The notes under the pieces: model-generated
The model's input: the letters and a program-made list of their open reading frames with translations, nothing else
Database searches by the model: none
Told to the model about the DNA's origin: nothing
Shown: positions 1-64,000 of the stretch, piece after piece
Layout of the letters: every line of letters begins with the position of its first letter
Numbering within the stretch: position 1 is the stretch's first letter
Position numbers and translations under genes: made by a program
Virus record (IMG/VR): IMGVR_UViG_3300028833_000141
Span: 1 to 64,000 of that record
Length of the DNA: 64,000 nucleotides
Source: a virus
Lineage: Duplodnaviria; Caudoviricetes
Reading direction: 5' to 3' (one strand)

Positions 1-109
1 TACTCCTTCTTACGGCGTTTTCGTAAATATTTAGGTTTTGTATTAGTGAACAAAATTCATGCATAATTAAATTTTGTCCTCTAACTTTGAGGATAAATGA
101 TGCTTGTGC

Positions 110-1132
110 ATGAATAAAAAACTTAATTCACTATCAAGCCTTGAAGAAATCATAGATCAATGTGGGAGTAACAAAACAATTATAGACAGTTTCTTAAAAG
201 CAAATAGTGTAATCGGGAGATATAGTAAACCATATTGCTCAATCTCAGGTGGTAAAGATAGCGATATTATGCTTGATATGCTTACCAAGATTGATAAGAA
301 ACATAAAATAAAATATGTGTGGTTCAATACTGGTATTGAATATCAAGCTACAAAGGATCATCTTAAATATCTGGAAAAGAAATATGGCATTGAGATTGAA
401 GAAGCAAAAGCTATCAAACCTATTCCGGTAAGCTGCAAAGAATATGGACAGCCATTTCTTTCAAAGTTTGTATCGGAAATGATTGAGAGATTGCAGAGAC
501 ATAATTTCCAATGGGAAGATGATACATATGAAAATCTAATAGAAAAATATCCGAAGATTACAACTGCTATTGCTTGGTGGACTGACCATAGAGATACAAC
601 GAAATATGGATACTCAAGGTTCAATATTTCTTATAATAAATATTTAAAAGATTTTATGATTCAAAATCCTCCGACATTCAAAATCAGTAATAAATGTTGT
701 AAATATGCAAAAAAGAATGTTGGCAAGGATTATGTAAAACAACATAATAATGATTTATCAATAATCGGTGTTAGGAAAGCAGAAGGAGGTATTAGGGCAG
801 CAAAATATAAATCCTGCTTTGAACCGAATACTGACGCTGATAAAAATGATATAGCATATTACAGACCTTTGCTTTGGTATAAAAATGAAGATGAAGAAGC
901 ATATGATAAGATATTCGATCTCACACATTCCGATTGTTATGAGGTATACGGAATGACAAGAACAGGATGTGTGGGGTGTCCATATAACAGGAAGATAAAT
1001 GAAGAATTGGAAGTCATGGAAAAATATGAACCAAATCTCGCAAAGGCAGCTAAAAATATTTTCAAAGAAAGTTATGAATATACTAAAAAGTATCGAGAGT
1101 TTTGTGAACAATACAGAACTAAAACCGAATAA
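110..1132 (+). CDS. PAPS reductase family (adenine nucleotide alpha-hydrolase) protein
   Basis: PP-loop SISGGKDS, IGVRKAEG motif and C-terminal RTGCVGCP; start set at ATG 110. Confidence 0.85.
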   Translation: MNKKLNSLSSLEEIIDQCGSNKTIIDSFLKANSVIGRYSKPYCSISGGKDSDIMLDMLTKIDKKHKIKYVWFNTGIEYQATKDHLKYLEKKYGIEIEEAKAIKPIPVSCKEYGQPFLSKFVSEMIERLQRHNFQWEDDTYENLIEKYPKITTAIAWWTDHRDTTKYGYSRFNISYNKYLKDFMIQNPPTFKISNKCCKYAKKNVGKDYVKQHNNDLSIIGVRKAEGGIRAAKYKSCFEPNTDADKNDIAYYRPLLWYKNEDEEAYDKIFDLTHSDCYEVYGMTRTGCVGCPYNRKINEELEVMEKYEPNLAKAAKNIFKESYEYTKKYREFCEQYRTKTE

Positions 1133-1135
1133 GTA

Positions 1136-1164
1136 TTGCAATAATTTTCTTTTTATTATATAAT
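1136..1164 (+). promoter_or_regulatory. sigmaA-type promoter
   Basis: TTGCAA (1136-1141), 17 nt, TATAAT (1159-1164), upstream of the Sak3/SSB genes. Confidence 0.7.
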
Positions 1165-1195
1165 AACTAAAACCGAACAAATAAGGGAGGTTAAA

Positions 1196-1393
1196 ATGTG
1201 GTTACATTTATACGATAAATCAGATAATGAATCTAAAGGCAAAATTACCGTCATTGATTTATACCAGCTAATGTTTGTTTATCTGAAATTAACTAATCAA
1301 ATTTCATGGCATTGGATATGGGTGCTATCACCATATTGGGTATTGCTTTTACTGCTAATTATTGCAGCTATTATCGTTAAACTTGTTGAATAA
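1196..1393 (+). CDS. small membrane protein
   Basis: GGAGG RBS; hydrophobic C-terminal helices. Confidence 0.6.
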   Translation: MWLHLYDKSDNESKGKITVIDLYQLMFVYLKLTNQISWHWIWVLSPYWVLLLLLIIAAIIVKLVE

Positions 1394-1405
1394 GTGGAGT
1401 ATTAA

Positions 1406-2044
1406 ATGGCAGATAATAAAAAAAGTGTATTTGAAAATCTGAACTCAAAGAGTGCAGACAAGAAGATTAAAAAGAAAGGTAAATTAAGCTATGTATCTTG
1501 GTCTGATGCATGGGCAGAAGTCAAGAAAGCATATCCGGATGCTTCATACACGATCTATTCTCAGACATTGGATGAATACGGTAACACAAGATTTTGGCAT
1601 GATGATGGGAAAACAGGTTGGTGTGAAGTAGGAGTAACAATCGAAGGACAGGAAATCAGAGAGGTTCTTGCCATTATGGATTTCAAGAATCAAAGCATTC
1701 CTGCAAGTGATATTACAAGTGTTGAAGCTAATAAAACACTCAAAAGATGTCTTACTAAAGCTTGCGCTTTGCATGGATTATTCCTTTATATCTACTCTGG
1801 CGAGGATATACCGGAAGAACTTGCACAGCTTAATGATCTCAAAGAAAAGGTGGATGCAGTTGCGAAAAAGAAAGCATCTTTAGGTGACGATAAGAAAGCT
1901 AAAGTTGCTGAACTTTGCAAAGAAGCGCAGCGTAAAGCATTCCCAGAGTTAGAAGAAGAACTGATCAGCGGTGATTATAAGAATATTGAGGATGTCGATA
2001 TTCTGGAAGAACTGCATAAAAAACTGTTAGCAATTAGAAAATAA
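1406..2044 (+). CDS. Sak3/DUF1071-like ssDNA annealing protein
   Basis: LSYVSWSDAWAEVKKAYP and KRCLTKACALHGLFLYIYSGED motifs; lies next to SSB. Confidence 0.8.
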   Translation: MADNKKSVFENLNSKSADKKIKKKGKLSYVSWSDAWAEVKKAYPDASYTIYSQTLDEYGNTRFWHDDGKTGWCEVGVTIEGQEIREVLAIMDFKNQSIPASDITSVEANKTLKRCLTKACALHGLFLYIYSGEDIPEELAQLNDLKEKVDAVAKKKASLGDDKKAKVAELCKEAQRKAFPELEEELISGDYKNIEDVDILEELHKKLLAIRK

Positions 2045-2058
2045 GGAGATTGAATTAT

Positions 2059-2469
2059 ATGGGATTTAGAACTGGTGCATACGCAAAAGTATGGAAAATA
2101 GAAAATAAAGGAAATTATAGTGTAGGACAGATCAGCATTAGCCGTAAGAATAAGAATACAGATCAATACGAGGTTGAGTTCCAGGACGGTTTTACAAGAT
2201 TTGTTGGTAACGCCCACAATGATATTAACTCTATTGATTTTCCTGAAAAAGGTGGTCTGACAATTAAGATAACTTCTTGTGATGTTACAAATAATTATAA
2301 CAAAGAAAAGAAAACGACATATACCAATTATGTTATTTTTGGTTTTGAAACTCCGAATGGTGAACTTGGTGAATCGGATGCTGAAACAGCAGATTCAGAA
2401 CCGGAGTCGGCAAAGCCAAACGCAGACGGTGATTCATTCGCAGAAGCAGAGGATGATCTGCCATTCTAA
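2059..2469 (+). CDS. ssb: single-stranded DNA-binding protein
   Basis: Acidic tail ending EDDLPF; follows Sak3; ATG 2059 downstream of AAGGAG. Confidence 0.75.
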   Translation: MGFRTGAYAKVWKIENKGNYSVGQISISRKNKNTDQYEVEFQDGFTRFVGNAHNDINSIDFPEKGGLTIKITSCDVTNNYNKEKKTTYTNYVIFGFETPNGELGESDAETADSEPESAKPNADGDSFAEAEDDLPF

Positions 2470-2482
2470 TATATAGGGAATT

Positions 2483-2513
2483 TTATTAGGGGGATTTTAT
2501 ATCCCTCTAATAA
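2483..2513 (+). terminator. hairpin, probable intrinsic terminator
   Basis: TTATTAGGGGGAT / ATCCCTCTAATAA stem just after the ssb stop. Confidence 0.55.
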
Positions 2514-2533
2514 TTGTTCAGAAATGGAGACAT

Positions 2534-3495
2534 ATGCTTATAGGATTAATTGATTGTGATGGTCACAATTTCCCTAACATTCCATTGATGAAACTGTCAG
2601 CCTATCATAAATCAAAAGGAGATCAAACTGAATGGTATGATTCTGACAATGGTAAACATTACGATAAAGTGTATATGTCAAAAGTATTTAGTTTTAGTCC
2701 GGATTATACCGAACCTATCAACGCTACTGAAATTGTGCGGGGGGGGGGTCAGGATATGCTATCAGTTTAGTTGATGGAAAAGAAATCTATGATAAATCAA
2801 AAGATATAGAACTACCATATGAGATTGAACATATATATCCGGACTATTCAATATATCCAGAATATACGAAGAATACGGCTTATGGCTTTTTAACTCGTGG
2901 CTGTCCAAGAGGATGCAGCTTTTGTCATGTTAAAGCAAAGGAAGGAATGTGTTCATACAAAGTAGCAGATTTAACCGAATTTTGGAACGGTCAAAAGAAT
3001 ATCGTTCTTTGTGATCCTAATATTCTCGCATGTAAAGACCATTTGGATTTACTTCAACAATTAATAGATTCAAATGCCAGGATCGACTTTAATCAAGGCT
3101 TAGACATTCGACTTATTACTGATAAGAATTTACAGCTATTATCGCAAATCAAGCTCAAAACAGTTCATTTTGCATTTGACCGTTGGCAAGACAAAGACAT
3201 AGTTGAACCAAGATTAAGGTTGTTCAGAGAAAAGACAGGAATGAATAGATCGAAAGTAATGGTCTATATATTGGTAAACTTCGATACTACTTTAGAACAG
3301 GATATGTATAGGATTCAATTATGTAGAGAATTGAACTTTCAGCCATATCCAATGATTTATGATAAGGAACATTGCGACAGGATTTATAAAAGATTGCAGC
3401 GTTGGTGTAATCCAATACTATTTTGGAAGATACCGACATTTGATGAATACCTAAAAACAACATACAAGAAATACAATGAGTGGAAACAATATTAG
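2534..3495 (+). pseudogene. radical SAM protein frameshifted at a G10 tract (about 320 aa if rejoined)
   Basis: From 2749 the frame of ORF 2947..3495 reads SGYAISLVDGKE...GFLTRGCPRGCSFCH (CxxxCxxC); it joins ORF 2534..2770 if the G run is 8 or 11 nt. Confidence 0.85.
2739..2748 (+). repeat. G10 homopolymer
   Basis: GTGC-GGGGGGGGGG-TCAGG; very unusual in this AT-rich genome. Confidence 0.95.
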
Positions 3496-3988
3496 GAAAT
3501 GTAGATACATAAACTGCAAACATATTACAAGGGAAATAGATATTACTCTTGATGATTATGTTCGCAAAGGAACTTTTTACTATCATCCGGATTGTTATAA
3601 AAGTAAGGTCGCAGGTGATTGGAAAGATGAACAAACAAAGAAAGATTTAGCCGAGTTTAGAAATCTTTGGTATCACCATATTAGCAAAACCGTTAATTAT
3701 TCGCAGTTAATGCGGATTCTTAATGAATACATATTAAGAGGAATCTCATCTGATTATCTGTTGTTCGTTTTGAGATATTGCATAGACAAGAAAAAGAATT
3801 TGAACTATCCGAACGGGTTTAAATATTTCGTTGATAAACAGGAAATCAAAACCGCTTATGACCGATATTTGCTTAATAAGCAGAAGGCTGAACAGAAAAA
3901 AATCGAGATCAATAGAAAGAAAGATGATTCTCCGAAATTTAATGTTCAGCAGAAACAGAGGGGTTTCCAAAGCGTTTTTGAAAAATAA
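3476..3988 (+). CDS. hypothetical replication-region protein (Cys/His-rich N-terminus)
   Basis: 170-aa ORF directly upstream of the helicase. Confidence 0.6.
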   Translation: MSGNNIRKCRYINCKHITREIDITLDDYVRKGTFYYHPDCYKSKVAGDWKDEQTKKDLAEFRNLWYHHISKTVNYSQLMRILNEYILRGISSDYLLFVLRYCIDKKKNLNYPNGFKYFVDKQEIKTAYDRYLLNKQKAEQKKIEINRKKDDSPKFNVQQKQRGFQSVFEK

Positions 3989-4009
3989 TCTTAATGGAGA
4001 TTAACTTAT

Positions 4010-5359
4010 ATGGATGTAAATATTTCTAATTTGTCAGATATTCAATCTGAAAGCGGAGTGATCGGTACACTAATATATCATCCTGATTATATTGCACATA
4101 CTGAATATCTGAAACCAAATCATTTTTACAATAAAGAAAATGCATGTATTTATTGGAGTATACAAGAATTATTCAAAGAAGGAATACAGAATATTGATGC
4201 TTACAATATATCAAACAAGTTACAAAGTCATAAAGGTGTGCAAAACACGCTTGATAAATACAATATTCCGTCAATACAAGAGTTTATAGAATTGTATAAA
4301 GAAACTGCAAGACACTCTATAGAGGAATATAAAATGCTTGCAGAGAATATCGTCACATTTGCTTTCAAAAGAGATTTGATAAAAGTATTGAATCAAGTTG
4401 AAGCAAAATGTTATAAGCCGGAATTTAATCTTGAAAAAATGAGCAACATGGTATATTCGGAACTCGATAAACTGACACAGAATTTTCTTGTAGCAAGTGA
4501 TATTGATACTCTTGGCGAAAATATAGACAGCATTTGGGAAGAAATCGAAGGCAGAAGAACGGCAGACGGTATATATGGAATCCCATCAAAGTTTCCTACA
4601 TTTATGGATTATTTTACATATGAGCCTGGGGAATTAGTAGTTATTCAAGCGAAATATAAACAAGGTAAATCTGTTCTGATTATGAATGAAGTAGTTCATA
4701 AGTTAAAAAATGGTATTGCTTGTTTAGTAGTCGATAGGGAAATGCCAACGAGATTATATGTTGAAAGACTTATATCTCATTTGACAGGAATCGAAATAAG
4801 CAAAATTAAAACAGGCAGATACGGTGAGCAAGAAGAACAGAAAATAAAAGAAACTATTGCTTGGATTAAGAAACAGCCATTTGTTCATATATATGATCCG
4901 AATATGACAATGGAAAGATTATATTCGATCTGCAAATCATTACAAAACAAAATGAATTTAGGCTTTGTTGCTTATGACTATTTGAAGAGTAATGAAACAT
5001 CCGCAAGCGACAACTACAATCTGCTCGGTGCTAAATGCGATTTTCTTAAAAACAATATAGCAGGTGAGTTAGACATTCCTGTTCTTGCTGCATGTCAGCT
5101 TAACAGAGAAGGGAAAGTCGCAGACAGTTTTAAGATCAATATGTTCCTTTCAGTAGGAATTAAATGGGGAATGAAAACCCTTGAAATGCAAGCAAAAGAT
5201 GGAATGGATTGTGGTAATGCTTATGCTAAGATTTATGTAAATCGTCTTGGCAGACAGATGGATGAAGATGATGAGGATTCGTACATTGATTTTTATTTCG
5301 ATGGAGATACTATGTCAATTGTAGAAGCAAGGCAACATGAGAGGGATGAATCATATTAG
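4010..5359 (+). CDS. dnaB: DnaB-like replicative helicase
   Basis: DnaB-type N-terminus, Walker A AKYKQGKS, Walker B AYDYL, ACQLNR. Confidence 0.85.
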   Translation: MDVNISNLSDIQSESGVIGTLIYHPDYIAHTEYLKPNHFYNKENACIYWSIQELFKEGIQNIDAYNISNKLQSHKGVQNTLDKYNIPSIQEFIELYKETARHSIEEYKMLAENIVTFAFKRDLIKVLNQVEAKCYKPEFNLEKMSNMVYSELDKLTQNFLVASDIDTLGENIDSIWEEIEGRRTADGIYGIPSKFPTFMDYFTYEPGELVVIQAKYKQGKSVLIMNEVVHKLKNGIACLVVDREMPTRLYVERLISHLTGIEISKIKTGRYGEQEEQKIKETIAWIKKQPFVHIYDPNMTMERLYSICKSLQNKMNLGFVAYDYLKSNETSASDNYNLLGAKCDFLKNNIAGELDIPVLAACQLNREGKVADSFKINMFLSVGIKWGMKTLEMQAKDGMDCGNAYAKIYVNRLGRQMDEDDEDSYIDFYFDGDTMSIVEARQHERDESY

Positions 5360-6386
5360 ACCAACAAGCAAATATTCGATCAATGATTATGATGATGAAG
5401 TGCTACAGAAAATAAATGAAAGTGCTGATCTTGTCGAATATGTAAGTCAGATTATGGAATTAGAACAGAGAGGGGAGGAATATTTCACAAGCTGCCCAAA
5501 GCACATTGATGAAACACCTTCTCTTTCTTTTAATCCCAATAAAAACACTTTCTATTGTTTTTCCTGTGGTCGCTCCGGTGGATTTATAGGGTATTTAATG
5601 CAATACGAAGGCTTAACATTTAACGAAGCTGTATCGAAAGCTGCAAAGTTTGCTAATGTTGATCTTTCTCAAATGTGTCAATCAAATACATTTACTTTCC
5701 TGAAACGGCTGAGAAAAATGAACACATATAAAAAGAAGAAATATGTGCATCCAACAATTCCTGCATCAGACTATACAAAATATAGTCAAGAGAAAATCCA
5801 GGAATGGATAGATGAAGGTATAAGCCAAGATGTTATGAATCTCTTTGGTGTTCGTGCAGACAATTTTCAAAATCGTATTGTTTACCCTGTATATGATATG
5901 GACAATCATCTGATCAATATAAAAGGTCGAACAAGATATAAGAATTATAAGCAATTAAAAATACCAAAATATATTAATTATTATTCTGTTGGTGTTATGG
6001 ATTATCTGCAAGGACTAAATATTACTTTGCCATATGTGAAGCAGAAAAATGAAATAATCATATTTGAGTCAATCAAATCAGTCATGCTTGCTTATGGGTG
6101 GGGATATAAAAACGCTGCATCCGCAGAAAAGCATACTCTAACAGATGAACAACTAAATCTAATAGCACATTTACATGTAAATGTTGTATTTGCATATGAC
6201 AGCGATATTGATTATCGCAGTAATGAAGTATGGAAAAGTATAGAGAAACTTAAACGAATTACGAATGTGTTTATTATAGATGATAAGAAAAAGTTATTGG
6301 GTGGAGCGAAAACGAAAAATGCACCTGTAGATATGGGAAAAGAAATATGGGAGCAGCTATATAGACAAAAGAGGAAGATAGTTTAA
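5337..6386 (+). CDS. dnaG: DNA primase (CHC2 zinc finger + TOPRIM)
   Basis: CPKH...FYCFSCG zinc finger; FES and AYDSD TOPRIM motifs. Confidence 0.85.
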   Translation: MRGMNHIRPTSKYSINDYDDEVLQKINESADLVEYVSQIMELEQRGEEYFTSCPKHIDETPSLSFNPNKNTFYCFSCGRSGGFIGYLMQYEGLTFNEAVSKAAKFANVDLSQMCQSNTFTFLKRLRKMNTYKKKKYVHPTIPASDYTKYSQEKIQEWIDEGISQDVMNLFGVRADNFQNRIVYPVYDMDNHLINIKGRTRYKNYKQLKIPKYINYYSVGVMDYLQGLNITLPYVKQKNEIIIFESIKSVMLAYGWGYKNAASAEKHTLTDEQLNLIAHLHVNVVFAYDSDIDYRSNEVWKSIEKLKRITNVFIIDDKKKLLGGAKTKNAPVDMGKEIWEQLYRQKRKIV

Positions 6387-7183
6387 TGAGTGATTACAGA
6401 CAAAAGATTGATCAGATGGTTTGGTCTTTTTCAAGATTAACTGCATTTGAACATTGTAAATATGAGTTCTATTTGCAATATATCATTGCTGATGATGAAG
6501 AATATCTGTCTGAAAATAATTTTTATGCGGAATCCGGTCTGTTTGTCCATGATACATTAGCGAAAATATTTAGTGGTGAATTGAAATTAGAAGATGCACC
6601 AGAATATTTTGTCGATAATTATTATGACAATGTATTTTACAGAACACGGCAAAGCATAATGGATAATACATTTGAGAAATGTGCTGATTATTTTTCAGAA
6701 GCAGATTTTAGTTGGATAGACAAATATGAAATTATTGATGTCGAAAAAAAAGTCAATTTCAAAATTGATAACTATAATTTTATAGGTTTTATTGATTTAT
6801 TATTAAAAGATAAATCTAATGGTAAGTATGTAATTTTAGACCACAAATCAAGTGAATATCCTTTCAAGAAGGACGGTGGAATTAAAAAGAAAAGTCAGAC
6901 GCAATTTGAGGAATATAAAAAACAGTTATACATTTATGCTCATGCTGTCCATGAATTATATGGTGAATATCCAAAAGAATTGATTTGGAATCATTTCAAA
7001 GATAATGGTCAATTAGCCATAATTCCTTTTGATATAGAGGAATATAACAATACTATAAAATGGACAACTGAAACGATACATAAGATAGAGAATGAAACTG
7101 AATGGGGAGAAAATCAAGATTTCTTCTATTGTCATAATCTCTGTAATTTTAGATCGAGTTGCGAATATAATAAATTTTCATAA
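6386..7183 (+). CDS. PD-(D/E)xK Cas4/AddB-like exonuclease
   Basis: GFIDLL...ILDHKS, QLYIY; Fe-S staple-like cysteines HCKY and CHNLCNFRSSC. Confidence 0.8.
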   Translation: MSDYRQKIDQMVWSFSRLTAFEHCKYEFYLQYIIADDEEYLSENNFYAESGLFVHDTLAKIFSGELKLEDAPEYFVDNYYDNVFYRTRQSIMDNTFEKCADYFSEADFSWIDKYEIIDVEKKVNFKIDNYNFIGFIDLLLKDKSNGKYVILDHKSSEYPFKKDGGIKKKSQTQFEEYKKQLYIYAHAVHELYGEYPKELIWNHFKDNGQLAIIPFDIEEYNNTIKWTTETIHKIENETEWGENQDFFYCHNLCNFRSSCEYNKFS

Positions 7184-7205
7184 ATAAAACAAAACAAGTA
7201 CAGAA

Positions 7206-10200
7206 ATGAGATATAACAATTACCATAAACATGATCATAGCGGTAATCCGTGGATAACAGACACGATCGCTAAAGAAGAAGATTATTGTAAGAGAGCGAA
7301 AGAATTAGGACATACGACTTGCTTTACTGTAAATCATGGCGTTCAGGGCAGAATCTTTGATTGGATGGAGTGCGCCAAGAAATATGATTTGAAGATGATT
7401 TACGGCACAGAAGCATATTATGTTGATGATAGGCAAAAGGAATATCCGGTAATTGATCCTAAAACTAATGATTATAAACGAGATAAAAAAGGTAATATAA
7501 TCACGCAAAAAGATAAAAGCAATAGACATTTAATTATAGTTGCCAGGAATAATGATGGTGTTAAGCAGCTTAATAAGATCATGTCTGAGGCGCATTCAAC
7601 AGGATTCTATTATCGCCCAAGAATAGATAGAAGCTTATTATTCTCTCTTAATCCATCTAATTTCATTATAACGACCGCATGTGTCGCTGGTATATGGAAT
7701 GATAGCGAATTGATTTTAGCGTTACATAATCATTTCAAAGATAATTTATTTCTTGAAGTACAGAATCACAATATTGATATTCAAAAAGAAGCTAATAAAC
7801 AATTACTGACTTTGAATAAGGAAACAGGAATAAAAATTATTCATGCAAATGATAGTCACTATATCTATCCGCAAGATGAACAATATAGAACTTTATATTT
7901 GAAAGGTAAAGGATTCAATTATTCAGATGAAGATGGGATGATTTTAGATTATCCCGACTCTGATGCGATTTTCCAGCGGTATGAACAACAGGGAATACTC
8001 TCTCATGCACAAGTTCAAGAAGCACTCAATAATACTTTGGTCTTTGATGAATGTGAGGAAATTACTTTAATTAATGATGATATTAAACTTCCTGCTATAT
8101 CAGACCACCCAACAGAAGAACTGAGAACAATTATTAATAATAGTTGGAAAAGGGAAAGAATCAATATACCAAAAGAAAAGCACCAAGAATACTTAGATGC
8201 TATCAGGGAGGAAGTAAATATTGTAGAAAAAACTCACATGGAGCAATATTTCTTGATTGATTACCATGTGGTAAAAGATGGACAAGAGAAATATGATGGA
8301 AAGCTGACCAATACAGGAAGAGGATCAGCACCAAGTTTTTATATAACAAAGCTACTTGGCTTAACAGATATTGACAGGATAGCTGCGCCAATCACACTTT
8401 TCCCATCAAGATTTATGTCTATCGAAAGAATCTTAGGAGCAAAATCATTACCGGATATTGACTTAAATACTACAGATAGAGTGCCATTTATTAAAGCTAC
8501 TGAGGATTTATTGGGTGCTGAAAACTGCGCATGGATGGTATCGTGGAAACCATTGCAGAAATCCAATGCGTTCAGACTGTTTTGTAAGAGCAAAGGCTAT
8601 GCATTAAAAGACTATGATCATATTGCAAAAGATTTAGAAAAATATGAAAACGATCCTAAATGGGGAGCAATAATAGAAGAAAGTAAAGTATTTATTGGCG
8701 TTATCGAAAGTGTTTCAGAATCGCCATGTAGCGAATTACTTTACTATAAACCTGTCAATGAAGAACTCGGATTAGTGAGAACGACAGGCGGTGCAATTTG
8801 TTGTCTGCTTGATGGATATAACTGCGACAAATATAAATATCTAAAGAATGATTATTTAACGGTTACAGTTTGGGCGATAATCAGAGATACATGTAGACTT
8901 GCAAATATTCCTATTCCAACAATCGAAGAAATAAATAATCTATTTGACGATAAAACTTTTGAAGTTTACAAAAACGGCTTAACATGCACGATAAATCAAG
9001 CTGATAGTGACTTTGCAACAGGGTTAGTTAGACAATATCAGCCTCAAAGCGTGTCTGAAATGTCTGCATTTGTAGCGATCATAAGACCTGGGTGTGCGAG
9101 TCTGCGTGATGATTTTATTCAAAGAAAACCTTATACAACAGGAATAAAAGAATTAGATGAACTTCTAATCGAAGGAAATCATAGGATGATTTATCAGGAA
9201 TTGATAATGAAATATCTAATTTGGTTAGGGATACCGGAAACTGGTTCATACGATATTATTAAAAAGATTTCTAAAAAGAAATTCAAGGAGGCAGAACTTA
9301 GTAAATTAAAAGCTGAACTGCTACAGGGATGGATTAAACAGGTAGGTACTGAGGATGGTTTTGATGAAACATGGTCTGTAGTACAAGATGCAGCTAAGTA
9401 TTCATTTAACGCTTCACACTCTCTGTCTTATGCTTATGACAGCTTATATGGAGCGTATCTGAAATCACACTATCCATTGGAGTATTATACTGTCGCTTTT
9501 AATTACTATGATAGCGATTCTGATAGAACATCAAAACTTACAAAAGAACTCGGCTATTATGGAATCAAATTAAAATCCTCAAAATTCAGATATTCAAAAG
9601 CGGATTACATGCTTAACCGAGAAGAGAATAGCATATATAAAGGCGTGCAGTCTATTAAAGGATTAAATGCGGAAGTAGGAAATCAATTATATGAATTAAG
9701 AAATAATAAATATGATTCATTTATAGATTTACTATACGATATTAAACAACAAACTACATTACAGAGAGATCAAGTAGAAATATTAATAAAACTTAACTAT
9801 TTTGAAGAATTTGGAGAGATTAATTATCTGTTAAGATTGCAAAAACTATTTCTCAGTATTGCAGGTAAAAAGCAATTAAGTAAAGAAAAGGTTGCAAAAT
9901 TACAATTAAACGAAAAAGATGTATATGTATGTTCTACTAAAGTGGCAGATAAAACTTATATGGGTATAAATGCAGATAAATTACTAAAACTTACTGCAAA
10001 AAATATTAAAGTTAAGAGATTCACGGTAGGAGAAACAATAAAAGCACAGGCTGAATATTTGGGATATATTGAAGTTGTAGATCAGAGATATAGCCGGATG
10101 TTAGCTATAATGGATATTGACCTGACTTATTCGCCAAAACTTACATGTTATTCTTTGAAAAATGGAACGACTATAGAGTGTAAGATAAATAAGCGTATTT

Positions 10201-10355
10201 TTCGTAAAAACCCATTAAATAAATATGATGTGATCAGAGTTATAGATCATAGAACGAAGCCTAAATCGGTTTGGAATGAAGAGATAGAAGATTATGAAAC
10301 TGTGCCTAACACATCAGAAATGTGGTTAACAAAATATAAAAAGGTGGAACTATAA
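7206..10355 (+). CDS. dnaE: DNA polymerase III alpha subunit (family C)
   Basis: PHP domain (HKHDH, HANDSHY), GRGSA, PDIDL, YSFNASHS. Confidence 0.93.
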   Translation: MRYNNYHKHDHSGNPWITDTIAKEEDYCKRAKELGHTTCFTVNHGVQGRIFDWMECAKKYDLKMIYGTEAYYVDDRQKEYPVIDPKTNDYKRDKKGNIITQKDKSNRHLIIVARNNDGVKQLNKIMSEAHSTGFYYRPRIDRSLLFSLNPSNFIITTACVAGIWNDSELILALHNHFKDNLFLEVQNHNIDIQKEANKQLLTLNKETGIKIIHANDSHYIYPQDEQYRTLYLKGKGFNYSDEDGMILDYPDSDAIFQRYEQQGILSHAQVQEALNNTLVFDECEEITLINDDIKLPAISDHPTEELRTIINNSWKRERINIPKEKHQEYLDAIREEVNIVEKTHMEQYFLIDYHVVKDGQEKYDGKLTNTGRGSAPSFYITKLLGLTDIDRIAAPITLFPSRFMSIERILGAKSLPDIDLNTTDRVPFIKATEDLLGAENCAWMVSWKPLQKSNAFRLFCKSKGYALKDYDHIAKDLEKYENDPKWGAIIEESKVFIGVIESVSESPCSELLYYKPVNEELGLVRTTGGAICCLLDGYNCDKYKYLKNDYLTVTVWAIIRDTCRLANIPIPTIEEINNLFDDKTFEVYKNGLTCTINQADSDFATGLVRQYQPQSVSEMSAFVAIIRPGCASLRDDFIQRKPYTTGIKELDELLIEGNHRMIYQELIMKYLIWLGIPETGSYDIIKKISKKKFKEAELSKLKAELLQGWIKQVGTEDGFDETWSVVQDAAKYSFNASHSLSYAYDSLYGAYLKSHYPLEYYTVAFNYYDSDSDRTSKLTKELGYYGIKLKSSKFRYSKADYMLNREENSIYKGVQSIKGLNAEVGNQLYELRNNKYDSFIDLLYDIKQQTTLQRDQVEILIKLNYFEEFGEINYLLRLQKLFLSIAGKKQLSKEKVAKLQLNEKDVYVCSTKVADKTYMGINADKLLKLTAKNIKVKRFTVGETIKAQAEYLGYIEVVDQRYSRMLAIMDIDLTYSPKLTCYSLKNGTTIECKINKRIFRKNPLNKYDVIRVIDHRTKPKSVWNEEIEDYETVPNTSEMWLTKYKKVEL

Positions 10356-10678
10356 TGGAGAGAAAGCCAATTAAACGAAAATATATAGTTGCGAAATTCG
10401 CATATAATGACGCAACTATATATTGCGTTGAATCAGAAACAGCAAATGAAGCAGTTATAAAAAGCAGGAAACTTAAAAATGCGTATGCGACTTATACAGG
10501 AAATTTTAAGTTCTATGGAGAAGGCTCATTCGCAATCGCAGAAAATCCGGAAAAGAATATTACTCTGGATAGTGTTGCAGACATATTTAAGTCTATGGAT
10601 ATATCTAACATATATTTATTGGAGTATGACAAGAATTATTTAAAGAAGGAATACAGATCGGAGGTTAAAAAGCATTGA
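10355..10678 (+). CDS. hypothetical protein
   Basis: Translationally coupled ORF in the operon. Confidence 0.6.
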   Translation: MERKPIKRKYIVAKFAYNDATIYCVESETANEAVIKSRKLKNAYATYTGNFKFYGEGSFAIAENPEKNITLDSVADIFKSMDISNIYLLEYDKNYLKKEYRSEVKKH

Positions 10679-11013
10679 AAAGTTATATGGAATATGAACA
10701 GTTCAAGTCGATAATCGAACAACTAAAAGCATTGTCAGAGTGCCAAGATGGTTTATATAAATTTTGCAGACAATTTAATAAAAATAATAGAGAAGAATTA
10801 GAAATCAGTTTTCCGTCTGCAATAAGTATATGTGTTGAGTTATTAGAGTATATATTTGATGATGCAACATTCGATGGTTGGATTAGCTATTATATCTTTG
10901 AACTAAATTACGGTAAAGATTATAAACCGGGAATGATTGTTGATAAAGATGGATCGGAAATCGAATTAAAAACTACACGACAGCTATATGATTTTCTTGT
11001 CGGTCATAACTAA
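10675..11013 (+). CDS. hypothetical phage protein
   Basis: TTG start behind GGAGG; overlaps the previous stop. Confidence 0.6.
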   Translation: MKSYMEYEQFKSIIEQLKALSECQDGLYKFCRQFNKNNREELEISFPSAISICVELLEYIFDDATFDGWISYYIFELNYGKDYKPGMIVDKDGSEIELKTTRQLYDFLVGHN

Positions 11014-11026
11014 AGCCGCACAAGTA

Positions 11027-11055
11027 TTGACATTATATAGTGGTTGGTTTATAAT
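11027..11055 (+). promoter_or_regulatory. consensus sigmaA promoter for the nucleotide-metabolism operon
   Basis: TTGACA (11027-11032), 17 nt, TATAAT (11050-11055). Confidence 0.85.
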
Positions 11056-11092
11056 AATGGCGTAAGATATTGTATCTGTGTTAAGGAGGAAT

Positions 11093-11410
11093 ATGGCTAA
11101 TAATTTTCAGATAGCGAAGCGAAAACGAGAAAGGGAAAGGCGTAATAAAGCTGCTTTTAATGATGAAATCAAGAAAATGCTAAAAAGCCTTAATGATTCT
11201 GCTATTGCGACAGGAATGAGAACTTGTGCAACTGTAATAATGAATCGTATTAATAATGATTCAATGACAGCAGAAGAAAAATTAGAATCTGTCATTGACT
11301 TCTGTAATTGGGTCAATGAAGGAAAAATAAGTAAAGAAGTTATTGAGCAAATGAATATTAATATCGACACTCGCTATGACACAGTTATAGATGCGTTGTC
11401 GGATAGGTAG
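11093..11410 (+). CDS. hypothetical protein
   Basis: AGGAGG RBS before ATG 11093. Confidence 0.6.
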   Translation: MANNFQIAKRKRERERRNKAAFNDEIKKMLKSLNDSAIATGMRTCATVIMNRINNDSMTAEEKLESVIDFCNWVNEGKISKEVIEQMNINIDTRYDTVIDALSDR

Positions 11411-11417
11411 AGAGGTA

Positions 11418-12110
11418 ATGAAATTAATTAATGCTAAATATGAGATATGGGATGATATATCCGATGGAGGATTAAAAGAACTTAAATTCCTGGAACGAGC
11501 AGCCAGAATTTGTTATAAATCTGAAAATCTTATAACAGAGGATGGCGAGTCCGGAAAACGATTGATTAAAAAGCTGATTGAGAATGAACATGACGCAATG
11601 CTTGAACATAGAATTATTTCAGTTTTGTTCACTTGTGATCGTGGTATCAGTCATGAAATTGTGAGACATAGACTCGCTTCTTTCGCCCAGGAGAGTACAC
11701 GATATTGTAACTATTCTAAAGATAAATTTGGGAATGAAATTGTAGTAATAAAACCGTTCTTTTATTCACAGGAAAACATACTATCATTGGGTATTCCCGA
11801 AAAGGAAAAAGAATTAAGAATGGAATTTTTACAACAATGTTTTGATATATGGTACGAAAGCTGCTTATGTGCAGAAGAATCATATTTTAACTTATTAGAG
11901 TTAGGATCAACGCCACAAGAAGCAAGGAGTGTTTTACCTACAAGTCTGAAAACTGAATTGCTTATGACGGCGAACTACAGAGAATGGAGACATTTCTTTA
12001 ATTTAAGAACTGCTCCGGCAGCACACCCACAAATGAGAGAATTAACAGTACCTTTGCTGAAAGAATTACAATCTAAACTGCCAATCATATTTGACGATAT
12101 AAAGGTATGA
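11418..12110 (+). CDS. thyX: flavin-dependent thymidylate synthase
   Basis: RHR...QESTRY ThyX motif; NYREWRHF; HPQMR. Confidence 0.92.
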   Translation: MKLINAKYEIWDDISDGGLKELKFLERAARICYKSENLITEDGESGKRLIKKLIENEHDAMLEHRIISVLFTCDRGISHEIVRHRLASFAQESTRYCNYSKDKFGNEIVVIKPFFYSQENILSLGIPEKEKELRMEFLQQCFDIWYESCLCAEESYFNLLELGSTPQEARSVLPTSLKTELLMTANYREWRHFFNLRTAPAAHPQMRELTVPLLKELQSKLPIIFDDIKV

Positions 12111-12114
12111 AACA

Positions 12115-12357
12115 ATGAAAGAGATTGAGAATCAATGTGTTGGATGTCCAAAAGAAATAGGATGTTTAGGTAGTGGATGTCCAAATAGAAACATAATTGT
12201 ATATTATTGCGACCGCTGTAATGGATATGCAAATTATAAGATAGGCGATGAAGATATGTGTGAAGAATGTGCAGAAAAATATTGTAATGAATTGTGGGAA
12301 CAAATTTCTTTAGAAGATAAATGTGAATTATTGGATTTATATTTTGAAAGAATCTAA
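12115..12357 (+). CDS. small Cys-rich (zinc-binding) protein
   Basis: Several CxxC motifs. Confidence 0.55.
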   Translation: MKEIENQCVGCPKEIGCLGSGCPNRNIIVYYCDRCNGYANYKIGDEDMCEECAEKYCNELWEQISLEDKCELLDLYFERI

Positions 12358-12380
12358 ATTATAAATAAAACCGAAAAAGT

Positions 12381-14582
12381 ATGGAGGATAATATATTGAC
12401 AGTTATTAAACGAGATGGACGCTCTGTGGAATTTGATAAAGACAAAATTACCGCTGCAATATTAAAAGCGTTCAATGAAGTAGATGGCGAAATAACTCAA
12501 TTCGCCAATAATAAAGCTTGTGAAATTTCTAATTACATAGAAAGTCTTGATAAACAAATGACTGTTGAGGATATTCAGGACATTGTAGAAAACAAGCTGA
12601 TGAAGAGTAGCAGAAGAGATGTAGCAAAAGCATACATCCTTTATAGAGATAAGCGAACAAGACGCAGAGAAATGCGCAGCGAAATCATGTCGATTGTTCG
12701 TGAAAAAGTTAAAGCTGAAAATGTTCAGAATCAAAACGCTAATGTCGATGAAAAATCATTTGGCGGCAGAATGGGCGAAGTTGCAGAAAGCGTCCTCAAA
12801 ACATATGCGCTGAATGAACTTGTCTCTGAAACAACGAGATATAACCATGTTCATAATCTTGTGTATATTCACGATTTTGGGCATTATGCATTGGGTGATC
12901 ACAACTGCCTGTCTATTCCTTTTGACGATCTGTTGGCAAATGGATTTGATACAAGACAGACAGATGTAAGACCTGCTCAGTCATTGAGTACAGCTTTCCA
13001 ACAGGTTGCAGTATTATTCCAGATTCAAAGTTTACAGCAATTTGGTGGAGTATCAGCAACACATATTGATTGGACGATGATTCCTTATGTAAGAAAATCA
13101 TTTTATAAACACTACAAAATTGGTGCGAAATACATTTGCGGTTTTGAAGGCAAAATGGATATTGGATGCGATCCAAAATTAATGTCGATTGAAGATGAAT
13201 GGTATAAAACCTCTTTCCCTAAAGCATATCAATACGCTGTAGATATGACGAAGAGAGAAACATATCAAGCTGCCGAAGGAATGTATCACAATCTGAATAC
13301 ACTTCAATCTCGTTCCGGTAATCAGTTGCCATTCTCTTCAATCAATTATGGAACATGTACTCTTCCAGAAGGAAGAATGGTTACAAAGGCTCTACTCGAT
13401 GTACTTATTAAGGGAATAGGAAAAATATATAGAACATCAATTTTCCCTTGCGGTATTTTCCAATGTATGAAAGGTGTCAATCGTAAAAAGGGTGATCCTA
13501 ATTACGATCTGTTCCAGTTGGCACTTGAAGCAACATCAAAGAGATTATATCCGAATTATGCCAATGTTGATTGGAGTGGGAATGCAGGATATGACAGAAA
13601 TGATCCGAGAACATATTTCTCCACAATGGGTTGTAGGACAGTGAATGGAATGGATATTAACGGCTTCGGTCAGCTTAAAGATGGCAGAGGTAATATCGCT
13701 CCAACAACTATCATTATGCCGACAGTAGCAATGTTAGCTGATGGTGAAGTAGGCAACAAAGATATTGATTCATTTATGAAGCTTCTCGATCAGAAGATTC
13801 ATGAGGCAAAAGATTCTCTTCTTGAAAGATTTGAATTTATTTGTTCACAGCCGCCAGAAGCAGCAACATTCATGTATGCAAACAATACGATGAAAGGCTA
13901 TATTCCGGAAGAGGGAATAAGAAGCGCATTAAAGCATGGAACACTTGTTATCGGTCAGCTTGGGCTTGCTGAAACTCTTCAAATCCTTATTGGATGTGAC
14001 CATACAGAAAAGAAAGCTATGGAACTCGCCAAGAAAATTGAAGCACTCTTTAAGAAAAGATGTGCAGAGTTTAAAGAAGAATATACTCTTAATTTTGGAG
14101 TGTATTATACGCCAGCAGAAAATCTTTGTTACACAGCTATGAAACAGTTCAAAGCTGAATATGGAGAAATGAAAAACATTTCTGACAGAGATTTCTTTAC
14201 AAATTCAATACATGTTCCTGTTTGGAAGAATATCAGTCCATTTGAAAAGATTGATATTGAGTCACAACTTACAGGATATAGTAATGCCGGATGTATTACT
14301 TATGTTGAGCTTGATGGCGGTGTTAAGAATAATGTAAAGGCTCTTGAAACTATTGTAAATTACGCAATGGATCATGATATTCCATATTTCGCTGTTAATG
14401 TTCCTAACGATACATGCCTCAGATGCGGATTTACAGGTGAATTTAATGACTGCTGCCCTGTTTGCGGAAGTACAAATATTCAGCAACTTAGGCGTGTAAC
14501 AGGGTATCTTACAGGGAACTATACAACAGCCTTTAATAAAGGCAAACAGCAAGAAGTTCAGATGAGGGTTAAACATAGATGA
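12381..14582 (+). CDS. nrdD: anaerobic ribonucleoside-triphosphate reductase with ATP cone
   Basis: VIKRDG ATP cone, MGCRT, CLRC/CPVC, RRVTGYL glycyl-radical motif. Confidence 0.96.
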   Translation: MEDNILTVIKRDGRSVEFDKDKITAAILKAFNEVDGEITQFANNKACEISNYIESLDKQMTVEDIQDIVENKLMKSSRRDVAKAYILYRDKRTRRREMRSEIMSIVREKVKAENVQNQNANVDEKSFGGRMGEVAESVLKTYALNELVSETTRYNHVHNLVYIHDFGHYALGDHNCLSIPFDDLLANGFDTRQTDVRPAQSLSTAFQQVAVLFQIQSLQQFGGVSATHIDWTMIPYVRKSFYKHYKIGAKYICGFEGKMDIGCDPKLMSIEDEWYKTSFPKAYQYAVDMTKRETYQAAEGMYHNLNTLQSRSGNQLPFSSINYGTCTLPEGRMVTKALLDVLIKGIGKIYRTSIFPCGIFQCMKGVNRKKGDPNYDLFQLALEATSKRLYPNYANVDWSGNAGYDRNDPRTYFSTMGCRTVNGMDINGFGQLKDGRGNIAPTTIIMPTVAMLADGEVGNKDIDSFMKLLDQKIHEAKDSLLERFEFICSQPPEAATFMYANNTMKGYIPEEGIRSALKHGTLVIGQLGLAETLQILIGCDHTEKKAMELAKKIEALFKKRCAEFKEEYTLNFGVYYTPAENLCYTAMKQFKAEYGEMKNISDRDFFTNSIHVPVWKNISPFEKIDIESQLTGYSNAGCITYVELDGGVKNNVKALETIVNYAMDHDIPYFAVNVPNDTCLRCGFTGEFNDCCPVCGSTNIQQLRRVTGYLTGNYTTAFNKGKQQEVQMRVKHR

Positions 14583-15100
14583 AATACGCAGGTGTCATAA
14601 AAAATGATGTAGTAAACGGTTATGATGTTTGTGTTAGTTATTGGTGTCAAGGGTGTCGTTTTCGATGCCCTGGATGCCATAATCCACAAACATGGGATTT
14701 TGACGGTGGAACAGAGATAGAGGAATCCGCTCTGATCAAGATGATCATAAATTCAATTTCTCAAAACAATGTTCAGAGAAATCTTTCGATTCTCGGTGGA
14801 GAACCGTTATGTCGAGAAAATGTTAACTTCACTTCAAAGTTAATCAAGAATGTAGTTGAAACCTATCCAGATATAAAAATATTCGTTTGGACAGGATATA
14901 AATATGAATATCTTTTAGAAATCGCCAAGGAAAATTATTACATGGATCATGTACTGTCAAACATTCATGTATTAATAGATGGGCAATTTGAAATTGATAA
15001 CAGAGATATTTCTTTGCCGTTTAGAGGAAGTAAGAATCAAAGAGTAATTGATATTCAGAAATCTATAAAAGCCGGAAAAATAATTTTGTATTGTGAATAA
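14579..15100 (+). CDS. nrdG: anaerobic RNR activating enzyme
   Basis: CRFRCPGC radical SAM motif; LGGEP; FRGSKNQR. Confidence 0.95.
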
Positions 15101-15111
15101 TGGAGGGATTG

Positions 15112-15861
15112 ATGGCAATTAAAGTTTTTATTAGTCAACCAATGAGAGATAAAACAGAAGAGCAGATTTTAAGTGAAAGAAATCGTGCAATTAAAAACAT
15201 AAAAGAAAAATATCCGAATGAGGATGTTGAAATTATAGATTCATATTTTGAAGATTATGACCCACAAGATGGTTGTATACCGCTGAAATATCTTGCAAAG
15301 TCAATCGAACTTCTTGCCGATGCAGATGTAGCGTATTTTGTTGATGGCTGGGATGAAGCAAGAGGCTGTCTTACAGAATATCAGTGTGCAACACAATATG
15401 ATATTCCTGTAATTTGTGAATATTTCCCCGAAAGCACTATAGAAATAAAATACTTTAGTGATGATATAACAAAGATCGAAAATATAGAACAGGGAGATTG
15501 GATAGATTTAAGAGCAGCAGAAGATGTTGACCTTAATGCTAATGAATTTGCACTGATCCCATTAGGAGTAGGAATGAAACTTCCTAAAGGATATGAAGCA
15601 CAGATAGTACCGAGAAGCAGTACATTTAAGAACTTTGGTATCATCCAAACAAATCATATGGGAGTAATAGACGAAAGTTATTGCGGTGAAGAAGATCAAT
15701 GGAAATTCCCGGCATATGCACTTAGAGATACAATGATAAGAAAGAACGATAGAATCTGTCAGTTTAGGATAGTCAAAAAACAGGAAGAAATATTTTTTAA
15801 GGAAGTAGATGCTTTAAATCCTGTAAGTCGTGGTGGATTCGGAAGTACGGGAGTTAAATGA
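15112..15861 (+). CDS. dut: DUF4406/deoxyribosyltransferase-like domain fused to trimeric dUTPase
   Basis: N-terminus VFISQPM...[10 protein letters not shown]; C-terminus [21 protein letters not shown]. Confidence 0.8.
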
Positions 15862-16079
15862 GTGTAGAAAAAGATTATATGCAAATCTTAAATGATTTGT
15901 ATGATTGCCAATATCTTATGCTACAACCGATGGATGTCCGTAAAATATTAAGAATAGATACAAAAAGTGCATATGATTTATTTAAGGATGAATCTTTCCC
16001 ATCCATACTAATATCCGGTAAGAATTACATTTTCAAAGAAAAATTAATTGATTGGCTAAAGAAGAAATATAAATTATAA
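15858..16079 (+). CDS. helix-turn-helix excisionase-like protein
   Basis: Short MerR/Xis-type wHTH ([16 protein letters not shown]...FPSI). Confidence 0.65.
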
Positions 16080-16081
16080 TC

Positions 16082-16279
16082 ATGGAAGAGATACTAACTG
16101 TTAAAGATGTACAAGAACATTTACATATAGGGAAGAATAAAGCATATAGTTTATTTAAAGACGATATGACTTTCCCATCATTCAGAATAGGCAGAGATCA
16201 TCTTATTTTAGAATCAAAATATGTAGAATGGCTCAATAAACAAAGCAATAAATCAAAATATAAAAACAGATACAAATAA
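16082..16279 (+). CDS. helix-turn-helix excisionase-like protein
   Basis: LTVKDVQEHLHIGKNKAYSL...FPSFRIGR; next to attP/int. Confidence 0.75.
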   Translation: MEEILTVKDVQEHLHIGKNKAYSLFKDDMTFPSFRIGRDHLILESKYVEWLNKQSNKSKYKNRYK

Positions 16280-16297
16280 ATATTTTTAAATTTTCTA

Positions 16298-16325
16298 TTG
16301 ACAAATTATTTGTGTGTGTTAATAT
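16298..16325 (+). promoter_or_regulatory. putative promoter facing attP/int
   Basis: TTGACA at 16298 and TG-n-TAATAT at 16317-16325. Confidence 0.45.
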
Positions 16326-16355
16326 AAGTGAGCGAGTTGAAAAACAGCTTCACAA

Positions 16356-16379
16356 AAGTGGGGTATAAAGTAGGGTAAA
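16356..16379. repeat. putative integrase arm-type sites (left arm)
   Basis: AAGTGGGGTATA and AAGTAGGGTAAA. Confidence 0.6.
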
Positions 16380-16441
16380 CGAGATGCGGCAAATCGCTGT
16401 AGTCCAGTAATTGCAAGGTGTACAAAATTTTATACATCACA

Positions 16442-16487
16442 TCTCCAAAACCGCGTGCCGTGGGTTCAAGTCCTACTGCCCCTGCCA
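16442..16487 (+). other. attP core: 3' half of tRNA-Trp(CCA)
   Basis: TCTCCAAAACCGCGTGCCGTGGGTTCAAGTCCTACTGCCCCTGCCA gives anticodon loop, T arm and CCA end; no 5' acceptor/D arm upstream; next to int. Confidence 0.85.
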
Positions 16488-16502
16488 ATCAGAAGCACGA
16501 CT

Positions 16503-16540
16503 AAAGGGTTGAAATTTCAAGGTTTCAACTCTTTTTCTTT
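16503..16540 (+). terminator. intrinsic terminator after the tRNA fragment
   Basis: AAAGGGTTGAAA / TTTCAACTCTTT stem plus T tract. Confidence 0.7.
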
Positions 16541-16571
16541 TGTTTTTATGCAATTGTCTATTTCCCTGTTA

Positions 16572-16626
16572 TTCCCTACTTTTCCCTACCAATACCCTAC
16601 AAGTGGGGTATAGAAAGTGGGGTATT
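16572..16626. repeat. putative integrase arm-type sites (right arm)
   Basis: TTCCCTAC x2 and TACCCTAC (inverted), then AAGTGGGGTAT x2; consensus GTRGGG(T/A)A. Confidence 0.6.
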
Positions 16627-16683
16627 ATTATGATATGATGGTTATGCCAATCTATTTCTTCTTTCACACAAAGGATTCATCAT

Positions 16684-17910
16684 ATGCCAAATAAGAAAAA
16701 TGAAGGTTCAATAACGTATCTCTCTAATGGTAAAGTCCGATTACGCATTACTAACGGCACAAAAGTTATTATTGATAAGAAAACCGGAATGCCGAAAAAG
16801 ATTAAGAATCAAAAAGATTTTATTGGCAATTCTGAAAAAGAAGTTAGAAAGAAATATAAAACCTGGAAAAGCACCGCTGCCATCAGCGGAGAATCCAATT
16901 ATGGAAATCGCTCAGTGATGGAATGTATCTATGAGTGGATCAACAATGTAAAAAGTCTTACGCTAAAATCATCTTCCTTTTCACGTTTAATACAAGTTAC
17001 TGATACTTATGTCAATCCAAGATTCAATATTTTCAAAGTCAACGAAATAACTCCTGATATAATCCAATTCAATTTAATTAACGATCTAAAAAATAAAGGC
17101 TATTCGTATAGTACGATAAAAAAATGTGTCAATGTACTCACGGGATTTTATAGATGGGCGATAGGAACAGGTAAGGTAGATTATAACCCATGTGAAACTC
17201 TTATCTTGCCAAGCGATAAACTGCTCAAAGAGGAAAGAGGCGAGACTGACGAAATAAAATATTATTCAAAAGCTGAAATTCAAAAAATGATCAATGCAGC
17301 CGATTCTAAGAATAAGCATTGTTATGAAATCAATGATTGGAGATTTCCAAGAGCGTATGTTTATTTATTCGTAGTATACACAGGATTAAGATTGGGAGAA
17401 GTTCTTGCATTAACATGGGATGATTATGATGCTGAGAAGAAAACAATTAGTATTACTAAGGATGTTGTCGAATACAAAGATACAAAAACAAATAAAACAG
17501 TAACCAAAATTCAAACATCACCTAAAACAAGTTCAAGTCGAAGAGTTCTTGCACTCAACGATACAGCAGTCGATGCTCTGAATAAAATAAAAGAGAGAAG
17601 TTTTAACCCTAATAGCAAATATATTGTAGCCAACAGAAATAAAGATGGAAATAAAGAATATGTTGCTCCATCTAATTTCCGTAATGCCTTTAAAAGATTT
17701 TGTAATTATGCCGGCATAGAATATAAAGGTTTCCATGCATTAAGGCATACATTTGCTTCAATGATGTTTTCTCAAAAGATCGATGTCAAATATATTTCTA
17801 TGTGGCTCGGTCACTCGTCAGTTCAGGTTACTTATGATATTTATGTTCATATTATGGAAGAAGTAGGGTATGAAGATAAAACAGTAATTCCAGTAATCTC
17901 ACTTGAATAG
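16684..17910 (+). CDS. int: tyrosine integrase
   Basis: TGLRLGE, HALRHTF, LGHSS...TYDIY; N-terminal arm-binding-like region. Confidence 0.93.
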   Translation: MPNKKNEGSITYLSNGKVRLRITNGTKVIIDKKTGMPKKIKNQKDFIGNSEKEVRKKYKTWKSTAAISGESNYGNRSVMECIYEWINNVKSLTLKSSSFSRLIQVTDTYVNPRFNIFKVNEITPDIIQFNLINDLKNKGYSYSTIKKCVNVLTGFYRWAIGTGKVDYNPCETLILPSDKLLKEERGETDEIKYYSKAEIQKMINAADSKNKHCYEINDWRFPRAYVYLFVVYTGLRLGEVLALTWDDYDAEKKTISITKDVVEYKDTKTNKTVTKIQTSPKTSSSRRVLALNDTAVDALNKIKERSFNPNSKYIVANRNKDGNKEYVAPSNFRNAFKRFCNYAGIEYKGFHALRHTFASMMFSQKIDVKYISMWLGHSSVQVTYDIYVHIMEEVGYEDKTVIPVISLE

Positions 17911-18041
17911 AATATTTCCGTTTTAAGCGACTTTATTTTTGAAAACGATTAGTTGCTTGACAACATATATAAACCTCTCTGAAAAGACCGAAAATGACGC
18001 TCTACGATGATATAAATAATATAAGGAATACAGCGCAAAAG

Positions 18042-18075
18042 AATAGGACTACTAAATATCCATAGTAGTCCTATT
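18042..18075. terminator. bidirectional terminator between convergent arms
   Basis: AATAGGACTACT / AGTAGTCCTATT perfect 12-bp stem. Confidence 0.75.
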
Positions 18076-18090
18076 TATTTGCCTAATAAA

Positions 18091-18618
18091 TTAGAAACAG
18101 CAGATAGAAAAATTAAGAACTCCGCTATATGTTCCGGCTTTACTTTCCATACTTGGATTAATTTCAGAAGAAAAGATTAAAGATTGTCCTTGACTATTAT
18201 TTGTAAAACTACCAACATGATTGCTTAAAGGCTGATGATTTACGTCATAAAAATAAACTGTCAGTTTAGCAGATTCATCTGTAGCATTCGTTAATTGCAG
18301 ACAGCTACCACTTTCAAGATTGTCTAAGTTAATATCTATTTGCTTGTCATCCGCAATATTTACTTCGGTTGCTCTAATCTCAATATCGTTTCCTGCCACT
18401 ACAGATTCAGGTATTTCAATCATATAAGTTCCATCGACTGAATAAGTGACCTCTGTATTAGCTTGCTGCATTCCATTTGGCTGCCCCATATACCCAGAAG
18501 CAAAAGCCGTTAATGTAGATAAAAATAATGCAATAGTGCATATTGCTGTTATAAAAATATATTTCCTCATTTCATCATACTCCTTAAACATAAATATCAA
18601 ATTGAATTTGTCCACCAT
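18091..18618 (-). CDS. secreted beta-sandwich protein (moron)
   Basis: Signal peptide ending TAFA; C-terminal AGTYSGVLNFSI strand. Confidence 0.6.
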   Translation of the reverse strand: MVDKFNLIFMFKEYDEMRKYIFITAICTIALFLSTLTAFASGYMGQPNGMQQANTEVTYSVDGTYMIEIPESVVAGNDIEIRATEVNIADDKQIDINLDNLESGSCLQLTNATDESAKLTVYFYDVNHQPLSNHVGSFTNNSQGQSLIFSSEINPSMESKAGTYSGVLNFSICCF

Positions 18619-19042
18619 TTAGTTCTTTTTCTGTTTCGATATTAAAGCAATTAATTTTTAATATCGCATTATAAGTACCTGGTTCAAACGATTTGTTGGT
18701 CTCTATTTCATAGAAACCAAATCCAGGATAAACTTTATCTGATTGCCATATAACATCACTACCCACAACCAAAGTGAATATCATATAGCAATCATTTGAA
18801 TCCGGATTAAAGAAATTAACATTTTGAACTTTCTGATCAGGTTCAAAATGAATAGAATCAAAACCAGGTATCGTTATGTACTCTGATGAAACATTGTGCT
18901 GATTGTTATGTCTGCCTTTCCAAATTATTCCATCTGATTTCGTAGGATCATCTATGAAGTTAAAAATTAAACAAAATGTAAAACATAAAATTAGAAATAA
19001 AATACAAAATATTAATATGGTCTGTTTCTTATTATTTGTCAT
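18584..19042 (-). CDS. membrane-anchored extracellular protein (moron)
   Basis: N-terminal TM helix; ITIPG...NP..NDCYM.F; resembles clostridial surface-cluster proteins. Confidence 0.6.
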   Translation of the reverse strand: MTNNKKQTILIFCILFLILCFTFCLIFNFIDDPTKSDGIIWKGRHNNQHNVSSEYITIPGFDSIHFEPDQKVQNVNFFNPDSNDCYMIFTLVVGSDVIWQSDKVYPGFGFYEIETNKSFEPGTYNAILKINCFNIETEKELNGGQIQFDIYV

Positions 19043-19147
19043 ATTTTTCTCTCTTTCACTTATCTCTTTTCTATTGTTATTTTTTTTTTGATTTAGTGTT
19101 TATAATTATTAATTATTTAGCAAATTTGTTTATAATAGAAAACAATA

Positions 19148-19179
19148 AAAGGGGCAGGAAAGAATTTCCTACGCCCTTT
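19148..19179 (-). terminator. probable terminator ending the late operon
   Basis: Imperfect GC-rich stem followed by T tract on the minus strand. Confidence 0.45.
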
Positions 19180-19183
19180 ATTT

Positions 19184-19564
19184 TTAGAAATTCAATAATG
19201 TTGTAATAAGTGCGGTTGCTAATGCAGAGCATATAGCTGTGATAAATGCAAGGCGCACTTTATCAACACCTTCTGCCGTGTGATGATCTTGTTCTGCTTG
19301 TGCTTCTGAAATACGGGATGATAGTTTTGATTCAGCAGACCTCCAGTGTTCTGTCTGAATATCTATCTTCCTTGAAGTTTCGTCCACCTTTCCTTCAATA
19401 TGACCAACTCGCTCAACCAAGACTTTTACAGAAGAAGCGATTTCATAAATAGCCTTTTGTTCACTTTTTATTTCTCTTACTTCTTCTTCTAACGAATCTA
19501 ATCGTTTTGTGTTTGACTTGGCACGCTCCTGAGTTTCGATCAAAATTTTTTCGTTGCTGTCCAT
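19184..19564 (-). CDS. XhlA-like (haemolysin/holin-associated) protein
   Basis: ETQERAKSNTKRLDSLE coiled coil plus a single C-terminal TM helix. Confidence 0.65.
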   Translation of the reverse strand: MDSNEKILIETQERAKSNTKRLDSLEEEVREIKSEQKAIYEIASSVKVLVERVGHIEGKVDETSRKIDIQTEHWRSAESKLSSRISEAQAEQDHHTAEGVDKVRLAFITAICSALATALITTLLNF

Positions 19565-19613
19565 GATAATACCTCCTTGCTATGAGCAAACAACAATTTT
19601 GATCCACATTCTT

Positions 19614-20087
19614 CTATTTTGTCTGCATATCTTTTTCTTTAAAATACAATACAACTCTTCCACCCAACATTTTGTAATAGGGTAGAGGGGTTGCTGAAAA
19701 AACATAATAATTTATTGCATCTGCTATAAATATAGCCACTATAGAAAGAGCCATCCATAATAAAGTGAATGGCAGACATATTATCCCTTTATAATTCAGA
19801 ATCATATTTGAATAATCCCACATTTTCGGAATTAAATTAGTATGTAATGCAAACTCTCCGATTACTAACTCGAAGAAAGTGATTAGTGCTGATCCACATA
19901 ATCCCTGTAAGAATAGATCAATATCCCAAGATATTTCATCGTTGATTTTGTCCAATATAACTATAGCCAATCCACCGCAAACGCCCATGATAGGAAAAGA
20001 ATAACCTCTGGCAGTAACCTCAATAGCTATATAAGAACAATAACCAACTAAAAATAAAACAATATTTTTATTTATATTAAGACTCAT
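19614..20087 (-). CDS. multi-pass membrane protein (CmpB/TMEM229-like)
   Basis: IEVTARG, ITFFELVIG, WDYS...N.KG.ICLPF motifs. Confidence 0.65.
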   Translation of the reverse strand: MSLNINKNIVLFLVGYCSYIAIEVTARGYSFPIMGVCGGLAIVILDKINDEISWDIDLFLQGLCGSALITFFELVIGEFALHTNLIPKMWDYSNMILNYKGIICLPFTLLWMALSIVAIFIADAINYYVFSATPLPYYKMLGGRVVLYFKEKDMQTK

Positions 20088-20847
20088 TGTTTACACCTGT
20101 CATTTGCGCTAACATATTTTTAAGTTCATCTGATTGATATTTTTCCGGTATTTCGATACCGTATTCGATAGCTTGAATTTTAGAAATCGATCTTAATGAA
20201 TTGATATAGAATTTTAAAGAATTGAAATAGGTAACATGAAATGTTTTAAATTGAATTGCTTGTTCAACAATCATATTCATATCTGCTAAAGAATACTCTT
20301 TACAATATTCATCATCAGCGTGGTATGAAATAGTTTCTGCTGTGCCTGACGCAAGCATAAACGAAATCGAAAGAAGATTAACCTGATCTTCAATTCTTAA
20401 AGAAAAATGATGGCTTTCGCCATCACTTAATACTAAATCAATACCATTAGTAATTGTCTTTTCGCATTTATTGCTCATTTCTTTTATTTTAGATTCTTTA
20501 GCAAAAGCAACAGTAACTTGCTCTTCTTGCGGTATTTCAGGTTCTTCTGGAGTTTGTTGTTCTTGTTCTTCTATATCTATCTGTTCATTATTTTCAATAG
20601 CTTCATATAAGCTGTCGTATTCTTCTTTTGAAATAGATATTATACTTGCCGACAAATATGGAACATCGTTTGAAATAATAGGTTTCATCCAATTATCTCT
20701 ATAATACGAATCATTTATTTGAATATATTCAGCAGTATTTTCATCGGCAACTAAAATGATTTTATGTTTAAGTTGATAGCGTCTAAAGTCATAACTTGTT
20801 GCTACCCCTATAAACACTAAATCTTTGATTATCTTAAAATAATTCAT
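20077..20847 (-). CDS. tail fibre assembly-like protein (DUF4376-like)
   Basis: HFSLRIEDQVNL, YHAD, HVTYFNSLK.YI; typical position after a DGR RT. Confidence 0.65.
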   Translation of the reverse strand: MNYFKIIKDLVFIGVATSYDFRRYQLKHKIILVADENTAEYIQINDSYYRDNWMKPIISNDVPYLSASIISISKEEYDSLYEAIENNEQIDIEEQEQQTPEEPEIPQEEQVTVAFAKESKIKEMSNKCEKTITNGIDLVLSDGESHHFSLRIEDQVNLLSISFMLASGTAETISYHADDEYCKEYSLADMNMIVEQAIQFKTFHVTYFNSLKFYINSLRSISKIQAIEYGIEIPEKYQSDELKNMLAQMTGVNNES

Positions 20848-20849
20848 AA

Positions 20850-22049
20850 TTAAGCCACCTTCCTTTTACATCGTTCTTTAGGATGTGATTTATAATATTC
20901 CCTCGTTAATTTATAACCACCGAATAATTCATTATATAATTTGATCATATTTCTTGCTGCATGGAAACTATGCGCAATTTTAGAATGCGCAAGCCAAGAC
21001 TGCATGGATGTATAAACATCATCATAAGTCATTTTGCCTTCTTTGACTTTGTTTACATATTTTTTCATTTTTCTACGCATACGGATGATTCCACCCTGAT
21101 CGAGTTTCTTAACAACTTTTCCGGTATCAGTTATATAATATTTAACTTTAAGAAACGCAAAACCTTTACTTGCCTTTGTAATGTATGTTTTCTTTTTATT
21201 AAAATGCATACCATACTTAGCTATTTGTTCATGTAATTCTGCCATTATCTTATTCAACACTTGTTTATCATTATGAATAATAATGCCATCATCCATATAA
21301 CGTATATAAAACTTGATTCCTAATTTATCTTTAATATAATGATCGAATTTATTAAGAACTGCTAAAGCCATGATTTGAGAAATCTGACTCCCTAAACATA
21401 TTCCAACATATTCATGGTTATATAATTTCTTTAGTTCAATTTCTCGTTTCTTTTCATCTTTAATTTGATTAATTTCTATCAATTTGTAAGATTCGATTAT
21501 TCCCATAATCAAATTTATAATTCTCGTATCTTCAAATAATTCCGTTAATACTCTATAGCATTGTTTATGAGGTATAGAATCAAAATAACTTTTTACATCA
21601 AACTTTAAAACGAACAGATCATTAGTTCTATATCTGCGTTTGGCTTTTTCAATAAATAGAGCCGTTCTTTGACGAGCAAAATCTACACCTTTACCTTTCG
21701 TACTCGCACCATTATCATATATAAGTTTTCCTTTAAGGGCTGGTAATAAAGCATAATCACAGATAACTCTTTGAATAACTCTATCTTCCATGCATATCGG
21801 TGTAATTTTTCTTTCTTTACCTCGTTCTCTTATAAAAATATACTTTTTATTTTGTATTTCAGGTATTAGACCAGATAAAATTATATCTATAGAATTATCA
21901 ATCTTGAAAATTGGTAGACAACTATAAGATTGAACGCTATATTTGTAATCAACTGATGCATGGCATTTCTTTAAAGATACGAACGCATTTTTATGTTCAA
22001 ATAATTCTTCTAATGTAATTTTACATTTCTGTTTAACTTTGGTTTTCAT
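20850..22049 (-). CDS. DGR reverse transcriptase
   Basis: GICLGSQISQ (DGR-type LGxxxSQ), YIRYMDD, FDVKSYFDSI; no group II intron X/En domains. Confidence 0.95.
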   Translation of the reverse strand: MKTKVKQKCKITLEELFEHKNAFVSLKKCHASVDYKYSVQSYSCLPIFKIDNSIDIILSGLIPEIQNKKYIFIRERGKERKITPICMEDRVIQRVICDYALLPALKGKLIYDNGASTKGKGVDFARQRTALFIEKAKRRYRTNDLFVLKFDVKSYFDSIPHKQCYRVLTELFEDTRIINLIMGIIESYKLIEINQIKDEKKREIELKKLYNHEYVGICLGSQISQIMALAVLNKFDHYIKDKLGIKFYIRYMDDGIIIHNDKQVLNKIMAELHEQIAKYGMHFNKKKTYITKASKGFAFLKVKYYITDTGKVVKKLDQGGIIRMRRKMKKYVNKVKEGKMTYDDVYTSMQSWLAHSKIAHSFHAARNMIKLYNELFGGYKLTREYYKSHPKERCKRKVA

Positions 22050-22425
22050 GGTAATCTCGACTAATTATGATTAAAGTAAACCTCTCTATCCGTTGTGGCA
22101 TCTATATTTGTATGTTTGTTAGATGCTCTTGCCTAAACGCAGAATTTGCCGAAAAATAAACAATAAAAAATACTGTCATAGGCAGCATTAAATACCGATT
22201 TATATTTCATAACATACAAGACAAATTCCCTTGTTATACCTTTAGGTTTCACAACCGCCTCAAATTAGAGTGGCGTTGAAAAATTATTCTTTTTCAAGTA
22301 TATTTGTCAACTTTAATTGAAAGGTTATGATTTCCTTCAATCGGTAGATTGCTTTGATTCTCCACAAATAACAATATATTGTGGCGTGCAATCATTCGCC
22401 TATAAAGACTACTTAATTACCGCTC

Positions 22426-22561
22426 GAATCCGACCACGACACCATTGGTGTTGTTCGCGTTGTTGTTGTTGTTCGGATTGCCGTTATTGTTGACATTCAT
22501 AAAGTTCGTAGAGTTGGAGGCATTCGGTGAACGCTCCCACCAATTGTTCGCACGAACCCAA
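22426..22561 (-). repeat. DGR template repeat (TR)
   Basis: Minus strand reads WVRANNWWERSPNASNSTNFMNVNNNGNPNNNNNANNTNGVVVGF, rich in AAY codons. Confidence 0.96.
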
Positions 22562-22627
22562 TACAAGGCAAAGCAACTCACACAGCGAGCATTTTCATGA
22601 TCAAATCATAACCTGCTGATTTATAAT

Positions 22628-23500
22628 TTAAAGTGCAGAGAATCTTTTCTTATCAGATTCTTGCACGGACAATAACATCTTAGTAGTTTGCTTTATGCAT
22701 TTAGATGTTCTTTTCTGATTTTTATTAGAAACATCATTATACATAAAGACTTCGCCAAGAGGCTTATTTAGTTTATACAATAAAGAAATTGCTGCTGAAA
22801 ATAAACCTTTTCGTCTTAAATAATCATCTTTCGTTTCAGGGTTTATATTATTAGCAGTATAAGCATTTGCAAAACACTCAATTGCCAAATCTTTTGCAAT
22901 CGATATTTCACAATCCCTTTCACTTTTAGGCAATTCCTTCCTGATCTTATTTATATATCTTGATAGTAAATATAAATTTAATAAAAATCTTGTTTTCTTG
23001 ATTTTATCGTAATTATATGCAAACATCCTTTTAAATTTGATCTTTGTTGATTTCTTTTCATCGAGAGCTTTAGCTAATCCGTATATTAATGCAGTTTCTT
23101 TATTGATGATTTCAGCTAAATACACGCGACTATGATAGGGTATTGGTTTAAGACTTGTTTCTGTAGAAGAACTTAAATTCCAATAATAATAAAAATATTT
23201 AATCAAATCATCAAATTCTGAGAGAACAGTTTTACATAAATCAAATCTTTTCTTATTTCTTTTCTTTTTAAATTCCGCATTGTTCTTATCATCTGCATCA
23301 TAGACACAATATAAATTATTAAGTTCTAAAATATCTTTATAAATATTATTTGCGATTTTCATAATTGGCTTCGAAATATCATCTTGATATTTCGGAGGAA
23401 TATTCCTCACTTTATTCTTAATTTCTTTATATACTCTATGATGATAATTATGAGAGTATTCAATAGTCGAAACTCTTCTATTATTCTTCAATATACTCAT
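22628..23500 (-). CDS. avd: Avd-like accessory protein, apparently two tandem four-helix domains
   Basis: Between target and TR; basic; MSILKNNR start and SDKKR end typical of Firmicutes Avd; 290 aa, about double the usual size. Confidence 0.75.
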   Translation of the reverse strand: MSILKNNRRVSTIEYSHNYHHRVYKEIKNKVRNIPPKYQDDISKPIMKIANNIYKDILELNNLYCVYDADDKNNAEFKKKRNKKRFDLCKTVLSEFDDLIKYFYYYWNLSSSTETSLKPIPYHSRVYLAEIINKETALIYGLAKALDEKKSTKIKFKRMFAYNYDKIKKTRFLLNLYLLSRYINKIRKELPKSERDCEISIAKDLAIECFANAYTANNINPETKDDYLRRKGLFSAAISLLYKLNKPLGEVFMYNDVSNKNQKRTSKCIKQTTKMLLSVQESDKKRFSAL

Positions 23501-23529
23501 TTTATTTCCTTTATTTTCAACATAATAAA

Positions 23530-23563
23530 TCGCTGACTTTTACCGGACTGTAAAAGCCAGCGA
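23530..23563 (-). other. hairpin downstream of VR (DGR cruciform and/or terminator)
   Basis: TCGCTGGCTTTTAC-AGTCCG-GTAAAAGTCAGCGA on the minus strand, about 40 nt after the target stop. Confidence 0.65.
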
Positions 23564-23602
23564 CTACATTTTTGTTAATAATTCCTCAGATTAAGAGGGA
23601 AA

Positions 23603-26600
23603 TTAGATTGAGAAGCCGACCACGACACCATAGGCGTAGTTCGCGGCGCCGTAGTAGCCGTACGGATAGCCGTAAAAGAGGACATACATAAAGTAAGCAG
23701 AGTAGGAGGCATACGGTGAACGCTCCCACCAAAAGCTCGCACGAACCCAAAGACCACCATCATTAGCAGCAATTAAGTTGCCATCATTCAATCTCCAGAA
23801 TCCCATACGAGTATGTTTAGCTTTTGTTTCTGCGCTAACATAAATATACCCTATACTTGAATTACCAGTATTAATCCAAATATCACCTTCTTTAACAGAA
23901 CTACCTGTATATGCGGTAGGATCGGTATTCCCCGTATAGTATTCAGCATCTTCTGGAATAATAAACCCTGGAATCTTAACCCTTGATTTATCAGATGTGA
24001 AGAACGAAATAGCAGTACCTTCATCCGAATATGGCTGACTTGTCCAACCGCCAAGCTCTCTGTTCGCAGGAAGATATAACCTATCCTCAGAAGTAACAAT
24101 CTCAGAAGATTGATTACCTGCTGATGCGTTAATCTTAACTGTTTTAATGATCGATTGCAGCCAATACGGAAGTCCATTCCAAACAAAGGTATTGAGGAAT
24201 GTTCTCATTTCTGATTCATCCCAACCGCCAACATTTGTTGCAGTAGGATTCATTCTATGAAGCAAAGCTAAAGGATTATTTGCTATCCACGAACTGTTGG
24301 TTTTTGTACTGGTTTGTCCGGCTAATCTATAACGATCAGCACCAGCAAATTCCATACGCTGTTTCTGATGTGGGAAAGACGCAAGTTTGCGTGCGATTGT
24401 GTCTCCCAAATCATCGAACCAAACTTTGCACCAATGTATCCAGCCTTTGCCATAATAATCATGACCGCCATCACTGAATCTAACAGCACCTAATGCGAGT
24501 TTCATACTTCCGCTCGTATCTCTTGTTCTGATAAGCTCCGTAACAGTTATTGCATCATTATATGTATCAGCATTTAAGTTGAATGTATAAACAAAGAGAT
24601 GTGATGAACCTTTGGCATGTCTTAATACAACAATACCTCTCGTATCTGCATTTCCAACATTTACTGAGCGATCTCCCCATTGTATAGTAGGGTTGCTGCT
24701 ATATCTAAGTCTGAATCCCTCATTACCGCTCTCATCGAAACAAGAGACTAATGTTGCACCACTCTCATTTGTGTTCAAGAATTCAAAATCGATAGCCATA
24801 GTAAATGATGGCGAATCTTCATCAAATAAAGTAAAGTTGGTATCAAGATATTGAGTACCATCAAAATATCTATCTGTGACAATAGTGTTTTCCTGAACAT
24901 TATTAAATGTGAAATCAGACCCCATTGTAAATTCAAAGAAGTCTTTATCTTCAAAATAGCTACTTGCCATACCGGACTGGCATACTCCATACAGTTCTGC
25001 TGGACTCATATCACTTGCTTCTGTGCCAGCGATAGGACGTTCTTTTCTATCCCATACAGCGTATACATCAGTATCGCCTGTGATAAATCCTGTGCTCTTA
25101 TCCCACTGTAAGAATACATTATAGATATATGAACTCTCTTCATCCGTTCTTGTAGGAATATCGCCTGAGTAATCAACGCATTCACCATATTCTGCGGTCT
25201 GTGTTTCCAATGGCAGACCTGCTCTTGAATACCATGTTACCGTGTACTCTCTGACTGTTGTGCTATAGACCGCCTTAATAGATGTGGCTGCAAGAATCGC
25301 AGAATCTAAAGTATCCCATCCAGAGAAAGTATAATCATATTGTGCATCACTTTCATGTACAGGTGTAGAAATCCATCCTTCTGTAACCGGATTAGGTGGA
25401 TATGAACCTCTATCCACATACCATGTGAATAAAATAGTAGTTTCATCATCATTATAATAGGTTACAAGATACTGAGTAACAAGATTTCGTGGGTCATAAG
25501 TTACATCGAGATCAGCCCAATAATGAGTATAATTAAGAAGTTCCTGATTCCTTATCGCACCGCTGATATAAACATCACCACTCAGCAAAGAACTATTCAT
25601 AGCGATACATTTATTAAGTAAAACTGTATCTGGCAATGTCCAATCTATGCCGAGAATACGGATTGTTTGAAGTGTGTTTACTGCTGTCTGTAAGATCGAT
25701 AAGGCATCAATATTTGAATATTCGCATATAAAAGTTTCCAGATTTGCGTAGCTTGCTACTACTAAATCTGTAAGATAATTAATATTTCTAAAAGAAAGAG
25801 TTGAAATAGTTTCAGGCAAATGCGCTTTCTGCAATTTACCATTTGTTGCGAAAGATACGGCAGATATAGAAGTTCCTTCCGCATAGAAATTGAGTAAGTT
25901 AGCACAAGCTGTAAGGTTAACTGATCCCGTAAGGTTAGGGCAGTTTCTTACATCGAGCGTTTCAAGAAGAGTATTATTACCCATATTCAATGTAGTAAGG
26001 AATGAGTTTTCGTATCCTTCCGTAGTATTACCAATAACCAAAGTTCTTAATTTAGAAGCCTTTGAAAAATCATTATCATGTATATAACAAGCAGATAAAT
26101 CGTTAAGTGCTTGTATCCTGGATGCACAGTAAATAAGAATTGCCGTATCATCCATTTCTGTGAGAGTTGTTGTTATTTCGTATTCCTGTCCGGCTTTCGC
26201 TCTAATTTGTTGTGGGTTAGAAGAGTTTCCGTAACGGACAGTTAAATACATATCGGAATAAGGAACAATTCTAAGAGTATAATCAGGCTCAACAACTACA
26301 CCGGATTGTGGAGTATTACATCTGAACATAATCTGATCAGCGGTAATGTTTGTTCCGATATATTTTGTTCCAATATAAGCCTCTTGATCTCTCTCGAATT
26401 GCCTTCTTTGGTATTTCTTTCTACCATTCATCATTTCATTGAGGAATCTGATAGTGCCACCTTGATATGTTCTGAGATATTTTCTCTCAATATCAAGCCG
26501 CCATAATTCCTCTGGGAATTGTGATTGCCATGCATCAAATTCATTGATAAGAGAAGTTGCGCTCCAACAATTCAAACTTTCTCTACTTCTGTACATGGCT

Positions 26601-29600
26601 TCAAGTTGACTTCCCATGAGGTTACGGATTCTGCGCCAAAATACATTTTCAGCAGCATTATAGATAAAGCCGGAAGATGGATTTCCTTCTTGCTTATAAT
26701 CTATATCTTCATGTCCGTAAGTCATTGTAAGCTCACCTGAGTTATTACATTCTGTTACTTTTATGACCTATTAAAAAAATAGGCGAGAGAGGTTCTTCCA
26801 AAAGTGTCTTTACACTTGACCTCTCTTCTCGTGTTTCATTATTAAAAGGATTATTTCACGAGTTCAGACTATTGCATCATCCTAAGATGTTCCTTCGCTT
26901 AGTCGTTGTTCCTCCATATATAAGCAATAAAAAACTCATGCTTTGCACGAGATTAAAGATGAATATATGGTTGGAAGGCGTTGTCCGTCCTTTCGGAGTT
27001 TCGCCGTATATCAGAAGGAATTTTTTATACTTGGCACAAATAATCTATGCCAAGTGCCGTGTCAAAGTCATAACCCCATAAGTCGAAACGATAACCGTTA
27101 TTTATCGCTGCTTTGGCATTATTGATAGTATAATTACGAGCATCAGAACCCATTTCGGTAGCTTCGGCTTCTGTGATATAAGTTTTACCGTAGTGCCAGA
27201 ATGTATTCTTAGCTCTGTTATCAATCATTGTGTATCTTTCAGTAAACAGATACCAATAAAGCGGTGATTCAGATATAAACCAATCATCAATTTCTGATAC
27301 AAATTCAGCGTCAGTCGAAGTGATAACCCATTCATACATATCGCGCCATACCTGTTTTGACGCTTCTTGCTGTGCTTCGATCTCCGCACTTGAAATTGTC
27401 TCACCGTCTTTTGTTCCCATATCATATCTAAACTCAAACGAATCATCCCATGCTTCATATAGAGATTGGCGTTTCAGATTGTTCTCATTATTCCATTGTT
27501 CAGAAGTAATAGGGTAAACCATAGAAACACCCTCGTTAGGGTCATAAGTGATTTCATCATTTTCGTCAAGATAAACACCAGTCTGAAACCAACTGTTAGG
27601 AAGTGTATTATCTGATACCTCGACAACAAATTCTGCTAAATCTGTCGGATCATTTACACGAGTGTTATCAGTTTTCTTTGAATCTCCAATATTTCCAATT
27701 CCATAGAAATGCCAGCCTGTATCGGCAAATTCTCTATGAGTAGAAACATCAGGATCACTTTCTTTAATAAAGATAACGCAGTTGCAAAATTCCATTGAGT
27801 TTTTAACAAATGGATTTCGCTTCTGTCCTGGCGTTTTATAAGGAATATAATCATTAAATCTCTTTTGGAGAAGGGCATTATTCGCATTCTCAGAACTTGC
27901 GATATTCACCTTGATATTAAACCAATCATTAGGTACGGATGTACGAGTCAATGCGACTTTACCGCTACCATCTGAATATTGTGTCCCATCGCCAAGCGTA
28001 AGTTCTGTAATATATGTTGAGTCAAGCGGAATCTTACTTACGACTTGATGTTCGCCATCAAAGCCGAAGATAATATCAATATTTCTTCCTGCATAACCGT
28101 ATTCATTTGATGTAGTTCCTTCAATTTGTTATCCTATAAGCTTTTTATCTTATAGTTCTAATAGTTACAATTCCTATTAGTTCAGCATATCTTTTCACCC
28201 TCGTTATAGCGTTAGGTTTGCAGTTCGCTAATCTGCTCAAATCACCCTATATGTGATTGTGCTGCGGACTCGTGGGAAGATTATATTCTGCTATGCAGTT
28301 TCACTTCCTATGCGTTGCGTGTGACTATATTGTTACACATAGCCTTCCACTCTGATTTGCATTTCAGCATCCCAGATTTCTTCCGCAGTAAATATATCTA
28401 TATTTCTATAGATAGTGGGTAAGTTTTTCGCCCAGCATGATAACCATTGACGAATCTCCAATTATCTAAAATAGGATCACCATTTTTATGAATACACTCA
28501 ACATTCGTATATTTAACATAGTCCTTTTTATCGTTAGTAAAATGAGGACAATCGATTTTTATAACTTTCAAATCCGGACAAGCATTAGCAACCGATTCCG
28601 GTGTTAATGTATTATTCTCGTCATAGATTTGATTTCTCTCATATCTTGCAATCATTGTTTCTGCGTCTGGCGCATCAGCAATAAAGTTCTTCAAGATATT
28701 TGAATCGGTCAAAGACGAAGAGTATGCTTTCATTCTATAAATGTATACATCACAATCATCTGAGCCGATAGTGATAGGAACAGGCTGATACTGATAAAGT
28801 CTGTGTGCATCACTATAAAGCATTGGACGAGCAGCAACACCATCCTCGTAACTCATAATATATGATGTCGCATCTTCATTTTCCGTATCAAGCGGATTGA
28901 TATTAAACTCATATTCAATAATATCCTCTTCGCTGTAAGGAGTATAAAGATTATCAGTTGACGAGTACAGATACGCTTCGTGAGCGTTCATCTTTAATCC
29001 AACCTTTACATTATCCTCAGTAGGATAACAAGACAGGAATGTGGTCTGATTATCCCTGACATTCATTGTCTTGAATCTAACCTTAAATTCCGCACCGGAT
29101 TGTTTAGGATCATTAGCAAATAAGTTATAGCTAATATACGCCCTTGTTCCAGCCTTTACGCAGAAATATTGATTTCCGTCAGAATCAAGATTGTAACCAC
29201 CGTTATTCCAATCGAAGTTTTCAGATACAGACATTTTGACATTAGCATTATTAGCATCTTGCCAAAGCCTGTTTGCGCTACTATTAGACATTCCAACAGG
29301 GTTAAAATCAAATTCGAGATTTGCTGTGACAGGGGATATATCGTATCCAAGTTCTGCAACATCAACCTTGATGGTTACTGATGTAGCACCGCAAGTAATT
29401 GTCAATTCATGTAAAGCAATTTCTTCTGACTTGAACGCCCATGTATTAGCGTATGAAGATAATCTCAGAGTATTAACAATTTCACCGTCTACTGATAATG
29501 TAACAGATGGGGTAGTAGTTCTTGGATCAAAAACAACATAAGGAATTGTAACGGTATTATACTGTTTCGCTTCAACTTCACCATAATGATCGTATCTGTA

Positions 29601-31853
29601 AATACAGCCGATAATTGGTACTGTAGATTCCGAATCGTACCACATAATATCCTTGAAGATATGTTCTGTTTCAATTTCTACATTATTGATTTCCGCTGTC
29701 ATCCAACATTCAAGTAAATGTGCTCCATGTGCTTGTGATGGGAGAGAATATGACTGTAATACGCCGGATGCAGAGGTTGTTACAGATGTTAATTCAACGC
29801 CATCAAGCTTGAAATGAACAGTTTTTTGAATCGCTCCATAAGGTGTATATGTAAAGTTAACCGCTGAACCTACAGGATAAGTATTCCTATCGCTGAAATT
29901 TGATTCAAGTCTTACATCCGTTACTTGAACAGTCCAACTCTTTACATTGATAGAGCCGCCTTCGTCTGTGACAGTCAGCGTAAACTTCTGACTTCCAATA
30001 GAACAATAATCAGTAATATCAAAGGTATTTCTGCCTTGTACAAGGTTTCCGCTCATAACCGTTGTTGAGCCACGTTTAATTGTATATGTACCATCTACAT
30101 ATTCATTGTCTGAATCTGTCGATGAATAATCAATAACAATCAGAACAGGATCAGTGGTAGTACAAATAATAGGGGATGGGGTGATCTTATCTACAACAAG
30201 ATTTGTAGTAGAACTTGAACCGCCACCGCCACCACTCGGAAGTGTGAACTGACTTTTTACTGTTTCTGTCGAACCATCGACTTCATATAATGTATATACA
30301 TAAGTCTGATTATTTTCAGTCGTTAATGTCGCATAGTATGAAAGTCCTTCAACATCAATAGAATTGATTTGTTGTGCAAGCCTTTCAAGTGTTCTGCTCA
30401 GTCCTGTAATATTCTGCGTATTAACACTTACTTGGTCATTAAGTGCGCTTGTCATTACATCGATTTCACTCTTTGTGTAAGCATCTGAACCGATAGGACG
30501 GAAAGCATTATTAATCCATCTATAATGCTGATATAATCCTGCTGAGTTCAGAACATAATAATCAGTATATTCGTTTCCGCTTTCAGGAAGGGCAGATAAT
30601 ACTTCTGCTACTGAACCACCAACGATTTCCCAATATCCTGAGATATATTTATAGTAAATATAAGTTCCGTTATTTGCGAGAATGTAATCTGTATCTTCAT
30701 CACCGACTTCTGGCAATTCAGTTACTACTAATGTTGTTGCGCTACCGAATGTATCCCATCTTGATACATTATTTTCATCTGTAATCCACCAATATTTATC
30801 AAAACTGCCTGATGAATTTGGTATTAAATAGAATGTACGATTTTCTCCGACCGCTGGCAGTTCATTAACAATTGTGATTGAAAATGCGTCATAGTCAGCT
30901 AATGCAGCCTGAGTGTAGTTTCTCGCAAGCATCAGTATGCCTTGAAGCGCATCATGCAGATTATTATAGGTGAGCGTATCGCTTACTTGATAGGCTGCTC
31001 TGACAATACTTGCCAAATTATCAACGTCAAGTTGTACTGCGTCAGCCTTTGCTTTTGCATAATCGAATATATCTACTCGTCTGTTCTGAGGGTCATAGAC
31101 AGACGGTTGCATAGCATTATCTGCTTTTACAAGCGTTGATTCAAAATCGGTATCGACTTTTGATCTTGATAAAGTACCGTCTGCAATACTCAGCGCAGCC
31201 ATAGAACCAGAAGAAATGAGTTCAGCAAGTTCAGCCTGTACAGCATCATCAATAGCATTTGCGATAACATCACTGTTTTCAAGTGCGTCAAGCTGTTGTG
31301 CCATTCTATCGACTTGTGCCTGAGAAGCCTTTAATGATAATGCACTATTTATACTGTTGATGCTTGTTCCAATATCATCTATATCCGACTGATCCGCTTT
31401 TGTATTAATCTGTCTTTGTAATTCTCTGTCGGCTGCAACTAACTCAGCAGAGTTTTGTTCATTCCATGTAGTAAGATTATTTACTCTTGTTACAAGCTGT
31501 GTATATAATGATTGTGAAATATCTGTACTTTGAGCATCAGACACAAGAATATTAGGATCAATATTCAGAGTTAAATAATTTGTAGTAGCAATTACATCTT
31601 CATCACTACCATATAACATAACGGTGCAAGTTCCAGGTTGTATTTCCGATGGTAAATAAGCTCCGTTATCCTCATCGAGATAAACATTATAAAATACTCC
31701 CTCTTGACCAAACTGAGCGAATGTAGTAAGACTATCCCATTCGCTTGGTAAATTAAATACCAGCTTTATAAAATTTTGTGTACCTTCAATAAGTGTTTTA
31801 AGGTTTGTCGTAACTTTTAATTTTTGATTAACGACAGCTATTAAAATTTCCAT
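23603..31853 (-). CDS. giant tail fibre / receptor-binding protein, DGR target, spliced: join(31853..28430, 28121..27047, 26747..23603), 2547 aa
   Basis: BppU-like N-terminus, acidic ELPxxG repeats, CotH-kinase-like region, LRRs, B-repeats, ConA-like domain, C-lectin-like VR domain; splicing restores HAGQGTTS and DTALGINNSG in frame. Confidence 0.88.
23612..23750 (-). repeat. DGR variable repeat (VR) at the 3' end of the tail fibre gene
   Basis: Encodes [46 protein letters not shown]; matches TR except at TR adenines (one G>T, one extra codon). Confidence 0.96.
26748..27046 (-). ncRNA. group I intron B (299 nt, no ORF)
   Basis: 5' exon ends in U; P1 ACTTGGCAT/GTGCCAAGT; P3 TTCCTTC/GAAGGAA; P7 ACGACTA/TAGTCT; ends AACAGAATG. 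Confidence 0.92.
28122..28429 (-). ncRNA. group I intron A (308 nt, no ORF)
   Basis: P3 CTGCGGA/TCCGCAG; P7 ACGCATA/TATGCT; ends in G; removal restores the frame (C|AA = Gln). Confidence 0.87.
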
Positions 31854-31879
31854 ATATTATTCTCCTTTTCGGTAAAAAT

Positions 31880-31903
31880 AAAAGCGGTACGAATACCGCT
31901 TTT
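31880..31903 (-). terminator. intrinsic terminator
   Basis: AAAAGCGGTA / TACCGCTTTT stem. Confidence 0.65.
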
Positions 31904-31930
31904 GAAAACTATTAGAGATAACAGAACGAG

Positions 31931-32383
31931 TTATTTATCCTCGTTTTCCTCATTCTGTTTATCGTTTTCTTCTTCACATAAAATGCTTTGAAGAATAATA
32001 ATATCTTTTGGTGCAAGTACATCATACTTGCCATTATTATCATCATAATTGAATAATTCTTCGTCAATATGATAAAGGTCTATATCGAGTTCTATGTCTG
32101 CAAGCTCCTGATATTCTTCGCGGAAATCTTCAAAATGTCCGTCAAGTTTGAAAACAGGTGAACCGTTATCCGCTCTTATAATTTCTCCATCATCATCCTT
32201 TTTAATATCATCGTCATACTTTTTTTCAAGCTGACGAAACGCCATTTCATAGGTATCTACTTCCGGTTGAAGTTTTTTAAGATTTTTTATTATGGCATAT
32301 GATATTTTTTGAGGAAATTTCATTCCTAATAAACTATCCAATATTTGATATATATTTATTATTTCCAAATTTTTATATTTCAT
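31931..32383 (-). CDS. hypothetical tail-region protein
   Basis: 150-aa ORF with RBS in the late operon. Confidence 0.6.
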   Translation of the reverse strand: MKYKNLEIINIYQILDSLLGMKFPQKISYAIIKNLKKLQPEVDTYEMAFRQLEKKYDDDIKKDDDGEIIRADNGSPVFKLDGHFEDFREEYQELADIELDIDLYHIDEELFNYDDNNGKYDVLAPKDIIILQSILCEEENDKQNEENEDK

Positions 32384-32405
32384 TATCTTTCTCCTAAATT
32401 CTTAA

Positions 32406-32624
32406 TTAAGAATCACTATCTTCTTGACTGTGCGCAAAAAATTTATGTTCAATCACTTGTCCTTCTTCCGTTAAAATTGCAGCGGAATGAAGCGGCAATT
32501 GGCTTTTTGCTGCGTATGAAAGAACAGAATAATACTTACTATACGCATCATTTCTATTATCATATGAGTCAACAAGCGTTGCTACGCTATTACTCTTTTG
32601 AATTTCAATTACTATATAATTCAT
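32406..32624 (-). CDS. hypothetical tail-region protein
   Basis: AAAGGAGG RBS; overlaps the upstream stop. Confidence 0.6.
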   Translation of the reverse strand: MNYIVIEIQKSNSVATLVDSYDNRNDAYSKYYSVLSYAAKSQLPLHSAAILTEEGQVIEHKFFAHSQEDSDS

Positions 32625-35600
32625 TGACAGCCTCCTTTAATTGATCTATTTCACTTTGTTGTTCTTGAATGACTTTTACCATTGGAGCAATCAATTGTTC
32701 GTAGCACATACCCCAAGTTAATTCGTTATCATCTACATCCTCTCCATAATATGGAACAAGTTCATCATCTTTATAAGAGGCACTATATAGAGCTAAATTC
32801 AAATCTCTACTATTACACCAACTTGCCACATCTTGCGCAATAAACCCCATGCGAGTACGGCGATGATCGCCATGCTTCCAATAGAAATCAACAGGATTTA
32901 AGCCCATTATTAAGTCATGCGCAAAACTAATAGAACCAGTTACATCTTTTTCTTTTCTATCGGATGTACTATTGTTAGAGTTAATACAATATACAGCCGC
33001 CCAACGGTTTGACGAAGTACCACTTACAACAGATTGATCTCCGTCCGGTCTAAATATGCCATTACCGTTAGAAGAAACCTCTCTTCTTAAAACAAGACCG
33101 CAACCAGCCGAATCAATTTTTACACCGCCGCTACCAGCCCAAATGTGCAAAGCCCCACCAGAGGAAGATGCTTCTGTTGAACCCCCACTATATATTTGCA
33201 TATCTCCATCGGTTCTAAATACACCTGAACCATAACTACGATAGGTCAAATTATAGCCACCATCATTTAAGTCAATTTTCCCTCTATCTGTAGAGCTGTT
33301 TCTAAAATGTACTGTACTACCACTAATATACATATTATATGAATTGGCTTCTCCCAATCTTATCGAAGAACCAAAACTTGCTATTTGGGTAGAACCATCG
33401 TAGACATCCATTCCGCCACTTGTAATGATGCATCTCCCATTTGTGCTTGATGATGTAATAACTAAACCTGAGTTTGTAACGGAAAGAAAATTAGTTGCGG
33501 TTTTGGCAGCGTTACTTGCAGCAGAGTATGCACTTGAAGCATAACTATATGCGCTACTCGCATCTGACGCAGCATCATTAACATCACTGACTAATCCATT
33601 TAATGTAATATTTCCAATTTTGACAGTTCCATCAATAGTAAGAGTTGAGCCATTATAAACCAACTTTCCATAAGCAAGGTTAAATGTTCCATCAGAATTG
33701 ATCTGCGTTTGATTGTTACTACCTGCATATAAATTTCCGTTTGAATCTATATAAAGTCCAGTCTGACCTGTAGCACTCGAAGTCTTATTGCCAGCAGAAA
33801 GGGAAGTAGCCGAAACCGCACCTTTGACAGAAAGGGAAGAACCATTAAATACAAGTTTGTCTGTCCCTAAAGTCAGAGTGCCACTACTTCCGATTTGGAC
33901 TTCATTGTTACTACCTGCATATAGATTTCCGCTTGAATCAATATAAAGTCCGGTCTGCCCTGTAAGATTAGAAGTCTTATTTCCTGTTGATAAAGAAATG
34001 GCTTTTACATGACCATCAACACTTAATGTTACTCCATCGTATTTAAACCTACCGCCACCAAAATTGAATAATCCTGTGTCGAGATTCAGAATCGATCCTT
34101 CTGTATTATCAACACCGCCATTCAAACCATTATAGTTAATGTCTTTGATGTAGCCTGTCGTGATACATTTTCCGTCAATCCAAGTTGTACCTTGCGCCAA
34201 ACCGCCAAATGTGGCAAGCCGAGCGGTTATCTTATTTACATCAATAGTATCTAAGATAATATCTGTAACTCTTGTACCGAATGTTTCCGAATTTAATAAC
34301 TTGGCAAGCATAGTATTACTGAGTGTTACATCAATATCATCAGATTCACCATAACCGCCTGAACCATCATTACCAGATGATGAATTGCGTCCACCGCTGC
34401 CCGATCCGTTTCCAAGTAAATAACCCCAATCGTTATAATCAGACCTTGACCGAGTAAAATTAGAAAACTCGATAGACAAACTATTTGAAGAAGGCAGGCA
34501 AGGATTGAAAGTAAATCCAATCATGCGAAGCCTGACATAAGTTTTATCTCTGTATTGAACTAAAACATAATTTCCCGGATTAAAGGAATCCCAAAATGGT
34601 TCAAATTCACTCAGACCTAATAAATTATCAGCTTCAACAGAAAACACTAATTGTGGTCTTGAAGTTTCAGAAACCTTGTCTTTCGCATCTTCTAATAATT
34701 CACGCATTATATCTATTTTGCGTGACGTAGAATCAATAGAAGTCGTTATTATATTTTCATTTTCATAATCAGAATCACGCAGTAATCTATAAATCGTATT
34801 ACATTCATCAGCAGTAAAATAAGAATCGTATTGGACGCTTTGAGTTATCGCAACTCTTTGAGATTGAATATCATTTTGTAATTGCTTCAATGAATCAATC
34901 TGCGTTTGCAGAGTTTCAAGATATGCTTGTGCAGATAAAACATTGTTGTAATAAACCATATAATCATCATAGCGGTATAAAAGGGAAGTATTACCATACG
35001 ATGATTTCTCTGCCGTAGTAAGTTCATTCCAAGTCTTGATTTCATAGCCAGATGAATTTTTACGAATTACAATCGAAGCCGATTCTCCGCTGCCTACGCC
35101 TTCTTGCTCTTCAAGCATTAAATCCATATTCTGCTTATAAGTATCTATTTTGGCTTGTAATTCAATAGTTCCGAACAAGCTCCAATTTGTTTCCCATTCT
35201 TTGATCTTATTCCTATATAAAGTTATCTGTTCATCCGTCCAATAGGATTGATCGTTATAGTTCGGATAAACAACAATTGCACAGGTAACTTCATCTATCA
35301 ACGAATTATAAGCGCAATAATCCCACCAATATGGTGTAGTCTTTATATATGATTCTTTAATGCTGCCATCAATATTGAGTCCTGCGTCACCGTATTCATT
35401 CTTATACAGAGTTTTCAAAGTCGCTAACAGATTCTTATAATGAGTCAGCATAGCTTTGAGTTCATCTATAGTGAATGTACTCCAATCATTACTGAGTTCA
35501 TCATTAGGAACACGATTTTCAATTTCTGATATTTCAGCAGCATAAGTTTCATACTGCTTCGACAAGGTGATATATTCTTCGCGCTGTTGCTCACGAAATT

Positions 35601-37239
35601 CTTTAAACGCATTATATTTTTCAGACAGCGAATCAGAAACATATATCTTGTCACCATCTTCATTGACAGCGTTCATTTTATATCCCAAATCTTCGACATA
35701 CGGACTACCGAAATTTACTCTTGTGATTCCTAAATCATCACCGCCTGTAACATATAATCGAGTAGCTAATCTATCTTCCTCGGTATTGATTTTTAAGGAA
35801 TTAACTAAATTGTCATATCCTAAAACAATACCTGTATCAGAACCAATTTCCGACACAGGCGTTAGATTGACTTTGCGATTTAATAAATCAAAGGTGACTA
35901 TACATTCGGCTGAACTTGACAATGATTGAGTCAAGAATGAATAAACGGTTTCATTTGCTTCAAATTGATATTTCTTATTAGCCAAAGAATAATCACCGTT
36001 TTCAACACCGTATATATCTCCAACCGTCCATCCTGTGTTTTCCAGAATGATAGGGAGCATACTTAACTGATTTCTATATTTTGTGTAAAACTGAATCAGA
36101 TAGTTTATTCTGCCATCTAATAAATCGGTAAGAATATATGAAGATACTACATTTCCCTCGGTCAGAGAATAAGAGTATTTATATGAAGTTACTGCATATA
36201 CGTTTTCGATAGTGACATTCTCCAAATCAGAAATACCTGTAGCATACCAAACCGCACTCATCAGCATATTTTGGTAGTCATATATATTGTCACTTAAAAC
36301 ATAGGTGTAATCATATGAAGTTATCTGTCCGTTAGAACGATTTATAGTTTCTTGAATAGTAGGGGAGTTGATACGCTTTGAACAAACTCTATGTGATGTC
36401 TCACCATCATGTACATACGCATAGCTGATACGCAAATCACATGTAACAGGTACATAAGAAACACCGATGCAATTATCAATTTGCGCTATACTAATAGTGT
36501 ATGAATATCTGTTTAATGGCAAAGTAAATTCTACGTTTCTTGAAGTTTCGCCATTGTACTGAGGAATAATATATTCGACAAAATTAGTATCCTTTGTACC
36601 ATCCTCATTATCAAAATAAATCGCTCTATTCTTCAATCGAGGAATGAGTGTTGTAATGTCTGTTATTTCTTGCACCTTTTCAGCATCAGAAACAACAATA
36701 TCTCCATTTGCATTTTCAGCACCAAAATGTCCGTTTCGTAATAATGCTAAAAATTCGGTAAGCTGTTCTGGAAATGTGTTATATAATACGATCCAATCAT
36801 AAGGTATGCCTGTATATGGATTAACAAGTTCATCCGTTTCGTCAGAATCATATTCTACAAGATATTCCATTGATGTTTTCTTACCTGTATTGATAGATAA
36901 ATCTATGTTTTTATCTTCAAGTTCTGAATCAATAGAGTATGCTTTAACACTTTTTCTGCTTTTATTTTCATCATTTAATATTTCCGGATGAATCATTTTG
37001 AAGAATCCAACATGATCTACATAAAGATACATACCTTCATGGATATAGCTGTACCAATTAGATATATCATCATTATTTGTAACTTCAAAACTTAATTCAT
37101 ATTGCCGATTCAAATGTATGCTTAAAGATGCTGTTGATTGATCTATGATATTATCAAGACAACCGAGGATCGTCTTATCTGCTTTTGCTAAATAAATACT
37201 TAAAGGAGTGGGGTTATTATAAATATCTATTGTAAACAT
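32605..37239 (-). CDS. tail hub/spike protein with C-terminal intramolecular chaperone (peptidase S74-like)
   Basis: Follows Dit; coiled coil, beta-rich repeats; TSDRKEK...RMGFIAQDV...YEQLIAPMVKVIQE. Confidence 0.8.
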   Translation of the reverse strand: MFTIDIYNNPTPLSIYLAKADKTILGCLDNIIDQSTASLSIHLNRQYELSFEVTNNDDISNWYSYIHEGMYLYVDHVGFFKMIHPEILNDENKSRKSVKAYSIDSELEDKNIDLSINTGKKTSMEYLVEYDSDETDELVNPYTGIPYDWIVLYNTFPEQLTEFLALLRNGHFGAENANGDIVVSDAEKVQEITDITTLIPRLKNRAIYFDNEDGTKDTNFVEYIIPQYNGETSRNVEFTLPLNRYSYTISIAQIDNCIGVSYVPVTCDLRISYAYVHDGETSHRVCSKRINSPTIQETINRSNGQITSYDYTYVLSDNIYDYQNMLMSAVWYATGISDLENVTIENVYAVTSYKYSYSLTEGNVVSSYILTDLLDGRINYLIQFYTKYRNQLSMLPIILENTGWTVGDIYGVENGDYSLANKKYQFEANETVYSFLTQSLSSSAECIVTFDLLNRKVNLTPVSEIGSDTGIVLGYDNLVNSLKINTEEDRLATRLYVTGGDDLGITRVNFGSPYVEDLGYKMNAVNEDGDKIYVSDSLSEKYNAFKEFREQQREEYITLSKQYETYAAEISEIENRVPNDELSNDWSTFTIDELKAMLTHYKNLLATLKTLYKNEYGDAGLNIDGSIKESYIKTTPYWWDYCAYNSLIDEVTCAIVVYPNYNDQSYWTDEQITLYRNKIKEWETNWSLFGTIELQAKIDTYKQNMDLMLEEQEGVGSGESASIVIRKNSSGYEIKTWNELTTAEKSSYGNTSLLYRYDDYMVYYNNVLSAQAYLETLQTQIDSLKQLQNDIQSQRVAITQSVQYDSYFTADECNTIYRLLRDSDYENENIITTSIDSTSRKIDIMRELLEDAKDKVSETSRPQLVFSVEADNLLGLSEFEPFWDSFNPGNYVLVQYRDKTYVRLRMIGFTFNPCLPSSNSLSIEFSNFTRSRSDYNDWGYLLGNGSGSGGRNSSSGNDGSGGYGESDDIDVTLSNTMLAKLLNSETFGTRVTDIILDTIDVNKITARLATFGGLAQGTTWIDGKCITTGYIKDINYNGLNGGVDNTEGSILNLDTGLFNFGGGRFKYDGVTLSVDGHVKAISLSTGNKTSNLTGQTGLYIDSSGNLYAGSNNEVQIGSSGTLTLGTDKLVFNGSSLSVKGAVSATSLSAGNKTSSATGQTGLYIDSNGNLYAGSNNQTQINSDGTFNLAYGKLVYNGSTLTIDGTVKIGNITLNGLVSDVNDAASDASSAYSYASSAYSAASNAAKTATNFLSVTNSGLVITSSSTNGRCIITSGGMDVYDGSTQIASFGSSIRLGEANSYNMYISGSTVHFRNSSTDRGKIDLNDGGYNLTYRSYGSGVFRTDGDMQIYSGGSTEASSSGGALHIWAGSGGVKIDSAGCGLVLRREVSSNGNGIFRPDGDQSVVSGTSSNRWAAVYCINSNNSTSDRKEKDVTGSISFAHDLIMGLNPVDFYWKHGDHRRTRMGFIAQDVASWCNSRDLNLALYSASYKDDELVPYYGEDVDDNELTWGMCYEQLIAPMVKVIQEQQSEIDQLKEAVNELYSN

Positions 37240-37240
37240 A

Positions 37241-38131
37241 TTAGAAACCTCCTGCCTTTAAAATATCTCTATAACGAATTTGTATATCTTCAATAGTATT
37301 TCCATCCGAAGGAGTGAATACTAAATTGTTTTCATTCGGAACAAAGGAAAGCCAATAAAAAAGAACCATATCTGTAGATATGAAATTATAATTATCAGCC
37401 TCAGATGGAACTACGCCAATATCTCCCAAAGAAACTAATTTACCATTTTGATCTGTAACTATTTTTTGTTCGCAATCTATTGTGATTTGGGATTTTCCTT
37501 CCGGTAAAGTAATAGCCATAATGCTATTGTTATCTGATGTATTCTTTATCTCTAAAGATTCATCACTACCAAATGTACTTGACGATGTAATTATTACCTT
37601 TGGTTTTAAATATTCTTGATGTTCCGAAGAAAGATTTATGACTCTTCCATTAACTGCTGCGCTACCATCTGTAACTTTGAAAACTGATTTTCTTTCATCT
37701 GAATATGCGTAAGGTGCATTACAAGTAAACTGTAAATATAAACCAAAACAATCTCCCCGATGATTGAAAGGTTGCACATTAGTAAACACTCCAAAATAAT
37801 GGGCAGTCATATCATCTTGTTTTAATGGCACAACAAGTTCAGTTGGTTTCTTTGGACTTTCAAGCCATCCTCTGAGATAATGAATATCATCACCTGTTAA
37901 TTTAAAATCTTCCCAAGTTTCACATTCATCTTCATCTTTGATAATTAAAAAATCCAAAACAAGGGCATCTGAATATGTTGTGCCGAAATGGTTTGGTTTC
38001 GCTCTTAATGAAGTGATCTCTGATTTATCAATACTTCTTGAAACAAAAGATTGAGAGTTTTCAGGATCGTACATCTTCATTGACCATTCAGATAGCCACG
38101 AATCACCAAACATAAAATCTTCACTTATCAT
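37241..38131 (-). CDS. distal tail protein (Dit-like)
   Basis: Directly after the tape measure; LRGWLESP, FTCNAPYAY; ATG 38131 behind AAGGAGG. Confidence 0.75.
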   Translation of the reverse strand: MISEDFMFGDSWLSEWSMKMYDPENSQSFVSRSIDKSEITSLRAKPNHFGTTYSDALVLDFLIIKDEDECETWEDFKLTGDDIHYLRGWLESPKKPTELVVPLKQDDMTAHYFGVFTNVQPFNHRGDCFGLYLQFTCNAPYAYSDERKSVFKVTDGSAAVNGRVINLSSEHQEYLKPKVIITSSSTFGSDESLEIKNTSDNNSIMAITLPEGKSQITIDCEQKIVTDQNGKLVSLGDIGVVPSEADNYNFISTDMVLFYWLSFVPNENNLVFTPSDGNTIEDIQIRYRDILKAGGF

Positions 38132-38157
38132 TAAAATTGCCCTCCTTATAAGAAAAA

Positions 38158-38181
38158 GGGTAGTCACCGAAATGACTACCC
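38158..38181 (-). terminator. intrinsic terminator after the tape measure gene
   Basis: GGGTAGTCA / TGACTACCC stem plus T tract on the minus strand. Confidence 0.7.
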
Positions 38182-38191
38182 ATGTACTTAA

Positions 38192-41100
38192 CTATATTCT
38201 TCTCGTACCACCCGTTCTTACGAAATCTTTTTTGATACGCTCAGTAGTATAGTTATATGATTGCTCTAAGAAATCTTGACTAAACCGTTTAAGTTCTTCG
38301 ACAACAGATCGATCAACATTTCCCTCTATATTGATTAAATTATCATAGTGTTGATTAACACTGGCTGCACCAAATGTACCATTAGCGTTTATAGGCATTC
38401 TGCCTGATGCCATTTGATACAAGCGTTGGGTGAGGGCAGAAGGTACTACTCCGTCACCAGGATTGAAATGTGATATTATGCCGTTCTTAGTTACAAGCAA
38501 TTCACTTCCAGCTTCATTTGATAAACCAACAAGACTACTTCCTACTCTGCGTGTTCCGGATGCAAAGTGGGTTTGAATACCAGAAACACCATAGAAAGCA
38601 AGCAACTTTTCTAAAGATTTTGAAACTAAAGCTGCATTATCTTCTTGAATTGTTTTAGCATCAGCAAGAAGTTGTTTCATATCTTCGAGATTTACACCGA
38701 GTTTTTCCCATTTTTCGTCAAACTCTTCACTGAGAATGTCCTGCATCTCATCAAGGGCATCGGACGATAAATCGAAATAATGATCTCTGCGAGTTTCAGC
38801 TAAATCTTCTTGCGCTTCTACAAGCTGTTCTTGTAGCCTCGCCATAGATGCTTTAGCTTCTGCCGTTCCAATTCCTTCAAGTGCTGCTATCTGTGCAGTC
38901 AACTCTTGAATATCTTTAGTCTTATCTTTTATTGTCTTATCATAATCATAATATGACTTTTTGGCTGATAAAGCCTTATTTCGTGAGTCAACAAGTTTCT
39001 TCAAAGCATCAAGTTCTGCCTGATCAATATCCTTATACATTTCACGAATCTCATTTATATATCCCTTCATATCGGATGCAGAGGATAAGAGATTTTTTTG
39101 TAATTCGGCTTGTTTATCAAAATACTCTTCCTGAGTGTACATGCCTTGTGCATAAAGGTTATTCAGATTCTTAATGTCATTAGCGTAGTTGCCAACTTCA
39201 TCCCTTGTTGCTTCAAACTGCTTTGCTAACAAAGCGACTCTGGTAATACCATAATCTGTAAAGTTATGTTCTCTATCAAACAACATATCATCATCAATCA
39301 AATTAGATAAGCCGTTTAAAGTATCACTAAGCTTTTCTGCTGCTTTGTGCGCACGCTCGAATGAACGCCAATACACATCATCACGCAAAGCATCCCTGAG
39401 TTTATCAATATCTGCCTGTAAAGAATTGACATCCGCTTTATATCCCATGTAAGCGGTTTCCCATTCATCAGCAGTTTTGCCGCCATACACTCTATCGCTT
39501 GAACTTAATGCCTTTTGCCAATCACGATATGCTTGATTTGCTTCACTTTCCAAATCGGCTAACTTAGAAAGGTTAGCATCAATTTGATTTGTATAATCTT
39601 GTTCAGAAGAATCACGACCAAGTTGTTCATTCAAATCAAGAATGGATTCGTAATATTTCTCGATAGAGTCAAGACGAGCGAGTGCTTTGTCAAGAACATC
39701 ATAAGGCAATTGTGCGATTGCATTATTATATTCTTCTTGATCTTTAGCGCACTCTTGAATCTTAGTTCTATAATCAGAGACAGCATTAGTAGCATCTATA
39801 TATTCCTGACTGCTTGTAGTCCAAAGACCTTTGGCTAAATTATCAGCAATTACTTCATTTAATGCACTAATTTCTCTGGTATAAGAATCTTGCAGACGCA
39901 TACTATTACCGATCAATGAACCATAATCATAACTACTTAAAGATAATCCTCTTGTAGTTTTCAAATCTTGCTGTGCTTGCAATAAATCCATATCGGCAGT
40001 AATAGTATTCTGCTCATTAGTAAATTCTTGCTGCACATTCTCAAATTTCTGCCGACCAAGTGCAGCTTGTTCGATCTTAGCTGTTGCTTCGTCAATTTCT
40101 AATTGTGCTTGCGCTTCGTTATATGAAGTCAAAGCCATGTTATAGTTATAACATGCTTGATAGAAAGCCATAGATACATAGCCTTTAGAAACGTATTCGG
40201 CAAGTTTAGTAATTATAGAAGCACTGATTTCTTTCCTGGAATTAACAGCACTTTTTGCAGCTTCGATATATTGTTCAACTGCTTTACGAGTCTTATTATT
40301 ATTTGATAATTTCTTTAATTTGCTCGTAACGCCAGACATATCTGACACTGAACTAATATAAGAATTTACAGAATCACTTAATCTATTAACAAGTTCTCTG
40401 TCATTGTCAACAATAGCAGAGTAGTATGTTGAAGCCTGATCAAGTAAGCTGTTCTTTGCAGTAAACCCTGTTGCTGCATCTGCTTGTTTTGACAAAACAT
40501 CAATTCGGCTGTCTGCTTGATCATTTTGTGCTTCTGTCATATCAAGCATATTTTGGAATATCTCGGCACTTGTTTCAGCATAATTAACCGCAGCTTCAAG
40601 ACGAGTATCTTCTAATATCTTCTGAATATCTTTACTTGTCGTTAAACCTTCATTATATGAAACGAAACTAACATACAAACTTGGATTATATTTTCTGATA
40701 GTTTTAAGAGTACCGGATGCGATTGCGGTTTTTTCTTTTATACAGTTTTGTGCCTTCTTTATAGCATTCCTATATGCTTTAAGCTGTTTCTTTGATAATT
40801 TCTTTCCCTTATACTTCCGCTTTTTAGCATTCTTTGTTTTATACGCTTTTGATGCTTTCTTTCCGGCTGAATTTGCTGCTTTATCTTCTTGTGCTGCAAA
40901 ATCACTTTCAATTGATGTGACGTTTTCATCGTATGCGGATTGCTGTGATAAGAGAAGTTCATTCCTTGCTGCCAATTGACTCATAGCAAATGCGCCTGTA
41001 GCATTTGAACCACTTGTCGCAATTGTCGAGAGAGATTCCGCTAAATCTATTTTAGCATCCCTTTGAGCATCACGAAGGTCTTTAAGACTCTTGATGTAGT

Positions 41101-44100
41101 CATAAATGCTTTCTCTGAGTTCATCAACAGCATCTTTAGCATCTTGCGCTTTGTCATAAAATTCCTGGTAATCCTTTATGACTTCCTGCATCTTTTTGCC
41201 GTAAGACGAAATATTCAGTTTACCATTTGCAACACCTTTACGGATATTCTTTGCAGCTTTTTTGCTGATTAGTTTTCTCTTAACAGCTTGATTCAACACA
41301 GAATTGGCTTTACTTTGATAACGATTAGACGCTATGCTTTCATTTCCGATTTGCGTAAGAGAAGCGGTAATAGCAGACGAATATTGACTTGCAGCTTTGT
41401 CGTAATTGCCACGCTCAATATTTAAGTCCGCACGCTTTGTGAATCTTTCTATCTTTTTGGTCTGGCGTTCGAGGCGTATTTCGATCCAATCAAATAATTT
41501 CTCAAACCAATTTTGGAATTTCTCTAAAGCCTTTCCACCGCCTTTTGCGTAAGCAGTTCCTTCTGCGAGGGCAGAACCATTAGCCATAGTTCTTCCACGA
41601 CCAAGAGCATATCCATTATTTAATAATGAACGAGATTGGAGGTGATTAAATACAATCGCATCTTTTGGCAAATCAACGAATTCTGCGCCTTTTTCGCCAA
41701 CAGTATGCCAAGTTGCATTGTGAGGGTCTACTACGATTTCCTCCATTTATATTTTCGCTGATTCGCTACATCAGCGAGATTGTAAAACAATCCTCATACT
41801 TTCGCATGAGATTAGACTATATCTTTATGTGATATATAATTCACATATTTACCATTTCGGATTACCAATCGCTTGCAATCCTACTCCCTAAAAGGGATAG
41901 TCGTTGAACCTTTTCCTATTCGGAACTTGGCTGCTGATTATCCAATTCATACAGTTTTCAAACTTTCACGATTAGTCATTTTTCATACTTGCGTTGTAGT
42001 CTGTATGACTCTAAGGATGTTCCAGCAATTAGATAAATTTGCTCTATACATTACTGTATAGAGGGGCATACGAAATACCCAATTCGCCCACTAAAGTACG
42101 ACCACCTGCGCCAACGCCCCAATAGCCTCCGGCATATGATGTGCCGTAAGCGTGGGCAGAACCATTTGCTCGATTTCCACCGCCTGATGGTGGGGAATTA
42201 GTTGATACATTCGTCCAATATATGTATCTATATTGATTTGAAACAGATAGAGTGTTGGTATAATTATCTTTCCAGTTTACTATTCCGTTAGCAGTTTGGT
42301 CTGGCATTTTATCATAATTATCTTTCCAGTTTACTGTTCCGTTAGCATTTTGATCTGGAAGTGGATCAACATTCATATCTAATGCAACTGCAAAATCGTT
42401 GTTCTGCAACGCTGATTTAATACTATCAACAGAAGAGGTATCTACTTCTGCATCAATTTCCAATTCCGCAGATTGATCTTGGATTTTCCCTTGAAGTTCT
42501 GCTAATTTAGCATCTGATTCAGATGTATCTGCTCCAACTGAAACTTCTATATCTCTTTGGTTTGAAACTTGATTAAATTCATTTAATAAACTAACAAGTT
42601 CTTTTTGCCCCTTAGATAAGCCTTTTGTGTCTACTTTCAGTATCGCAGGTTTATCAAGTTCTTGTAATTCCGATTCACAATAAGCAATTATTTTATTTGC
42701 GTTTTCAATATCAGAAGTATCAACATCAGGACGAAGCTTCAAATCGTTCATTTGATTGATATTTCTTTCAAGAACTTTTCTATAATCATCGCCTTCGGCT
42801 GTAATAGTTAGGGCAGAACCTATACCAACTTCATCTTTAAATTTACTTAGTTTTTCTAAAGATTTAACAGCATCCTCTGCACCATCTTTCAAATCGCCAT
42901 GAGCGATAGTGTCACCAACATCACTTAATGAGTATTCAAAATCTGAAAGAGATAATCCTGCTTCGGCAAGCTGAGTCTGTAAATCAGACAGTTTTTCTTC
43001 GCCAATGCTTTCGGTAAATTTCTCCATAGAGAAAGATGCTTGATCTGCTTTCGGAACATATTCACTTATGATGTCCGATAAGGCTTGTTGCTTTTGAGCC
43101 GCAACTTCGGTAGCTGTTCCAGAATATAAAACTGCCTCATTGTATTTACGAACAGTATCAACACATCCCTCGTAAACATTTCCGTTAGCATCAAAGAGGG
43201 AGGCGTAATTCTCTTGCATTGTCGCAGCATCTTCCGACATTTTCTGCGTAAGTTCTTGTGATTCTTGTTGGATGCGTTCTAATTCTGCTTTATCATCTTG
43301 ATAAGCCTGTTGTCTTGCATTCCTTGCAAATGGAGAAACATCTGCCATATCTTCCGGAGTATAGCGTTGCATCTTTGTGCTGAGTGCTTCTTCTTGCCTA
43401 TTAAGAGAATTAAGCTGATTTTGTCTTGCACTATACCGATCTATTAAAGATAATGAACCAAATGAATCAGGTTTACTAAGAACCTCATTAGCCGCTGTTG
43501 CTGCACTACGACCTTGAATCTCGGCAAGCCTCTCTTGCAGTTTGATTTGGTTTTCAAGAAGTCTATTTTGCCGTTCAAGATTATTTAATTCTTGTTGTTC
43601 ATTTATAGATAACTTATCTTTATTCTGTAATTCTTTTCTGCGAATATTATTTTCCGAAAGCTCTTTATTTAAAGATTCTAAACTCGATTGAGTTTCATTA
43701 TATGATTTTCTTGAATCTTCGGCTTTCTTTTGCATTTCACCAAAAGAGGTAGTGCAAAGATCAATAAGTGCAATTGTTCCGGCAATTCCGGCAGAAACGC
43801 CAATAAATGATCCTAAAGCTGTAGTAGATAATCCTAAATATTTTGCTAAAGAAGCAAAGGATTTTTCAACACCGCCTAATTTAGCAATCTTTAATATGCC
43901 AGCGATTCCTGCTCCTGTTCCTACAGTTCCAAATAAACCAATCTCTCCTGTGATAGAATCAATAATTCCAAGAATTTGTGTAAGTCCATCAACGACTACA
44001 CCCATATCTTCCCTTGTGAAAAGATTCTGAGCAATGCCTACTCCGGTTTCTCTAAGTGCATTAAGTTTAAATGTGAGGGATTCCGATACGGTTTCCATCT

Positions 44101-47100
44101 CTGCCATAGCTGAACCGGCACTTTCAGACATGGATTTAAGTGATGATTCTACGGCATCAAAATTGTCAAGAATCGCGGAAACGATTTGACCTTGCCGCTT
44201 TCCTGCTAATTTTTCTAATAGTCGAGCTTGTTGTTTGTCAGTAAGATCATCGTATATTTTAGAAATATCTCTAAGTAAATCTACGGTAGATTTATACTCA
44301 GTTTTATTTTTATCAGTAAATAAGGATATGCCTTCCGGATGATCAGCAGTTTTTGTAAGATCGGCTATATCTCCGGAGAGTTGTTCTACACCGCCAATGT
44401 ATTGTTCGGTCTCTTCATCATATCCTCTGATACGCATTGATAATGTTTTCAAAGCTGTCAATCTGTTACTTTCCCATATTCTAATGGTACTGACCATCAT
44501 TTGATGGCGGTTAGTCATTTCTGGCTAACTCCGCAATTTCATGATTAGGTTATAGTTGCGGTTCGGACTGTATCTTCTATGAATGGCTGAACCAACTACA
44601 TTACTGTATTTGGTATTACAGTCTCTACGGATTCTGTATTATTGTATTCATTTTTTATATAGAAGGATTACAATAATACAGTCTTTCCTCGGTCTATGCC
44701 GCCTCCGGCTTTTGACCGATATAGCCATTTTTATTGTCGGCAAGCTGTTTACCGACACTTGCAGCATCCCTTGTGACTTCTGTAGCTGCTGTTCCCAGAG
44801 CTATTGTTTCATCAAGAGTGTTGTTTGCGGCAGCCATAGCTGACGATGATCTGGTTAAAAACTCTACAATGTCTTGATTTGATACTGCTTGTGTGTTCAA
44901 AAAAATCTGTTACTTTCACCTTTAATTGAGGCTACTGACCATATTCTTATATGGCGGTAAGGACGTTAATCCTTACTCTCACGTTTCTTTTTTAATGAGT
45001 TATAGCGTGAGTTCAGACTATATATTCATCCCAAAGAGGGAGGATAACTTCACAATACTTGTTACCAAGTACCGCCTGTAGTCGTTACGGATTCTAAAAA
45101 TTTATCTAATTCTTCCTCTATTTGTTCTGTGTTTTGAGTATAATTTAATCTTAATAATGGAATTTTATTATCATTACAATAATTGTTTTTAATATTATCT
45201 CTTATTACCATTAATTTATAACTCTCTTCTCCACCAAACCATTTAATAGGTTCAAAGTGTTGTTTTCCATCATATTCAATTAAACCAATCACTTGTTCAT
45301 TTTCATCAATTATTGCAAAATCAAATTTCAATTTATATGTGTATCTACAATCAGCAAATGTATATTGTGGAATATGCCTAATATTATGACTATTCATGTA
45401 ATGTTTTATTATTTTCTCTCCTTTTGATGTGATCTTGCAACCACAAGAAGTAGTGGAATTATCATTTATATTAGCTGGCAATGCAACAAATTCTTCATGG
45501 CATATCGGACATTCAAACCACCATAACCATGTTCCATTTTCATTCTTTTTATATGGTGTAATTGCTTTAACCCCACAATCAGAAACAAAACCAGTCCAAT
45601 CTTTTGTACTTGTCTCAGTTATTCTTTCTTTATTATAACAACCGCAAGAAGTCGTATGTCCTGTTTGAACATCATTTTTATTATAAATACCAATTGTTCC
45701 GCAGTCACAACGACATTTAACCTTTGGTCTCTTTTCATTCCATAGCGTTTCTAAAACAAGTAGTCTCCCAAATCTTTGACCGTCAATTTCTTTGCCAAAT
45801 GTTCTTCTCATTACTTCCTTTTTCATACATCCACACGAAGTTAATTCTGTGCTTGCTTTTCTTAATGGATATGCTTGCCTTATCACTTCATTACCACAAT
45901 CACATTCACATAAACAAAAAGTCTTTTTATTTTTATAATTTGGCAACATTTCTTTGACAACTAAATGTCCATATCTATTGCCAACCATATTTATAACACT
46001 AATAAAAAATCACCTCCTTACAAGGGGTGATTAGATAAATTTTTAGTCTTTCCTCGGTCTATGCTGCTCCCAGCGTTTGACCGATATAGTTATCTGCTAA
46101 AATCCATTTCGGATTTCCATACGTTACCGTATGTTTCGGCAACACTTTACCGATTTTGTTAATTTTACTTGCGACTCCATCAAGCGCATCGCTGGCTTCG
46201 ATTTTATAAGCCTTCATTACGGAGATTAATCCGTCATTAGCTTGCTCGATCGTCATGCCAGGAGATATCGATTTGAATACACTCGATACTTCTGACATTG
46301 TTTTGGAATCTTCCAGATTATATCCAAGACGCGACCAATCCGCTGCACCTTGAATAATATCTTTAGTAGTAGTACCAAATTTCTTAGCACTATCATTTGC
46401 TGTAAAATAAAAATCGTTCAACTGCTTTCCTGTAGCTGAACTTGTTTTCTTTAAATCAACGAGAGCATCATCGAGTGCCACAACTTCATTGATTCCTGAT
46501 TTTATCGTTCTTATAGAACCATATATAATTGTCGAAGCACCAACATAATTTGATAGTTTACTGAATGCACTTTTCATTCTTGAACCGAAAGTTACAACAT
46601 TCTTTCCGGCAGCTTTCGATTCTTGACTGATAGTGTTAAATCTTTCGTTAATCCTTTTTAAGTCAGACGAATTGACCTTGCCGCTTTCGCTTAAAGTATT
46701 CAATTCATTTACTAATCTTCTAACTTCTGCACCATATTCTTTAGCAGCCTTAGTGCCGGAGTTTAAGAATTGATTCATCTTGTTTTGAGATGAAGCGATT
46801 TGTGATGCACTCGCAAACTGTTTCATTTCAGCAGAAACACTCGATATTTGATTCTTAGTAGTTGTTAAAAGTGCATCATACTCTCTATACTGATTTACAA
46901 GTTTACGAGAACCATCAATACCATTCGATTCAGTTGTACGCATAGCCGTTGCCATTTGTTGCAACTGATTGATATTAGATTGAATAGTAGTATTTAATGT
47001 ATTGCCAGAATTTGCAATCTTATCATAGTTCGCCTTAACTGATTGTAAATCAGAGTTTAATTTTCCAGTATTGACCGATTTTAATGCTTTGTTGTAATCA

Positions 47101-47348
47101 GAGAGATATTTGCTAACATTATTGCTACGCCAAGAAGAACCGCTTTTTGTAGCCTGTTGCATACCATTCTTTAAACTTTTACCAGCATTACGACCAATAC
47201 TATTGAATTGCTTTTGCAAAGCCGACATATCGACATTGCCGATTTTTACATTTTTTAATACTATCGGTTCTTTTCCGATTGATTGCAGTTGGGAGCTTAT
47301 GCCACTTAAATCTAATGTAGCTTTTACTTTTGCTTCAAACTGAGACAT
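38192..47348 (-). CDS. tape measure protein, spliced: join(47348..46149, 44897..44751, 44458..42077, 41743..38192), 2426 aa
   Basis: TP901-like tape-measure core; splicing restores KIG|NTQAVS, SVG|TALKTLSMRIRG and GELG|EEIVVDPH in frame. Confidence 0.9.
41744..42076 (-). ncRNA. group I intron C (333 nt, no ORF)
   Basis: P1 GGGT/GCCC; P TTGCTGGAA, Q AATCAGCAG; R GTTCAACGACTA; S AAGATATAGTCT; ends ATAAATG. Confidence 0.93.
44459..44750 (-). ncRNA. group I intron D (292 nt, no ORF)
   Basis: P1 TGTCGGT/GCCGACA; P3 AATGGCT/AGCCATT; P7 GAGACTG/CAGTCC; ends AACAGATTG. Confidence 0.92.
44898..46148 (-). mobile_element. group I intron E (1251 nt) with homing endonuclease ORF in the P6 region
   Basis: P1 TCGGT/GCCGA; P10 GTGTT/AACAC; P3 GATAACT/AGTTATC; P7 ACGACTA/TAGTCT; ends in G. 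Confidence 0.92.
45062..45988 (-). CDS. intron-encoded homing endonuclease (Cys-rich repeats + Vsr/EDxHD-like nuclease)
   Basis: Three repeats ending SCGC; C-terminal LKFDF...IEYDGKQH...RDNIKN; last codons overlap the P7 5' strand. Confidence 0.8.
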   Translation of the reverse strand: MVGNRYGHLVVKEMLPNYKNKKTFCLCECDCGNEVIRQAYPLRKASTELTSCGCMKKEVMRRTFGKEIDGQRFGRLLVLETLWNEKRPKVKCRCDCGTIGIYNKNDVQTGHTTSCGCYNKERITETSTKDWTGFVSDCGVKAITPYKKNENGTWLWWFECPICHEEFVALPANINDNSTTSCGCKITSKGEKIIKHYMNSHNIRHIPQYTFADCRYTYKLKFDFAIIDENEQVIGLIEYDGKQHFEPIKWFGGEESYKLMVIRDNIKNNYCNDNKIPLLRLNYTQNTEQIEEELDKFLESVTTTGGTW

Positions 47349-47362
47349 TGATTACCTCCTTT

Positions 47363-48409
47363 CTACAAATCAGTTAGACCGCGCTTTTCTACTTGTTTAA
47401 TGCCATCTTCACCAAAATATTTTTCAAGTTGAGAATCACTTGTTCTATCATCGTAAACTCTGAGCATTTCGCTGCTCGTCCATCCTTGAATGGTTTGAAC
47501 GACCGCCTCAGGTAAATTCTGTTCAAGCAACTGAGTAGTGAAGAAATGTCTTAAAGCATGTAGATAAATTGGTTTACCCATTATATTTGAAAAAGTTCTC
47601 ACCCAAGAGTTAAGCGTGGTAATACCAATATGTTCATCGAGCCATTCTCCATCTTGATATTTCGGAAATAACCAATCAGAAGATATTCCCAATTTCTCAC
47701 GATCTTTCAGCCATAAGTCTAAATACGGTTGAAATGGTTTAGCTAAAACATAAACATCTAATAATTTTCCTCGTGATCCGCGACCTTTTGTAACCATTTT
47801 CTCAGGCGTTTTATATAACGAACCGCCACAAATCAAATTCTCTTCTTGGAAATAAGAAACTTTGAATCTCGTTAATTCGGCTTTTCTTTTACCGCTATAC
47901 ATAGCAAGTGCGACAAGACAAGCCTTTTGATAATCTTTTCTCTCAATCAATTTATCTAAAAGAAGCTGCAAATCTTCCTCTTGAAAAACCGATTTTTCTC
48001 TAACCGCTTCATCCGCAGGAGATTCAATTTTACGGACTATCGGTTTATATCCATCAAATTCATCATCCAAAATGTTTTCTATAAAATTAGAAAGACTACT
48101 CAGTGTAGCTTTAACTGTTCTCGTTCTTCTCGGACTCCAACCCCATTCATTGATGCAATGATTTTGAAATTTTGCTATCTCTCTCTTGCTTAAATCTACA
48201 AAGAATTTGTTTTTGTTATACTCTAAATTCCAACACCAAAATACATGCAGATTTGCACGATATTGTTTTATCGTACTTTTTGCACGATCAACAGATTCTA
48301 AGTATTCTATAAAGTCATTCTCTAATTCTATATTTTCTGGATTTATGTCTTTTAACTTTTCTTCGGTTGTGATTTTATTGTAGACAGTTTTTCTACCATC
48401 TTTATTCAT
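47363..48409 (-). CDS. second tyrosine recombinase, inside the late operon
   Basis: YSGKRKAEL, HALRHFF, QGW...MLRVY; no arm-binding domain. Confidence 0.85.
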   Translation of the reverse strand: MNKDGRKTVYNKITTEEKLKDINPENIELENDFIEYLESVDRAKSTIKQYRANLHVFWCWNLEYNKNKFFVDLSKREIAKFQNHCINEWGWSPRRTRTVKATLSSLSNFIENILDDEFDGYKPIVRKIESPADEAVREKSVFQEEDLQLLLDKLIERKDYQKACLVALAMYSGKRKAELTRFKVSYFQEENLICGGSLYKTPEKMVTKGRGSRGKLLDVYVLAKPFQPYLDLWLKDREKLGISSDWLFPKYQDGEWLDEHIGITTLNSWVRTFSNIMGKPIYLHALRHFFTTQLLEQNLPEAVVQTIQGWTSSEMLRVYDDRTSDSQLEKYFGEDGIKQVEKRGLTDL

Positions 48410-48428
48410 TGAATCACTTCCTTTCTAA

Positions 48429-48842
48429 CTAATGAAAATATCTTGCGAATGTACTTTCGAAATCACTTTTGATTTCTCTTTCCGCTTTGTGCCACCAACC
48501 TTGATTACCGACAGCCGGACGCAATCCGCTAACAACACCGTAGTTTGTTAAATTCAGTACAGCAGTCATGCTTGGTTTTACACCTGTAGAATAACCACCA
48601 ACTCCTTCATTTAGGAATGCTCTAAATTCCACACTTAAACCACCGCGATAAACAGGATCAGTTTCTCTCGTGTCCATGAGATGTCCAGTTCTTTGATACA
48701 TAACAGGAGTACCACCGCTATAGAAGTAAAGCAAAGCATCATCAATTCTTTTGATTGATTTTTTCTCAACTTGCTTCATAGCTTTTTCCATTTGATCCAT
48801 AATTTGCTTTTGAAGCTGTTCAAGACTTGTTGCAACAGGCAT
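48429..48842 (-). CDS. putative tail completion protein (HK97 gp10-like)
   Basis: YQRTGHL motif; position in the operon. Confidence 0.5.
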   Translation of the reverse strand: MPVATSLEQLQKQIMDQMEKAMKQVEKKSIKRIDDALLYFYSGGTPVMYQRTGHLMDTRETDPVYRGGLSVEFRAFLNEGVGGYSTGVKPSMTAVLNLTNYGVVSGLRPAVGNQGWWHKAEREIKSDFESTFARYFH

Positions 48843-48844
48843 GA

Positions 48845-49408
48845 TTATTCTCCTTTAGCCATTATCGCTTTAAAGGCTTCTGATTCTGTAAAAGCATCCG
48901 TCACAGCTTTTGCATCATATTTTCCATCCGACACATTCTTTGCAAATTCAAGAAGCTTATCAACTGTCTCTTCATTCATAACATTATTAACAGAACTAAT
49001 CATGTTATCTAAATTACTGACTAATTCTCCAATTTGTCTTGTTGCCTGGCTAATAGCGTAAGTAGGGGAGTTTATTCTGCTATGAATTATTTCCATAGCG
49101 TTTTTGAAGGCATTGGCAAAATCATATTTAATATCACCGTCAAATGTAATGGCTTCATTAAACGCTTCTAAAAATTCTTCATTCGCAAATATCACATCTG
49201 CATCGAAAATATCCGTAATAACTTCCATATCCGAAATAAGATTTTTATTCATAATGCAGCCATTATAAAAAGCTAACATTGTACACATATCTCCGATATG
49301 CGGAGCATAATTCCCAGCCTCATCAAAATAACTATCAACTATTTCATTGACCAAAGAGTAGTATTCTGCAACTGTAAAATAATCTTTATACTCAATCTGT
49401 TTACCCAT
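48845..49408 (-). CDS. hypothetical protein
   Basis: 187-aa ORF coupled to its neighbours. Confidence 0.6.
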   Translation of the reverse strand: MGKQIEYKDYFTVAEYYSLVNEIVDSYFDEAGNYAPHIGDMCTMLAFYNGCIMNKNLISDMEVITDIFDADVIFANEEFLEAFNEAITFDGDIKYDFANAFKNAMEIIHSRINSPTYAISQATRQIGELVSNLDNMISSVNNVMNEETVDKLLEFAKNVSDGKYDAKAVTDAFTESEAFKAIMAKGE

Positions 49409-49928
49409 TCTTTTCCTCCGAAAATTGTGTTAAAAAATATTCAGTATCATATCTATATCTTGTTCTCTTTTTTGTTTGTGGAATAATGAAGTAGGGGATA
49501 TTGTTATCGTCTAAATCTTGTATAGTAAAACTTTTCTTTGTGATTAAAATTAGCATTTTATTAAAAGCTTCTATTGAAATAAAAATAGTAGTTTCAATTG
49601 ATCTAAACTCAATAATAAATCCACATATAATGCCATCATATTTATTCCACTCATTTAATCCATCTATCTGATGTTTATGAATCTTTCCTTTGCTGTCTTT
49701 TTCTCTCTCAAACGAAATAGATTTTTCCTTAACCGTTTTCATCTCTAAAGCGTACAGCTTCATTTCATGAGAATCCCAAAGAATAAAATCAAAAGGGTTC
49801 TTATTGCTGAATCGCAAATTCGCAGATTTGCTAAAGGATTGAGGGGGATCAGGTAATCTATACGCCAAAACATAATCCGGAATAGATTTCACAAAATCAT
49901 CTTCAAATTTTTTTCCTATATTTCGCAT
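49401..49928 (-). CDS. recU: RecU-like Holliday junction resolvase
   Basis: GKKFE, NPFDF, ALEMKT, HQI motifs. Confidence 0.75.
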   Translation of the reverse strand: MRNIGKKFEDDFVKSIPDYVLAYRLPDPPQSFSKSANLRFSNKNPFDFILWDSHEMKLYALEMKTVKEKSISFEREKDSKGKIHKHQIDGLNEWNKYDGIICGFIIEFRSIETTIFISIEAFNKMLILITKKSFTIQDLDDNNIPYFIIPQTKKRTRYRYDTEYFLTQFSEEKNG

Positions 49929-50170
49929 TTCTTTTCTGGGCGGTTATCCATCCATTTTTTATACACAAAATTGGTTTCTGTTTTTAGATACCAGCAAGTG
50001 ATCCTGCCTTTCTTTAATTCATGTTCACAGACATATACAGGCTGACAACCATGCTGTGTATAAAAGAAGATTTGAGATAAATTATCAATTGCAACTAAAT
50101 TTTCACGCCCATAACACTCAAATACTTCATCTAAATTTGTAAAATTTATATTTGTCATTTCTTTCTCCAT
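49916..50170 (-). CDS. hypothetical protein
   Basis: RBS; overlaps the recU start. Confidence 0.55.
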   Translation of the reverse strand: MEKEMTNINFTNLDEVFECYGRENLVAIDNLSQIFFYTQHGCQPVYVCEHELKKGRITCWYLKTETNFVYKKWMDNRPEKKCEI

Positions 50171-50260
50171 TCATTGCAACTTGAAAGCGCAAAAGAAAAG
50201 GGAGGCTGTACCGATTTTGGTTTATCCTCCCTAATCATAAAATCAAATACAACCTTTAAA

Positions 50261-50548
50261 TTATTCCTCTACAACAGAATTATCTTCCGTAAGAGAATCA
50301 TTCTCCTTTACGCTTTTAGTTGTTTTCTTAACCTTTATTGGTTCATCTTTCTTTATATAATGTCGCTCGGATTTTTCCTTCTCCGGTTTGACATAATTAT
50401 CATCAACTACTTTATATCTATCGTTTTCCTTTACGACATTTACAAAATCCGCTTCTTTTCCAATAGAAGGGACTTGTACCTCTATATCGTCATATTTGAA
50501 AACGGTAACTAAATCGTTGTTGATCAGAACTCTGCATTTCTTAGTCAT
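50261..50548 (-). CDS. hypothetical protein
   Basis: GGAGG RBS; charged C-terminus. Confidence 0.55.
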   Translation of the reverse strand: MTKKCRVLINNDLVTVFKYDDIEVQVPSIGKEADFVNVVKENDRYKVVDDNYVKPEKEKSERHYIKKDEPIKVKKTTKSVKENDSLTEDNSVVEE

Positions 50549-50565
50549 AGTTCCTCCGTATTCTT

Positions 50566-50862
50566 TTACTCATCTACACGATAGCCATTCTTAAACATAT
50601 CAATAAGTTGTTCTACTGCTGGAATGCCTTCTTCTCTAATTATTTCAAGAATTTCATCGGCTTTTATAGCTCCAATTGTAAAGCTATTATTTTTCCACCA
50701 AGTCCAAATTGGAACAACAACAACCGTAACGGCTGTTACTAAATCATAAATATAGCTTTCCTGTATCTCAATAGGTGCGATCCCCATTATTTTTAAAACC
50801 GCATTAATTATTACAAGACCAAGTATAATAGTTCTTGCTATTGTATCTGTTTTAACTTTCAT
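50566..50862 (-). CDS. holin, SPP1-like
   Basis: TIARTIIL...WWKNNSFT signature; two TM helices. Confidence 0.8.
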   Translation of the reverse strand: MKVKTDTIARTIILGLVIINAVLKIMGIAPIEIQESYIYDLVTAVTVVVVPIWTWWKNNSFTIGAIKADEILEIIREEGIPAVEQLIDMFKNGYRVDE

Positions 50863-50875
50863 GTATGTACCTCCA

Positions 50876-52615
50876 TTACTTTTTCACCATCTTCATTTTG
50901 GCAATTGTATCTGCACCAACAATACCATCGGCAGCAATCTTCTGAGCAAGTTGGAAAACTCTTACATATTTATATGTCGTGTCACCAAACAAGCCATCGA
51001 CAACAAGAACCTCTCTTTCAAAATACCAATTGAGATATCTTTGTAAATCTTTGACTCTTGAACTAACTTCACCGTGACTAATCACCATAGTTGTATCAAC
51101 AGAAGATTTATACCTATATACTCGAACAAACTTCTTGTAATCAGAGTCAGTCAGAGTACAGATACTAATAGACTTCTTCCATCTTGAAGAACCCTTTACA
51201 TTATCATCGCCGCCACTTGCCTGAACTATCTTGCCATTACCAATGTATAAAGCGACATGTGTATTACTACAGAGAACATCGCCTTTTTTGAGCTTTGATT
51301 TTGATGGGTGTCCAAGCTTTTTAAATAGAGATGATTTATTATATCCTTCGTTAACAGAGAAACCCCATGAAGAACCTTTTGCGCAAAGTTGAAGGGCAGT
51401 AGGGATGCAACCACCATGCGCCCATGCAGCATGTACAAAGGCATTACAGCAATATGTATGATCATATTCATTGATACCTTTTTTAGAACGACCGCCTTTT
51501 GTAGTATTAGTTCCGCAGAAATAGCAACCATTATGATGGGCATTTGGATTCCATTTTGTGCTATCTGTGCTACCATGTTTATCCGTATAACCGTAATGAA
51601 AATCATTATCTCCGGATATCCACCTCGCCCATCTAACAGCATCATCTATAACTTGTGCGTTATTTTTCTTCAAAACTAAAGTAGGGAATATACCGCTATA
51701 TGGCTTCTTCTCAACAGATGCCGGAGCAGCAATGAAATCCAACGGATCGGATGCTATAGGATCAATTTTATCGAAATTTTTCGCAGCTTTAAGAGAATCT
51801 TCACCGAATATACCATCAGGAGTTATTTTACATTTCTTTTGGAATGCCTTAACTGCAACTCTCGTCTTATCGCCAAACTCACCGTCAACAACAAGACCTG
51901 CGCTTACAGCCCAATTAAGAAATCTCTGTAATTTCTTGACCTGACTGCCTGTATCTCCATGTTTGATATAATTTCTATACTGAGTGCCGTTGCCTGTATA
52001 TCTAAAGATAATTCTTGCTGTGTAGTTTGTATAATTCCTTGTTGCAATCTGTCTATCAACTGCTGTTTTACCGCCAGACCCAGTAGAATCAGTAATTTTT
52101 CCATTACCTCTGTAGTAATAAGTATGAGTATATTTATTGCCTTTAAATTGACACATAATATCCCCAGCTTTCCATTGAGACTGAGGGATATTTTTACCAT
52201 TCTTACCTCTAATTACTACTAAGTCATTCGTCTTGATAAACTTCTTAGCAATCTTTAAAGCTTCTGCATCAGTCTTTGCTGCTATAATTTTTTGTGCTGT
52301 GTCATTAGCGATAACATGGCAGTTACACCAAGTACCTAATCTGCCACCGTGATGCCAAACCGCAAATGCAAAACCAATACAATTCCAACCATGATGCCCT
52401 AAAATAGCTTTAGCCGGATCGTTCGTTTTTGGGTCTTTTGGGTATCCTTTACAAATTGGACATTCTCTTGTCTTTGGGTCACTTGAACGCCAGATTTTAT
52501 ATTTAAAACTATTATCATTAGCAATTTTTGTAGCCCATGCATTCATATCTGCAACTACATCATCATGTGTATAGTGCATTTTAATATCTGGAAAAGTACC
52601 TGTATAATTGCCCAT
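50876..52615 (-). CDS. cell-wall hydrolase: two NlpC/P60-like domains, each followed by a peptidoglycan-binding domain
   Basis: NCIGFAFAVW/HTYYY and CCNAFVHAAW/HVALYIG; VKKLQRFLN...DGEFG and LQRYLN...DGLFG. Confidence 0.75.
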   Translation of the reverse strand: MGNYTGTFPDIKMHYTHDDVVADMNAWATKIANDNSFKYKIWRSSDPKTRECPICKGYPKDPKTNDPAKAILGHHGWNCIGFAFAVWHHGGRLGTWCNCHVIANDTAQKIIAAKTDAEALKIAKKFIKTNDLVVIRGKNGKNIPQSQWKAGDIMCQFKGNKYTHTYYYRGNGKITDSTGSGGKTAVDRQIATRNYTNYTARIIFRYTGNGTQYRNYIKHGDTGSQVKKLQRFLNWAVSAGLVVDGEFGDKTRVAVKAFQKKCKITPDGIFGEDSLKAAKNFDKIDPIASDPLDFIAAPASVEKKPYSGIFPTLVLKKNNAQVIDDAVRWARWISGDNDFHYGYTDKHGSTDSTKWNPNAHHNGCYFCGTNTTKGGRSKKGINEYDHTYCCNAFVHAAWAHGGCIPTALQLCAKGSSWGFSVNEGYNKSSLFKKLGHPSKSKLKKGDVLCSNTHVALYIGNGKIVQASGGDDNVKGSSRWKKSISICTLTDSDYKKFVRVYRYKSSVDTTMVISHGEVSSRVKDLQRYLNWYFEREVLVVDGLFGDTTYKYVRVFQLAQKIAADGIVGADTIAKMKMVKK

Positions 52616-52727
52616 AGCATCCTCCTTTCATAAAATTTGCTATCAATACTTTTACGAATTTATTTATTGTATTTTTTTTACAGCACTCTTATGAGTGCAT
52701 AATTACGATTAATGTATATAACTCGGA

Positions 52728-54188
52728 TTATTTATCCCAATACGAGATATAACAATGATCCATGTCAACATTACCCTTAATCCCCTTAACTGATCCTTTT
52801 GATGTATATTGCCATATACCAAAGAGGGAAGGGGTTTTATGTGTAATCCTTGTGTTATGCTGTGCAAGCCATAATGGTCTATCAGAATATTTATCAGCAA
52901 TTTTTGTAAGGTAATTATTAAACCATGTGAGACTTGCATAAACTCCTGGCTTACCACCAAGTTCGTCTATCTTCTTGATAAATGCATCTGCCACAGTATT
53001 TGCATACTTTCCAAGTCCATCAGCTTCAAGATCAATATATAAAGGCATATCATAATCGTATTTCTTTGCAGCATCAAATAATCTTGTAGCTTCTTTCTCG
53101 GCTTGTGCCTTTGTCTTTGCACGACTATATATGTAACAACCAACATGCAGTCCTTGTTTTAACGCGCCCTTCATGTTAGTATCAAAATAAGAATCGAGTT
53201 CGTCACCATCCGCATAACGAATAATAGCTCCATCGATTCCGTCTGCTTTTACTTTTTTCCAATCAATTTTCTTTTGCCAATAAGAAACATCAATCACTTT
53301 ATAAACTGATTTCTTCTTACTTGATGTAGCAGTCTTTTTATCAGTTGTTTTTGTTTCTTTTTCAGTTTTTGTTTCAGTCTTAGGTTGTTCTGCCTCTTTA
53401 ACAGTAGGTTCTTTAACGGCATATTTTTCTATTAATGTCTTTGCAGCTTTCCTACATCCTGCGCCAAATACACCGTCAGCATTTGGAACTTTATAAGTTG
53501 CTTCAAATATAGAAATAGCCATAACAGTTTTACTACCGCACTCGCTATCAACATCAAGTTTCGCATTGACCGCCCAATTTAAGAATTGCTGTACCTTCTT
53601 TACTTTCTTTCCAGAATCACCATAAACTACATTTGTAGTTGGCAAGCTACCTGTAAATGGGGTAGAAGGTTTATACTTCGTTATTAAGGATTCCTCTCCT
53701 TTATATTTAGGACAAATAAAACCTCTGATATATCTTGCGTTTATCTTCATTGTCCTTATCCCAACGTATCCTGAACCCTTATTTCCTTCAATTACATCGA
53801 ACTCATTACTACCGACTGAAATAACCATGCCTACATGTGAAGCACCGCTTGTATCATCGCCTCTGCCGGAGTCACCCCAATGATAGATAATGACATCACC
53901 GATCTTAGGAATATAAGCATCATTCTCTACCCATATGCCGAGTTTCTTAGCATCATTGATAAGTGTTCCGCAGTTGTAAGACATAGCCATATTCTTCATA
54001 GTCCAACCGCCTTTTAAGAACCATGCAGTAACACTTATCGCACACCATGCGCAACTGTAATTGCCGACTTCGCCATGAGGCTTTAATCCATTAAATGTAT
54101 TTACAAGGTCTCTATGTTTTGAAGAACCTCTCGTTGCACCTTTATATGTCAGTGCAAGACCAACCATTTGCCTTCTTGTATATGCCAT
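52728..54188 (-). CDS. endolysin: CHAP + peptidoglycan-binding + GH25 muramidase
   Basis: AWCAISV, HVGMV, IEGN; VIDVSYWQ, YIDLE, WQYTSKG, VDMD. Confidence 0.85.
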   Translation of the reverse strand: MAYTRRQMVGLALTYKGATRGSSKHRDLVNTFNGLKPHGEVGNYSCAWCAISVTAWFLKGGWTMKNMAMSYNCGTLINDAKKLGIWVENDAYIPKIGDVIIYHWGDSGRGDDTSGASHVGMVISVGSNEFDVIEGNKGSGYVGIRTMKINARYIRGFICPKYKGEESLITKYKPSTPFTGSLPTTNVVYGDSGKKVKKVQQFLNWAVNAKLDVDSECGSKTVMAISIFEATYKVPNADGVFGAGCRKAAKTLIEKYAVKEPTVKEAEQPKTETKTEKETKTTDKKTATSSKKKSVYKVIDVSYWQKKIDWKKVKADGIDGAIIRYADGDELDSYFDTNMKGALKQGLHVGCYIYSRAKTKAQAEKEATRLFDAAKKYDYDMPLYIDLEADGLGKYANTVADAFIKKIDELGGKPGVYASLTWFNNYLTKIADKYSDRPLWLAQHNTRITHKTPSLFGIWQYTSKGSVKGIKGNVDMDHCYISYWDK

Positions 54189-54442
54189 TAGTCTGCCTCC
54201 GTATCACAAGGCATCGGTTTAACCCCATGCATTGGCTTGTTATATTTCATCGAAGAAATAAACAGTATAATGTTAAGGATTAAAACTGACACCACAATAA
54301 ATCCAACAATCTGTTCTCCATATGGAAAACCCTTAAATGTACTAAGGGCAAAATATAAAGTACCGATTGTAGGCAAAATCATCGTTGCAATTATGTTTAA
54401 AATGTTATAAATCTTGTTTGTAAGCATATAGTTATCCTCCAA
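54188..54442 (-). CDS. holin (Dp-1/r1t-like)
   Basis: NKIYNIL...LPTIGTLYFAL...FPYGEQIVG. Confidence 0.7.
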   Translation of the reverse strand: MEDNYMLTNKIYNILNIIATMILPTIGTLYFALSTFKGFPYGEQIVGFIVVSVLILNIILFISSMKYNKPMHGVKPMPCDTEAD

Positions 54443-54486
54443 TAAAAATAATTTGTTTGCCTTACCAATCAGATTTACGGTAAAAA

Positions 54487-54523
54487 AATAAGGGTTGGAC
54501 TCAGAACGAGCCTAACCCTTATT
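54487..54523 (-). terminator. intrinsic terminator after the tail tube gene
   Basis: 16-bp stem AATAAGGGTTAGGCTC / GAGTCCAACCCTTATT plus T tract. Confidence 0.75.
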
Positions 54524-54538
54524 CTTAAAATCTAATGC

Positions 54539-55288
54539 TTAATCTTCTGTAACTTCGATCATATCAAGAACATTGCCATCGGCATCTTCCATAAGATCAA
54601 AAGTCAGAGTTACAGATGCAGGATCGCCCTCAGAACTGAATGAAAGTTCAAAGTTTCTCTGAATCGTAGCTTTATAAGCTGTCATAATAAACGGAGTCAG
54701 AACACCTTCCTCATCCTTATCAACAGTTTTCATAGTAATGAAGTAATCTCTTGGCAGCTTAGTATTGTTAAATGAAATCTTCTTAACATTTGAAGATTTA
54801 GTAACAATATAACCAACCTTATACTTACTGTTCGCAACTATATCGCCAGCAGTAGTTGCGGTAAATACGCCCTCTGCGAACGAACCTTTGATAACTGCGG
54901 ATTCATCACCAAATGAATCAACAGGATATGCGAATACTGTACCAGCCTGAATTGTTTCGCCTGTTGCAGCAGTAATGCTAAGTTTGCCAGCTTCGGCAGC
55001 AGTAACAACCTTAGTTTCTGCATAAGCAGCAGTTGTATCGATTGTGCCGTCAGACATTAAAGCAAACAGCTTAAATGGGTAAACCTGTGCTTCAATTGTC
55101 ATAGTTCCTTCAACAGGGTTAGGGAAACCGATTTTTCTTGCACCCTTTGCCATAGCATAAACGCTATCAGAACTGAGTCCGGCAGTAGTTGTATTGGCTG
55201 TATCAAAATCCAGAACTGGAGCTTTTGTTTTAAGATCGCGAATATCTACATCGCACACTTGCCTATTAGCCTTATTAAGATCCGGCAT
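54539..55288 (-). CDS. major tail tube protein
   Basis: Position; ANRQVCDV start and NFELSFSSEGDPASVTLTFDLM end; strong RBS. Confidence 0.75.
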   Translation of the reverse strand: MPDLNKANRQVCDVDIRDLKTKAPVLDFDTANTTTAGLSSDSVYAMAKGARKIGFPNPVEGTMTIEAQVYPFKLFALMSDGTIDTTAAYAETKVVTAAEAGKLSITAATGETIQAGTVFAYPVDSFGDESAVIKGSFAEGVFTATTAGDIVANSKYKVGYIVTKSSNVKKISFNNTKLPRDYFITMKTVDKDEEGVLTPFIMTAYKATIQRNFELSFSSEGDPASVTLTFDLMEDADGNVLDMIEVTED

Positions 55289-55300
55289 TTTATTTCCTCC

Positions 55301-56104
55301 TTATTTATCATATTCATTTTTAAACCATACATGTGGATCATATTTATTATCAGAATCACCCCACACCGACACAGTACGAGAATCCATTTCGTCTTTCTTT
55401 GATATTTGTCTACGCTGAAAAGCATCTACTAATTGAAATACCGTTAAATCCCATACATTAATAGGACTAATAGTAGGGTGGTTATTTGATACGGCAGAGA
55501 TAATATTTGGAATAGTATAATTCTTATCAGATTTAACTTTTTCCGCTTCTTCCTGCGCTGCTTTTTCCATTCTTCTGTATAGTTTTTCTGCTAAAGAATT
55601 TTTAAATTTTAGATTTTCCGGTTGTTCACTTTCTTTATAAGCGCAACAAACCTGTTGGATGGCTTCTAATACTTGCTTAAATAAATTTGCATCTGCAACA
55701 ACTCCGCAAATATCATCTTCTGATAACTGAGAAATATCAGATGTATCAGCAGTATTATTAACCCAAATAAAAAATCCTTCTTCTGAGATTACTTTCTCAT
55801 CGAAGAAGAAATTTAATAATCCTAAATAATCTTGCAATAATTCTTCATCCGCAATAACAACATTGAATAAGGATATTTCTTCCTTTTGTTTATCTGTGAA
55901 TGAATCCCATATTTCTTTTCCACCTTCCTTTAATTTTGTGTAAAATAACTTTGGAGTCAATTTAGTGAATGATTCATAAGTCATATATTGTTCATATCCA
56001 ATGGTATGAAATATTTCACCCAAAGTAGGTTTACGCAAAGTACCAATGGACAGCTTGATAGGGTAGGGGGATAATAGTGTTCCATAGGTAAATTTCATTA
56101 CCAA
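55301..56104 (-). CDS. putative tail assembly/structural protein
   Basis: Late operon; WDLTVFQLVDAF chaperone-like motif. Confidence 0.5.
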   Translation of the reverse strand: MVMKFTYGTLLSPYPIKLSIGTLRKPTLGEIFHTIGYEQYMTYESFTKLTPKLFYTKLKEGGKEIWDSFTDKQKEEISLFNVVIADEELLQDYLGLLNFFFDEKVISEEGFFIWVNNTADTSDISQLSEDDICGVVADANLFKQVLEAIQQVCCAYKESEQPENLKFKNSLAEKLYRRMEKAAQEEAEKVKSDKNYTIPNIISAVSNNHPTISPINVWDLTVFQLVDAFQRRQISKKDEMDSRTVSVWGDSDNKYDPHVWFKNEYDK

Positions 56105-56586
56105 AAATTTGGTATGCTCATAACAAGAGCGACACCATAAAATCTTACGGCATTATAGATATTAACGCTGTCCAATGTTAATTCTCCAATACCAAAACTA
56201 TTTGATACTTCTTTATCATTGATTAAAGTTTCAATGATTAGCTCAGACAATATATCAGTTCTATTGCCGTGATAACCATTCAAACTATAGTTATCAAGAA
56301 TATCCCTATGTGATATAGCATAAAGAACAACTTGACATTCTTTTATATTAGATTCAAGCCGAGGAAATGCTACATCATAGAAAATATATGTTCCTGTTTC
56401 TTTGATTGTATCATCTATAAAAAGATGCGATTTGACATGATCTCTAAACGCACCTTGAACTTCTTTGATCGTCATTCCGCTCGTATCACCAAGCAACAAT
56501 TCAACAATTGCTTTATTTTTATATAATGCGGAATGAATTTGTTCTTTGAAGATTCCTTTTTCGTGAATCGAATTCAAAGTAGCCAT
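56098..56586 (-). CDS. putative tail terminator/neck protein
   Basis: Position in the head-tail joining cluster. Confidence 0.5.
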   Translation of the reverse strand: MATLNSIHEKGIFKEQIHSALYKNKAIVELLLGDTSGMTIKEVQGAFRDHVKSHLFIDDTIKETGTYIFYDVAFPRLESNIKECQVVLYAISHRDILDNYSLNGYHGNRTDILSELIIETLINDKEVSNSFGIGELTLDSVNIYNAVRFYGVALVMSIPNFW

Positions 56587-56598
56587 CTATACCGCCTC

Positions 56599-57681
56599 CT
56601 ATATAAAAGCTTTAATTGTGATTGTTTTAGATACGGTTTCATATCCATCAGCACTTAACAGGAGATTGAATGACTTATTGATTAATTTCTTGTCATTTAC
56701 AGATATGCAAATCGAATTATCTTCATATGTAATTTCTAATCTATCTTTAAAATCGCAGTCTATATTCCATGAATATTCAACTTCGATATCATTTCCGTTT
56801 TCATCGTAAAACTTAGCAAGAAATCTTACAGGATCAAGACCATTGTATAAGTCGCAATCATCCGCTATTATTTCAGATAATAAAATAGGATCATCATTTT
56901 GATCCTCTGAAATTTCCTGTATATCTGAACCGCATAACCAATATCCATTACCATTAATTACATAATAGCCATCATCGTCATGCTGTTCATCTTGATACAA
57001 CATCAACTCAACGACTCCGCTATCTTGATAATCATAAATAACGTTATTGACTCTTGTTGTTTTATATGTAAGGACAGGATTATTGGTATCTTTAGAAACA
57101 TTAGAATCAAAACTCTTTTCATAAAGTTTGCATCGTTTATCTATAATAAATCTTTGACCGCTTACAATTTCTAAACTATCTTTATCATCTGGAATAGAAA
57201 CTAAAAGCTGATCCGCACGAATTGTATAATTCCTTGTCATTTCTTCACCGTTATTATATTGTGAAGCATTTATAACATTAGCCCATCTTTGAAGGATATC
57301 ACCATTCGCATTTTGCCAAGTTAATTGAGCATTACAAATAGATAAAATAGATTTTTCATAAACTTTATTATCATCAACAATGCTTACAATAATCCAATAT
57401 CTATTATCGTATTCAACATACATTCCGGCTTTACATGTGCCAATCTGTGTAAGCATCATTCGTGACAAACTTTTAAGTTTTGTATCCTGTACATTATTTT
57501 GAATAATTGCTCTTATAGTATTTATTTCCGATAAATCAGCATTGCATATATTTACATCATCTGCCAAATTGGAATCCAACGCTTCTAAAAAACCTTCTTC
57601 TGCGAAATCATCTAACGCTTCACTTTCAAAACCACTCAGTTGATCATATGGTGATGTCATTAAATACCATTCTTTAGCCAT
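56599..57681 (-). CDS. putative head closure/neck protein
   Basis: Position in the head-tail joining cluster. Confidence 0.5.
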   Translation of the reverse strand: MAKEWYLMTSPYDQLSGFESEALDDFAEEGFLEALDSNLADDVNICNADLSEINTIRAIIQNNVQDTKLKSLSRMMLTQIGTCKAGMYVEYDNRYWIIVSIVDDNKVYEKSILSICNAQLTWQNANGDILQRWANVINASQYNNGEEMTRNYTIRADQLLVSIPDDKDSLEIVSGQRFIIDKRCKLYEKSFDSNVSKDTNNPVLTYKTTRVNNVIYDYQDSGVVELMLYQDEQHDDDGYYVINGNGYWLCGSDIQEISEDQNDDPILLSEIIADDCDLYNGLDPVRFLAKFYDENGNDIEVEYSWNIDCDFKDRLEITYEDNSICISVNDKKLINKSFNLLLSADGYETVSKTITIKAFI

Positions 57682-57692
57682 GACAACACCTC

Positions 57693-58082
57693 CTATACAT
57701 AAGCGGTTGTTTTCTGATTATTTAGCATTTCCGAAGATTTTGAAGAATCATATTCTAATTCATTTCTTGCAGCGACATTTGTATGACCACCGCTATTGAT
57801 ACTGATGTCTTTACCGACTATTGATATTCTTTTATTTACCTTTGACACTTCGCGTTCTTGATAACTCTGTTTCATAAATGCGCCAAGCGTATCTATAACA
57901 TATCTATCTAAATCGTCAGTAAATTCTTGTGATTCTGCGTCAAATTCTAAAGGTTCAATTTCCATTGAGAACCTTCCAATCGCTTTCTTTAGCCATTCAA
58001 GTTCCAATGCTTCTGGAATTTCTTTTTTATCCTGGAATGAAGCTTCAAAGCTATCGTATATCTCTTGTGCTGTTGTAGCCAT
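57693..58082 (-). CDS. putative head-tail adaptor
   Basis: Position; size. Confidence 0.5.
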   Translation of the reverse strand: MATTAQEIYDSFEASFQDKKEIPEALELEWLKKAIGRFSMEIEPLEFDAESQEFTDDLDRYVIDTLGAFMKQSYQEREVSKVNKRISIVGKDISINSGGHTNVAARNELEYDSSKSSEMLNNQKTTAYV

Positions 58083-58099
58083 TCCATCCTCCTAACTTG

Positions 58100-58657
58100 C
58101 TACAGTTTTACGCCAGTATAATTTTCAACAAACCGAATCTTTGAATAATCGTTGAGCTTAAGCTTTTTAATAGATTGAAGCGAAGCATGTTTCTCTGCTC
58201 TTGTAACGATTGCTCTTTTAAAGCTATCTTCAAAGCTGCCTTGATCATCAATTTTGAAAAGTTTCTTAATCAGATCGTCGCTGAATACTTCCTGCTTAAC
58301 TGTTCCATCTAAACTTTCAAAACCAAGTTCTTTTCTTGTTGGAGCATCTTCAATATAATAAGTAGCATGACTGCCTTTGCCATCAAATCCATTAAAGCCT
58401 ACATTGCCGCTCTGTGATTGAGCAATTATTTCGCCTCTTGTAAGTCTGACTGATCCATTCGGAACTATCTGAACATCACCTATTCCTTCAACGATTCTTG
58501 TGAATCCTGTAGCCCACGGTGCAATACTCTTAACCGTGACTTTCTGCTCTAAATTCAGTTCTTCATAAACCTCTTCTTTTGGTGTTTCAACTGTCTGTTC
58601 TGCGACAGGTTCACTTTTTGTCGGCTTGTTATTTTTTTCTGCGTCTGCTTTTGCCAT
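58100..58657 (-). CDS. hypothetical virion-region protein
   Basis: RBS; late operon. Confidence 0.55.
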   Translation of the reverse strand: MAKADAEKNNKPTKSEPVAEQTVETPKEEVYEELNLEQKVTVKSIAPWATGFTRIVEGIGDVQIVPNGSVRLTRGEIIAQSQSGNVGFNGFDGKGSHATYYIEDAPTRKELGFESLDGTVKQEVFSDDLIKKLFKIDDQGSFEDSFKRAIVTRAEKHASLQSIKKLKLNDYSKIRFVENYTGVKL

Positions 58658-58698
58658 CTTTTCTTACCTCATTTCAACTATTTTTAATGTGATTACAA

Positions 58699-58884
58699 CT
58701 AAACCTTATGTTTAACTTCGTTATATAAAATGATTATTTTATCTAACCTTTCTGACTTGGCGAAAACCCAATAGCGATTTCCGGTTAAAGAGTGTTCTTT
58801 TGATGCTTTACACTTTTCGCCAAATGCTCGTAGAAAATGATAAAGGTGTAAAGAATAGCAATAAAAATTATCATTATTACCCAT
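58699..58884 (-). CDS. small hypothetical protein
   Basis: ATG 58884 behind GAGGA; the longer ORF call overlaps a terminator. Confidence 0.5.
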   Translation of the reverse strand: MGNNDNFYCYSLHLYHFLRAFGEKCKASKEHSLTGNRYWVFAKSERLDKIIILYNEVKHKV

Positions 58885-58903
58885 TATCGTTTCCTCATTA
58901 AAA

Positions 58904-58933
58904 CATGGGGCGCATAGATAGATACGCCCCATG
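58904..58933 (-). terminator. intrinsic terminator after the capsid gene
   Basis: CATGGGGCG / CGCCCCATG stem plus T tract. Confidence 0.75.
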
Positions 58934-58967
58934 ATACTAACAATACTTATATTGTTTTAGTTGTGAA

Positions 58968-60068
58968 TTAGTTTAAGCCACCAAGCTGTTCATCGTAGAG
59001 AACACCGATCTCATGCTCACGACCCTTTGCGATATCACAAGCAACCTCAATGTCAAATCTCGTCAGAACCTTACCAGTCTTAACATCATTACCGCTGAAC
59101 GAAGTAAGACCACCACGAGTCCATGTAGCGATAGGGGAGTTAACACCTGTAGGGATAACGAAACCGAGTCCAATAGGGAGAAGAGTTTCAAAGTTATTGC
59201 CAGCAGCATTCTTCTTGAACAGATTATAAGGATTGCTCATCTCAGCGAGAACAGCACCGTTATAAGAAGCAAGAAGTCCTGTAGCAGCAACCTGATTTAT
59301 AATCTCATCAGATACGCCATAGAAGTGAGTGCTATTGAGGTTTCCATCATAGCCAGCCCACGGAGTAAACTGAGAAAGAAGAGCATAATCGCCAACGATT
59401 GAAGGCTTACCGTTTCTTCTAACATTGTTGATAACGCCATCAGCACCAGCCTTTGTAAGACCATTCTGACCTGCGAATATGTACTTAACGCCCTGTGCGC
59501 TATTAATTGCGGCATAAATCCTCTTAATAATCTTAGCCTTTGCGTTGTTCAGAATATCAGTCTGCACCTGTGTAAGCATCTGATTCTCTCTTGACATATC
59601 GCCAACCTGAATCCTTCTGTAATCATTCTGAATACCACCGGAAACAGTAAATGTAGCAACAGGATAAGTAACCTTGTTGAGCATTGTGAACGGTACATCG
59701 CCGCTTGCAGCCTGTTCTCTGGACATCTCATCCGCATAGTTATAAACTTCTCTCTCGATTGTCGTATCATAATCGACATTCTCATAAGAACCGAAGATTC
59801 CGAGAAGATTAAGCTCCTCAACTACAGGTGCTTCGATAACAAAGCGTCTGATTGAATTGAGTTCAGAAATAGCTACAGGATCGTTATTATCTGCACGACT
59901 GCCAAGTTCTTTAATATAGTTAACAGCCTTATCAGCTTTTGCGCCAAATTTATCAAGAGACTCGCCCTTTACCATAGCAGCAAATACCTCAACAACAGGA
60001 GAGGTCTTTGTTATCTTGCTATTCAGTTCGGAATCTCTACGAACATTGTTCATTTCAAAAATATTCAT
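58968..60068 (-). CDS. major capsid protein
   Basis: 366 aa, position after scaffold/decoration genes, strongly biased codon usage, followed by a terminator. Confidence 0.8.
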   Translation of the reverse strand: MNIFEMNNVRRDSELNSKITKTSPVVEVFAAMVKGESLDKFGAKADKAVNYIKELGSRADNNDPVAISELNSIRRFVIEAPVVEELNLLGIFGSYENVDYDTTIEREVYNYADEMSREQAASGDVPFTMLNKVTYPVATFTVSGGIQNDYRRIQVGDMSRENQMLTQVQTDILNNAKAKIIKRIYAAINSAQGVKYIFAGQNGLTKAGADGVINNVRRNGKPSIVGDYALLSQFTPWAGYDGNLNSTHFYGVSDEIINQVAATGLLASYNGAVLAEMSNPYNLFKKNAAGNNFETLLPIGLGFVIPTGVNSPIATWTRGGLTSFSGNDVKTGKVLTRFDIEVACDIAKGREHEIGVLYDEQLGGLN

Positions 60069-60106
60069 TTATTCAAACCTCACTTTCGTAATTCTAATTT
60101 ACAAAA

Positions 60107-60529
60107 TTAAGCTACGAGAATCTTCACTTTAACAGCTTTCTCAGTAAGTTCGCACTTCTCGACAGCCTTGAAATAGAAACCCGAATTAGGTGCTTCGGCT
60201 GCGATAGCAAGTTTACCGTTGCTGATAGTGAACAGGGTAGTTCCAGCAGTTATATCGCTATAATCCTCACCAGAACCGTAAGCGATATGCTTCTCATCAA
60301 CTACGAGTTCCTGATTTACCCATGCCGAAAGGTCGAAACCATTAAGGAACTCACCAGCCTTGATTGTTACAGCATCCCTGTAAGAATCATCACCAGTAAG
60401 AGTATTAGCTATCAGATATGTAACACCATCAACGGTGATAAAATCATAAAGAGTTACATTACTTGCAGAAGTGAGAACAGGATTGCTCTTTGCGACTTCT
60501 ATCATGCCTAATGTCTTGCATTTAATCAT
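60107..60529 (-). CDS. capsid decoration protein
   Basis: 140 aa, beta-rich, immediately upstream of the capsid gene. Confidence 0.6.
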   Translation of the reverse strand: MIKCKTLGMIEVAKSNPVLTSASNVTLYDFITVDGVTYLIANTLTGDDSYRDAVTIKAGEFLNGFDLSAWVNQELVVDEKHIAYGSGEDYSDITAGTTLFTISNGKLAIAAEAPNSGFYFKAVEKCELTEKAVKVKILVA

Positions 60530-60554
60530 TTTTAATTTCCTCCTAATCTATTAA

Positions 60555-61740
60555 TTAAAAGATGCTATCATCGGTTTCTGCATTACTCTGAGCGTGCATA
60601 TCCTCAAATATATCTCCGAGGTCTGCTGAATTTTGCTCCGCTGCCTTTGCTTCTGCTTCGGCTTTCGCATTCTTACCGATACCAATAAGGATTGCATCTG
60701 TTACAGAATTTATTTCACTTTCAAGAGGGTTTTCCTTGAACGCTTCTATCTGCTCTTTTGCATATTCCTGTTGCTCAGACGAATACTCAGAAAGTGCAGT
60801 ATCGAGTGAAGCAAGTCTTTCCTTTACTTTTGCTTCTGTAAGCGACTTTTCAAGAAGTCTCTTTTCCTCCCAAAGAGTTTCATATTTCTCATTAAGTTCC
60901 TGATATTCAGCTTTTAATTGATCAAGAGCAGCCTGAATCTCAGATGCGCTTGCTTCAATTTCATTCTTTTCATTTGTTACAGCTTCGACAGCAGCGTTCG
61001 CTTCTGCAATCTTATCTGCACATTCCTGTCTGCATTGTTCCATTTCGGAATTTTGCTCAGAAAGCATTTTTATGGTCTGTTCAACAACAGCCTTTACTTG
61101 ATCTTCATTCATTACGACTAATTCCTCCTTATGTTCGTTAAGTTCAATCAACTTGGCACTATCATCAGCAGGTGTTATGCCGAGAAGAGCATAGCCAGAA
61201 TAGATGAAGTCCATAGGAATACGACCTTGTTCTTTGTAGCCATATTTATACACAATTGCATCATTTTCATTTGTGTGAAGAATCTCGACACTACCATTTG
61301 GGAAAATGCCTTCTTTAATATCTCGGTCTAATTTCTCTACGAAATTGTGATAACAAAGAGCGTCAATTTCACCTTCTCCTATACAGGCGGTAAATGTATT
61401 GCCATTTTCATCTTCGATTTCATCAATAGCCATTGGTAAAAGTCCCTATTTGAACAGCATTCTCAAATATAGGATCACCGTCTATAATATCTGTATATCC
61501 ATGACCGCATAATTCAGTCCTATCTTCATCTAAAAATTCGCAGCGCAAGCTCATACCTTTGATAGTAGGTAAAGCCTTTTCGCAATACTCACGAATCCAA
61601 GTCAAACCATTAAGGTTATACTCAGTACCAACTTCATTCACTTCGTCCACACAAGAGTCGGGAAAGATTGTATGAAGAATCATCTTAAATTTCCTTCTTC
61701 CATTCTTGGTTTTTCTGCTGGAAATCTCAAAAAATTTCAT
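60555..61740 (-). CDS. prohead protease/scaffold, split by an apparent frameshift at about 61425-61433
   Basis: ORF 61423..61752 and ORF 60555..61433 read as one protein (GTFTNGY / IDEIEDENG); C-terminal coiled-coil scaffold. Confidence 0.65.
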
Positions 61741-61781
61741 TCTCCGTTTCACCGCCTTTCGTGTGATGTTTAGAAATAAAA

Positions 61782-61805
61782 AGATAGAGGTTTACGCCTC
61801 TATCT
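61782..61805 (-). terminator. intrinsic terminator after the portal gene
   Basis: AGATAGAGG / CCTCTATCT stem plus TTTTTATTT. Confidence 0.7.
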
Positions 61806-61912
61806 ATAAAGAACTATTTAATTTTGATAACCGGAATTGCTATCAAAAGATTTTTAGCAGTTTTCTCTGCCCTCGATATGGGTTTAAAGTCTCCATTCCG
61901 ACTATTATATTG

Positions 61913-63544
61913 TTAACCATCTGATGGAGCAGGTAAGTCATTACCTCTGTTGTTCCTGGAAACAACTGTTGCATCAGAAGGGTTATCACTTGTTGGTCTG
62001 CCGCCTTTATCATTATCATTCTTGGACATTGTAAAAGATGTTTTATGTACAGGATATTTTTCCTCAACACCTAATTCCAATTCTTCATCTAATAAAGCGA
62101 AGAACACTTCCGGTTCAATACCGCAAGCAGCCGCCCAAAGTGCAAGACTTCCTTTGCCTTGCAGGTATAATTCTTTGGCATTGTCGATCATCTCTGATTT
62201 GTTCACATTGGTTATCTTTAAATATTTAACTTCAACTCTATTAGCATCATCTTTAATGATATTTGCAGCAATACATTTATTTAATTCTTCCGTTATTTGA
62301 TCAATCCACTGGAATACCTGACCTGTTATCAGTTCCAAATTTTGCATCTGCGCAGAATAACTTCCACTACCGACACCATTTAATAAAGAGCCAGCAATAC
62401 CCATACCCAATGCGATTCTATCTGATATATTTGATTCATATTTATCATCAAATATATCCGTGTTAGGTGGATCGATAGTATTTAATTTTGTTCCGGCAGC
62501 GACAGAGAAGAATGAAATACCGCCACGACTATTTTTAGTCAAAATAGCACCTTTGACTTTTTCATGCTGTTCTCTCTGCTGTCTTTCTGTCAAAGCAGAT
62601 TTTCCTTTTTCTTTTCCTTCCGGGAATGTCTCATAGACTACTCTATTATTAATATCATCCAAAATGTTTCTCTTTGTTTGAATGAAATAATCATTATAGA
62701 GAATATCGTTAATGGCAGCTAACACTAATGGTCTGCCATATTTTTCATTTCTCTTTGAGCGTATCTTATGGACTATGGTTTTGGTATTATCTAATACAAC
62801 CCAATTACCACCTTTATCAGAACTATTTTTACGCTTTTCATATGCCTCTCTGATTTGTTGAGGATATTTCTTCAATTTCTTTTCAATTGGCTCATCAAAA
62901 CTTAAATTAAAATAATTCAAATCAAAAGCTAACACATATGAAGAATTTTTAATCCCAACTATTTCCGTATAATCGGCAGGTAGGGAAATGATCTCGGCAT
63001 TAACACCATATGCGTTTAATTCATTTATCTCAGTCATATTTTTAACTTCATAATCCGTCATTAATTTCTGTCGATCAATCGGACGCTGTGAAGTTTCAAA
63101 ATAATAAAACGCTTCGCCTTCGACCATTCCTTTGAATAAAGCATCACGAATTATTTCTTTATGTTTTATAGTTCTAAGGGTAGAATCCATAAGTTCTTTA
63201 TTCTTACGCTTTTTGTTTTTATTCTTTCCGTGAGTAACAATTACTCTGTCTAATGTCGGCATAGCTACCATATAGTCAACTGTATGGGTATAAGTACCAT
63301 TAGTGCCATAAAGCATTAATGATAATTCTCTTAATTGACTATTATAGTCCATAGGATACCTTGCTAAATTTTGCAAAGTCTCCGGAGTGTATGCTTTATA
63401 TAAATCAAGACCATAAACCGCTGTAGAATATTGTCTTGAATTTCTATATGATTGAAAATCATATGATACCGCCTCATCAGATTTATGATTATTCTGAGGA
63501 CGATATTTTTTTCTATTGTTGTAACCTTTATTATTAGAACTCAA
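61913..63544 (-). CDS. portal protein
   Basis: 543 aa between terminase and scaffold; KYGRPL motif; GGRPT tail. Confidence 0.8.
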   Translation of the reverse strand: MSSNNKGYNNRKKYRPQNNHKSDEAVSYDFQSYRNSRQYSTAVYGLDLYKAYTPETLQNLARYPMDYNSQLRELSLMLYGTNGTYTHTVDYMVAMPTLDRVIVTHGKNKNKKRKNKELMDSTLRTIKHKEIIRDALFKGMVEGEAFYYFETSQRPIDRQKLMTDYEVKNMTEINELNAYGVNAEIISLPADYTEIVGIKNSSYVLAFDLNYFNLSFDEPIEKKLKKYPQQIREAYEKRKNSSDKGGNWVVLDNTKTIVHKIRSKRNEKYGRPLVLAAINDILYNDYFIQTKRNILDDINNRVVYETFPEGKEKGKSALTERQQREQHEKVKGAILTKNSRGGISFFSVAAGTKLNTIDPPNTDIFDDKYESNISDRIALGMGIAGSLLNGVGSGSYSAQMQNLELITGQVFQWIDQITEELNKCIAANIIKDDANRVEVKYLKITNVNKSEMIDNAKELYLQGKGSLALWAAACGIEPEVFFALLDEELELGVEEKYPVHKTSFTMSKNDNDKGGRPTSDNPSDATVVSRNNRGNDLPAPSDG

Positions 63545-63560
63545 GGCTCGTCCTCCTTTT

Positions 63561-64000
63561 CTAATTTATAAATACGCCATATTCATATTCTTCGTTCTGA
63601 GATAGTAGGTCTTGTTCTAATTGTGACGCAAAGTATGATCCATACGAAATCGAAGTATATCTATCTTTGCGCTTACTGCCTTGCTCATGTATAACAATCG
63701 CACCAGTCTGTTCCTTCTTTTCATACGCTAATTCCATAGTCTCACTAATGAAAGCCTGTGTTTCGAGAAATGGCATTTCATAGAGTGATTGCAAATCGCC
63801 ATCAGGTGTATCATTGTACTCAGGAATATTTGGAAGAATATCTTCTAATGCTGTTTCCAATGTGCATAAAAAATCAATTCGTTCATTCTCTAAAACTCTT
63901 CTAAAGTCTATAGCAATATCACTATTTAATTTCTGACTGGCGTTAATTACATATATACAAGGAGTCGCACCTTCAATTTGAATCCTCTTTGCCACATTTT
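63561..64000 (-). CDS. terminase large subunit, C-terminal part (truncated by the window edge)
   Basis: Open to the window end; KRKDRYTSISYG nuclease motif; upstream of portal. Confidence 0.7.
   Translation of the reverse strand, partial: NVAKRIQIEGATPCIYVINASQKLNSDIAIDFRRVLENERIDFLCTLETALEDILPNIPEYNDTPDGDLQSLYEMPFLETQAFISETMELAYEKKEQTGAIVIHEQGSKRKDRYTSISYGSYFASQLEQDLLSQNEEYEYGVFIN

What the first reader, a model, noticed from the sequence alone, without database searches (positions are those of the whole stretch)
22628..23500. Double-length, tandem two-domain Avd
The gene between target and TR is 290 aa, against about 120-130 aa for Bordetella-type Avd. By eye both halves follow the Avd four-helix pattern: IPPKY..IAN..LNNL..KR in the first and LPKSE..LAI..ANNI..RR..SDKKR in the second. 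Canonical Avd is a homopentamer, which a covalent dimer cannot reproduce symmetrically. This suggests a different oligomer or specialised subunits for RT versus RNA binding.
Basis: inference. Interest (0 to 1): 0.72.

Follow-up and report, generated by a model that had tools for sequence, protein, structure and literature searches.

The report
Double-length tandem Avd in phage DGR
The helper protein of this gut phage's targeted-mutation system (a diversity-generating retroelement) is two diverged copies of the usual small Avd four-helix bundle in one chain, a conserved and apparently undescribed variant whose assembly cannot simply copy the textbook five-bundle Avd ring.

Summary
Window 22628-23500 (-) is a 290-aa ORF lying between the DGR target/VR and TR-RT.

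It is not a one-off or a fused-gene artefact. An exhaustive HMMER search found 81 clusters, nearly all 260-290 aa and matching end to end. Three further distinct phage loci (23-31% identical proteins) have the same order: target, double gene, TR, RT.

Both halves are Avd-like:
- The N-half and C-half profiles match each other (hhalign 98.3%, E 1.3e-14, all four helices; shuffled controls score 8-15 against 85.5).
- In a pLDDT-95 model, the C-half's four best PDB matches are the Avd/PF05635 family, including bAvd and Avd inside the DGR RNP (Z 12.6-16).
- The N-half's nearest Atlas structure is a bAvd cluster. In one relative, the N-half is the part that hits the PHROG Avd model.
- Both halves are basic and equally conserved.
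- N-halves separate from C-halves on a quick tree, so a single old duplication or fusion is likely.

Five chains could still form C5 rings. Oligomer state and division of labour between the halves were not tested.

No paper describing this was found. Earlier notes of this scan (e1-2466801, e1-3325450) report the same architecture on other DNA. Verdict: a new variant of a known kind.

The parts
22628..23500 (-). Gene for the 290-aa double-length (tandem) Avd, stop codon included
   Evidence: ORF list. 81 homologous clusters, nearly all 260-290 aa and full-length. AF2 model pLDDT 95.1, pTM 0.91.
23063..23500 (-). N-terminal Avd-like domain (residues 1-146; helices 14-32, 36-65, 75-110, 122-146), with a longer helix 2/3 hairpin than the C-domain
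   Evidence: hhalign against the C-half: 98.3%, E 1.3e-14, with controls. ESM Atlas structure search of residues 1-152: top hit is a PF22296 bAvd cluster, TM 0.63/0.76, 109 residues aligned. HH to the Pioen/Taranis single Avd 97% and to Shimadzu Avd 61.5%. phrog_30516 E 1.2e-4.
23012..23062 (-). Inter-domain linker (residues 147-163), non-helical in the model
   Evidence: DSSP string of the AF2 model.
22631..23011 (-). C-terminal Avd domain (residues 164-290; helices 164-189, 192-217, 224-253, 259-286)
   Evidence: VIA-align over 48,161 PDB chains: 2gsc_A Z 16.0, 2rld_A Z 13.8, 4dwl_A (bAvd) Z 12.8, 8ub7_B (Avd in the DGR RNP) Z 12.6. Foldseek 2gsc TMt 0.82-0.85. BFVD top hit 'Avd-like protein', TMt 0.83. 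phrog_3206 'Avd protein of DGR' E 8e-4.
23612..23750 (-). Variable repeat (VR) at the 3' end of the target gene
   Evidence: Direct repeats. TR/VR alignment. 24 of 25 mismatches lie at TR adenines.
22426..22561 (-). Template repeat (TR), just downstream of the tandem avd gene
20850..22049 (-). DGR reverse transcriptase (399 aa)
   Evidence: Pfam RVT_1 E 9e-18 and phrog_1423 E 2e-66. 45-53% identical to the RTs of the other three tandem-Avd loci, against 35% or less to RTs paired with single Avds.
23603..26725 (-). Last ORF of the DGR target (tail-fibre type) carrying the VR; C-terminal DUF6273 (C-type-lectin-like) domain
   Evidence: Pfam DUF6273 E 1.8e-10. PMC10743442 describes DUF6273 as C-lectin-like.

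Best explanation
The 290-aa protein is the accessory variability determinant (Avd) of this phage's DGR, built as two Avd-homologous four-helix bundles in one chain and joined by a linker of about 17 residues. The two-domain form arose once, before this phage family diversified. It came either from duplication of an avd gene or from fusion of two avd genes, and both halves have been kept under selection. By analogy with the Bordetella bRT-Avd-RNA complex, I infer that it binds the N-terminal extension of the cognate RT and the spacer RNA downstream of TR, and so positions the template-primer duplex for adenine-mutagenic cDNA synthesis. Because every chain contributes two non-equivalent bundles, the assembly must differ from the canonical ring of five identical bundles. 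It could be an even-numbered pseudo-ring, such as a trimer with six bundles, or five chains with ten bundles in two tiers. The two halves have probably divided the RT-contacting and RNA-contacting roles. Shown here: the ORF, its DGR context, the conserved family, the homology of the halves to each other and to Avd, and the fold. Inferred: RT and RNA binding, oligomer state and specialisation of the halves.
For: DGR context: target with VR, then this ORF, then TR, then RT, with adenine-specific TR/VR differences.

Conserved family: 81 clusters at E<1e-3, almost all 260-290 aa and aligned end to end. The same gene order occurs in L003/L004, L005 and L006, whose proteins are only 23-31% identical to this one.

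Internal homology: N-half against C-half profile, 98.3%, E 1.3e-14, 117 columns across all four helices. One reversed and 20 shuffled controls score 8-15 against 85.5.

Fold: AF2 with 61 sequences gives pLDDT 95.1 and pTM 0.91, with 4+4 helices. The four best of 48,161 PDB chains for the C-half are 2gsc, 2rld, 4dwl (bAvd) and 8ub7_B (Avd in the DGR RNP), Z 16.0-12.6. The best Atlas structural neighbour of the N-half alone is a PF22296 bAvd cluster.

Sequence links to Avd: 25 of 61 members hit phrog_3206 'Avd protein of DGR' (best E 4.7e-14). In the window protein the C-half hits it; in the L005 relative the N-half hits it over profile positions 4-123. HH to the annotated Shimadzu Avd is 95.2% for the C-half and 61.5% for the N-half. 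HH to the Pioen/Taranis single Avd is 97% for the N-half and 88.8% for the C-half.

Both halves are basic across the family (pI 9.2 and 8.4; +9 and +16 net charge in this protein) and equally conserved (26% mean pairwise identity each).

On a quick tree all N-halves fall on one side of a 96% SH-aLRT branch, and no protein's own halves are sisters.

RTs of the four tandem loci form a group at 45-53% identity.

Mechanistic analogy: bRT needs Avd, its NTE contacts two of the five protomers, and the Sp stem-loop contacts all five (bioRxiv 10.1101/2023.10.23.563531).
Against: No Pfam or NCBIfam Avd model (PF22296, PF05635) hits the protein or any of 61 relatives. A narrow bAvd profile gives no HH signal to either half. 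A family profile against PDB sequences finds nothing significant.

The window protein's own PHROG Avd hit is weak (E 8e-4) and covers only the C-half.

Four-helix bundles are a common fold, and Z of about 13 can arise for unrelated bundles (note).

The N-half fold evidence rests on HH plus the Atlas's lower-quality model (pTM 0.57), because I could not fold the N-half alone.

There are no data on oligomer state or on RT or RNA binding.
Confidence: 0.82

Rival explanations
1. Only the C-terminal half is an Avd. The N-terminal half is an unrelated helical add-on domain, giving an Avd with an extension rather than a tandem.
For: The window protein hits the PHROG Avd model only with residues 179-288. 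In the PDB-wide structure search, the N-half's listed matches are generic helical proteins at Z of about 9.7. Another double-length DGR accessory noted by this scan (e1-5248127) was judged to be an Avd plus a foreign domain.
Against: hhalign of N against C gives 98.3%, E 1.3e-14 over all four helices, with clean controls. The N-half of the L005 relative hits phrog_3206 over positions 4-123. The N-half's nearest Atlas structure is a bAvd cluster. The N-half matches single-length Avds of Faecalibacterium and Roseburia phages.
Confidence: 0.06
2. The two-domain chain arose by fusion of two already diverged avd genes of different lineages (one phrog_30516-like, one phrog_3206-like), not by duplication within a single gene. 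The present function is the same; only the origin differs.
For: On the quick tree the single Avds of Clostridia phages (Pioen, Shimadzu, Fontainebleau) group with the N-halves, and bAvd groups with the C-halves. N-halves hit phrog_30516 and the window's C-half hits phrog_3206. One DGR with two separate avd genes is on record (Wu et al. 2018, PMC5758913).
Against: The single Avds and bAvd sit on very long branches (1.4-4.1) whose placement is unreliable. The Pioen single Avd resembles the N-half only over its first two helices and the C-half over helices 2-4. That pattern fits duplication of one ancestral gene in which the outer termini stayed conserved. In L005 the N-half, not the C-half, hits phrog_3206.
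Confidence: 0.3
3. The long ORF is an artefact: two adjacent avd genes joined by a sequencing or assembly error, or a gene unrelated to the DGR that happens to lie in the cassette.
For: None beyond the unusual length.
Against: 81 independent clusters from many samples have the same length and align end to end. The same position in the cassette is seen in four distinct loci. The model is confident across the linker, pLDDT 91-92.
Confidence: 0.02

Closest known systems
Avd of Bordetella phage BPP-1 (bAvd; PDB 4DWL; Avd chains of the bRT-Avd-RNA complex 8UB7; Pfam PF22296)
   Same: Same position in the cassette, between target/VR and TR-RT. Same up-down four-helix-bundle fold (C-half Z 12.8 and 12.6). 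Both are basic (pI 9.55 against 9.4 and 9.9 for the halves). Both hit phrog_3206.
   Different: bAvd has 128 aa and one bundle; this protein has 290 aa and two non-identical bundles. There is no detectable Pfam or HH sequence match to the bAvd family. The homopentamer of five identical bundles cannot be formed with all domains equivalent.
Single-length Avds of gut Clostridia phages: Roseburia phage Shimadzu orf23 'Avd' (136 aa), and the Faecalibacterium phage Pioen/Taranis 152-aa protein (phrog_30516, labelled 'unknown function')
   Same: These are the closest sequence relatives with known genomes. HH is 95.2% (C-half) and 61.5% (N-half) to Shimadzu, and 97% (N-half) and 88.8% (C-half) to Pioen. 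They share the N-terminal M-S-x-x-K-x-x-R motif and sit in the same cassette position upstream of a related RT.
   Different: They have one bundle per chain. Their RTs are only 29-35% identical to those of the tandem loci, which are 45-53% identical among themselves.
PF05635 / S23p four-helix-bundle proteins (23S rRNA intervening-sequence proteins; PDB 2GSC Xcc0516, 2RLD BT_0352)
   Same: These are the best structural matches to the C-half (Z 16.0 and 13.8, rmsd 2.1 and 1.9 A).
   Different: They are not DGR-linked, have a single domain, and show no sequence-model match.

Membership tests
DGR Avd (accessory variability determinant) | Encoded inside a DGR cassette, next to TR and RT | tested here: met
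   The order is target/VR, this ORF, TR, RT in the window and in L003/L004, L005 and L006.
DGR Avd (accessory variability determinant) | Up-down four-helix-bundle fold like bAvd (4DWL) | tested here: met
   C-half: 4dwl_A Z 12.8, 8ub7_B Z 12.6, 2gsc_A Z 16.0, the top four of 48,161 chains. N-half: homologous to the C-half, and its nearest Atlas structure is a bAvd cluster, TM 0.63/0.76. The N-half was not folded alone, so its evidence is weaker.
DGR Avd (accessory variability determinant) | Match to curated Avd sequence models (Pfam PF22296 bAvd, PF05635; NCBIfam four-helix-bundle model) | tested here: not met
   No hit for the protein or for any of 61 relatives. bAvd itself hits PF22296 at 7e-36.
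DGR Avd (accessory variability determinant) | Match to the PHROG Avd family (phrog_3206) | tested here: met
   Window C-half E 8e-4. 25 of 61 relatives match, best E 4.7e-14. L005 N-half E 1.9e-4 over profile positions 4-123.
DGR Avd (accessory variability determinant) | Small single-bundle protein of about 110-150 aa ('of similar length', Wu et al. 2018) | tested here: not met
   290 aa with two bundles. The family is 260-290 aa. Wu et al. are quoted.
DGR Avd (accessory variability determinant) | Strongly basic protein (nucleic-acid binding) | tested here: met
   pI 9.37 (N-half) and 9.87 (C-half), net charge +9 and +16. Family means are pI 9.2 and 8.4. Binding itself was not tested.
DGR Avd (accessory variability determinant) | Homopentameric barrel | not testable with these tools
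DGR Avd (accessory variability determinant) | Binds the RT and is required for cDNA synthesis and mutagenic retrohoming | not testable with these tools
   Needs biochemistry or genetics.

The most novel reading that the evidence does not exclude
The tandem Avd builds a non-canonical RT cofactor. This would be an assembly with an even number of bundles (such as a trimeric pseudo-hexamer) or a two-tier ten-bundle assembly, in which the N- and C-domains have taken over different jobs (RT NTE contact versus spacer-RNA stem-loop contact). That would define a second architectural class of DGR ribonucleoprotein tied to its own RT lineage.
Probability: 0.5. Interest if true: 0.7.

Novelty: new variant of a known kind. 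Interest (0 to 1): 0.55.

Why it matters
Avd is the obligatory partner of the DGR reverse transcriptase. All current mechanistic understanding rests on one structure, in which five identical Avd bundles hold the RT and the spacer RNA.

A naturally fused, asymmetric double Avd, conserved in a sizeable family of gut-phage DGRs with their own RT lineage, bears on two open points. It shows which features of that ring are really needed, and it offers a natural way to separate the RT-binding surface from the RNA-binding surface.

It also matters for annotation. Pfam and NCBIfam miss this family entirely. PHROGs labels the related single-length Avd of Faecalibacterium phages (phrog_30516) as 'unknown function'. 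DGR surveys that require an Avd model hit or a typical length may therefore score these cassettes as lacking Avd.

Tried and rejected
- The word-indexed homologue search with the protein found nothing at near length. With the family profile it found only a 63-aa fragment among shorter proteins.
- tblastn of the protein and of two relatives against 50,697 GenBank phages gave no match.
- The viral-contig scan with the window protein, with P0001 and with the window RT gave no relatives.
- phmmer and a family profile against PDB sequences found nothing meaningful.
- The single-sequence AF2 model was poor (pLDDT 61.9) and was discarded in favour of the alignment-based model.
- Foldseek on the whole model gave no E<=0.001 hit, although 2gsc had TMt 0.82-0.85.
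- No PDB chain in the 50 rows shown matches both domains at once with a sensible rmsd; the rows that span both halves are 3o1h, 8wdf and 3i9w at rmsd 20-22.
- hhalign of either half against a narrow bAvd-family profile (Neff 2.3) gave no signal. bAvd is too divergent to serve as the bridge, and the Clostridia-phage Avds served instead.
- I considered the conserved roughly 250-aa ORF after the RT as a possible extra DGR accessory. I rejected this because it matches tail-fibre families phrog_1348 and DUF4376.
- The careful tree did not finish in the time allowed, so a quick IQ-TREE was used.

Full report
**1. What is there**

Window 22628-23500 on the minus strand is an ATG-initiated ORF of 290 aa. 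It lies in a complete DGR cassette read on the minus strand:
- the target ORF 23603-26725, with a variable repeat at 23612-23750;
- the 290-aa ORF;
- the template repeat at 22426-22561;
- a reverse transcriptase at 20850-22049 (RVT_1 E 9e-18, phrog_1423 E 2e-66).

TR and VR differ at 25 of 132 aligned positions. Of these, 24 are at TR adenines and one is G>T. VR carries one extra codon. The gene in the 'avd slot' is about twice the length of BPP-1 Avd (128 aa). It is also twice the length of the Avds of the nearest cultured-phage DGRs (136-152 aa).

**2. It is a real, conserved gene family**

Word-indexed searches and GenBank phages gave nothing. An exhaustive HMMER pass over 1.84 billion cluster representatives found 81 proteins at E<1e-3 and 31 at E<1e-10. 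Almost all are 260-290 aa and match from residue 1 to the end. The N-terminus (M-S-V-x-K-N-x-R..S..E-Y) is conserved, which confirms the start codon.

Three further distinct loci from IMG/VR contigs encode relatives only 23-31% identical to the window protein: L003/L004, L005 and L006. All show the same order, with a target ORF of more than 1,600 aa carrying a VR at its 3' end, then the double-length gene, then TR, then RT.

The four RTs are 45-53% identical to each other. They are 35% identical or less to RTs that sit next to single-length Avds. An assembly artefact, or a gene that merely lies in the cassette by chance, is excluded.

**3. Are both halves Avd?**

(a) Internal homology. I split the 61-sequence alignment A2 at residue 152/153 and compared the two profiles with hhalign. 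The result was probability 98.3%, E 1.3e-14, with 117 aligned columns covering all four helices of each half. A reversed C-half and twenty column-shuffled C-halves scored 8-15 against 85.5.

(b) Fold. AlphaFold2 with A2 gave pLDDT 95.1 and pTM 0.91, with four helices in each half and a linker of about 17 residues. I aligned this model to 48,161 PDB representatives without a Foldseek prefilter. The four best matches all cover residues 165-286, and all belong to the Avd/PF05635 group:

| Chain | Description | Z |
|---|---|---|
| 2gsc_A | PF05635-type bundle, Xcc0516 | 16.0 |
| 2rld_A | PF05635-type bundle, BT_0352 | 13.8 |
| 4dwl_A | bAvd | 12.8 |
| 8ub7_B | Avd in the DGR ribonucleoprotein | 12.6 |

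Foldseek agrees (2gsc TMt 0.82-0.85). The best BFVD hit is a 131-aa 'Avd-like protein' (TMt 0.83).

Instead, the ESM Atlas search restricted to residues 1-152 returned as its first structural neighbour a cluster that is 86% PF22296 bAvd. The scores were TM 0.63 by query and 0.76 by target, with 109 residues aligned over 10-147. A PF05635 cluster also appeared lower in that list.

(c) Sequence links.
- 25 of 61 family members hit phrog_3206 'Avd protein of DGR', best E 4.7e-14.
- In the window protein the hit is on the C-half (E 8e-4).
- In the L005 relative it is the N-half that hits phrog_3206, over profile positions 4-123 (E 1.9e-4).
- The annotated Avd of Roseburia phage Shimadzu matches the C-half at 95.2% and the N-half at 61.5% (94 columns).
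- The 152-aa cassette protein of Faecalibacterium phages Pioen and Taranis matches the N-half at 97% over its first two helices, and the C-half at 88.8% over helices 2-4.
- That 152-aa protein is phrog_30516 (E 5e-99). This explains the N-terminal PHROG hit of the window protein.

(d) Neither half is a decaying relic. Across the family both are basic (pI 9.2±1.0 and 8.4±1.4). In this protein the net charges are +9 and +16. Both halves are equally conserved, at 26% mean pairwise identity.

It is not met.

**4. Caveats**

No Pfam or NCBIfam model hits the family. A narrow bAvd profile gives no HH signal. The profile against PDB sequences is empty. Four-helix bundles are also common, and Z of about 13 alone is not proof (note). 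The case rests on convergence of several lines: cassette position, the family-level PHROG hits, HH links through Clostridia-phage Avds, the ranking of Avd/PF05635 structures at the very top, and the strong homology between the two halves.

**5. Origin**

On a quick maximum-likelihood tree of 61 N-halves, 61 C-halves and four single Avds, all N-halves lie on one side of a branch with 96% SH-aLRT support. No protein's own halves are sisters, and several subclades recur in both halves. So the two-domain state arose once, before the family diversified.

The tree cannot decide whether this was an internal duplication or a fusion of two avd genes. The single Avds fall with the N-halves and bAvd with the C-halves, but all of them sit on very long branches. 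Wu et al. (PMC5758913) recorded one DGR with two separate avd genes and described avd genes as 'of similar length'.

**6. How it probably works (inference)**

In the Bordetella system the RT is inactive without Avd. The RT's N-terminal extension contacts two of the five protomers. [quoted passage not shown] The spacer stem-loop is held by all five protomers, with bases inserted between them (bioRxiv 10.1101/2023.10.23.563531).

I infer that the tandem protein does the same job for its own RT lineage. Any homo-oligomer of it contains an even number of bundles of two kinds. The options are an even-numbered pseudo-ring such as a trimer, or five chains with ten bundles in two tiers, or one ring decorated by the other domain.

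The halves share 13% identity and carry different nearly invariant residues (R8 and R37 against N217 and R230), yet both are conserved. That fits subfunctionalisation. Neither stoichiometry nor binding could be tested here.

**7. Novelty**

Full-text searches for tandem, double, fused or duplicated Avd found no description. The searchable library is incomplete, so this is not proof of absence.

This scan's own earlier notes (e1-2466801 and e1-3325450, plus several first-reader notes) report the same double-length Avd in other phage genomes and reached the same reading. I reproduced the key tests independently on this locus.

I class it as a new variant of a known kind. It is of moderate to good interest for DGR mechanism, and of practical interest for annotation, since standard Avd models miss it.

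Noticed in passing
window 23612-23750 vs 22426-22561: VR is one codon longer than TR, within the AAC-codon run. One of the 25 TR/VR differences is G>T rather than at an adenine. An earlier first-reader note (e1-5889826) says the same.
   Followed up: partly
window 20077-20847 (-); L004:7388-8134, L005:7535-8293, L006:7650-8408: The roughly 250-aa ORF immediately after the RT is conserved at 47% identity in all four tandem-Avd loci, more than the Avd itself. It matches tail-fibre families phrog_1348 (E 1.8e-14) and DUF4376. It is probably the next tail gene, so the DGR sits inside the tail-fibre module.
   Followed up: partly
L009:2068-2526, L010:2068-2526 (Faecalibacterium phages Pioen, Taranis): phrog_30516, labelled 'unknown function', is the single-length accessory protein in the avd slot of these DGRs. 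It is HH-related to both halves of the tandem Avd. This looks like an annotation gap for an Avd subfamily.
   Followed up: partly
window 20850-22049 (-) and the RTs of L004-L006: RTs paired with tandem Avds are 45-53% identical to each other but 35% or less to RTs paired with single Avds (Shimadzu, Pioen, Fontainebleau, Toutatis, bRT). This suggests co-inheritance of the tandem Avd with one RT lineage. Only nine RTs were compared.
   Followed up: partly
window 19614-20087 (-): A 157-aa predicted protein matches Pfam PF06541 (ABC_trans_CmpB, E 2e-12) and phrog_20274. It lies just downstream of the tail and DGR block. Its function in a phage is unclear.
   Followed up: no
L008:2155-2709 (Acutalibacter phage Fontainebleau); L011:1889-2464 (phage FP_Toutatis): The ORFs in the avd slot of these two DGR phages are 184 and 191 aa, intermediate in length. 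Fontainebleau's is only weakly HH-related to the C-half (61.9%) and hits no PHROG. Toutatis's shows no HH signal. Avd length and sequence in Clostridia-phage DGRs appear more varied than 'similar length' suggests.
   Followed up: no

Follow-up and report, generated by a model that had tools for sequence, protein, structure and literature searches.

Three adjoining open reading frames (ORFs) in the window, the 64,000-nt stretch of DNA that was analysed, form one 2,547-aa tail-fibre-type gene that has a tip diversified by a diversity-generating retroelement (DGR) and contains two group I-type introns. The source is a metagenomic phage record from IMG/VR of 76.6 kb, which is roughly half-complete. 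We consider it very probable that this gene was invaded by two group I introns, that these introns splice, and that the DGR acts separately, in DNA. As part of the same explanation, and with the same probability, the interrupted gene would be a late structural gene from the class of DGR targets with a CotH-like kinase domain, an LRR region, and a C-type-lectin tip.

One fibre gene in three pieces

The initial annotation had proposed that the fragments at 28398..31853, 27025..27951, and 23603..26725 join in frame into one 2,547-aa protein when 28122-28429 and 26748-27046 (minus strand) are excised. The ORFs and the join were re-derived, and the proposal holds; the intron-free homologues described below agree with the single open frame. 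The pieces are as follows.

ORF 1: 28398..31853, minus strand, from the ORF list
ORF 2: 27025..28128, minus strand, stop to stop; no ATG, first TTG at 27951
ORF 3: 23603..26767, minus strand, from the ORF list
Exon 1: 28430..31853, minus strand, 3,424 nt; codons 1-1141 and the first base of Gln1142
Intron 1: 28122..28429, minus strand, 308 nt; group I-type RNA without an ORF
Exon 2: 27047..28121, minus strand, 1,075 nt; core of the CotH-kinase-like domain
Intron 2: 26748..27046, minus strand, 299 nt; canonical group I intron without an ORF
Exon 3: 23603..26747, minus strand, 3,145 nt including the stop codon

The three exons add up to 7,644 nt, that is, 2,547 codons and a stop, with no internal stop codon. 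Across the junctions the joined frame reads ...GYHAGQGTTSNEY... and ...DTALGINNSGELT..., and the placement of each junction is unique: the invariant Gln at junction 1 is recovered only with GGG C|AA GGA, and at junction 2 only GGC AT|T AAT AAC leaves an intron that ends in G. A single 2,547-aa DGR target that would require two precise excisions is thus supported at the level of sequence.

The fibre's N-terminal portion is encoded by exon 1, which also runs into the beginning of the CotH-like domain; homologues align over residues 1 to 1144 and continue directly into exon 2. In exon 3 the CotH-like domain ends and is followed by the LRR region and, at the C terminus, by a lectin-type domain (DUF6273) with the hypervariable VR. 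The three pieces are collinear on one PHROG profile (2,494 positions), with exons 1 and 3 corresponding to positions 473-1083 and 1634-1944 of phrog_14959, respectively.

Homologues without the introns

In a library-wide search, the relatives were mostly 2,100-3,000 aa long, with the equivalent of exon 2 in the middle of the protein. At junction 1, all 39 spanning homologous IMG/VR loci read H[AS]GQGT[TS]S in one frame, except that in one of them a TAG replaces the Gln; at junction 2, 35 of the 38 spanning IMG/VR loci read [AGS][LI]G[IL][ND]N.G in one frame. The peptides HAGQGTTS and ALGINNSG, which had been predicted from the join, are found in dozens of intron-free IMG/VR homologues in which the gene is continuous; at both junctions the joined frame matches the consensus of these homologues exactly. 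The introns are sporadic: with loci from the intron scan included, the frame runs through junction 1 without interruption in 56 of the 58 fetched loci and through junction 2 in 36 of 55, and inserts of 0.8-1.2 kb occupy junction 2 in the 19 remaining. Homologues of about 1,416-1,470 aa end at junction 2, a length expected for intron-truncated products.

The joined frame is open over its whole length of 2,547 codons and matches full-length relatives in a single alignment at 45-55% identity. The closest relatives (82-86% identity in exon 2) share the fibre, the Avd-like gene, and the reverse transcriptase (RT) with this phage but are free of introns. Relatives L014 and L030 have in-frame TAG codons. 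The relatives came from IMG/VR; a tblastn search with exon 2 against 50,697 GenBank phage records gave no match.

The search for intronless relatives thus recovered single continuous genes and not three separate proteins. Three proteins, or one protein joined by translational bypass or a frameshift, would be the reading suggested by gene callers, which would give three ORFs, and exon 3 does have an ATG at 26725 with AGGTGA before it. That ATG, however, is the conserved internal Met of GELTMTYG, and exon 2 offers no start before codon 59, yet its conserved domain begins at the first codon. Each insert, moreover, consists of some 300 nt that form a structured RNA supported by covariation, and the single-gene homologues already contradict separate proteins. 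We give this reading almost no chance of being correct.

The DGR at the 3' end of the gene

The following DGR components lie in and downstream of exon 3.

VR: about 23613..23750, minus strand, the last ~45 codons, from comparison with the TR
Avd-like accessory gene: 22628..23500, minus strand, 290 aa, between fibre and RT
TR: 22426..22561, minus strand, from repeat comparison with the VR
DGR reverse transcriptase: 20850..22049, minus strand, 399 aa, RVT_1 and phrog_1423

The DGR is genuine, with an RT, a TR, a VR, and substitutions that are almost confined to TR adenines. As had been noted from the sequence, the VR is in the last exon; it ends 8 nt upstream of the stop codon and is 79% identical to the TR. 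Twenty-five of the 26 substitutions between the two are at TR adenines, the remaining one being a G>T, and there is one 3-nt indel. The RT matches Pfam RVT_1 (9e-18) and phrog_1423 (2e-66). The 290-aa ORF has a weak match to phrog_3206 (Avd; 8e-4) in its second half (residues 179-288), and both this gene and the RT are conserved downstream of the fibre in the intron-free relatives.

Structure of the two introns

The initial annotation ascribed P1/P3/P7 cores and a terminal G to both introns. Both are group I-type and both end in G; the description of a standard core fits intron 2 but not intron 1, which has a C.A splice-site pair, an unusual P7 sequence, and no Rfam match.

Intron 2 has an 8-bp P1 (CUUGGCAU/GUGCCAAG) that ends in U.G, followed by P3 (UUCCUUC/GAAGGAA), P4-P6a, P7 (GACUA/UAGUC), P8, P9, P9.1, and P9.2; a P10 of 5 bp was read from the sequence. 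In the alignment of its family (14 sequences), 91.6% of cells are paired compared to 38-45% in slid controls, 47 pairs have changed on both sides, and the covariation score is 0.460 versus about 0.09; P7 has one covarying pair.

In intron 1, P1 is UGGGC/ACCCA, so that the splice-site pair is C.A and not U.G. The remaining helices are P2 with a GAAA loop, P3 (CUGCGG/CCGCAG), P4-P6, P7 (GCAUA/UAUGC), P7.1, P8, P9, and P9.1; a P10 of 3 bp was read from the sequence. The family alignment (24 sequences) has 88.2% of cells paired versus 30-42% in slid controls, 47 pairs changed on both sides, and a covariation score of 0.576 versus about 0.1. Covariation was found in P3, P4, P5, P6, P6a, P7.1, P9, and P9.1. 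P7 is invariant throughout the family, and the support for its pairing is sequence complementarity. Intron 1 retains every invariant column of the family and has all the helices.

Two other assignments for intron 1 were considered. Reading CUGCGG/CCGCAG as P4, with P7 at AGCA/UGCU, was discarded after alignment to the relatives in Yersinia phage phiR1-37 and locus L043, which place CUGCGG/CCGCAG as P3 and GCAUA/UAUGC as P7. None of the alternative 5' splice sites that end in U yields both a G-ending intron and the invariant Gln.

Rfam searches

The initial annotation had named Infernal group I models as a check, and the outcome differs between the introns. RF00028 matches intron 2 significantly at 23.5 bits in a full-model alignment, in the same register as the manual model and with the same segment aligned as P1 (E-value 4.4e-4 in a 326-nt search, 2.5e-5 per genome). 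This score is below the gathering score of 50 bits, and the match is visible only when intron 2 is searched alone or per genome. RF00028 had no match to intron 1 at E<=10, and a 2.6-kb Rfam search at E<=10 gave no Intron_gpI match. At the gathering score, the only match in the window is an intron in the tape-measure gene (41793-42086). Likewise, no gathering-score match fell on the family copies in the 19 loci that contain them, 8 for one family and 11 for the other. The RF00028 gathering score is a diagnostic and not a mechanistic definition of a group I intron. At this score RF00028 misses members of both large phage intron lineages, so Rfam-based counts of phage introns are underestimates.

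Intron families

The family of intron 1 comprises at least 106 IMG/VR loci and that of intron 2 at least 80; the conserved 3' ends are GAUAACAAAUUG and AGUAACAGAAUG. Relatives of intron 1 are located between the split parts of gyrA in the cultured phage phiR1-37 and amid split tail genes of Clostridioides difficile phage phiCD211, where the element adjoins an annotated Intron_gpI and is itself unannotated. In L143 and L211, a relative with an endonuclease-sized ORF (180-200 aa) occupies the identical site as intron 1; its P1 is GGGGC/GCCCC, with a C-G splice-site pair. Since the pair is C.A here, it has been changing.

Inserts of 0.8-1.2 kb, with ORFs of about 180-240 aa inside, interrupt 19 loci at junction 2, two at junction 1, and four at codon 140/141 of exon 2. 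Many members of both families are in this same fibre gene, at five or more sites, and both families have many endonuclease-bearing members spread over many genes and sites. The two introns, neither of which has an ORF, come from separate phage intron lineages, both of them widespread. The carriage of endonucleases and the scatter over at least five sites are the signature of selfish elements that home into conserved motifs, not of regulation; both introns look like ordinary selfish passengers and not like a switch for diversification. In fibres of this class, the CotH-like domain is a homing hot spot with at least five sites. One lineage has settled where the exon ends in C, which provides natural material for testing how strict the U.G rule is.

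Splicing and diversification

In the preferred explanation, the introns would have inserted at two conserved motifs of the CotH-like domain, GQ|GT and GI|NN. The primary transcript would fold first; each intron would then excise itself through guanosine-initiated two-step transesterification, and the ligated mRNA would be translated as the full fibre. If an intron remained in place, ribosomes would terminate within 7-10 codons. The adjacent DGR (RT, Avd-like gene, TR) would act separately and at the level of DNA, rewriting the VR where exon 3 ends. That splicing occurs, and how efficiently, we infer.

Both introns contain in-frame stops, as the initial annotation had stated: a TAG at 28398-28400 in intron 1 (28 nt inside) and a TAA at 27025-27027 in intron 2 (19 nt inside). 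Its expectation of a product without the tip from unspliced RNA is also borne out by the reading frame, which would end 10 codons into intron 1 and give 1,151 aa. Phage group I introns usually have such in-frame stops a short way in.

A more far-reaching claim, that diversification is gated by splicing, was not supported: mutagenesis acts on DNA, close relatives with the same DGR have no introns, and the intron families are mobile. In DGR mutagenic retrohoming, TR RNA rewrites the VR in DNA, and the target mRNA is not used (PMC5703328). Because retrohoming bypasses the target mRNA, splicing would affect expression only, as in any gene with an intron. The DGR and the introns share a gene without a mechanistic link, and no new DGR-ribozyme mechanism is suggested.

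In a regulatory version of this idea, splicing of one or both introns would be rate-limiting or dependent on conditions and would yield a tunable mixture of full-length diversified and tip-less 1,151-aa fibres. The geometry of C.A wobble pairs is pH-dependent in model ribozymes. Intron 1 has this unusual pair where its same-site relatives have C-G, so its splicing might be sensitive to conditions, and failure to excise it would end translation 10 codons into the intron. If intron 1 were indeed limiting, ribozyme chemistry would control the display of the hypervariable receptor-binding tip. Against this stand the close relatives that keep the DGR and the fibre but not the introns, the mobility of both families (many members of which have endonuclease-sized ORFs) over many genes and sites, the independence of DGR mutagenesis from the target mRNA, and the fact that no free-standing homologues consisting of exon 1 only were seen. 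We consider a regulated mixture of this kind very improbable.

Only slightly less improbable is a decayed gene, in which splicing of one of the introns, intron 1 being the likeliest, has been lost and the fibre gene is dead or dying. The endonuclease ORF has been lost from both introns, intron 1 lacks the near-universal U.G as well as an Rfam match, and the record is a metagenomic fragment that need not represent a viable phage. Against decay stand a frame that is open throughout and similar to full-length relatives, an intron 1 that retains the invariant positions and helices of its family, and a VR in which nearly all differences from the TR are at adenines, the pattern of an active DGR. We retain the explanation of two splicing introns and a DGR that acts separately.

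Comparison with known systems

Twort orf142, a gene of a Staphylococcus phage, reportedly contains three self-splicing introns of subgroup IA2. It resembles the present gene in having several small ORF-less introns within one phage gene, and intron 2 shares with it the R/S core (CAACGACUA ... AUAGUCUGAAC) and the 3' end motif GUAACA.AAUG/UUG. A 93-position core model (R1) from the intron 2 family, the full-length alignments of which have more than 400 columns, picks out the Twort orf142 introns genome-wide, although as weak matches (E about 0.01-0.05); it also matches two further introns within the tape-measure gene of the window. In contrast, RF00028 scores 64-101 bits for the Twort introns, compared to 23.5 for intron 2 and no match for intron 1. 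Intron 2 also differs in its P4-P6 sequence, its lack of P2, and its long P9.1/P9.2, and intron 1 in its P7 (GCAUA/UAUGC) and C.A splice-site pair.

The DGR resembles that of Bordetella phage BPP-1: both have an RT, a TR, and, where a receptor-binding gene ends, a VR mutated at adenines, and the Avd-like gene would correspond to the accessory protein of BPP-1. A laboratory BPP-1 construct carried the T4 td group I intron in the TR, where it reported an RNA intermediate (PMC5703328). That construct also combines a group I intron and a DGR within one system; however, its intron is in the template RNA, whereas the introns described here interrupt the target's coding region at a distance of 3-4.5 kb upstream from the VR and do not take part in retrohoming.

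The central domain is predicted to have a CotH fold and is named by the fold search only. An AlphaFold model of an intron-free equivalent (mean pLDDT 71.8, pTM 0.76) matched the Bacillus cereus CotH kinase (5jd9/5jda) in Foldseek with an E-value of 2.5e-7, a probability of 1.00, and a TM of 0.66 on the target; nothing else was below E 0.5. Pfam CotH had no match at E<=0.1 on three full-length relatives, and a PDB sequence search with a 12-sequence profile gave no match for this domain. The class with a CotH-like kinase, LRR, and lectin tip, which comprises long phage DGR targets, has been published as category f1 (Wu et al. 2018, PMC5758913) and as PC_00012 (Roux et al., bioRxiv 10.1101/2020.04.01.020958; also PMC8008677). 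The present gene is like these in being a phage protein of ~2,000-2,500 aa with a CotH-like domain distant from a C-terminal lectin-type VR and with the RT downstream, but it is in three pieces, and those papers mention no interrupted targets. A literature search on DGRs with group I introns and on CotH with DGRs found no paper on naturally interrupted targets.

The initial annotation was also right that automated annotation would miss the actual target: gene callers and catalogues of DGR targets would report the last exon only (1,040 aa), and about 1,500 residues, the CotH-like domain included, would be lost. Because at least 20 other contigs have introns in this same fibre gene, many IMG/VR phages are probably annotated with the same error.

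Fibre gene

Three ORF fragments had been joined in the initial annotation into one 2547-aa protein by the removal of two introns. This reading holds, given an open join and gapless homologues at both junctions. The pieces are as follows (minus strand).

28398..31853 (-): fibre ORF, 5' piece, 1,151 aa in the ORF list
28128 to 27025 (-): fibre frame, middle piece, open without ATG; first TTG at 27951
23603..26767 (-): fibre ORF, 3' piece, from the ORF list

The exon join (28430..31853, 27047..28121 and 23603..26747) comprises 7,644 nt, or 2,547 codons with no internal stop, and its product aligns in one segment with full-length relatives, spanning both junctions. Scanning IMG/VR with an exon 2 pattern recovered 40 related loci; in nearly all 40, tblastn with the three pieces found intronless homologues, that is, continuous genes with exons 1, 2, and 3 gapless and in one frame. 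Junction 1 reads H[AS]GQGT[TS]S in 39/39 spanning loci, and junction 2 reads [AGS][LI]G[IL][ND]N.G in all but 3 of 38. The three pieces also match a single PHROG profile (2,494 positions) collinearly. Among 1.8 billion representative proteins searched, 479 were relatives; most of the best of these are 2,100-3,000 aa long, with exon 2 matching mid-protein. Each junction position is unique: only GGG C|AA GGA restores the invariant Gln, and only GGC AT|T AAT AAC gives Ile-Asn-Asn together with a G-terminal intron. The splice positions are forced by these requirements for Gln, Ile-Asn-Asn, and a terminal G.

Pfam returned DUF6273 and weak LRRs for the fibre and nothing further named. For an AlphaFold model of the intron-free central 710 residues of a homologue, L001 (mean pLDDT 71.8), the only fold match was the Bacillus cereus CotH kinase. 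The fibre belongs to a class already published, as category f1 (PMC5758913) and as PC_00012 (bioRxiv 10.1101/2020.04.01.020958), also mentioned in PMC8008677; none of the three papers mentions introns in this class.

In the stretch checked of the fibre homologues L014, L030, and L035, the in-frame stops are TAG alone (5, 1, and 15, respectively), and in L035 a TAG replaces the invariant Gln of HAGQGT. Some relatives therefore probably decode TAG in late genes as Gln.

Intron 2

Intron 2 (26748-27046, minus strand) was credited at the outset with a P1/P3/P7 core and a terminal G, and both are borne out by the helices read from the sequence, by the register of RF00028 (the Rfam group I intron model), and by covariation. 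P1 pairs CUUGGCAU with GUGCCAAG and ends in U.G; there follow P3 (UUCCUUC/GAAGGAA), P4 (GGCG/CGCC), P5, P6, P6a, P7 (GACUA/UAGUC), P8 (CAUC/GAUG), P9, P9.1, and P9.2, with a P10 of 5 bp. RF00028 did not detect the intron at its gathering score or in a 2.6-kb search. When intron 2 was searched alone, the whole model aligned at 23.5 bits in the same register as the sequence-read helices, and in a per-genome search it was the record's second-best match (E 2.5e-5).

A pattern from the P4 region found 80 IMG/VR loci of this family. In 14 compact members, 91.6% of cells are paired versus 38-45% with slid partners, and 47 of 68 pairs have changes on both sides. A family core model (93 positions, P7-P8-P9) matched intron 2 and two tape-measure gene sites in the window. 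Over the whole Twort genome its best matches were the orf142 introns, which score 64-101 bits with RF00028, whereas intron 2 scores 23.5.

Tape-measure introns

The source record is a 76.6-kb linear IMG/VR virus, estimated to be ~50% complete, of which the window covers the first 64 kb; genes in the window include portal, tape measure, minor tail, tail fibre, endolysins, DNA polymerase, NrdD, and integrases. Like the fibre gene, the tape-measure gene is broken up, here into ORFs 46059..47348, 42044..44518, and 38192..41746 (-).

38192-47348 (-): tape-measure region, ORFs collinear on phrog_4211
41793-42086 (-): tape-measure intron, RF00028 95.6 bits
44976-45092 (-): tape-measure intron candidate, intron-2-family core model E 1.6e-5
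44529-44632 (-): tape-measure intron candidate, same model, E 0.005
45062..45988: HNH/homing endonuclease ORF in the tape-measure region

Counted with the two fibre introns, these three sites bring the number of group I-type introns to five in a 25-kb span of late genes. A tyrosine-recombinase/integrase-like gene (47363-48409, minus strand; phrog_1, 2.6e-34) is located within the tail module and immediately precedes tape-measure exon 1; another integrase is at 16684..17910 (+).

Intron 1

In blastn searches, the sequence of intron 1 (28122-28429, minus strand) was present in non-coding gaps of many phages, for example in Yersinia phage phiR1-37, where a relative separates gyrA fragments, and in Clostridium phage phiCD211, where one closely precedes the annotated Intron_gpI. 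A pattern scan places at least 106 IMG/VR loci in the family. The model from 24 compact members has P1-P6, P6a, P7, P7.1, P7.1a, P9, and P9.1, and its P3 and P7 cross; 88.2% of cells are paired versus 30-42% with slid partners, and both sides change in 47 of 64 pairs. The architecture of the proposed P1/P3/P7 core therefore stands, but the core is not standard: in P1 (UGGGC/ACCCA) the exon-terminal C faces A, P7 is GCAUA/UAUGC, not GACUA/UAGUC, and RF00028 gave no match to intron 1 searched alone. At the splice-site pair, many members appear by eye to have GGU/GCC; the family consensus is UUGCC.

The insertion site follows the first base of the Gln codon and the 5' exon ends in C, which obliges any intron inserted here to accommodate C at -1. 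A longer relative, with an ORF of 180-200 aa and C(-1) opposite G, occupies the identical site in two loci, L143 and L211. The pairing is a C.A wobble in the window (28420-28434, minus strand) and C-G at L143:5215-5262 and L211:2210-2260.

In phiCD211, an unannotated element of this family (L041:1310-1576, record ~28600-28867) is flanked by the 'minor tail protein' CDS and the annotated Intron_gpI, itself just upstream of the CDS for the tape measure. The two coding sequences may together form a single gene that contains two introns and a ~23-nt micro-exon.

Diversity-generating retroelement and intron mobility

20850..22049 (-): DGR reverse transcriptase (RT), RVT_1, phrog_1423
~22426-22561 (-): template repeat (TR)
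22628-23500 (-): Avd-like gene, 290 aa, between fibre and TR; weak Avd PHROG match
~23613-23750 (-): variable repeat (VR), end of exon 3, within the DUF6273 lectin-type domain

TR adenines are the site of 25 of the 26 TR/VR substitutions; the remainder is one G>T, and there is a 3-nt indel. The Avd-like gene is about twice the usual size, the Avd PHROG matching its second half only, and ten intron-free relatives keep this double-length form.

The observation of an intron-split DGR fibre is confirmed; the elements are of known kinds, and their combination is undescribed yet recurrent. The regulatory reading, in which ribozyme splicing gates diversification, is unsupported. The closest relatives (exon 2 identity 82-86%) are intron-free at both sites, yet downstream of the fibre they have the same Avd-like gene and the same RT; the RT is also kept in the intron-bearing L034/L186 and L173. 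Retrohoming proceeds from TR RNA to VR DNA (PMC5703328), and splicing of the target mRNA therefore cannot gate mutagenesis. The fibre-gene introns look like passengers, and splicing would condition fibre expression only.

Across all fetched loci, which take in those from intron-sequence scans and some same-contig duplicates, 56 read straight through junction 1 and 2 are interrupted there, and 36 read straight through junction 2, where 19 others carry inserts of 0.8-1.2 kb. An insert at exon-2 codon 140/141 occurs in four loci. L091 has an insertion site inside exon 2. A further site, DND|T, is occupied in L033, L040, and L217; it lies 15 nt upstream of GI|NN, the site used in the window. In L221, two intron-2-family introns (1219-1514 and the adjacent 1133-1212) occupy both DND|T and GI|NN, 15 nt apart, and the fibre gene has a 5-codon micro-exon between them.

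Follow-up and report, generated by a model that had tools for sequence, protein, structure and literature searches.

A phage group I intron with a C·A pair at the predicted 5' splice site of a tail-fibre gene

Group I introns that carry a C-G pair in place of the near-universal 5' splice-site pair, U·G, are a rare exception. In the mitochondrial cox1 introns of Aspergillus nidulans and Podospora anserina, the pair is reportedly C·G, and the title of the 1995 paper by Hur and Waring (Nucleic Acids Res 23:4466) raises selection at the protein level as the cause. The last base of the 5' exon has been described as 'virtually always a U (or exceptionally a C)' (Tourasse et al. 2014, PMC4227781), and 72 natural introns with C(-1):G, designated Leu.3Cg, are present in proteobacterial tRNA-Leu genes (Williams 2020, bioRxiv 10.1101/2020.01.27.920355). 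The C·A combination has been engineered in the laboratory. According to PMC11417360, which cites Doudna et al. 1989 and Baum et al. 2005, the Tetrahymena ribozyme splices accurately in two steps when c-A is placed at its first-step site, and in a Pneumocystis ribozyme c-A ranks second in reactivity, after u-G.

Here, we describe an intron with a C·A pair at this position in a window of 64,000 nucleotides, which represents positions 1 to 64,000 of the IMG/VR virus record IMGVR_UViG_3300028833_000141 (Caudoviricetes). The record is a 76.6-kb virus contig that is roughly half-complete and contains one copy of this intron, which extends over 308 nt (28429..28122, minus strand) and has no ORF. Judged from the sequence, the fold, the junction and the pairing register establish it as a genuine group I intron.

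Host gene and exon junction

The intron interrupts a tail-fibre gene (a DGR target) of a gut phage, on the minus strand, which encodes ~2550 aa in total and is split by two introns. The first-pass annotation had placed an intron at 28122-28435; it is indeed located there, but the end at 28435 includes six exon bases of P1, and the true end is 28429. The two exons that flank it are as follows.

28430..31853, minus strand: exon 1 of the tail-fibre gene, ending in ...CAT GCT GGG C, as defined by homologue alignments
27047..28121, minus strand: exon 2 of the tail-fibre gene, starting with AA GGA ACT..., in which AAG is the P10 partner

The ORF of exon 1 (28398..31853) reads ...NGYHAG and continues through 10 intron-encoded codons to a stop codon. 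The frame of exon 2 is open from 28128, with the reading (QIE)GTTSNEYG. Exon 2 ends at the second intron (26748-27046), which is of the U·G type, and beyond this intron the gene runs colinearly into the ORF 23603..26725, a 1040-aa exon. No domain was detected by Pfam in exon 1 or exon 2, and a tblastn search with exon 2 found no match in GenBank phages.

To define the junction, we used the last 250 residues of exon 1 as the query of a homologue search and aligned 120 listed protein clusters at the break. An uninterrupted reading, HAG|QGTTSNEYG, was found in 86 of them. The remaining 34 clusters end 2-33 residues past HAG, and the first of these residues is always R, which is the outcome expected when the C is followed by an intron that starts with G. 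The downstream exons are intact in the interrupted relatives wherever the DNA was read. At the DNA level, most of the 80 IMG/VR loci are intron-less (GGN CAA/CAG GGN ACN; for example, CATGCGGGGCAAGGTAC in L021 and L028), and four contain an insert of 446-905 nt exactly at the junction. The flanks of the insert in L019 and L030 read CATGCGGGGC|G...G|AAGGTACG, and removal of the insert yields the exact intron-less allele of L028. In alignments with three uninterrupted homologues (2590-2637 aa), exon 1 aligns to residue n and exon 2 from residue n+2, leaving a single residue, Q, between them. Since one G comes directly after exon 1 and another directly before exon 2, only GGG C + AA GGA gives CAA. 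The intron-less DNA and the uninterrupted homologues thus leave one possibility, GGG C|G...G|AA GGA, which is the junction that had been singled out earlier as the only one that keeps the frame and restores the QGTTS motif. The final base of the intron is G, as had also been stated (...AACAAAUUG at 28122), and like tails are present in same-site orthologues and in relatives for which the 3' end was read. C28430, the last base of exon 1, is the first base of a Gln codon; this base cannot be U, because UAA or UAG would terminate the protein.

Conserved fold and splice-site pairing

A search with the core motif TAGTCACAYGCAACGCATAG retrieved 41 IMG/VR loci containing related introns at several insertion sites. 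From a 21-sequence family alignment, RNAalifold produced a consensus consisting of P2, P3, P4, P5, P6, P6a, P7.1 with its inner hairpin, and P8, to which P7 was added as a pseudoknot. Standard pairs occupy 93.7% of the 1060 cells of this alignment, as compared with 27-44% when the partners were slid by 1-3 columns. Changes on both sides were observed in 31 of the 51 pairs, and none of 500 shuffles reached any of the observed measures. The intron of the window folds into the same helices when it is folded alone. These helices form the group I core, in which a P3-P7 pseudoknot is combined with the P4-P6 and P3-P8 domains, and are arranged along the intron as follows.

28430..28434, minus strand: exon strand of P1, UGGGC, with the 5' splice site between 28430 and 28429
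28416..28423, minus strand: internal guide sequence CUUACCCA, with CUU (28423-28421) as the P10 part and ACCCA (28420-28416) as the P1 part
28395..28414, minus strand: P2 hairpin (UAUCUAUA GAAA UAUAGAUA), 8/8 pairs covarying
28383..28388, minus strand: 5' strand of P3, CUGCGG, 7/7 pairs covarying
28352..28375, minus strand: P4-P5 with the J4/5 internal loop, from the family alignment and RNAalifold
28319..28350, minus strand: P6-P6a, from the family alignment and RNAalifold
28309..28315, minus strand: 5' strand of P7, ACGCAUA, containing the bulged C as well as the G that would form the guanosine-binding G-C pair
28275..28308, minus strand: P7.1 (GGAAG/CUUCC) around the hairpin CUGC-AUA-GCAG, 4/5 and 2/3 pairs covarying
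28262..28267, minus strand: 3' strand of P3, CCGCAG, from the family alignment and RNAalifold
28194..28261, minus strand: P8, in which several tens of bases are inserted that the orthologues lack, from the alignment and the single-sequence fold
28184..28189, minus strand: 3' strand of P7, UAUGCU, which crosses P3 and thereby forms the pseudoknot
28134..28180, minus strand: two 3' hairpins, P9 and a P9.x; in orthologues, the first loop holds an ORF that looks like an HNH homing endonuclease
28122..28133, minus strand: 3' tail GAUAACAAAUUG with the terminal G at 28122; orthologues have the same kind of tail

The P7 helix (A-[C]-GCAUA/UAUGC-U) had been recognized in the first-pass annotation as a covariant form, and the comparison agrees with this: the G-C pair after the bulged base is kept and two pairs are swapped relative to the common GACUA/UAGUC. 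P7 is invariant in 21 of the 21 sequences, partly because the search motif includes it. The G-C pair, which together with the bulged C on its 5' side is in the canonical position, would constitute the guanosine-binding site, and we take it to be the equivalent of G264-C311 in Tetrahymena. Extra helices of the P7.1/P7.2 type, which define subgroup IA, are present between P7 and the 3' strand of P3 and show strong covariation (GGAAG/CUUCC enclosing CUGC/GCAG). P8 (28194-28261, minus strand) contains two extra small hairpins. In the single-sequence fold, the guide UACCCA can be paired with GAGGGUG, the 3' strand of P8, which is a possible competitor.

The sequence directly past the 5' splice site is GAAAAA-CUU-ACCCA. 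As had been proposed, exon UGGGC pairs with guide ACCCA to form P1, consisting of U28434-A28416, three G-C pairs, and C28430 opposite A28420. The proposed P10 geometry was likewise recovered: guide CUU (28423-28421), which adjoins the P1 part, pairs with AAG of the 3' exon (28121-28119). One internal guide sequence therefore provides the adjacent P1 (UGGGC/ACCCA) and P10 (AAG/CUU) pairings that characterize group I introns. The C28430-A28420 combination departs from the near-universal U·G pair, and the orthologues have C-G at this position. G1·U9 and A2-U8 could lengthen P1 past the cut site, in which case the C·A would be inside a helix. Alternative P1 registers and a U·G pair at another position were rejected, as G is absent from the guide region and none of the exon U bases yields an in-frame junction with a terminal G.

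The other four introns of the window use U·G, as had been noted earlier: CUUGGCAU|..GUGCCAAG, GGGU|..GCCC, GUCGGU|..GCCGAC and UCGGU|..GCCGA. The first of these is the second intron of the same fibre gene (26748-27046, minus strand), in which the 5' splice site follows CUUGGCAU and the guide is GUGCCAAG, giving a canonical U·G pair; it has no Rfam match. An upstream large gene (41744-46148, minus strand) contains three further introns, each located after a GGU codon and with U·G in P1.

In the Tetrahymena ribozyme, J4/5 contacts the wobble pair. J4/5 (28370-28371, minus strand) reads GA/AA in the window, whereas every same-site orthologue with C-G has AA/AA. As GA is also found in some relatives that use U·G (L113), it is uninformative on C·A.

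Orthologous introns and the C·A lineage

Same-site orthologues, representing at least eight distinct sequences, were found in L015, L019, L030/32, L089, L100, L114 and L278, with the arrangement GGGGC|GAAC...CUU-GCCCC. Their P1 register and P10 are as in the window, but the C forms a Watson-Crick pair with G, and this base is G in all eight among the matches listed. The Watson-Crick C(-1):G pair is thus present in L015, L019, L030, L089, L100, L114 and L278, whereas the partner in the window is A. When a looser pattern that allowed other guide bases at the junction site was used, the matches were mostly due to chance, and the real orthologues (at least eight) all had G. The CUU/AAG P10 is kept in all copies. 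Two guide positions in the window differ from those of the orthologues, namely the partner of -5 (C-to-A) and the partner of -1 (G-to-A). At position -5, the G-C pair of the orthologues is replaced by U-A in the window through a synonymous exon change, GCG-to-GCU, and the C-to-A change in the guide; this compensatory change confirms the P1 register.

Family members at other sites for which P1 was readable (GGGGU|...GCCCC, UGGGU|...GCCC, GGGGGU|...GCCCUC, CUGGU|...GCCG etc.) all use U·G. A 3' end of ...AACA(N)AAUUG, or a near variant, is shared by the same-site orthologues and by those relatives for which this end was read. Because all other family members found have G, A28420 represents a derived G-to-A change in the lineage of the window. 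A tree of the family, constructed by FastTree on ~190 core columns, lacked the resolution to place the same-site introns either in one clade or in several. A search with the C·A pattern GGGCGAAAA-N0-2-CTTACCCAC yielded no further copy; all of the matches (5 in IMG/VR and 84 in JGI metagenomes) are unrelated coding sequences without the intron core. The survey of homologous introns that the first-pass annotation had called for therefore presents C·A as the derived state of one lineage but not as the general solution of the family, as the same-codon orthologues have C-G.

The ORF in the P9 loop of the orthologues (L030 ~4010-4560, L032, L015 and L089; MEEIWKPI...GYEVSNLGRVKS...) looks like an HNH-type homing endonuclease. 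In L019 only a remnant of it is left, and in L015 its frame is broken by a stop codon; the intron of the window lacks it. In relatives, a second intron of the same family is located ~1.1 kb downstream in the gene (L085:6840-7057, and, on the minus strand, L100:10417-10631 and L108:9698-9912). It follows ...AAAGGU in NVK|V and uses U·G; the site corresponds to approximately 27890-27900, which is intron-free in the window, and L100 has both copies. In blastn searches, the core resembled a stretch inside the span of the gyrase A CDS of Bacillus phage AR9, which is annotated as a three-piece join, and also matched gaps that carry no annotation in the genomes of phiR1-37, c-st, phiCD211 and crAss-like phages. 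For the 3' module (28122-28199), consisting of the second 3' hairpin and the GAUAACAAAUUG tail, the contig depth summed over gut metagenome runs is very high, and the module has further matches in gaps of crAss-like phages and of C. difficile phages (phiCD211). These matches in diverse phages indicate that the module is common to many different phage introns.

Rfam model RF00028 did not match 28122-28429 at the gathering threshold (50 bits), nor at E<=10 in a 3-kb search. The sole group I intron that Rfam found in the window is that at 41793-42086, which is also the only one of the three introns in the upstream gene to pass the threshold. RF00028 also misses the family copies in L092, L097, L019, L083, L105, L111 and L211 (AR9), although other group I introns in those same loci, unrelated to this family, score 85-93 bits with it. 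Since every tested member of the subfamily is missed, the absence of a match reflects a blind spot of the model and is no argument against the intron. RF00028 is blind to the whole intron subfamily with P7 GCAUA/UAUGC.

The C·A pair recurs in other assemblies. A 9912-nt Logan contig from the probable source run has no differences to the window. Three other studies, of gut and viral metagenomes, provide short overlapping contigs that together cover 27905-28592 and have the same C, U(-5) and ACCCA. Among the runs listed as containing the stretch, none was an RNA run. No T or G, which the first-pass annotation had named as a finding that would speak against the pair, was seen: the Logan contigs show no difference at 28430, 28434 or 28416-28420. 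The contigs of the three studies lack one A of the P1 loop (28424) and differ at 20 exon positions, and the listed differences account for all of their mismatches. All 20 exon differences are at third codon positions, and 19 of them are synonymous. Twelve are located in exon 2; these are all synonymous, come as close as 14 nt to the 3' splice site, and are all upstream of the first in-frame start codon of exon 2, TTG at 27951. This pattern indicates that, within the C·A lineage, purifying selection acts on both exons in the joined frame, which is hard to explain unless the intron is removed.

Interpretation and comparison with known systems

These results make it likely that the element is a splicing-competent group I intron from a phage subfamily that has P7.1 helices and a covariant P7, and that its cut site is marked by C·A where the ancestral pair was C-G. 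The intron interrupts a conserved Gln codon behind the first base, which is locked as C. As UAA and UAG are stop codons, the canonical U·G is impossible at this site. An ancestral intron recognizing GGGGU with the guide GCCCC would have settled at GGGGC, giving a Watson-Crick C-G pair. A change of the guide base from G to A in the lineage of the window would then have produced C·A, which probably takes the form of an A+·C wobble that is protonated and isosteric with G·U; G-C pairs adjoin it on one side and possibly G1·U9 and A2-U8 on the other. After the first step, CUU would pair with the AAG of the 3' exon (P10), and the terminal G would be used in exon ligation to give ...HAG-Q-GTTS.... We infer from these data that the intron splices, and likewise the wobble geometry of the pair and any advantage that it would have over C-G. 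A·C is isosteric with G·U only when protonated and may be a plain mismatch at neutral pH. In addition, C-G is viable in the orthologues, so that the G-to-A change need not be adaptive. The more specific proposal that this was compensatory ribozyme evolution, in which an intron behind a codon-locked C changed its guide from G to A and thereby recreated a wobble as A+·C, is tentative, and we regard it as slightly less likely than not.

The sequence data are compatible both with C·A as a catalytic wobble and with C·A as a tolerated mismatch. In the latter case, the intron splices, the terminal mismatch has arisen by neutral drift, and the cut is set by the four P1 pairs, by tertiary contacts or by a protein cofactor. 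The C-G orthologues, which work (34 of the 120 listed clusters are interrupted at the site), suggest that the family is independent of the wobble, and only one lineage with A was found. However, C·A can have flanking pairs on both sides, as U·G has in a canonical P1; of the three possible changes of the guide G, the observed one gives the known isosteric substitute; and the pair is constant in four samples while the adjoining P1 loop varies. We therefore regard a tolerated mismatch as unlikely, while giving it more weight than any of the other alternatives.

Loss of splicing is much less probable. If the intron copy were dead, the fibre gene would be split or a pseudogene, and exon 1 would be made alone with an intron-encoded 10-residue tail. 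The loss of the homing-endonuclease ORF and the non-canonical splice pair would fit such a state, but every core helix is intact, the gene is colinear through the second intron into the 1040-aa exon, and the 12 differences in exon 2 are all synonymous third-position changes upstream of TTG 27951. Slightly less probable still is another junction, such as GGG|GAA, which keeps the frame and would give HAG-E-GTTS (ligated sequence GGGCAAGGA) with an intron ending in U. Such an intron would lack the terminal G, unlike every family member, and would replace the Q that is invariant in all uninterrupted homologues seen; moreover, the orthologues, ligated at C|G...G|A, equal the intron-less alleles exactly. 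An assembly or sequencing error in the C or the A has a negligible probability, because the same bases are present in the contig of the probable source run (9912 nt, 0 differences) and in contigs of three other studies.

The locus provides a natural series of pairs for one intron backbone, which has U·G where it is inserted elsewhere, C-G in the many phages that carry it at the present site, and C·A in a single lineage; the exon base is fixed by protein coding. Whether wobble geometry or base identity marks the cut site is thus testable on natural sequences. If the G-to-A change did recreate a wobble, no earlier natural example of C·A at the splice site of a group I intron was found by us, and the case would match the Tetrahymena mutagenesis of 1989 as cited in PMC11417360. 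Two practical gaps are also apparent. Covariance-model annotation with RF00028 overlooks an entire phage intron subfamily, and such introns cause large phage tail-fibre genes to be mis-called as two or three ORFs.

No natural C·A combination at the 5' splice site of a group I intron was found in the literature searched. The orthologous C-G introns are more members of the rare known exception. Among phage introns, the gyrase A intron region of Bacillus phage AR9/PBS1 (KU878088) is similar to the intron of the window (~74% by blastn over ~95 nt of the P6-P7.1 core), and RF00028 misses both; the host gene is, however, a different one. The fungal cox1 introns share a C as the last exon base in place of U, which in the window starts a Gln codon. 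They differ in being organellar and in having G as the partner, as do the orthologues of the window intron, whereas the window has A. Group B IStrons, such as BcISt1 (PMC4227781), are also natural elements of the group I type whose 5' exon has a last base other than U, and they are experimentally confirmed; in these, G is the last exon base and a U-G pair persists with a shift of one base, whereas no U-G is available in the window. The Leu.3Cg introns resemble the window intron in having a natural C(-1) and in that their splicing is predicted only, but they have a Watson-Crick C(-1):G pair, reside in tRNA anticodon loops, and belong to another intron lineage. The same combination of exon C and guide A at the first-step site is found in the mutants of the Tetrahymena and Pneumocystis ribozymes, as described in PMC11417360. 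Those pairs are laboratory mutants of IC1-type ribozymes, whereas the pair described here is natural, is found in a phage, and is kept in several samples.

Follow-up and report, generated by a model that had tools for sequence, protein, structure and literature searches.

A phage tape measure gene carrying three predicted group I introns

A 9.2-kb stretch of the window (the whole piece of phage DNA analyzed here, 64,000 nt) is confirmed, as judged from its sequence, to be one tape measure gene that carries three group I introns. In our opinion this is very probably the tape measure protein (TMP) gene of an uncultured, SPbeta-like, ~150-kb gut Bacillota siphovirus; the gene would have been invaded by three group I introns, selfish and self-splicing, and the fact that its exons remain in frame would be a by-product. 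This reading draws on the exon joints, on covariation within the intron fold, and on the distribution of insertion sites, all of which were observed. The three introns probably do self-splice and are probably spliced constitutively: in late transcripts all three would be excised by the usual pair of transesterifications, so that the 2426-aa tape measure protein can be made.

One Reading Frame in Four Exons

All four exons lie on the minus strand. Exon 1 (46149..47348; 1200 nt, aa 1-400) has the 3' end AAAATCGGT, exon 2 (44751..44897; 147 nt, aa 401-449) ends in AGTGTCGGT, and exon 3 (42077..44458; 2382 nt, aa 450-1243) ends in AATTGGGT; exon 4 (38192..41743; 3552 nt including the stop codon) supplies aa 1244-2426. 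Every exon length is a multiple of 3, and together the exons form a single 2426-aa frame with one terminal stop. The expected spliced sequences are AAAATCGGT followed by AACACACAAG where exon 1 meets exon 2, AGTGTCGGT followed by ACAGCTTTGA where exon 2 meets exon 3, and AATTGGGT followed by GAGGAAATCG where exon 3 meets exon 4.

When compared by BLASTP with dozens of uninterrupted homologues (2.1-3.5 kaa), the 2426-aa product aligns with zero gaps across the three joints, at which the residues read KIG/NTQA (400/401), SVG/TALK (449/450), and GELG/EEIVV (1243/1244). The preliminary description of this DNA had proposed in-frame exons of 1200, 147, 2382, and 3552 nt, and the joined frame and the gap-free alignment bear this out. 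Individual relatives add detail. The intron-1 site is uninterrupted in locus L003, where it has the sequence aacaaaatcggtaatacacaagca, an independent confirmation of that joint; both N-terminal sites are uninterrupted in L004; and L061 has a copy of intron 3, 79% identical, at the identical site. A counterpart of the 147-nt exon 2 is found in locus L116, at 7790-7936. At the start of the gene, TMP residue 1 pairs with residue 1 of homologue P0008.

The identity of the product as a tape measure protein is indicated by the Pfam domain PF10145, a tape measure PHROG, great length, and location in a tail module. Exon 1 matches PF10145 profile positions 1-85 (with aa 318-399) and exon 2 covers positions ~87-134; the L003 stretch corresponding to aa 378-449 matches positions 65-134, and the uninterrupted homologues P0008 and P0015 have the full domain. 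PHROG 4211 (tape measure) is matched by exons 1, 3, and 4. The TMP gene is preceded by portal and structural genes and followed by those for the minor tail protein and fibres. With the entire gene as query, megablast matched nothing among the cultured phages.

The Three Introns and Their Relatives

The preliminary description had placed introns at 44898-46148, 44459-44750, and 41744-42076 in the TMP gene (introns 1, 2, and 3; all on the minus strand), and these assignments hold, by Rfam for intron 3 and by a family fold for introns 1 and 2. All three have a terminal G (omega G), with borders set by protein alignment, and all three have a U.G wobble at the 5' splice site. The core P3-P9 with the P3/P7 pseudoknot is present in introns 1 and 3, and in intron 2 too except for P8.

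Intron 3 (333 nt) is a canonical group I intron, with a P1 of GGGU with GCCC, and it matches Rfam RF00028 over its full length (95.6 bits, E 2e-24, at 41793-42086). By blastn it has relatives in 249 phage records, among them Streptococcus phage Str-PAP-1, where the relative lies at a split TMP. It belongs to a different, widespread phage lineage, unrelated to introns 1 and 2, and it sits in the conserved GELG/xEIVV motif.

RF00028 does not match introns 1 and 2 or the L003 copies, even at E ≤ 1; this is a limit of the reach of the model and not a structural criterion. The fold of their family was assessed with nhmmer blocks and the counting of structure pairs on 14 compact copies (alignment A2). 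These 14 copies fit a group I fold of 12 helices, P1-P9.1, with the P3/P7 pseudoknot. The share of paired cells is 96%, against ~35% for slid controls; compensatory changes occur in 49 of 65 pairs, and the observed values were reached in 0 of 500 shuffles. In 6 of the 14, P7 has switched from G-C to A-U.

The P1 guide follows the exon end as well. Across the family the two covary as TCGGT/GCCGA, TAGGT/GCCTA, TGGGT/GCCCA, CTGGT/GCCAG, TGAGT/GCTCA, and TGGAT/GTCCA, and in the window the P1 helices are UCGGU with GCCGA for intron 1 and GUCGGU with GCCGAC for intron 2. The two would thus belong to an IA-like family specialised in tape measure genes, in which a guide 5'-GCCN' pairs with the exon end NGGU through a U.G wobble. 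This rule probably accounts for an observation of the preliminary description that we could reproduce: all three introns interrupt in phase 0 after GGT. We could also reproduce its observation that the 5' exons of introns 1 and 2 both end in TCGGT; the two introns have a common guide that pairs with UCGGU. Because a guide GCCN' that pairs with NGGU at conserved Gly codons would give both the GGT ends and phase 0, the in-frame exons would be a by-product and not a device. A sister intron in L003 lies in phase 2.

At least 78 family copies were found in 70 contigs (gut-phage contigs and MAGs), 35 of them at 400/401 and 18 at 449/450, that is, mostly at two conserved PF10145 sites; please note that these counts are ascertainment-biased, because a pattern derived from the intron family itself was used to retrieve the loci. 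The distribution is patchy, and of the ~31 loci spanning both sites the window and L116 alone have both occupied. No Bacillus cereus-group record was matched in a scan of genome contigs for the family. Introns 1 and 2 had been described as sisters; they are indeed of the same family but are not recent duplicates, since each clusters with same-site introns from other phages in a quick FastTree tree of 234 columns.

Intron 1 (44898..46148; 1251 nt) is an IA-like group I intron with a homing-endonuclease open reading frame (ORF) in its P6 loop. Its P1 guide GCCGA lies at 46136-46140 and its P10 guide GTGTT at 46141-46145; the latter, GUGUU in the RNA, complements exon 2 (AACAC) and not exon 3. 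P2 (46118-46133), P3 (46088-46094 with 45043-45049), P4/P5 (46054-46084), P7 (45079-45083 with 45016-45020), P7.1 (45052-45076), P8 (45027-45042), and P9 (44978-45011) are all present, and the terminal G is at 44898.

The ORF (45062..45988, minus strand; 308 aa) encodes Cys-rich repeats and a C-terminal DUF2726-like nuclease domain (PF10881, E 1.3e-5), and its 3' end overlaps P6', P7, and P7.1. It matches PHROG 559, 374, 9084, and 7140 (HNH, homing, or intron-encoded nucleases; E 2e-41 to 2e-16); in the PDB no sequence matched it significantly. At least 13 loci have full-length orthologues in their site-400 introns; orthologues are confined to introns at that site, and compact intron copies retain remnants alone. 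Location in the P6 loop, nuclease family matches, and linkage to a single site make the product a good candidate homing endonuclease, probably an active one. Intron 1 would thus have retained an endonuclease gene tied to site 400/401, and with this linkage it is probably still mobile. A hairpin that includes a GGAGG upstream of the ORF (46005-46030, minus strand) does not reach significance (z = -1.24), and a terminator scan did not pick it up.

Intron 2 (44459..44750; 292 nt) is ORF-less and lacks both P2 and P8; it would be a derivative of the lineage at site 449/450 that has lost these two helices. Its guide GCCGAC (44736-44741) is followed by P3 (44723-44729 with 44582-44588), P4/P5 (44689-44719), P6a (44634-44681), P7 (44619-44623 with 44566-44570), P7.1 (44591-44614), and P9 (44531-44561), with the terminal G at 44459. 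Folded as a single sequence it has z = -5.6. A distant blastn search against cultured phage records found no match.

Alternative Readings of the Gene

P8 is part of the conserved group I core. Introns 1 and 3 have it, whereas intron 2 has a deletion of 28 columns, with a 4-nt linker exactly in place of the helix (44578-44581); our classification of intron 2 as group I relies on homology to complete family members and on conservation of all the other helices. An intron of this kind may splice poorly or require help, and one could suppose that it is a crippled ribozyme, such that either the phage is defective, with a broken gene, or a helper is needed, for instance a host protein or the sister intron. 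We consider this quite unlikely. L116 and L030 share this very form of the intron without P8, the three copies show compensatory changes in P5, P7.1, P9, and P9.1 that argue for selection for a working fold, and the reading frame flanking intron 2 is intact. The sister intron could be rejected as the helper, because the TMP gene of L030 has the P8-less intron and no site-400 intron, so such a helper is not required. A full-text search of the literature for P8-less group I introns gave nothing relevant.

The preliminary description had raised possible alternative splicing that sets tail length; as a regulated program, skipping of exon 2 or exon 3 would shorten the TMP by 49 or 794 aa, giving functional isoforms and shorter tails. 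Such a program is very unlikely in our view, even if several features would allow it. The exons are in-frame multiples of 3, and the common guide of introns 1 and 2 makes P1 cross-recognition physically possible, so that intron 2 could in principle use exon 1; the hypothetical skipped joint would then read AAAATCGGT followed by ACAGCTTTGA. Skipping is reported for neighbouring similar group I introns in Twort orf142 and in the SIOphi polymerase gene, as cited in PMC3073962 and PMC11878797, and the Twort precedent to which the preliminary description appealed is a real one. The precondition of Twort-type skipping, similar introns with an interchangeable P1, is present in the window but is not conserved in L116, where the 5' exon ends differ (TGGGT vs TCGGT) and the cross-match is lost. 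Moreover, exon 2 lies within the conserved PF10145 domain and is absent from 0 of 66 homologues (≤3 gap positions), both sites are filled in just 2 of ~31 informative loci, and the P10 guide of intron 1 suits exon 2 and not exon 3. Loss of 49 aa would change tail length by ~2%. Skipping of exon 3 would need the cooperation of the unrelated intron 3, whose guide GCCC pairs with just 3 bases of CGGU. The proposed role in tail length finds no support, and taken together these comparisons tend to speak against skipping having been selected for such a function. A more specific form of the idea is a long shot as well: the intron-2 ribozyme would sometimes take exon 1, intron 1, exon 2, and intron 2 would be released together, and a 49-aa-shorter TMP would enter virions or modulate tail assembly. 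If true, this capture of exon 1 would mean that alternative splicing by group I introns has a structural read-out. Skipping of exon 2 could also be incidental and without function, a minor share of transcripts joining exon 1 to exon 3 to give a defective or neutral product. We find this doubtful. P1 has the same strength for either exon end (5 bp, UCGGU with GCCGA) and the Twort and SIOphi cases offer a precedent. Local splicing is favoured, however, by the earlier transcription of intron 1 and by its adjacent P10, which pairs perfectly with exon 2 over 5 bp, and the competing sites are 1.4 kb apart.

Known Systems and Consequences for Annotation

A TMP gene with three introns is a known kind of selfish-element pile-up, preceded by ICP1, Bacillus cereus prophages, and Twort. 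The TMP gene of Vibrio phage ICP1 has 4 exons and 3 introns, as in the window, and its splicing has been confirmed with RNA-seq and RT-PCR (Barth et al. 2023, PMC10448857), whereas ours is predicted from sequence. ICP1 isolates vary in endonuclease content, and the same authors name TMP as an often interrupted gene. The two systems differ in host phylum and endonuclease family (HNH-3 in ICP1), and they have no sequence relation. A similar layout is seen in the TMP genes of Bacillus cereus-group prophages, which carry IVS1-3, including sister introns of type IA2 (Tourasse and Kolsto 2008, PMC2504315). There, too, up to three TMP intron sites are filled patchily among phages, by two related IA-type introns with P1 fitted to each site and a third of another class; the likeness is one of intron layout, and intron 2 has no blastn match in cultured phage records.

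Exon skipping in Twort orf142, a tail tube gene, was described by Landthaler and Shub (1999), and that in the SIOphi DNA polymerase gene affects 47% of transcripts (both as cited in PMC3073962 and PMC11878797). Both genes resemble ours in having several similar group I introns and a short internal exon; skipping was observed there in RNA, whereas in the window there is P1 compatibility in silico alone. In Str-PAP-1 (NC_028666), a core like that of intron 3 (77% over 146 nt) stands directly after the first annotated TMP fragment, and the fragments have two endonuclease genes between them. Its TMP is annotated as separate CDSs, and the comparison is one of intron cores.

To the control of tail length our analysis adds nothing firm. 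For intron biology, the family is a clean natural data set in which guide-exon tracking, site-specific endonuclease lineages, and their decay can be followed, and it includes a lineage that apparently works without P8. The result also matters for annotation. The family of introns 1 and 2 is beyond the reach of RF00028 and is found mostly at two PF10145 sites in many gut-phage contigs, so gene finders break these tape measure genes up into fragments; several database "proteins" begin exactly at intron sites.

Architecture of the interrupted tape measure gene

The tape measure protein (TMP) gene lies on the minus strand in four exons, at 47348-46149 (1200 nt), 44897-44751 (147 nt), 44458-42077 (2382 nt) and 41743-38192 (3552 nt), which join into one frame of 2426 codons with a single terminal stop. 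The inserts between them, introns 1, 2 and 3 (44898-46148, 44459-44750 and 41744-42076; 1251, 292 and 333 nt), each end in G, and the exon before every insert ends in GGT (AAAATCGGT, AGTGTCGGT, AATTGGGT). When longer proteins were sought with exon 4 as query, over 100 uninterrupted relatives (2.1-3.5 kaa) emerged, many with PF10145, and BLASTP of the joined TMP against the best 30 of the uninterrupted relatives left no gap at KIG/NTQA, SVG/TALK or GELG/EEIVV. Independent confirmation came from three loci on other contigs: L003 (58-92% identical) has no insert at the intron-1 site, L004 runs without interruption from aa 148 to 644, and in L061 a copy of intron 3 with 79% identity occupies the same place. 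Since the joined frame, the gap-free alignments and these relatives agree, we retain the coordinates and exon arithmetic of the preliminary description.

Five database “proteins” (P0019, P0022, P0013, P0036 and P0099) start exactly at TMP intron sites 449/450 or ~541, numbered by the flanking residues of the joined protein; these are downstream TMP exons called as separate genes.

A three-intron TMP gene is itself of a kind already known. Barth et al. (PMC10448857), in whose Vibrio phage ICP1 the TMP gene has four exons and three introns, describe the TMP gene as frequently interrupted. Tourasse and Kolsto 2008 (PMC2504315) reported that TMP genes in prophages of the B. cereus group have three intron sites, and that two of the introns are related IA2 members whose P1 helices each fit a different site. 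The novelty here is descriptive and consists of an intron family undetected by Rfam, the two sites this family prefers, and a branch of it that lacks P8.

The introns, their sites and their decay

Intron 3 matches Rfam RF00028 over the full length (95.6 bits, E 2e-24) and has blastn relatives in 249 cultured-phage records, one of them being Streptococcus phage Str-PAP-1, where the relative lies in a split tape measure gene. Introns 1 and 2 had no Rfam match even at E <= 1 and were therefore tested separately. Scanning viral contigs for a 14-base core word from both introns, together with nhmmer profiles, yielded 78 copies from 70 sources. An alignment of fourteen compact copies was fitted by hand with a group I structure comprising P1, P2, P3, P4, P5, P6, P6a, P7, P7.1, P8, P9 and P9.1, in which P7 is pseudoknotted with P3 and P7.1 is an extra GNRA-capped hairpin that separates P7 from the 3' strand of P3. 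Paired cells reach 96.0% on this structure, against 34-37% with partners slid 1-3 columns; 49 of the 65 pairs change on both sides, and none of 500 shuffles reached the observed values. A G-C pair in P7 becomes A-U in 6 of the 14 sequences, with no exceptions, and exon end and guide covary (TCGGT/GCCGA, TAGGT/GCCTA, TGGGT/GCCCA, CTGGT/GCCAG, TGAGT/GCTCA, TGGAT/GTCCA). All helices of the family structure are present in intron 1, and intron 2 alone folds into the same family helices (z = -5.6). Introns 1 and 2 belong to group I and have an IA-like design.

The guide of this family begins GCC and so needs an exon end in GGU. At the sites that the family occupies, the PF10145 domain has conserved glycine codons, and intron 3, although unrelated, likewise pairs GGGU with GCCC. 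The exons are in frame because of where introns can land; phase 0 is no rule of the family, as the L003 copy at 377/378 splits its codon as GT/A.

P2 has been lost in intron 2, in the L116 copy at 449/450 (L116:7937-8201) and in the ORF-bearing L030 copy at 449/450. The same three copies have P8, which belongs to the conserved group I core, precisely swapped for 4 nt (the linker 44578-44581 in intron 2). Because compensatory changes persist among them in P5, P7.1, P9 and P9.1, and because the sister intron at site 400 is absent from L030, the P8-less form seems to work on its own. The intron 2 sub-lineage may be a group I ribozyme that works although it naturally lacks P8; a literature search, itself poor, turned up no report of natural introns lacking this helix.

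When the 78 copies are mapped, 35 fall at 400/401, 18 at 449/450 and one at 377/378, and 24 map to no part of the TMP of the window. On 15 of 20 MAG contigs the copy lies within a tape measure homologue at one of the mapped sites. A quick tree built on the intron core has a mainly-449 clade (intron 2, L116, L030) and a mainly-400 clade (intron 1, L116, L003 copy B), with a few site switches between them. As each falls in its own site-clade, introns 1 and 2 appear to be old paralogues, and the tree argues for rejecting a recent duplication. Further TMP introns in relatives occupy 337/338, 343/344, 535/536 and ~541 (L003:6076-7282, L003:7903-8650, L116:8460-8882, L064:6452-6970), some belonging to a different intron family and some carrying a different, Cys-rich ORF; L116 holds at least four introns within 573 codons.

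The P6 loop of intron 1 contains an ORF of 308 aa, whose end overlaps P6', P7 and P7.1 and which matches phage homing or intron-encoded nuclease PHROGs. At 13 loci or more, the site-400 intron holds a full-length orthologue of this ORF (38-54% identity), and compact site-400 introns retain its C-terminal remnant only. The compact introns are snapshots of endonuclease decay, and site 400 shows the classic cycle: invasion, then decay of the endonuclease, then loss. In L108, L055, L040, L032, L051 and L139 the 400/401 introns are ~440 nt long and hold only the last 50-60 endonuclease codons. A hairpin at 45989-46050 (minus strand), followed by a U run, covers the GGAGG that precedes the endonuclease start codon. 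It might hold back translation of the ORF, but comparison with shuffled sequences gives it no significance (z = -1.24).

Constitutive splicing or exon skipping

The preliminary description went on to propose that exon skipping would produce TMP isoforms and possibly tail-length variants. Its architecture is borne out by the gap-free joints, but the comparative evidence speaks against the tail-length function. The exon-length arithmetic is right, the guides of introns 1 and 2 both pair with UCGGU, and skipping between similar group I introns is reported for Twort orf142 and for the SIOphi polymerase, where it affects 47% of transcripts (PMC3073962, PMC11878797). However, exon 2 encodes PF10145 profile positions ~87-134 and is the best conserved part of the TMP (92% identity with L003 vs 58% for the N-terminal part), and none of 66 homologues lacks its segment. 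Of ~31 loci that span the two sites, the window and L116 alone carry an intron at each, and the L116 exon ends are TGGGT and TCGGT with guides matching each, so cross-recognition is not conserved. The intron 1 loop GUGUU forms a perfect adjacent 5-bp P10 with AACAC of exon 2, which favours the local joint, and skipping of exon 3 would depend on intron 3, yet of CGGU only three bases pair with the guide of that intron.

A selected programme of skipping that sets tail length therefore finds no support, and low-level incidental skipping outside any such programme we consider unlikely. With splicing inferred from DNA, the inserts are very probably a pile-up of selfish introns that are spliced constitutively.

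Genome context and host

The window belongs to an IMG/VR record of 76.6 kb whose completeness is estimated at about one half. Exon 1 matches the SPbeta-group tape measure protein (YomI) and those of other large siphoviruses of Bacillota, and PHROG 4211 (tape measure) matches exons 1, 3 and 4. Named relatives of the TMP come from Lachnospiraceae and Blautia, and a scan of bacterial genome contigs found the intron-1/2 family in gut and rumen Clostridia MAGs; for both reasons the host is probably a gut member of Bacillota.

Upstream of the TMP gene lie genes for a tyrosine recombinase (47363-48409, minus strand; PF00589 plus a PF13495 SAM-like N domain), a Holliday junction resolvase ~1 kb further upstream (49401-49928, minus strand), lysins, structural proteins and the portal. 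The recombinase gene ends 14 nt before the TMP start, the usual place of tail chaperone genes. Downstream are a minor tail protein and a fibre gene, and a weak RF00028 match (23.5 bits; 26847-27056, minus strand) sits between two large ORFs of the latter.
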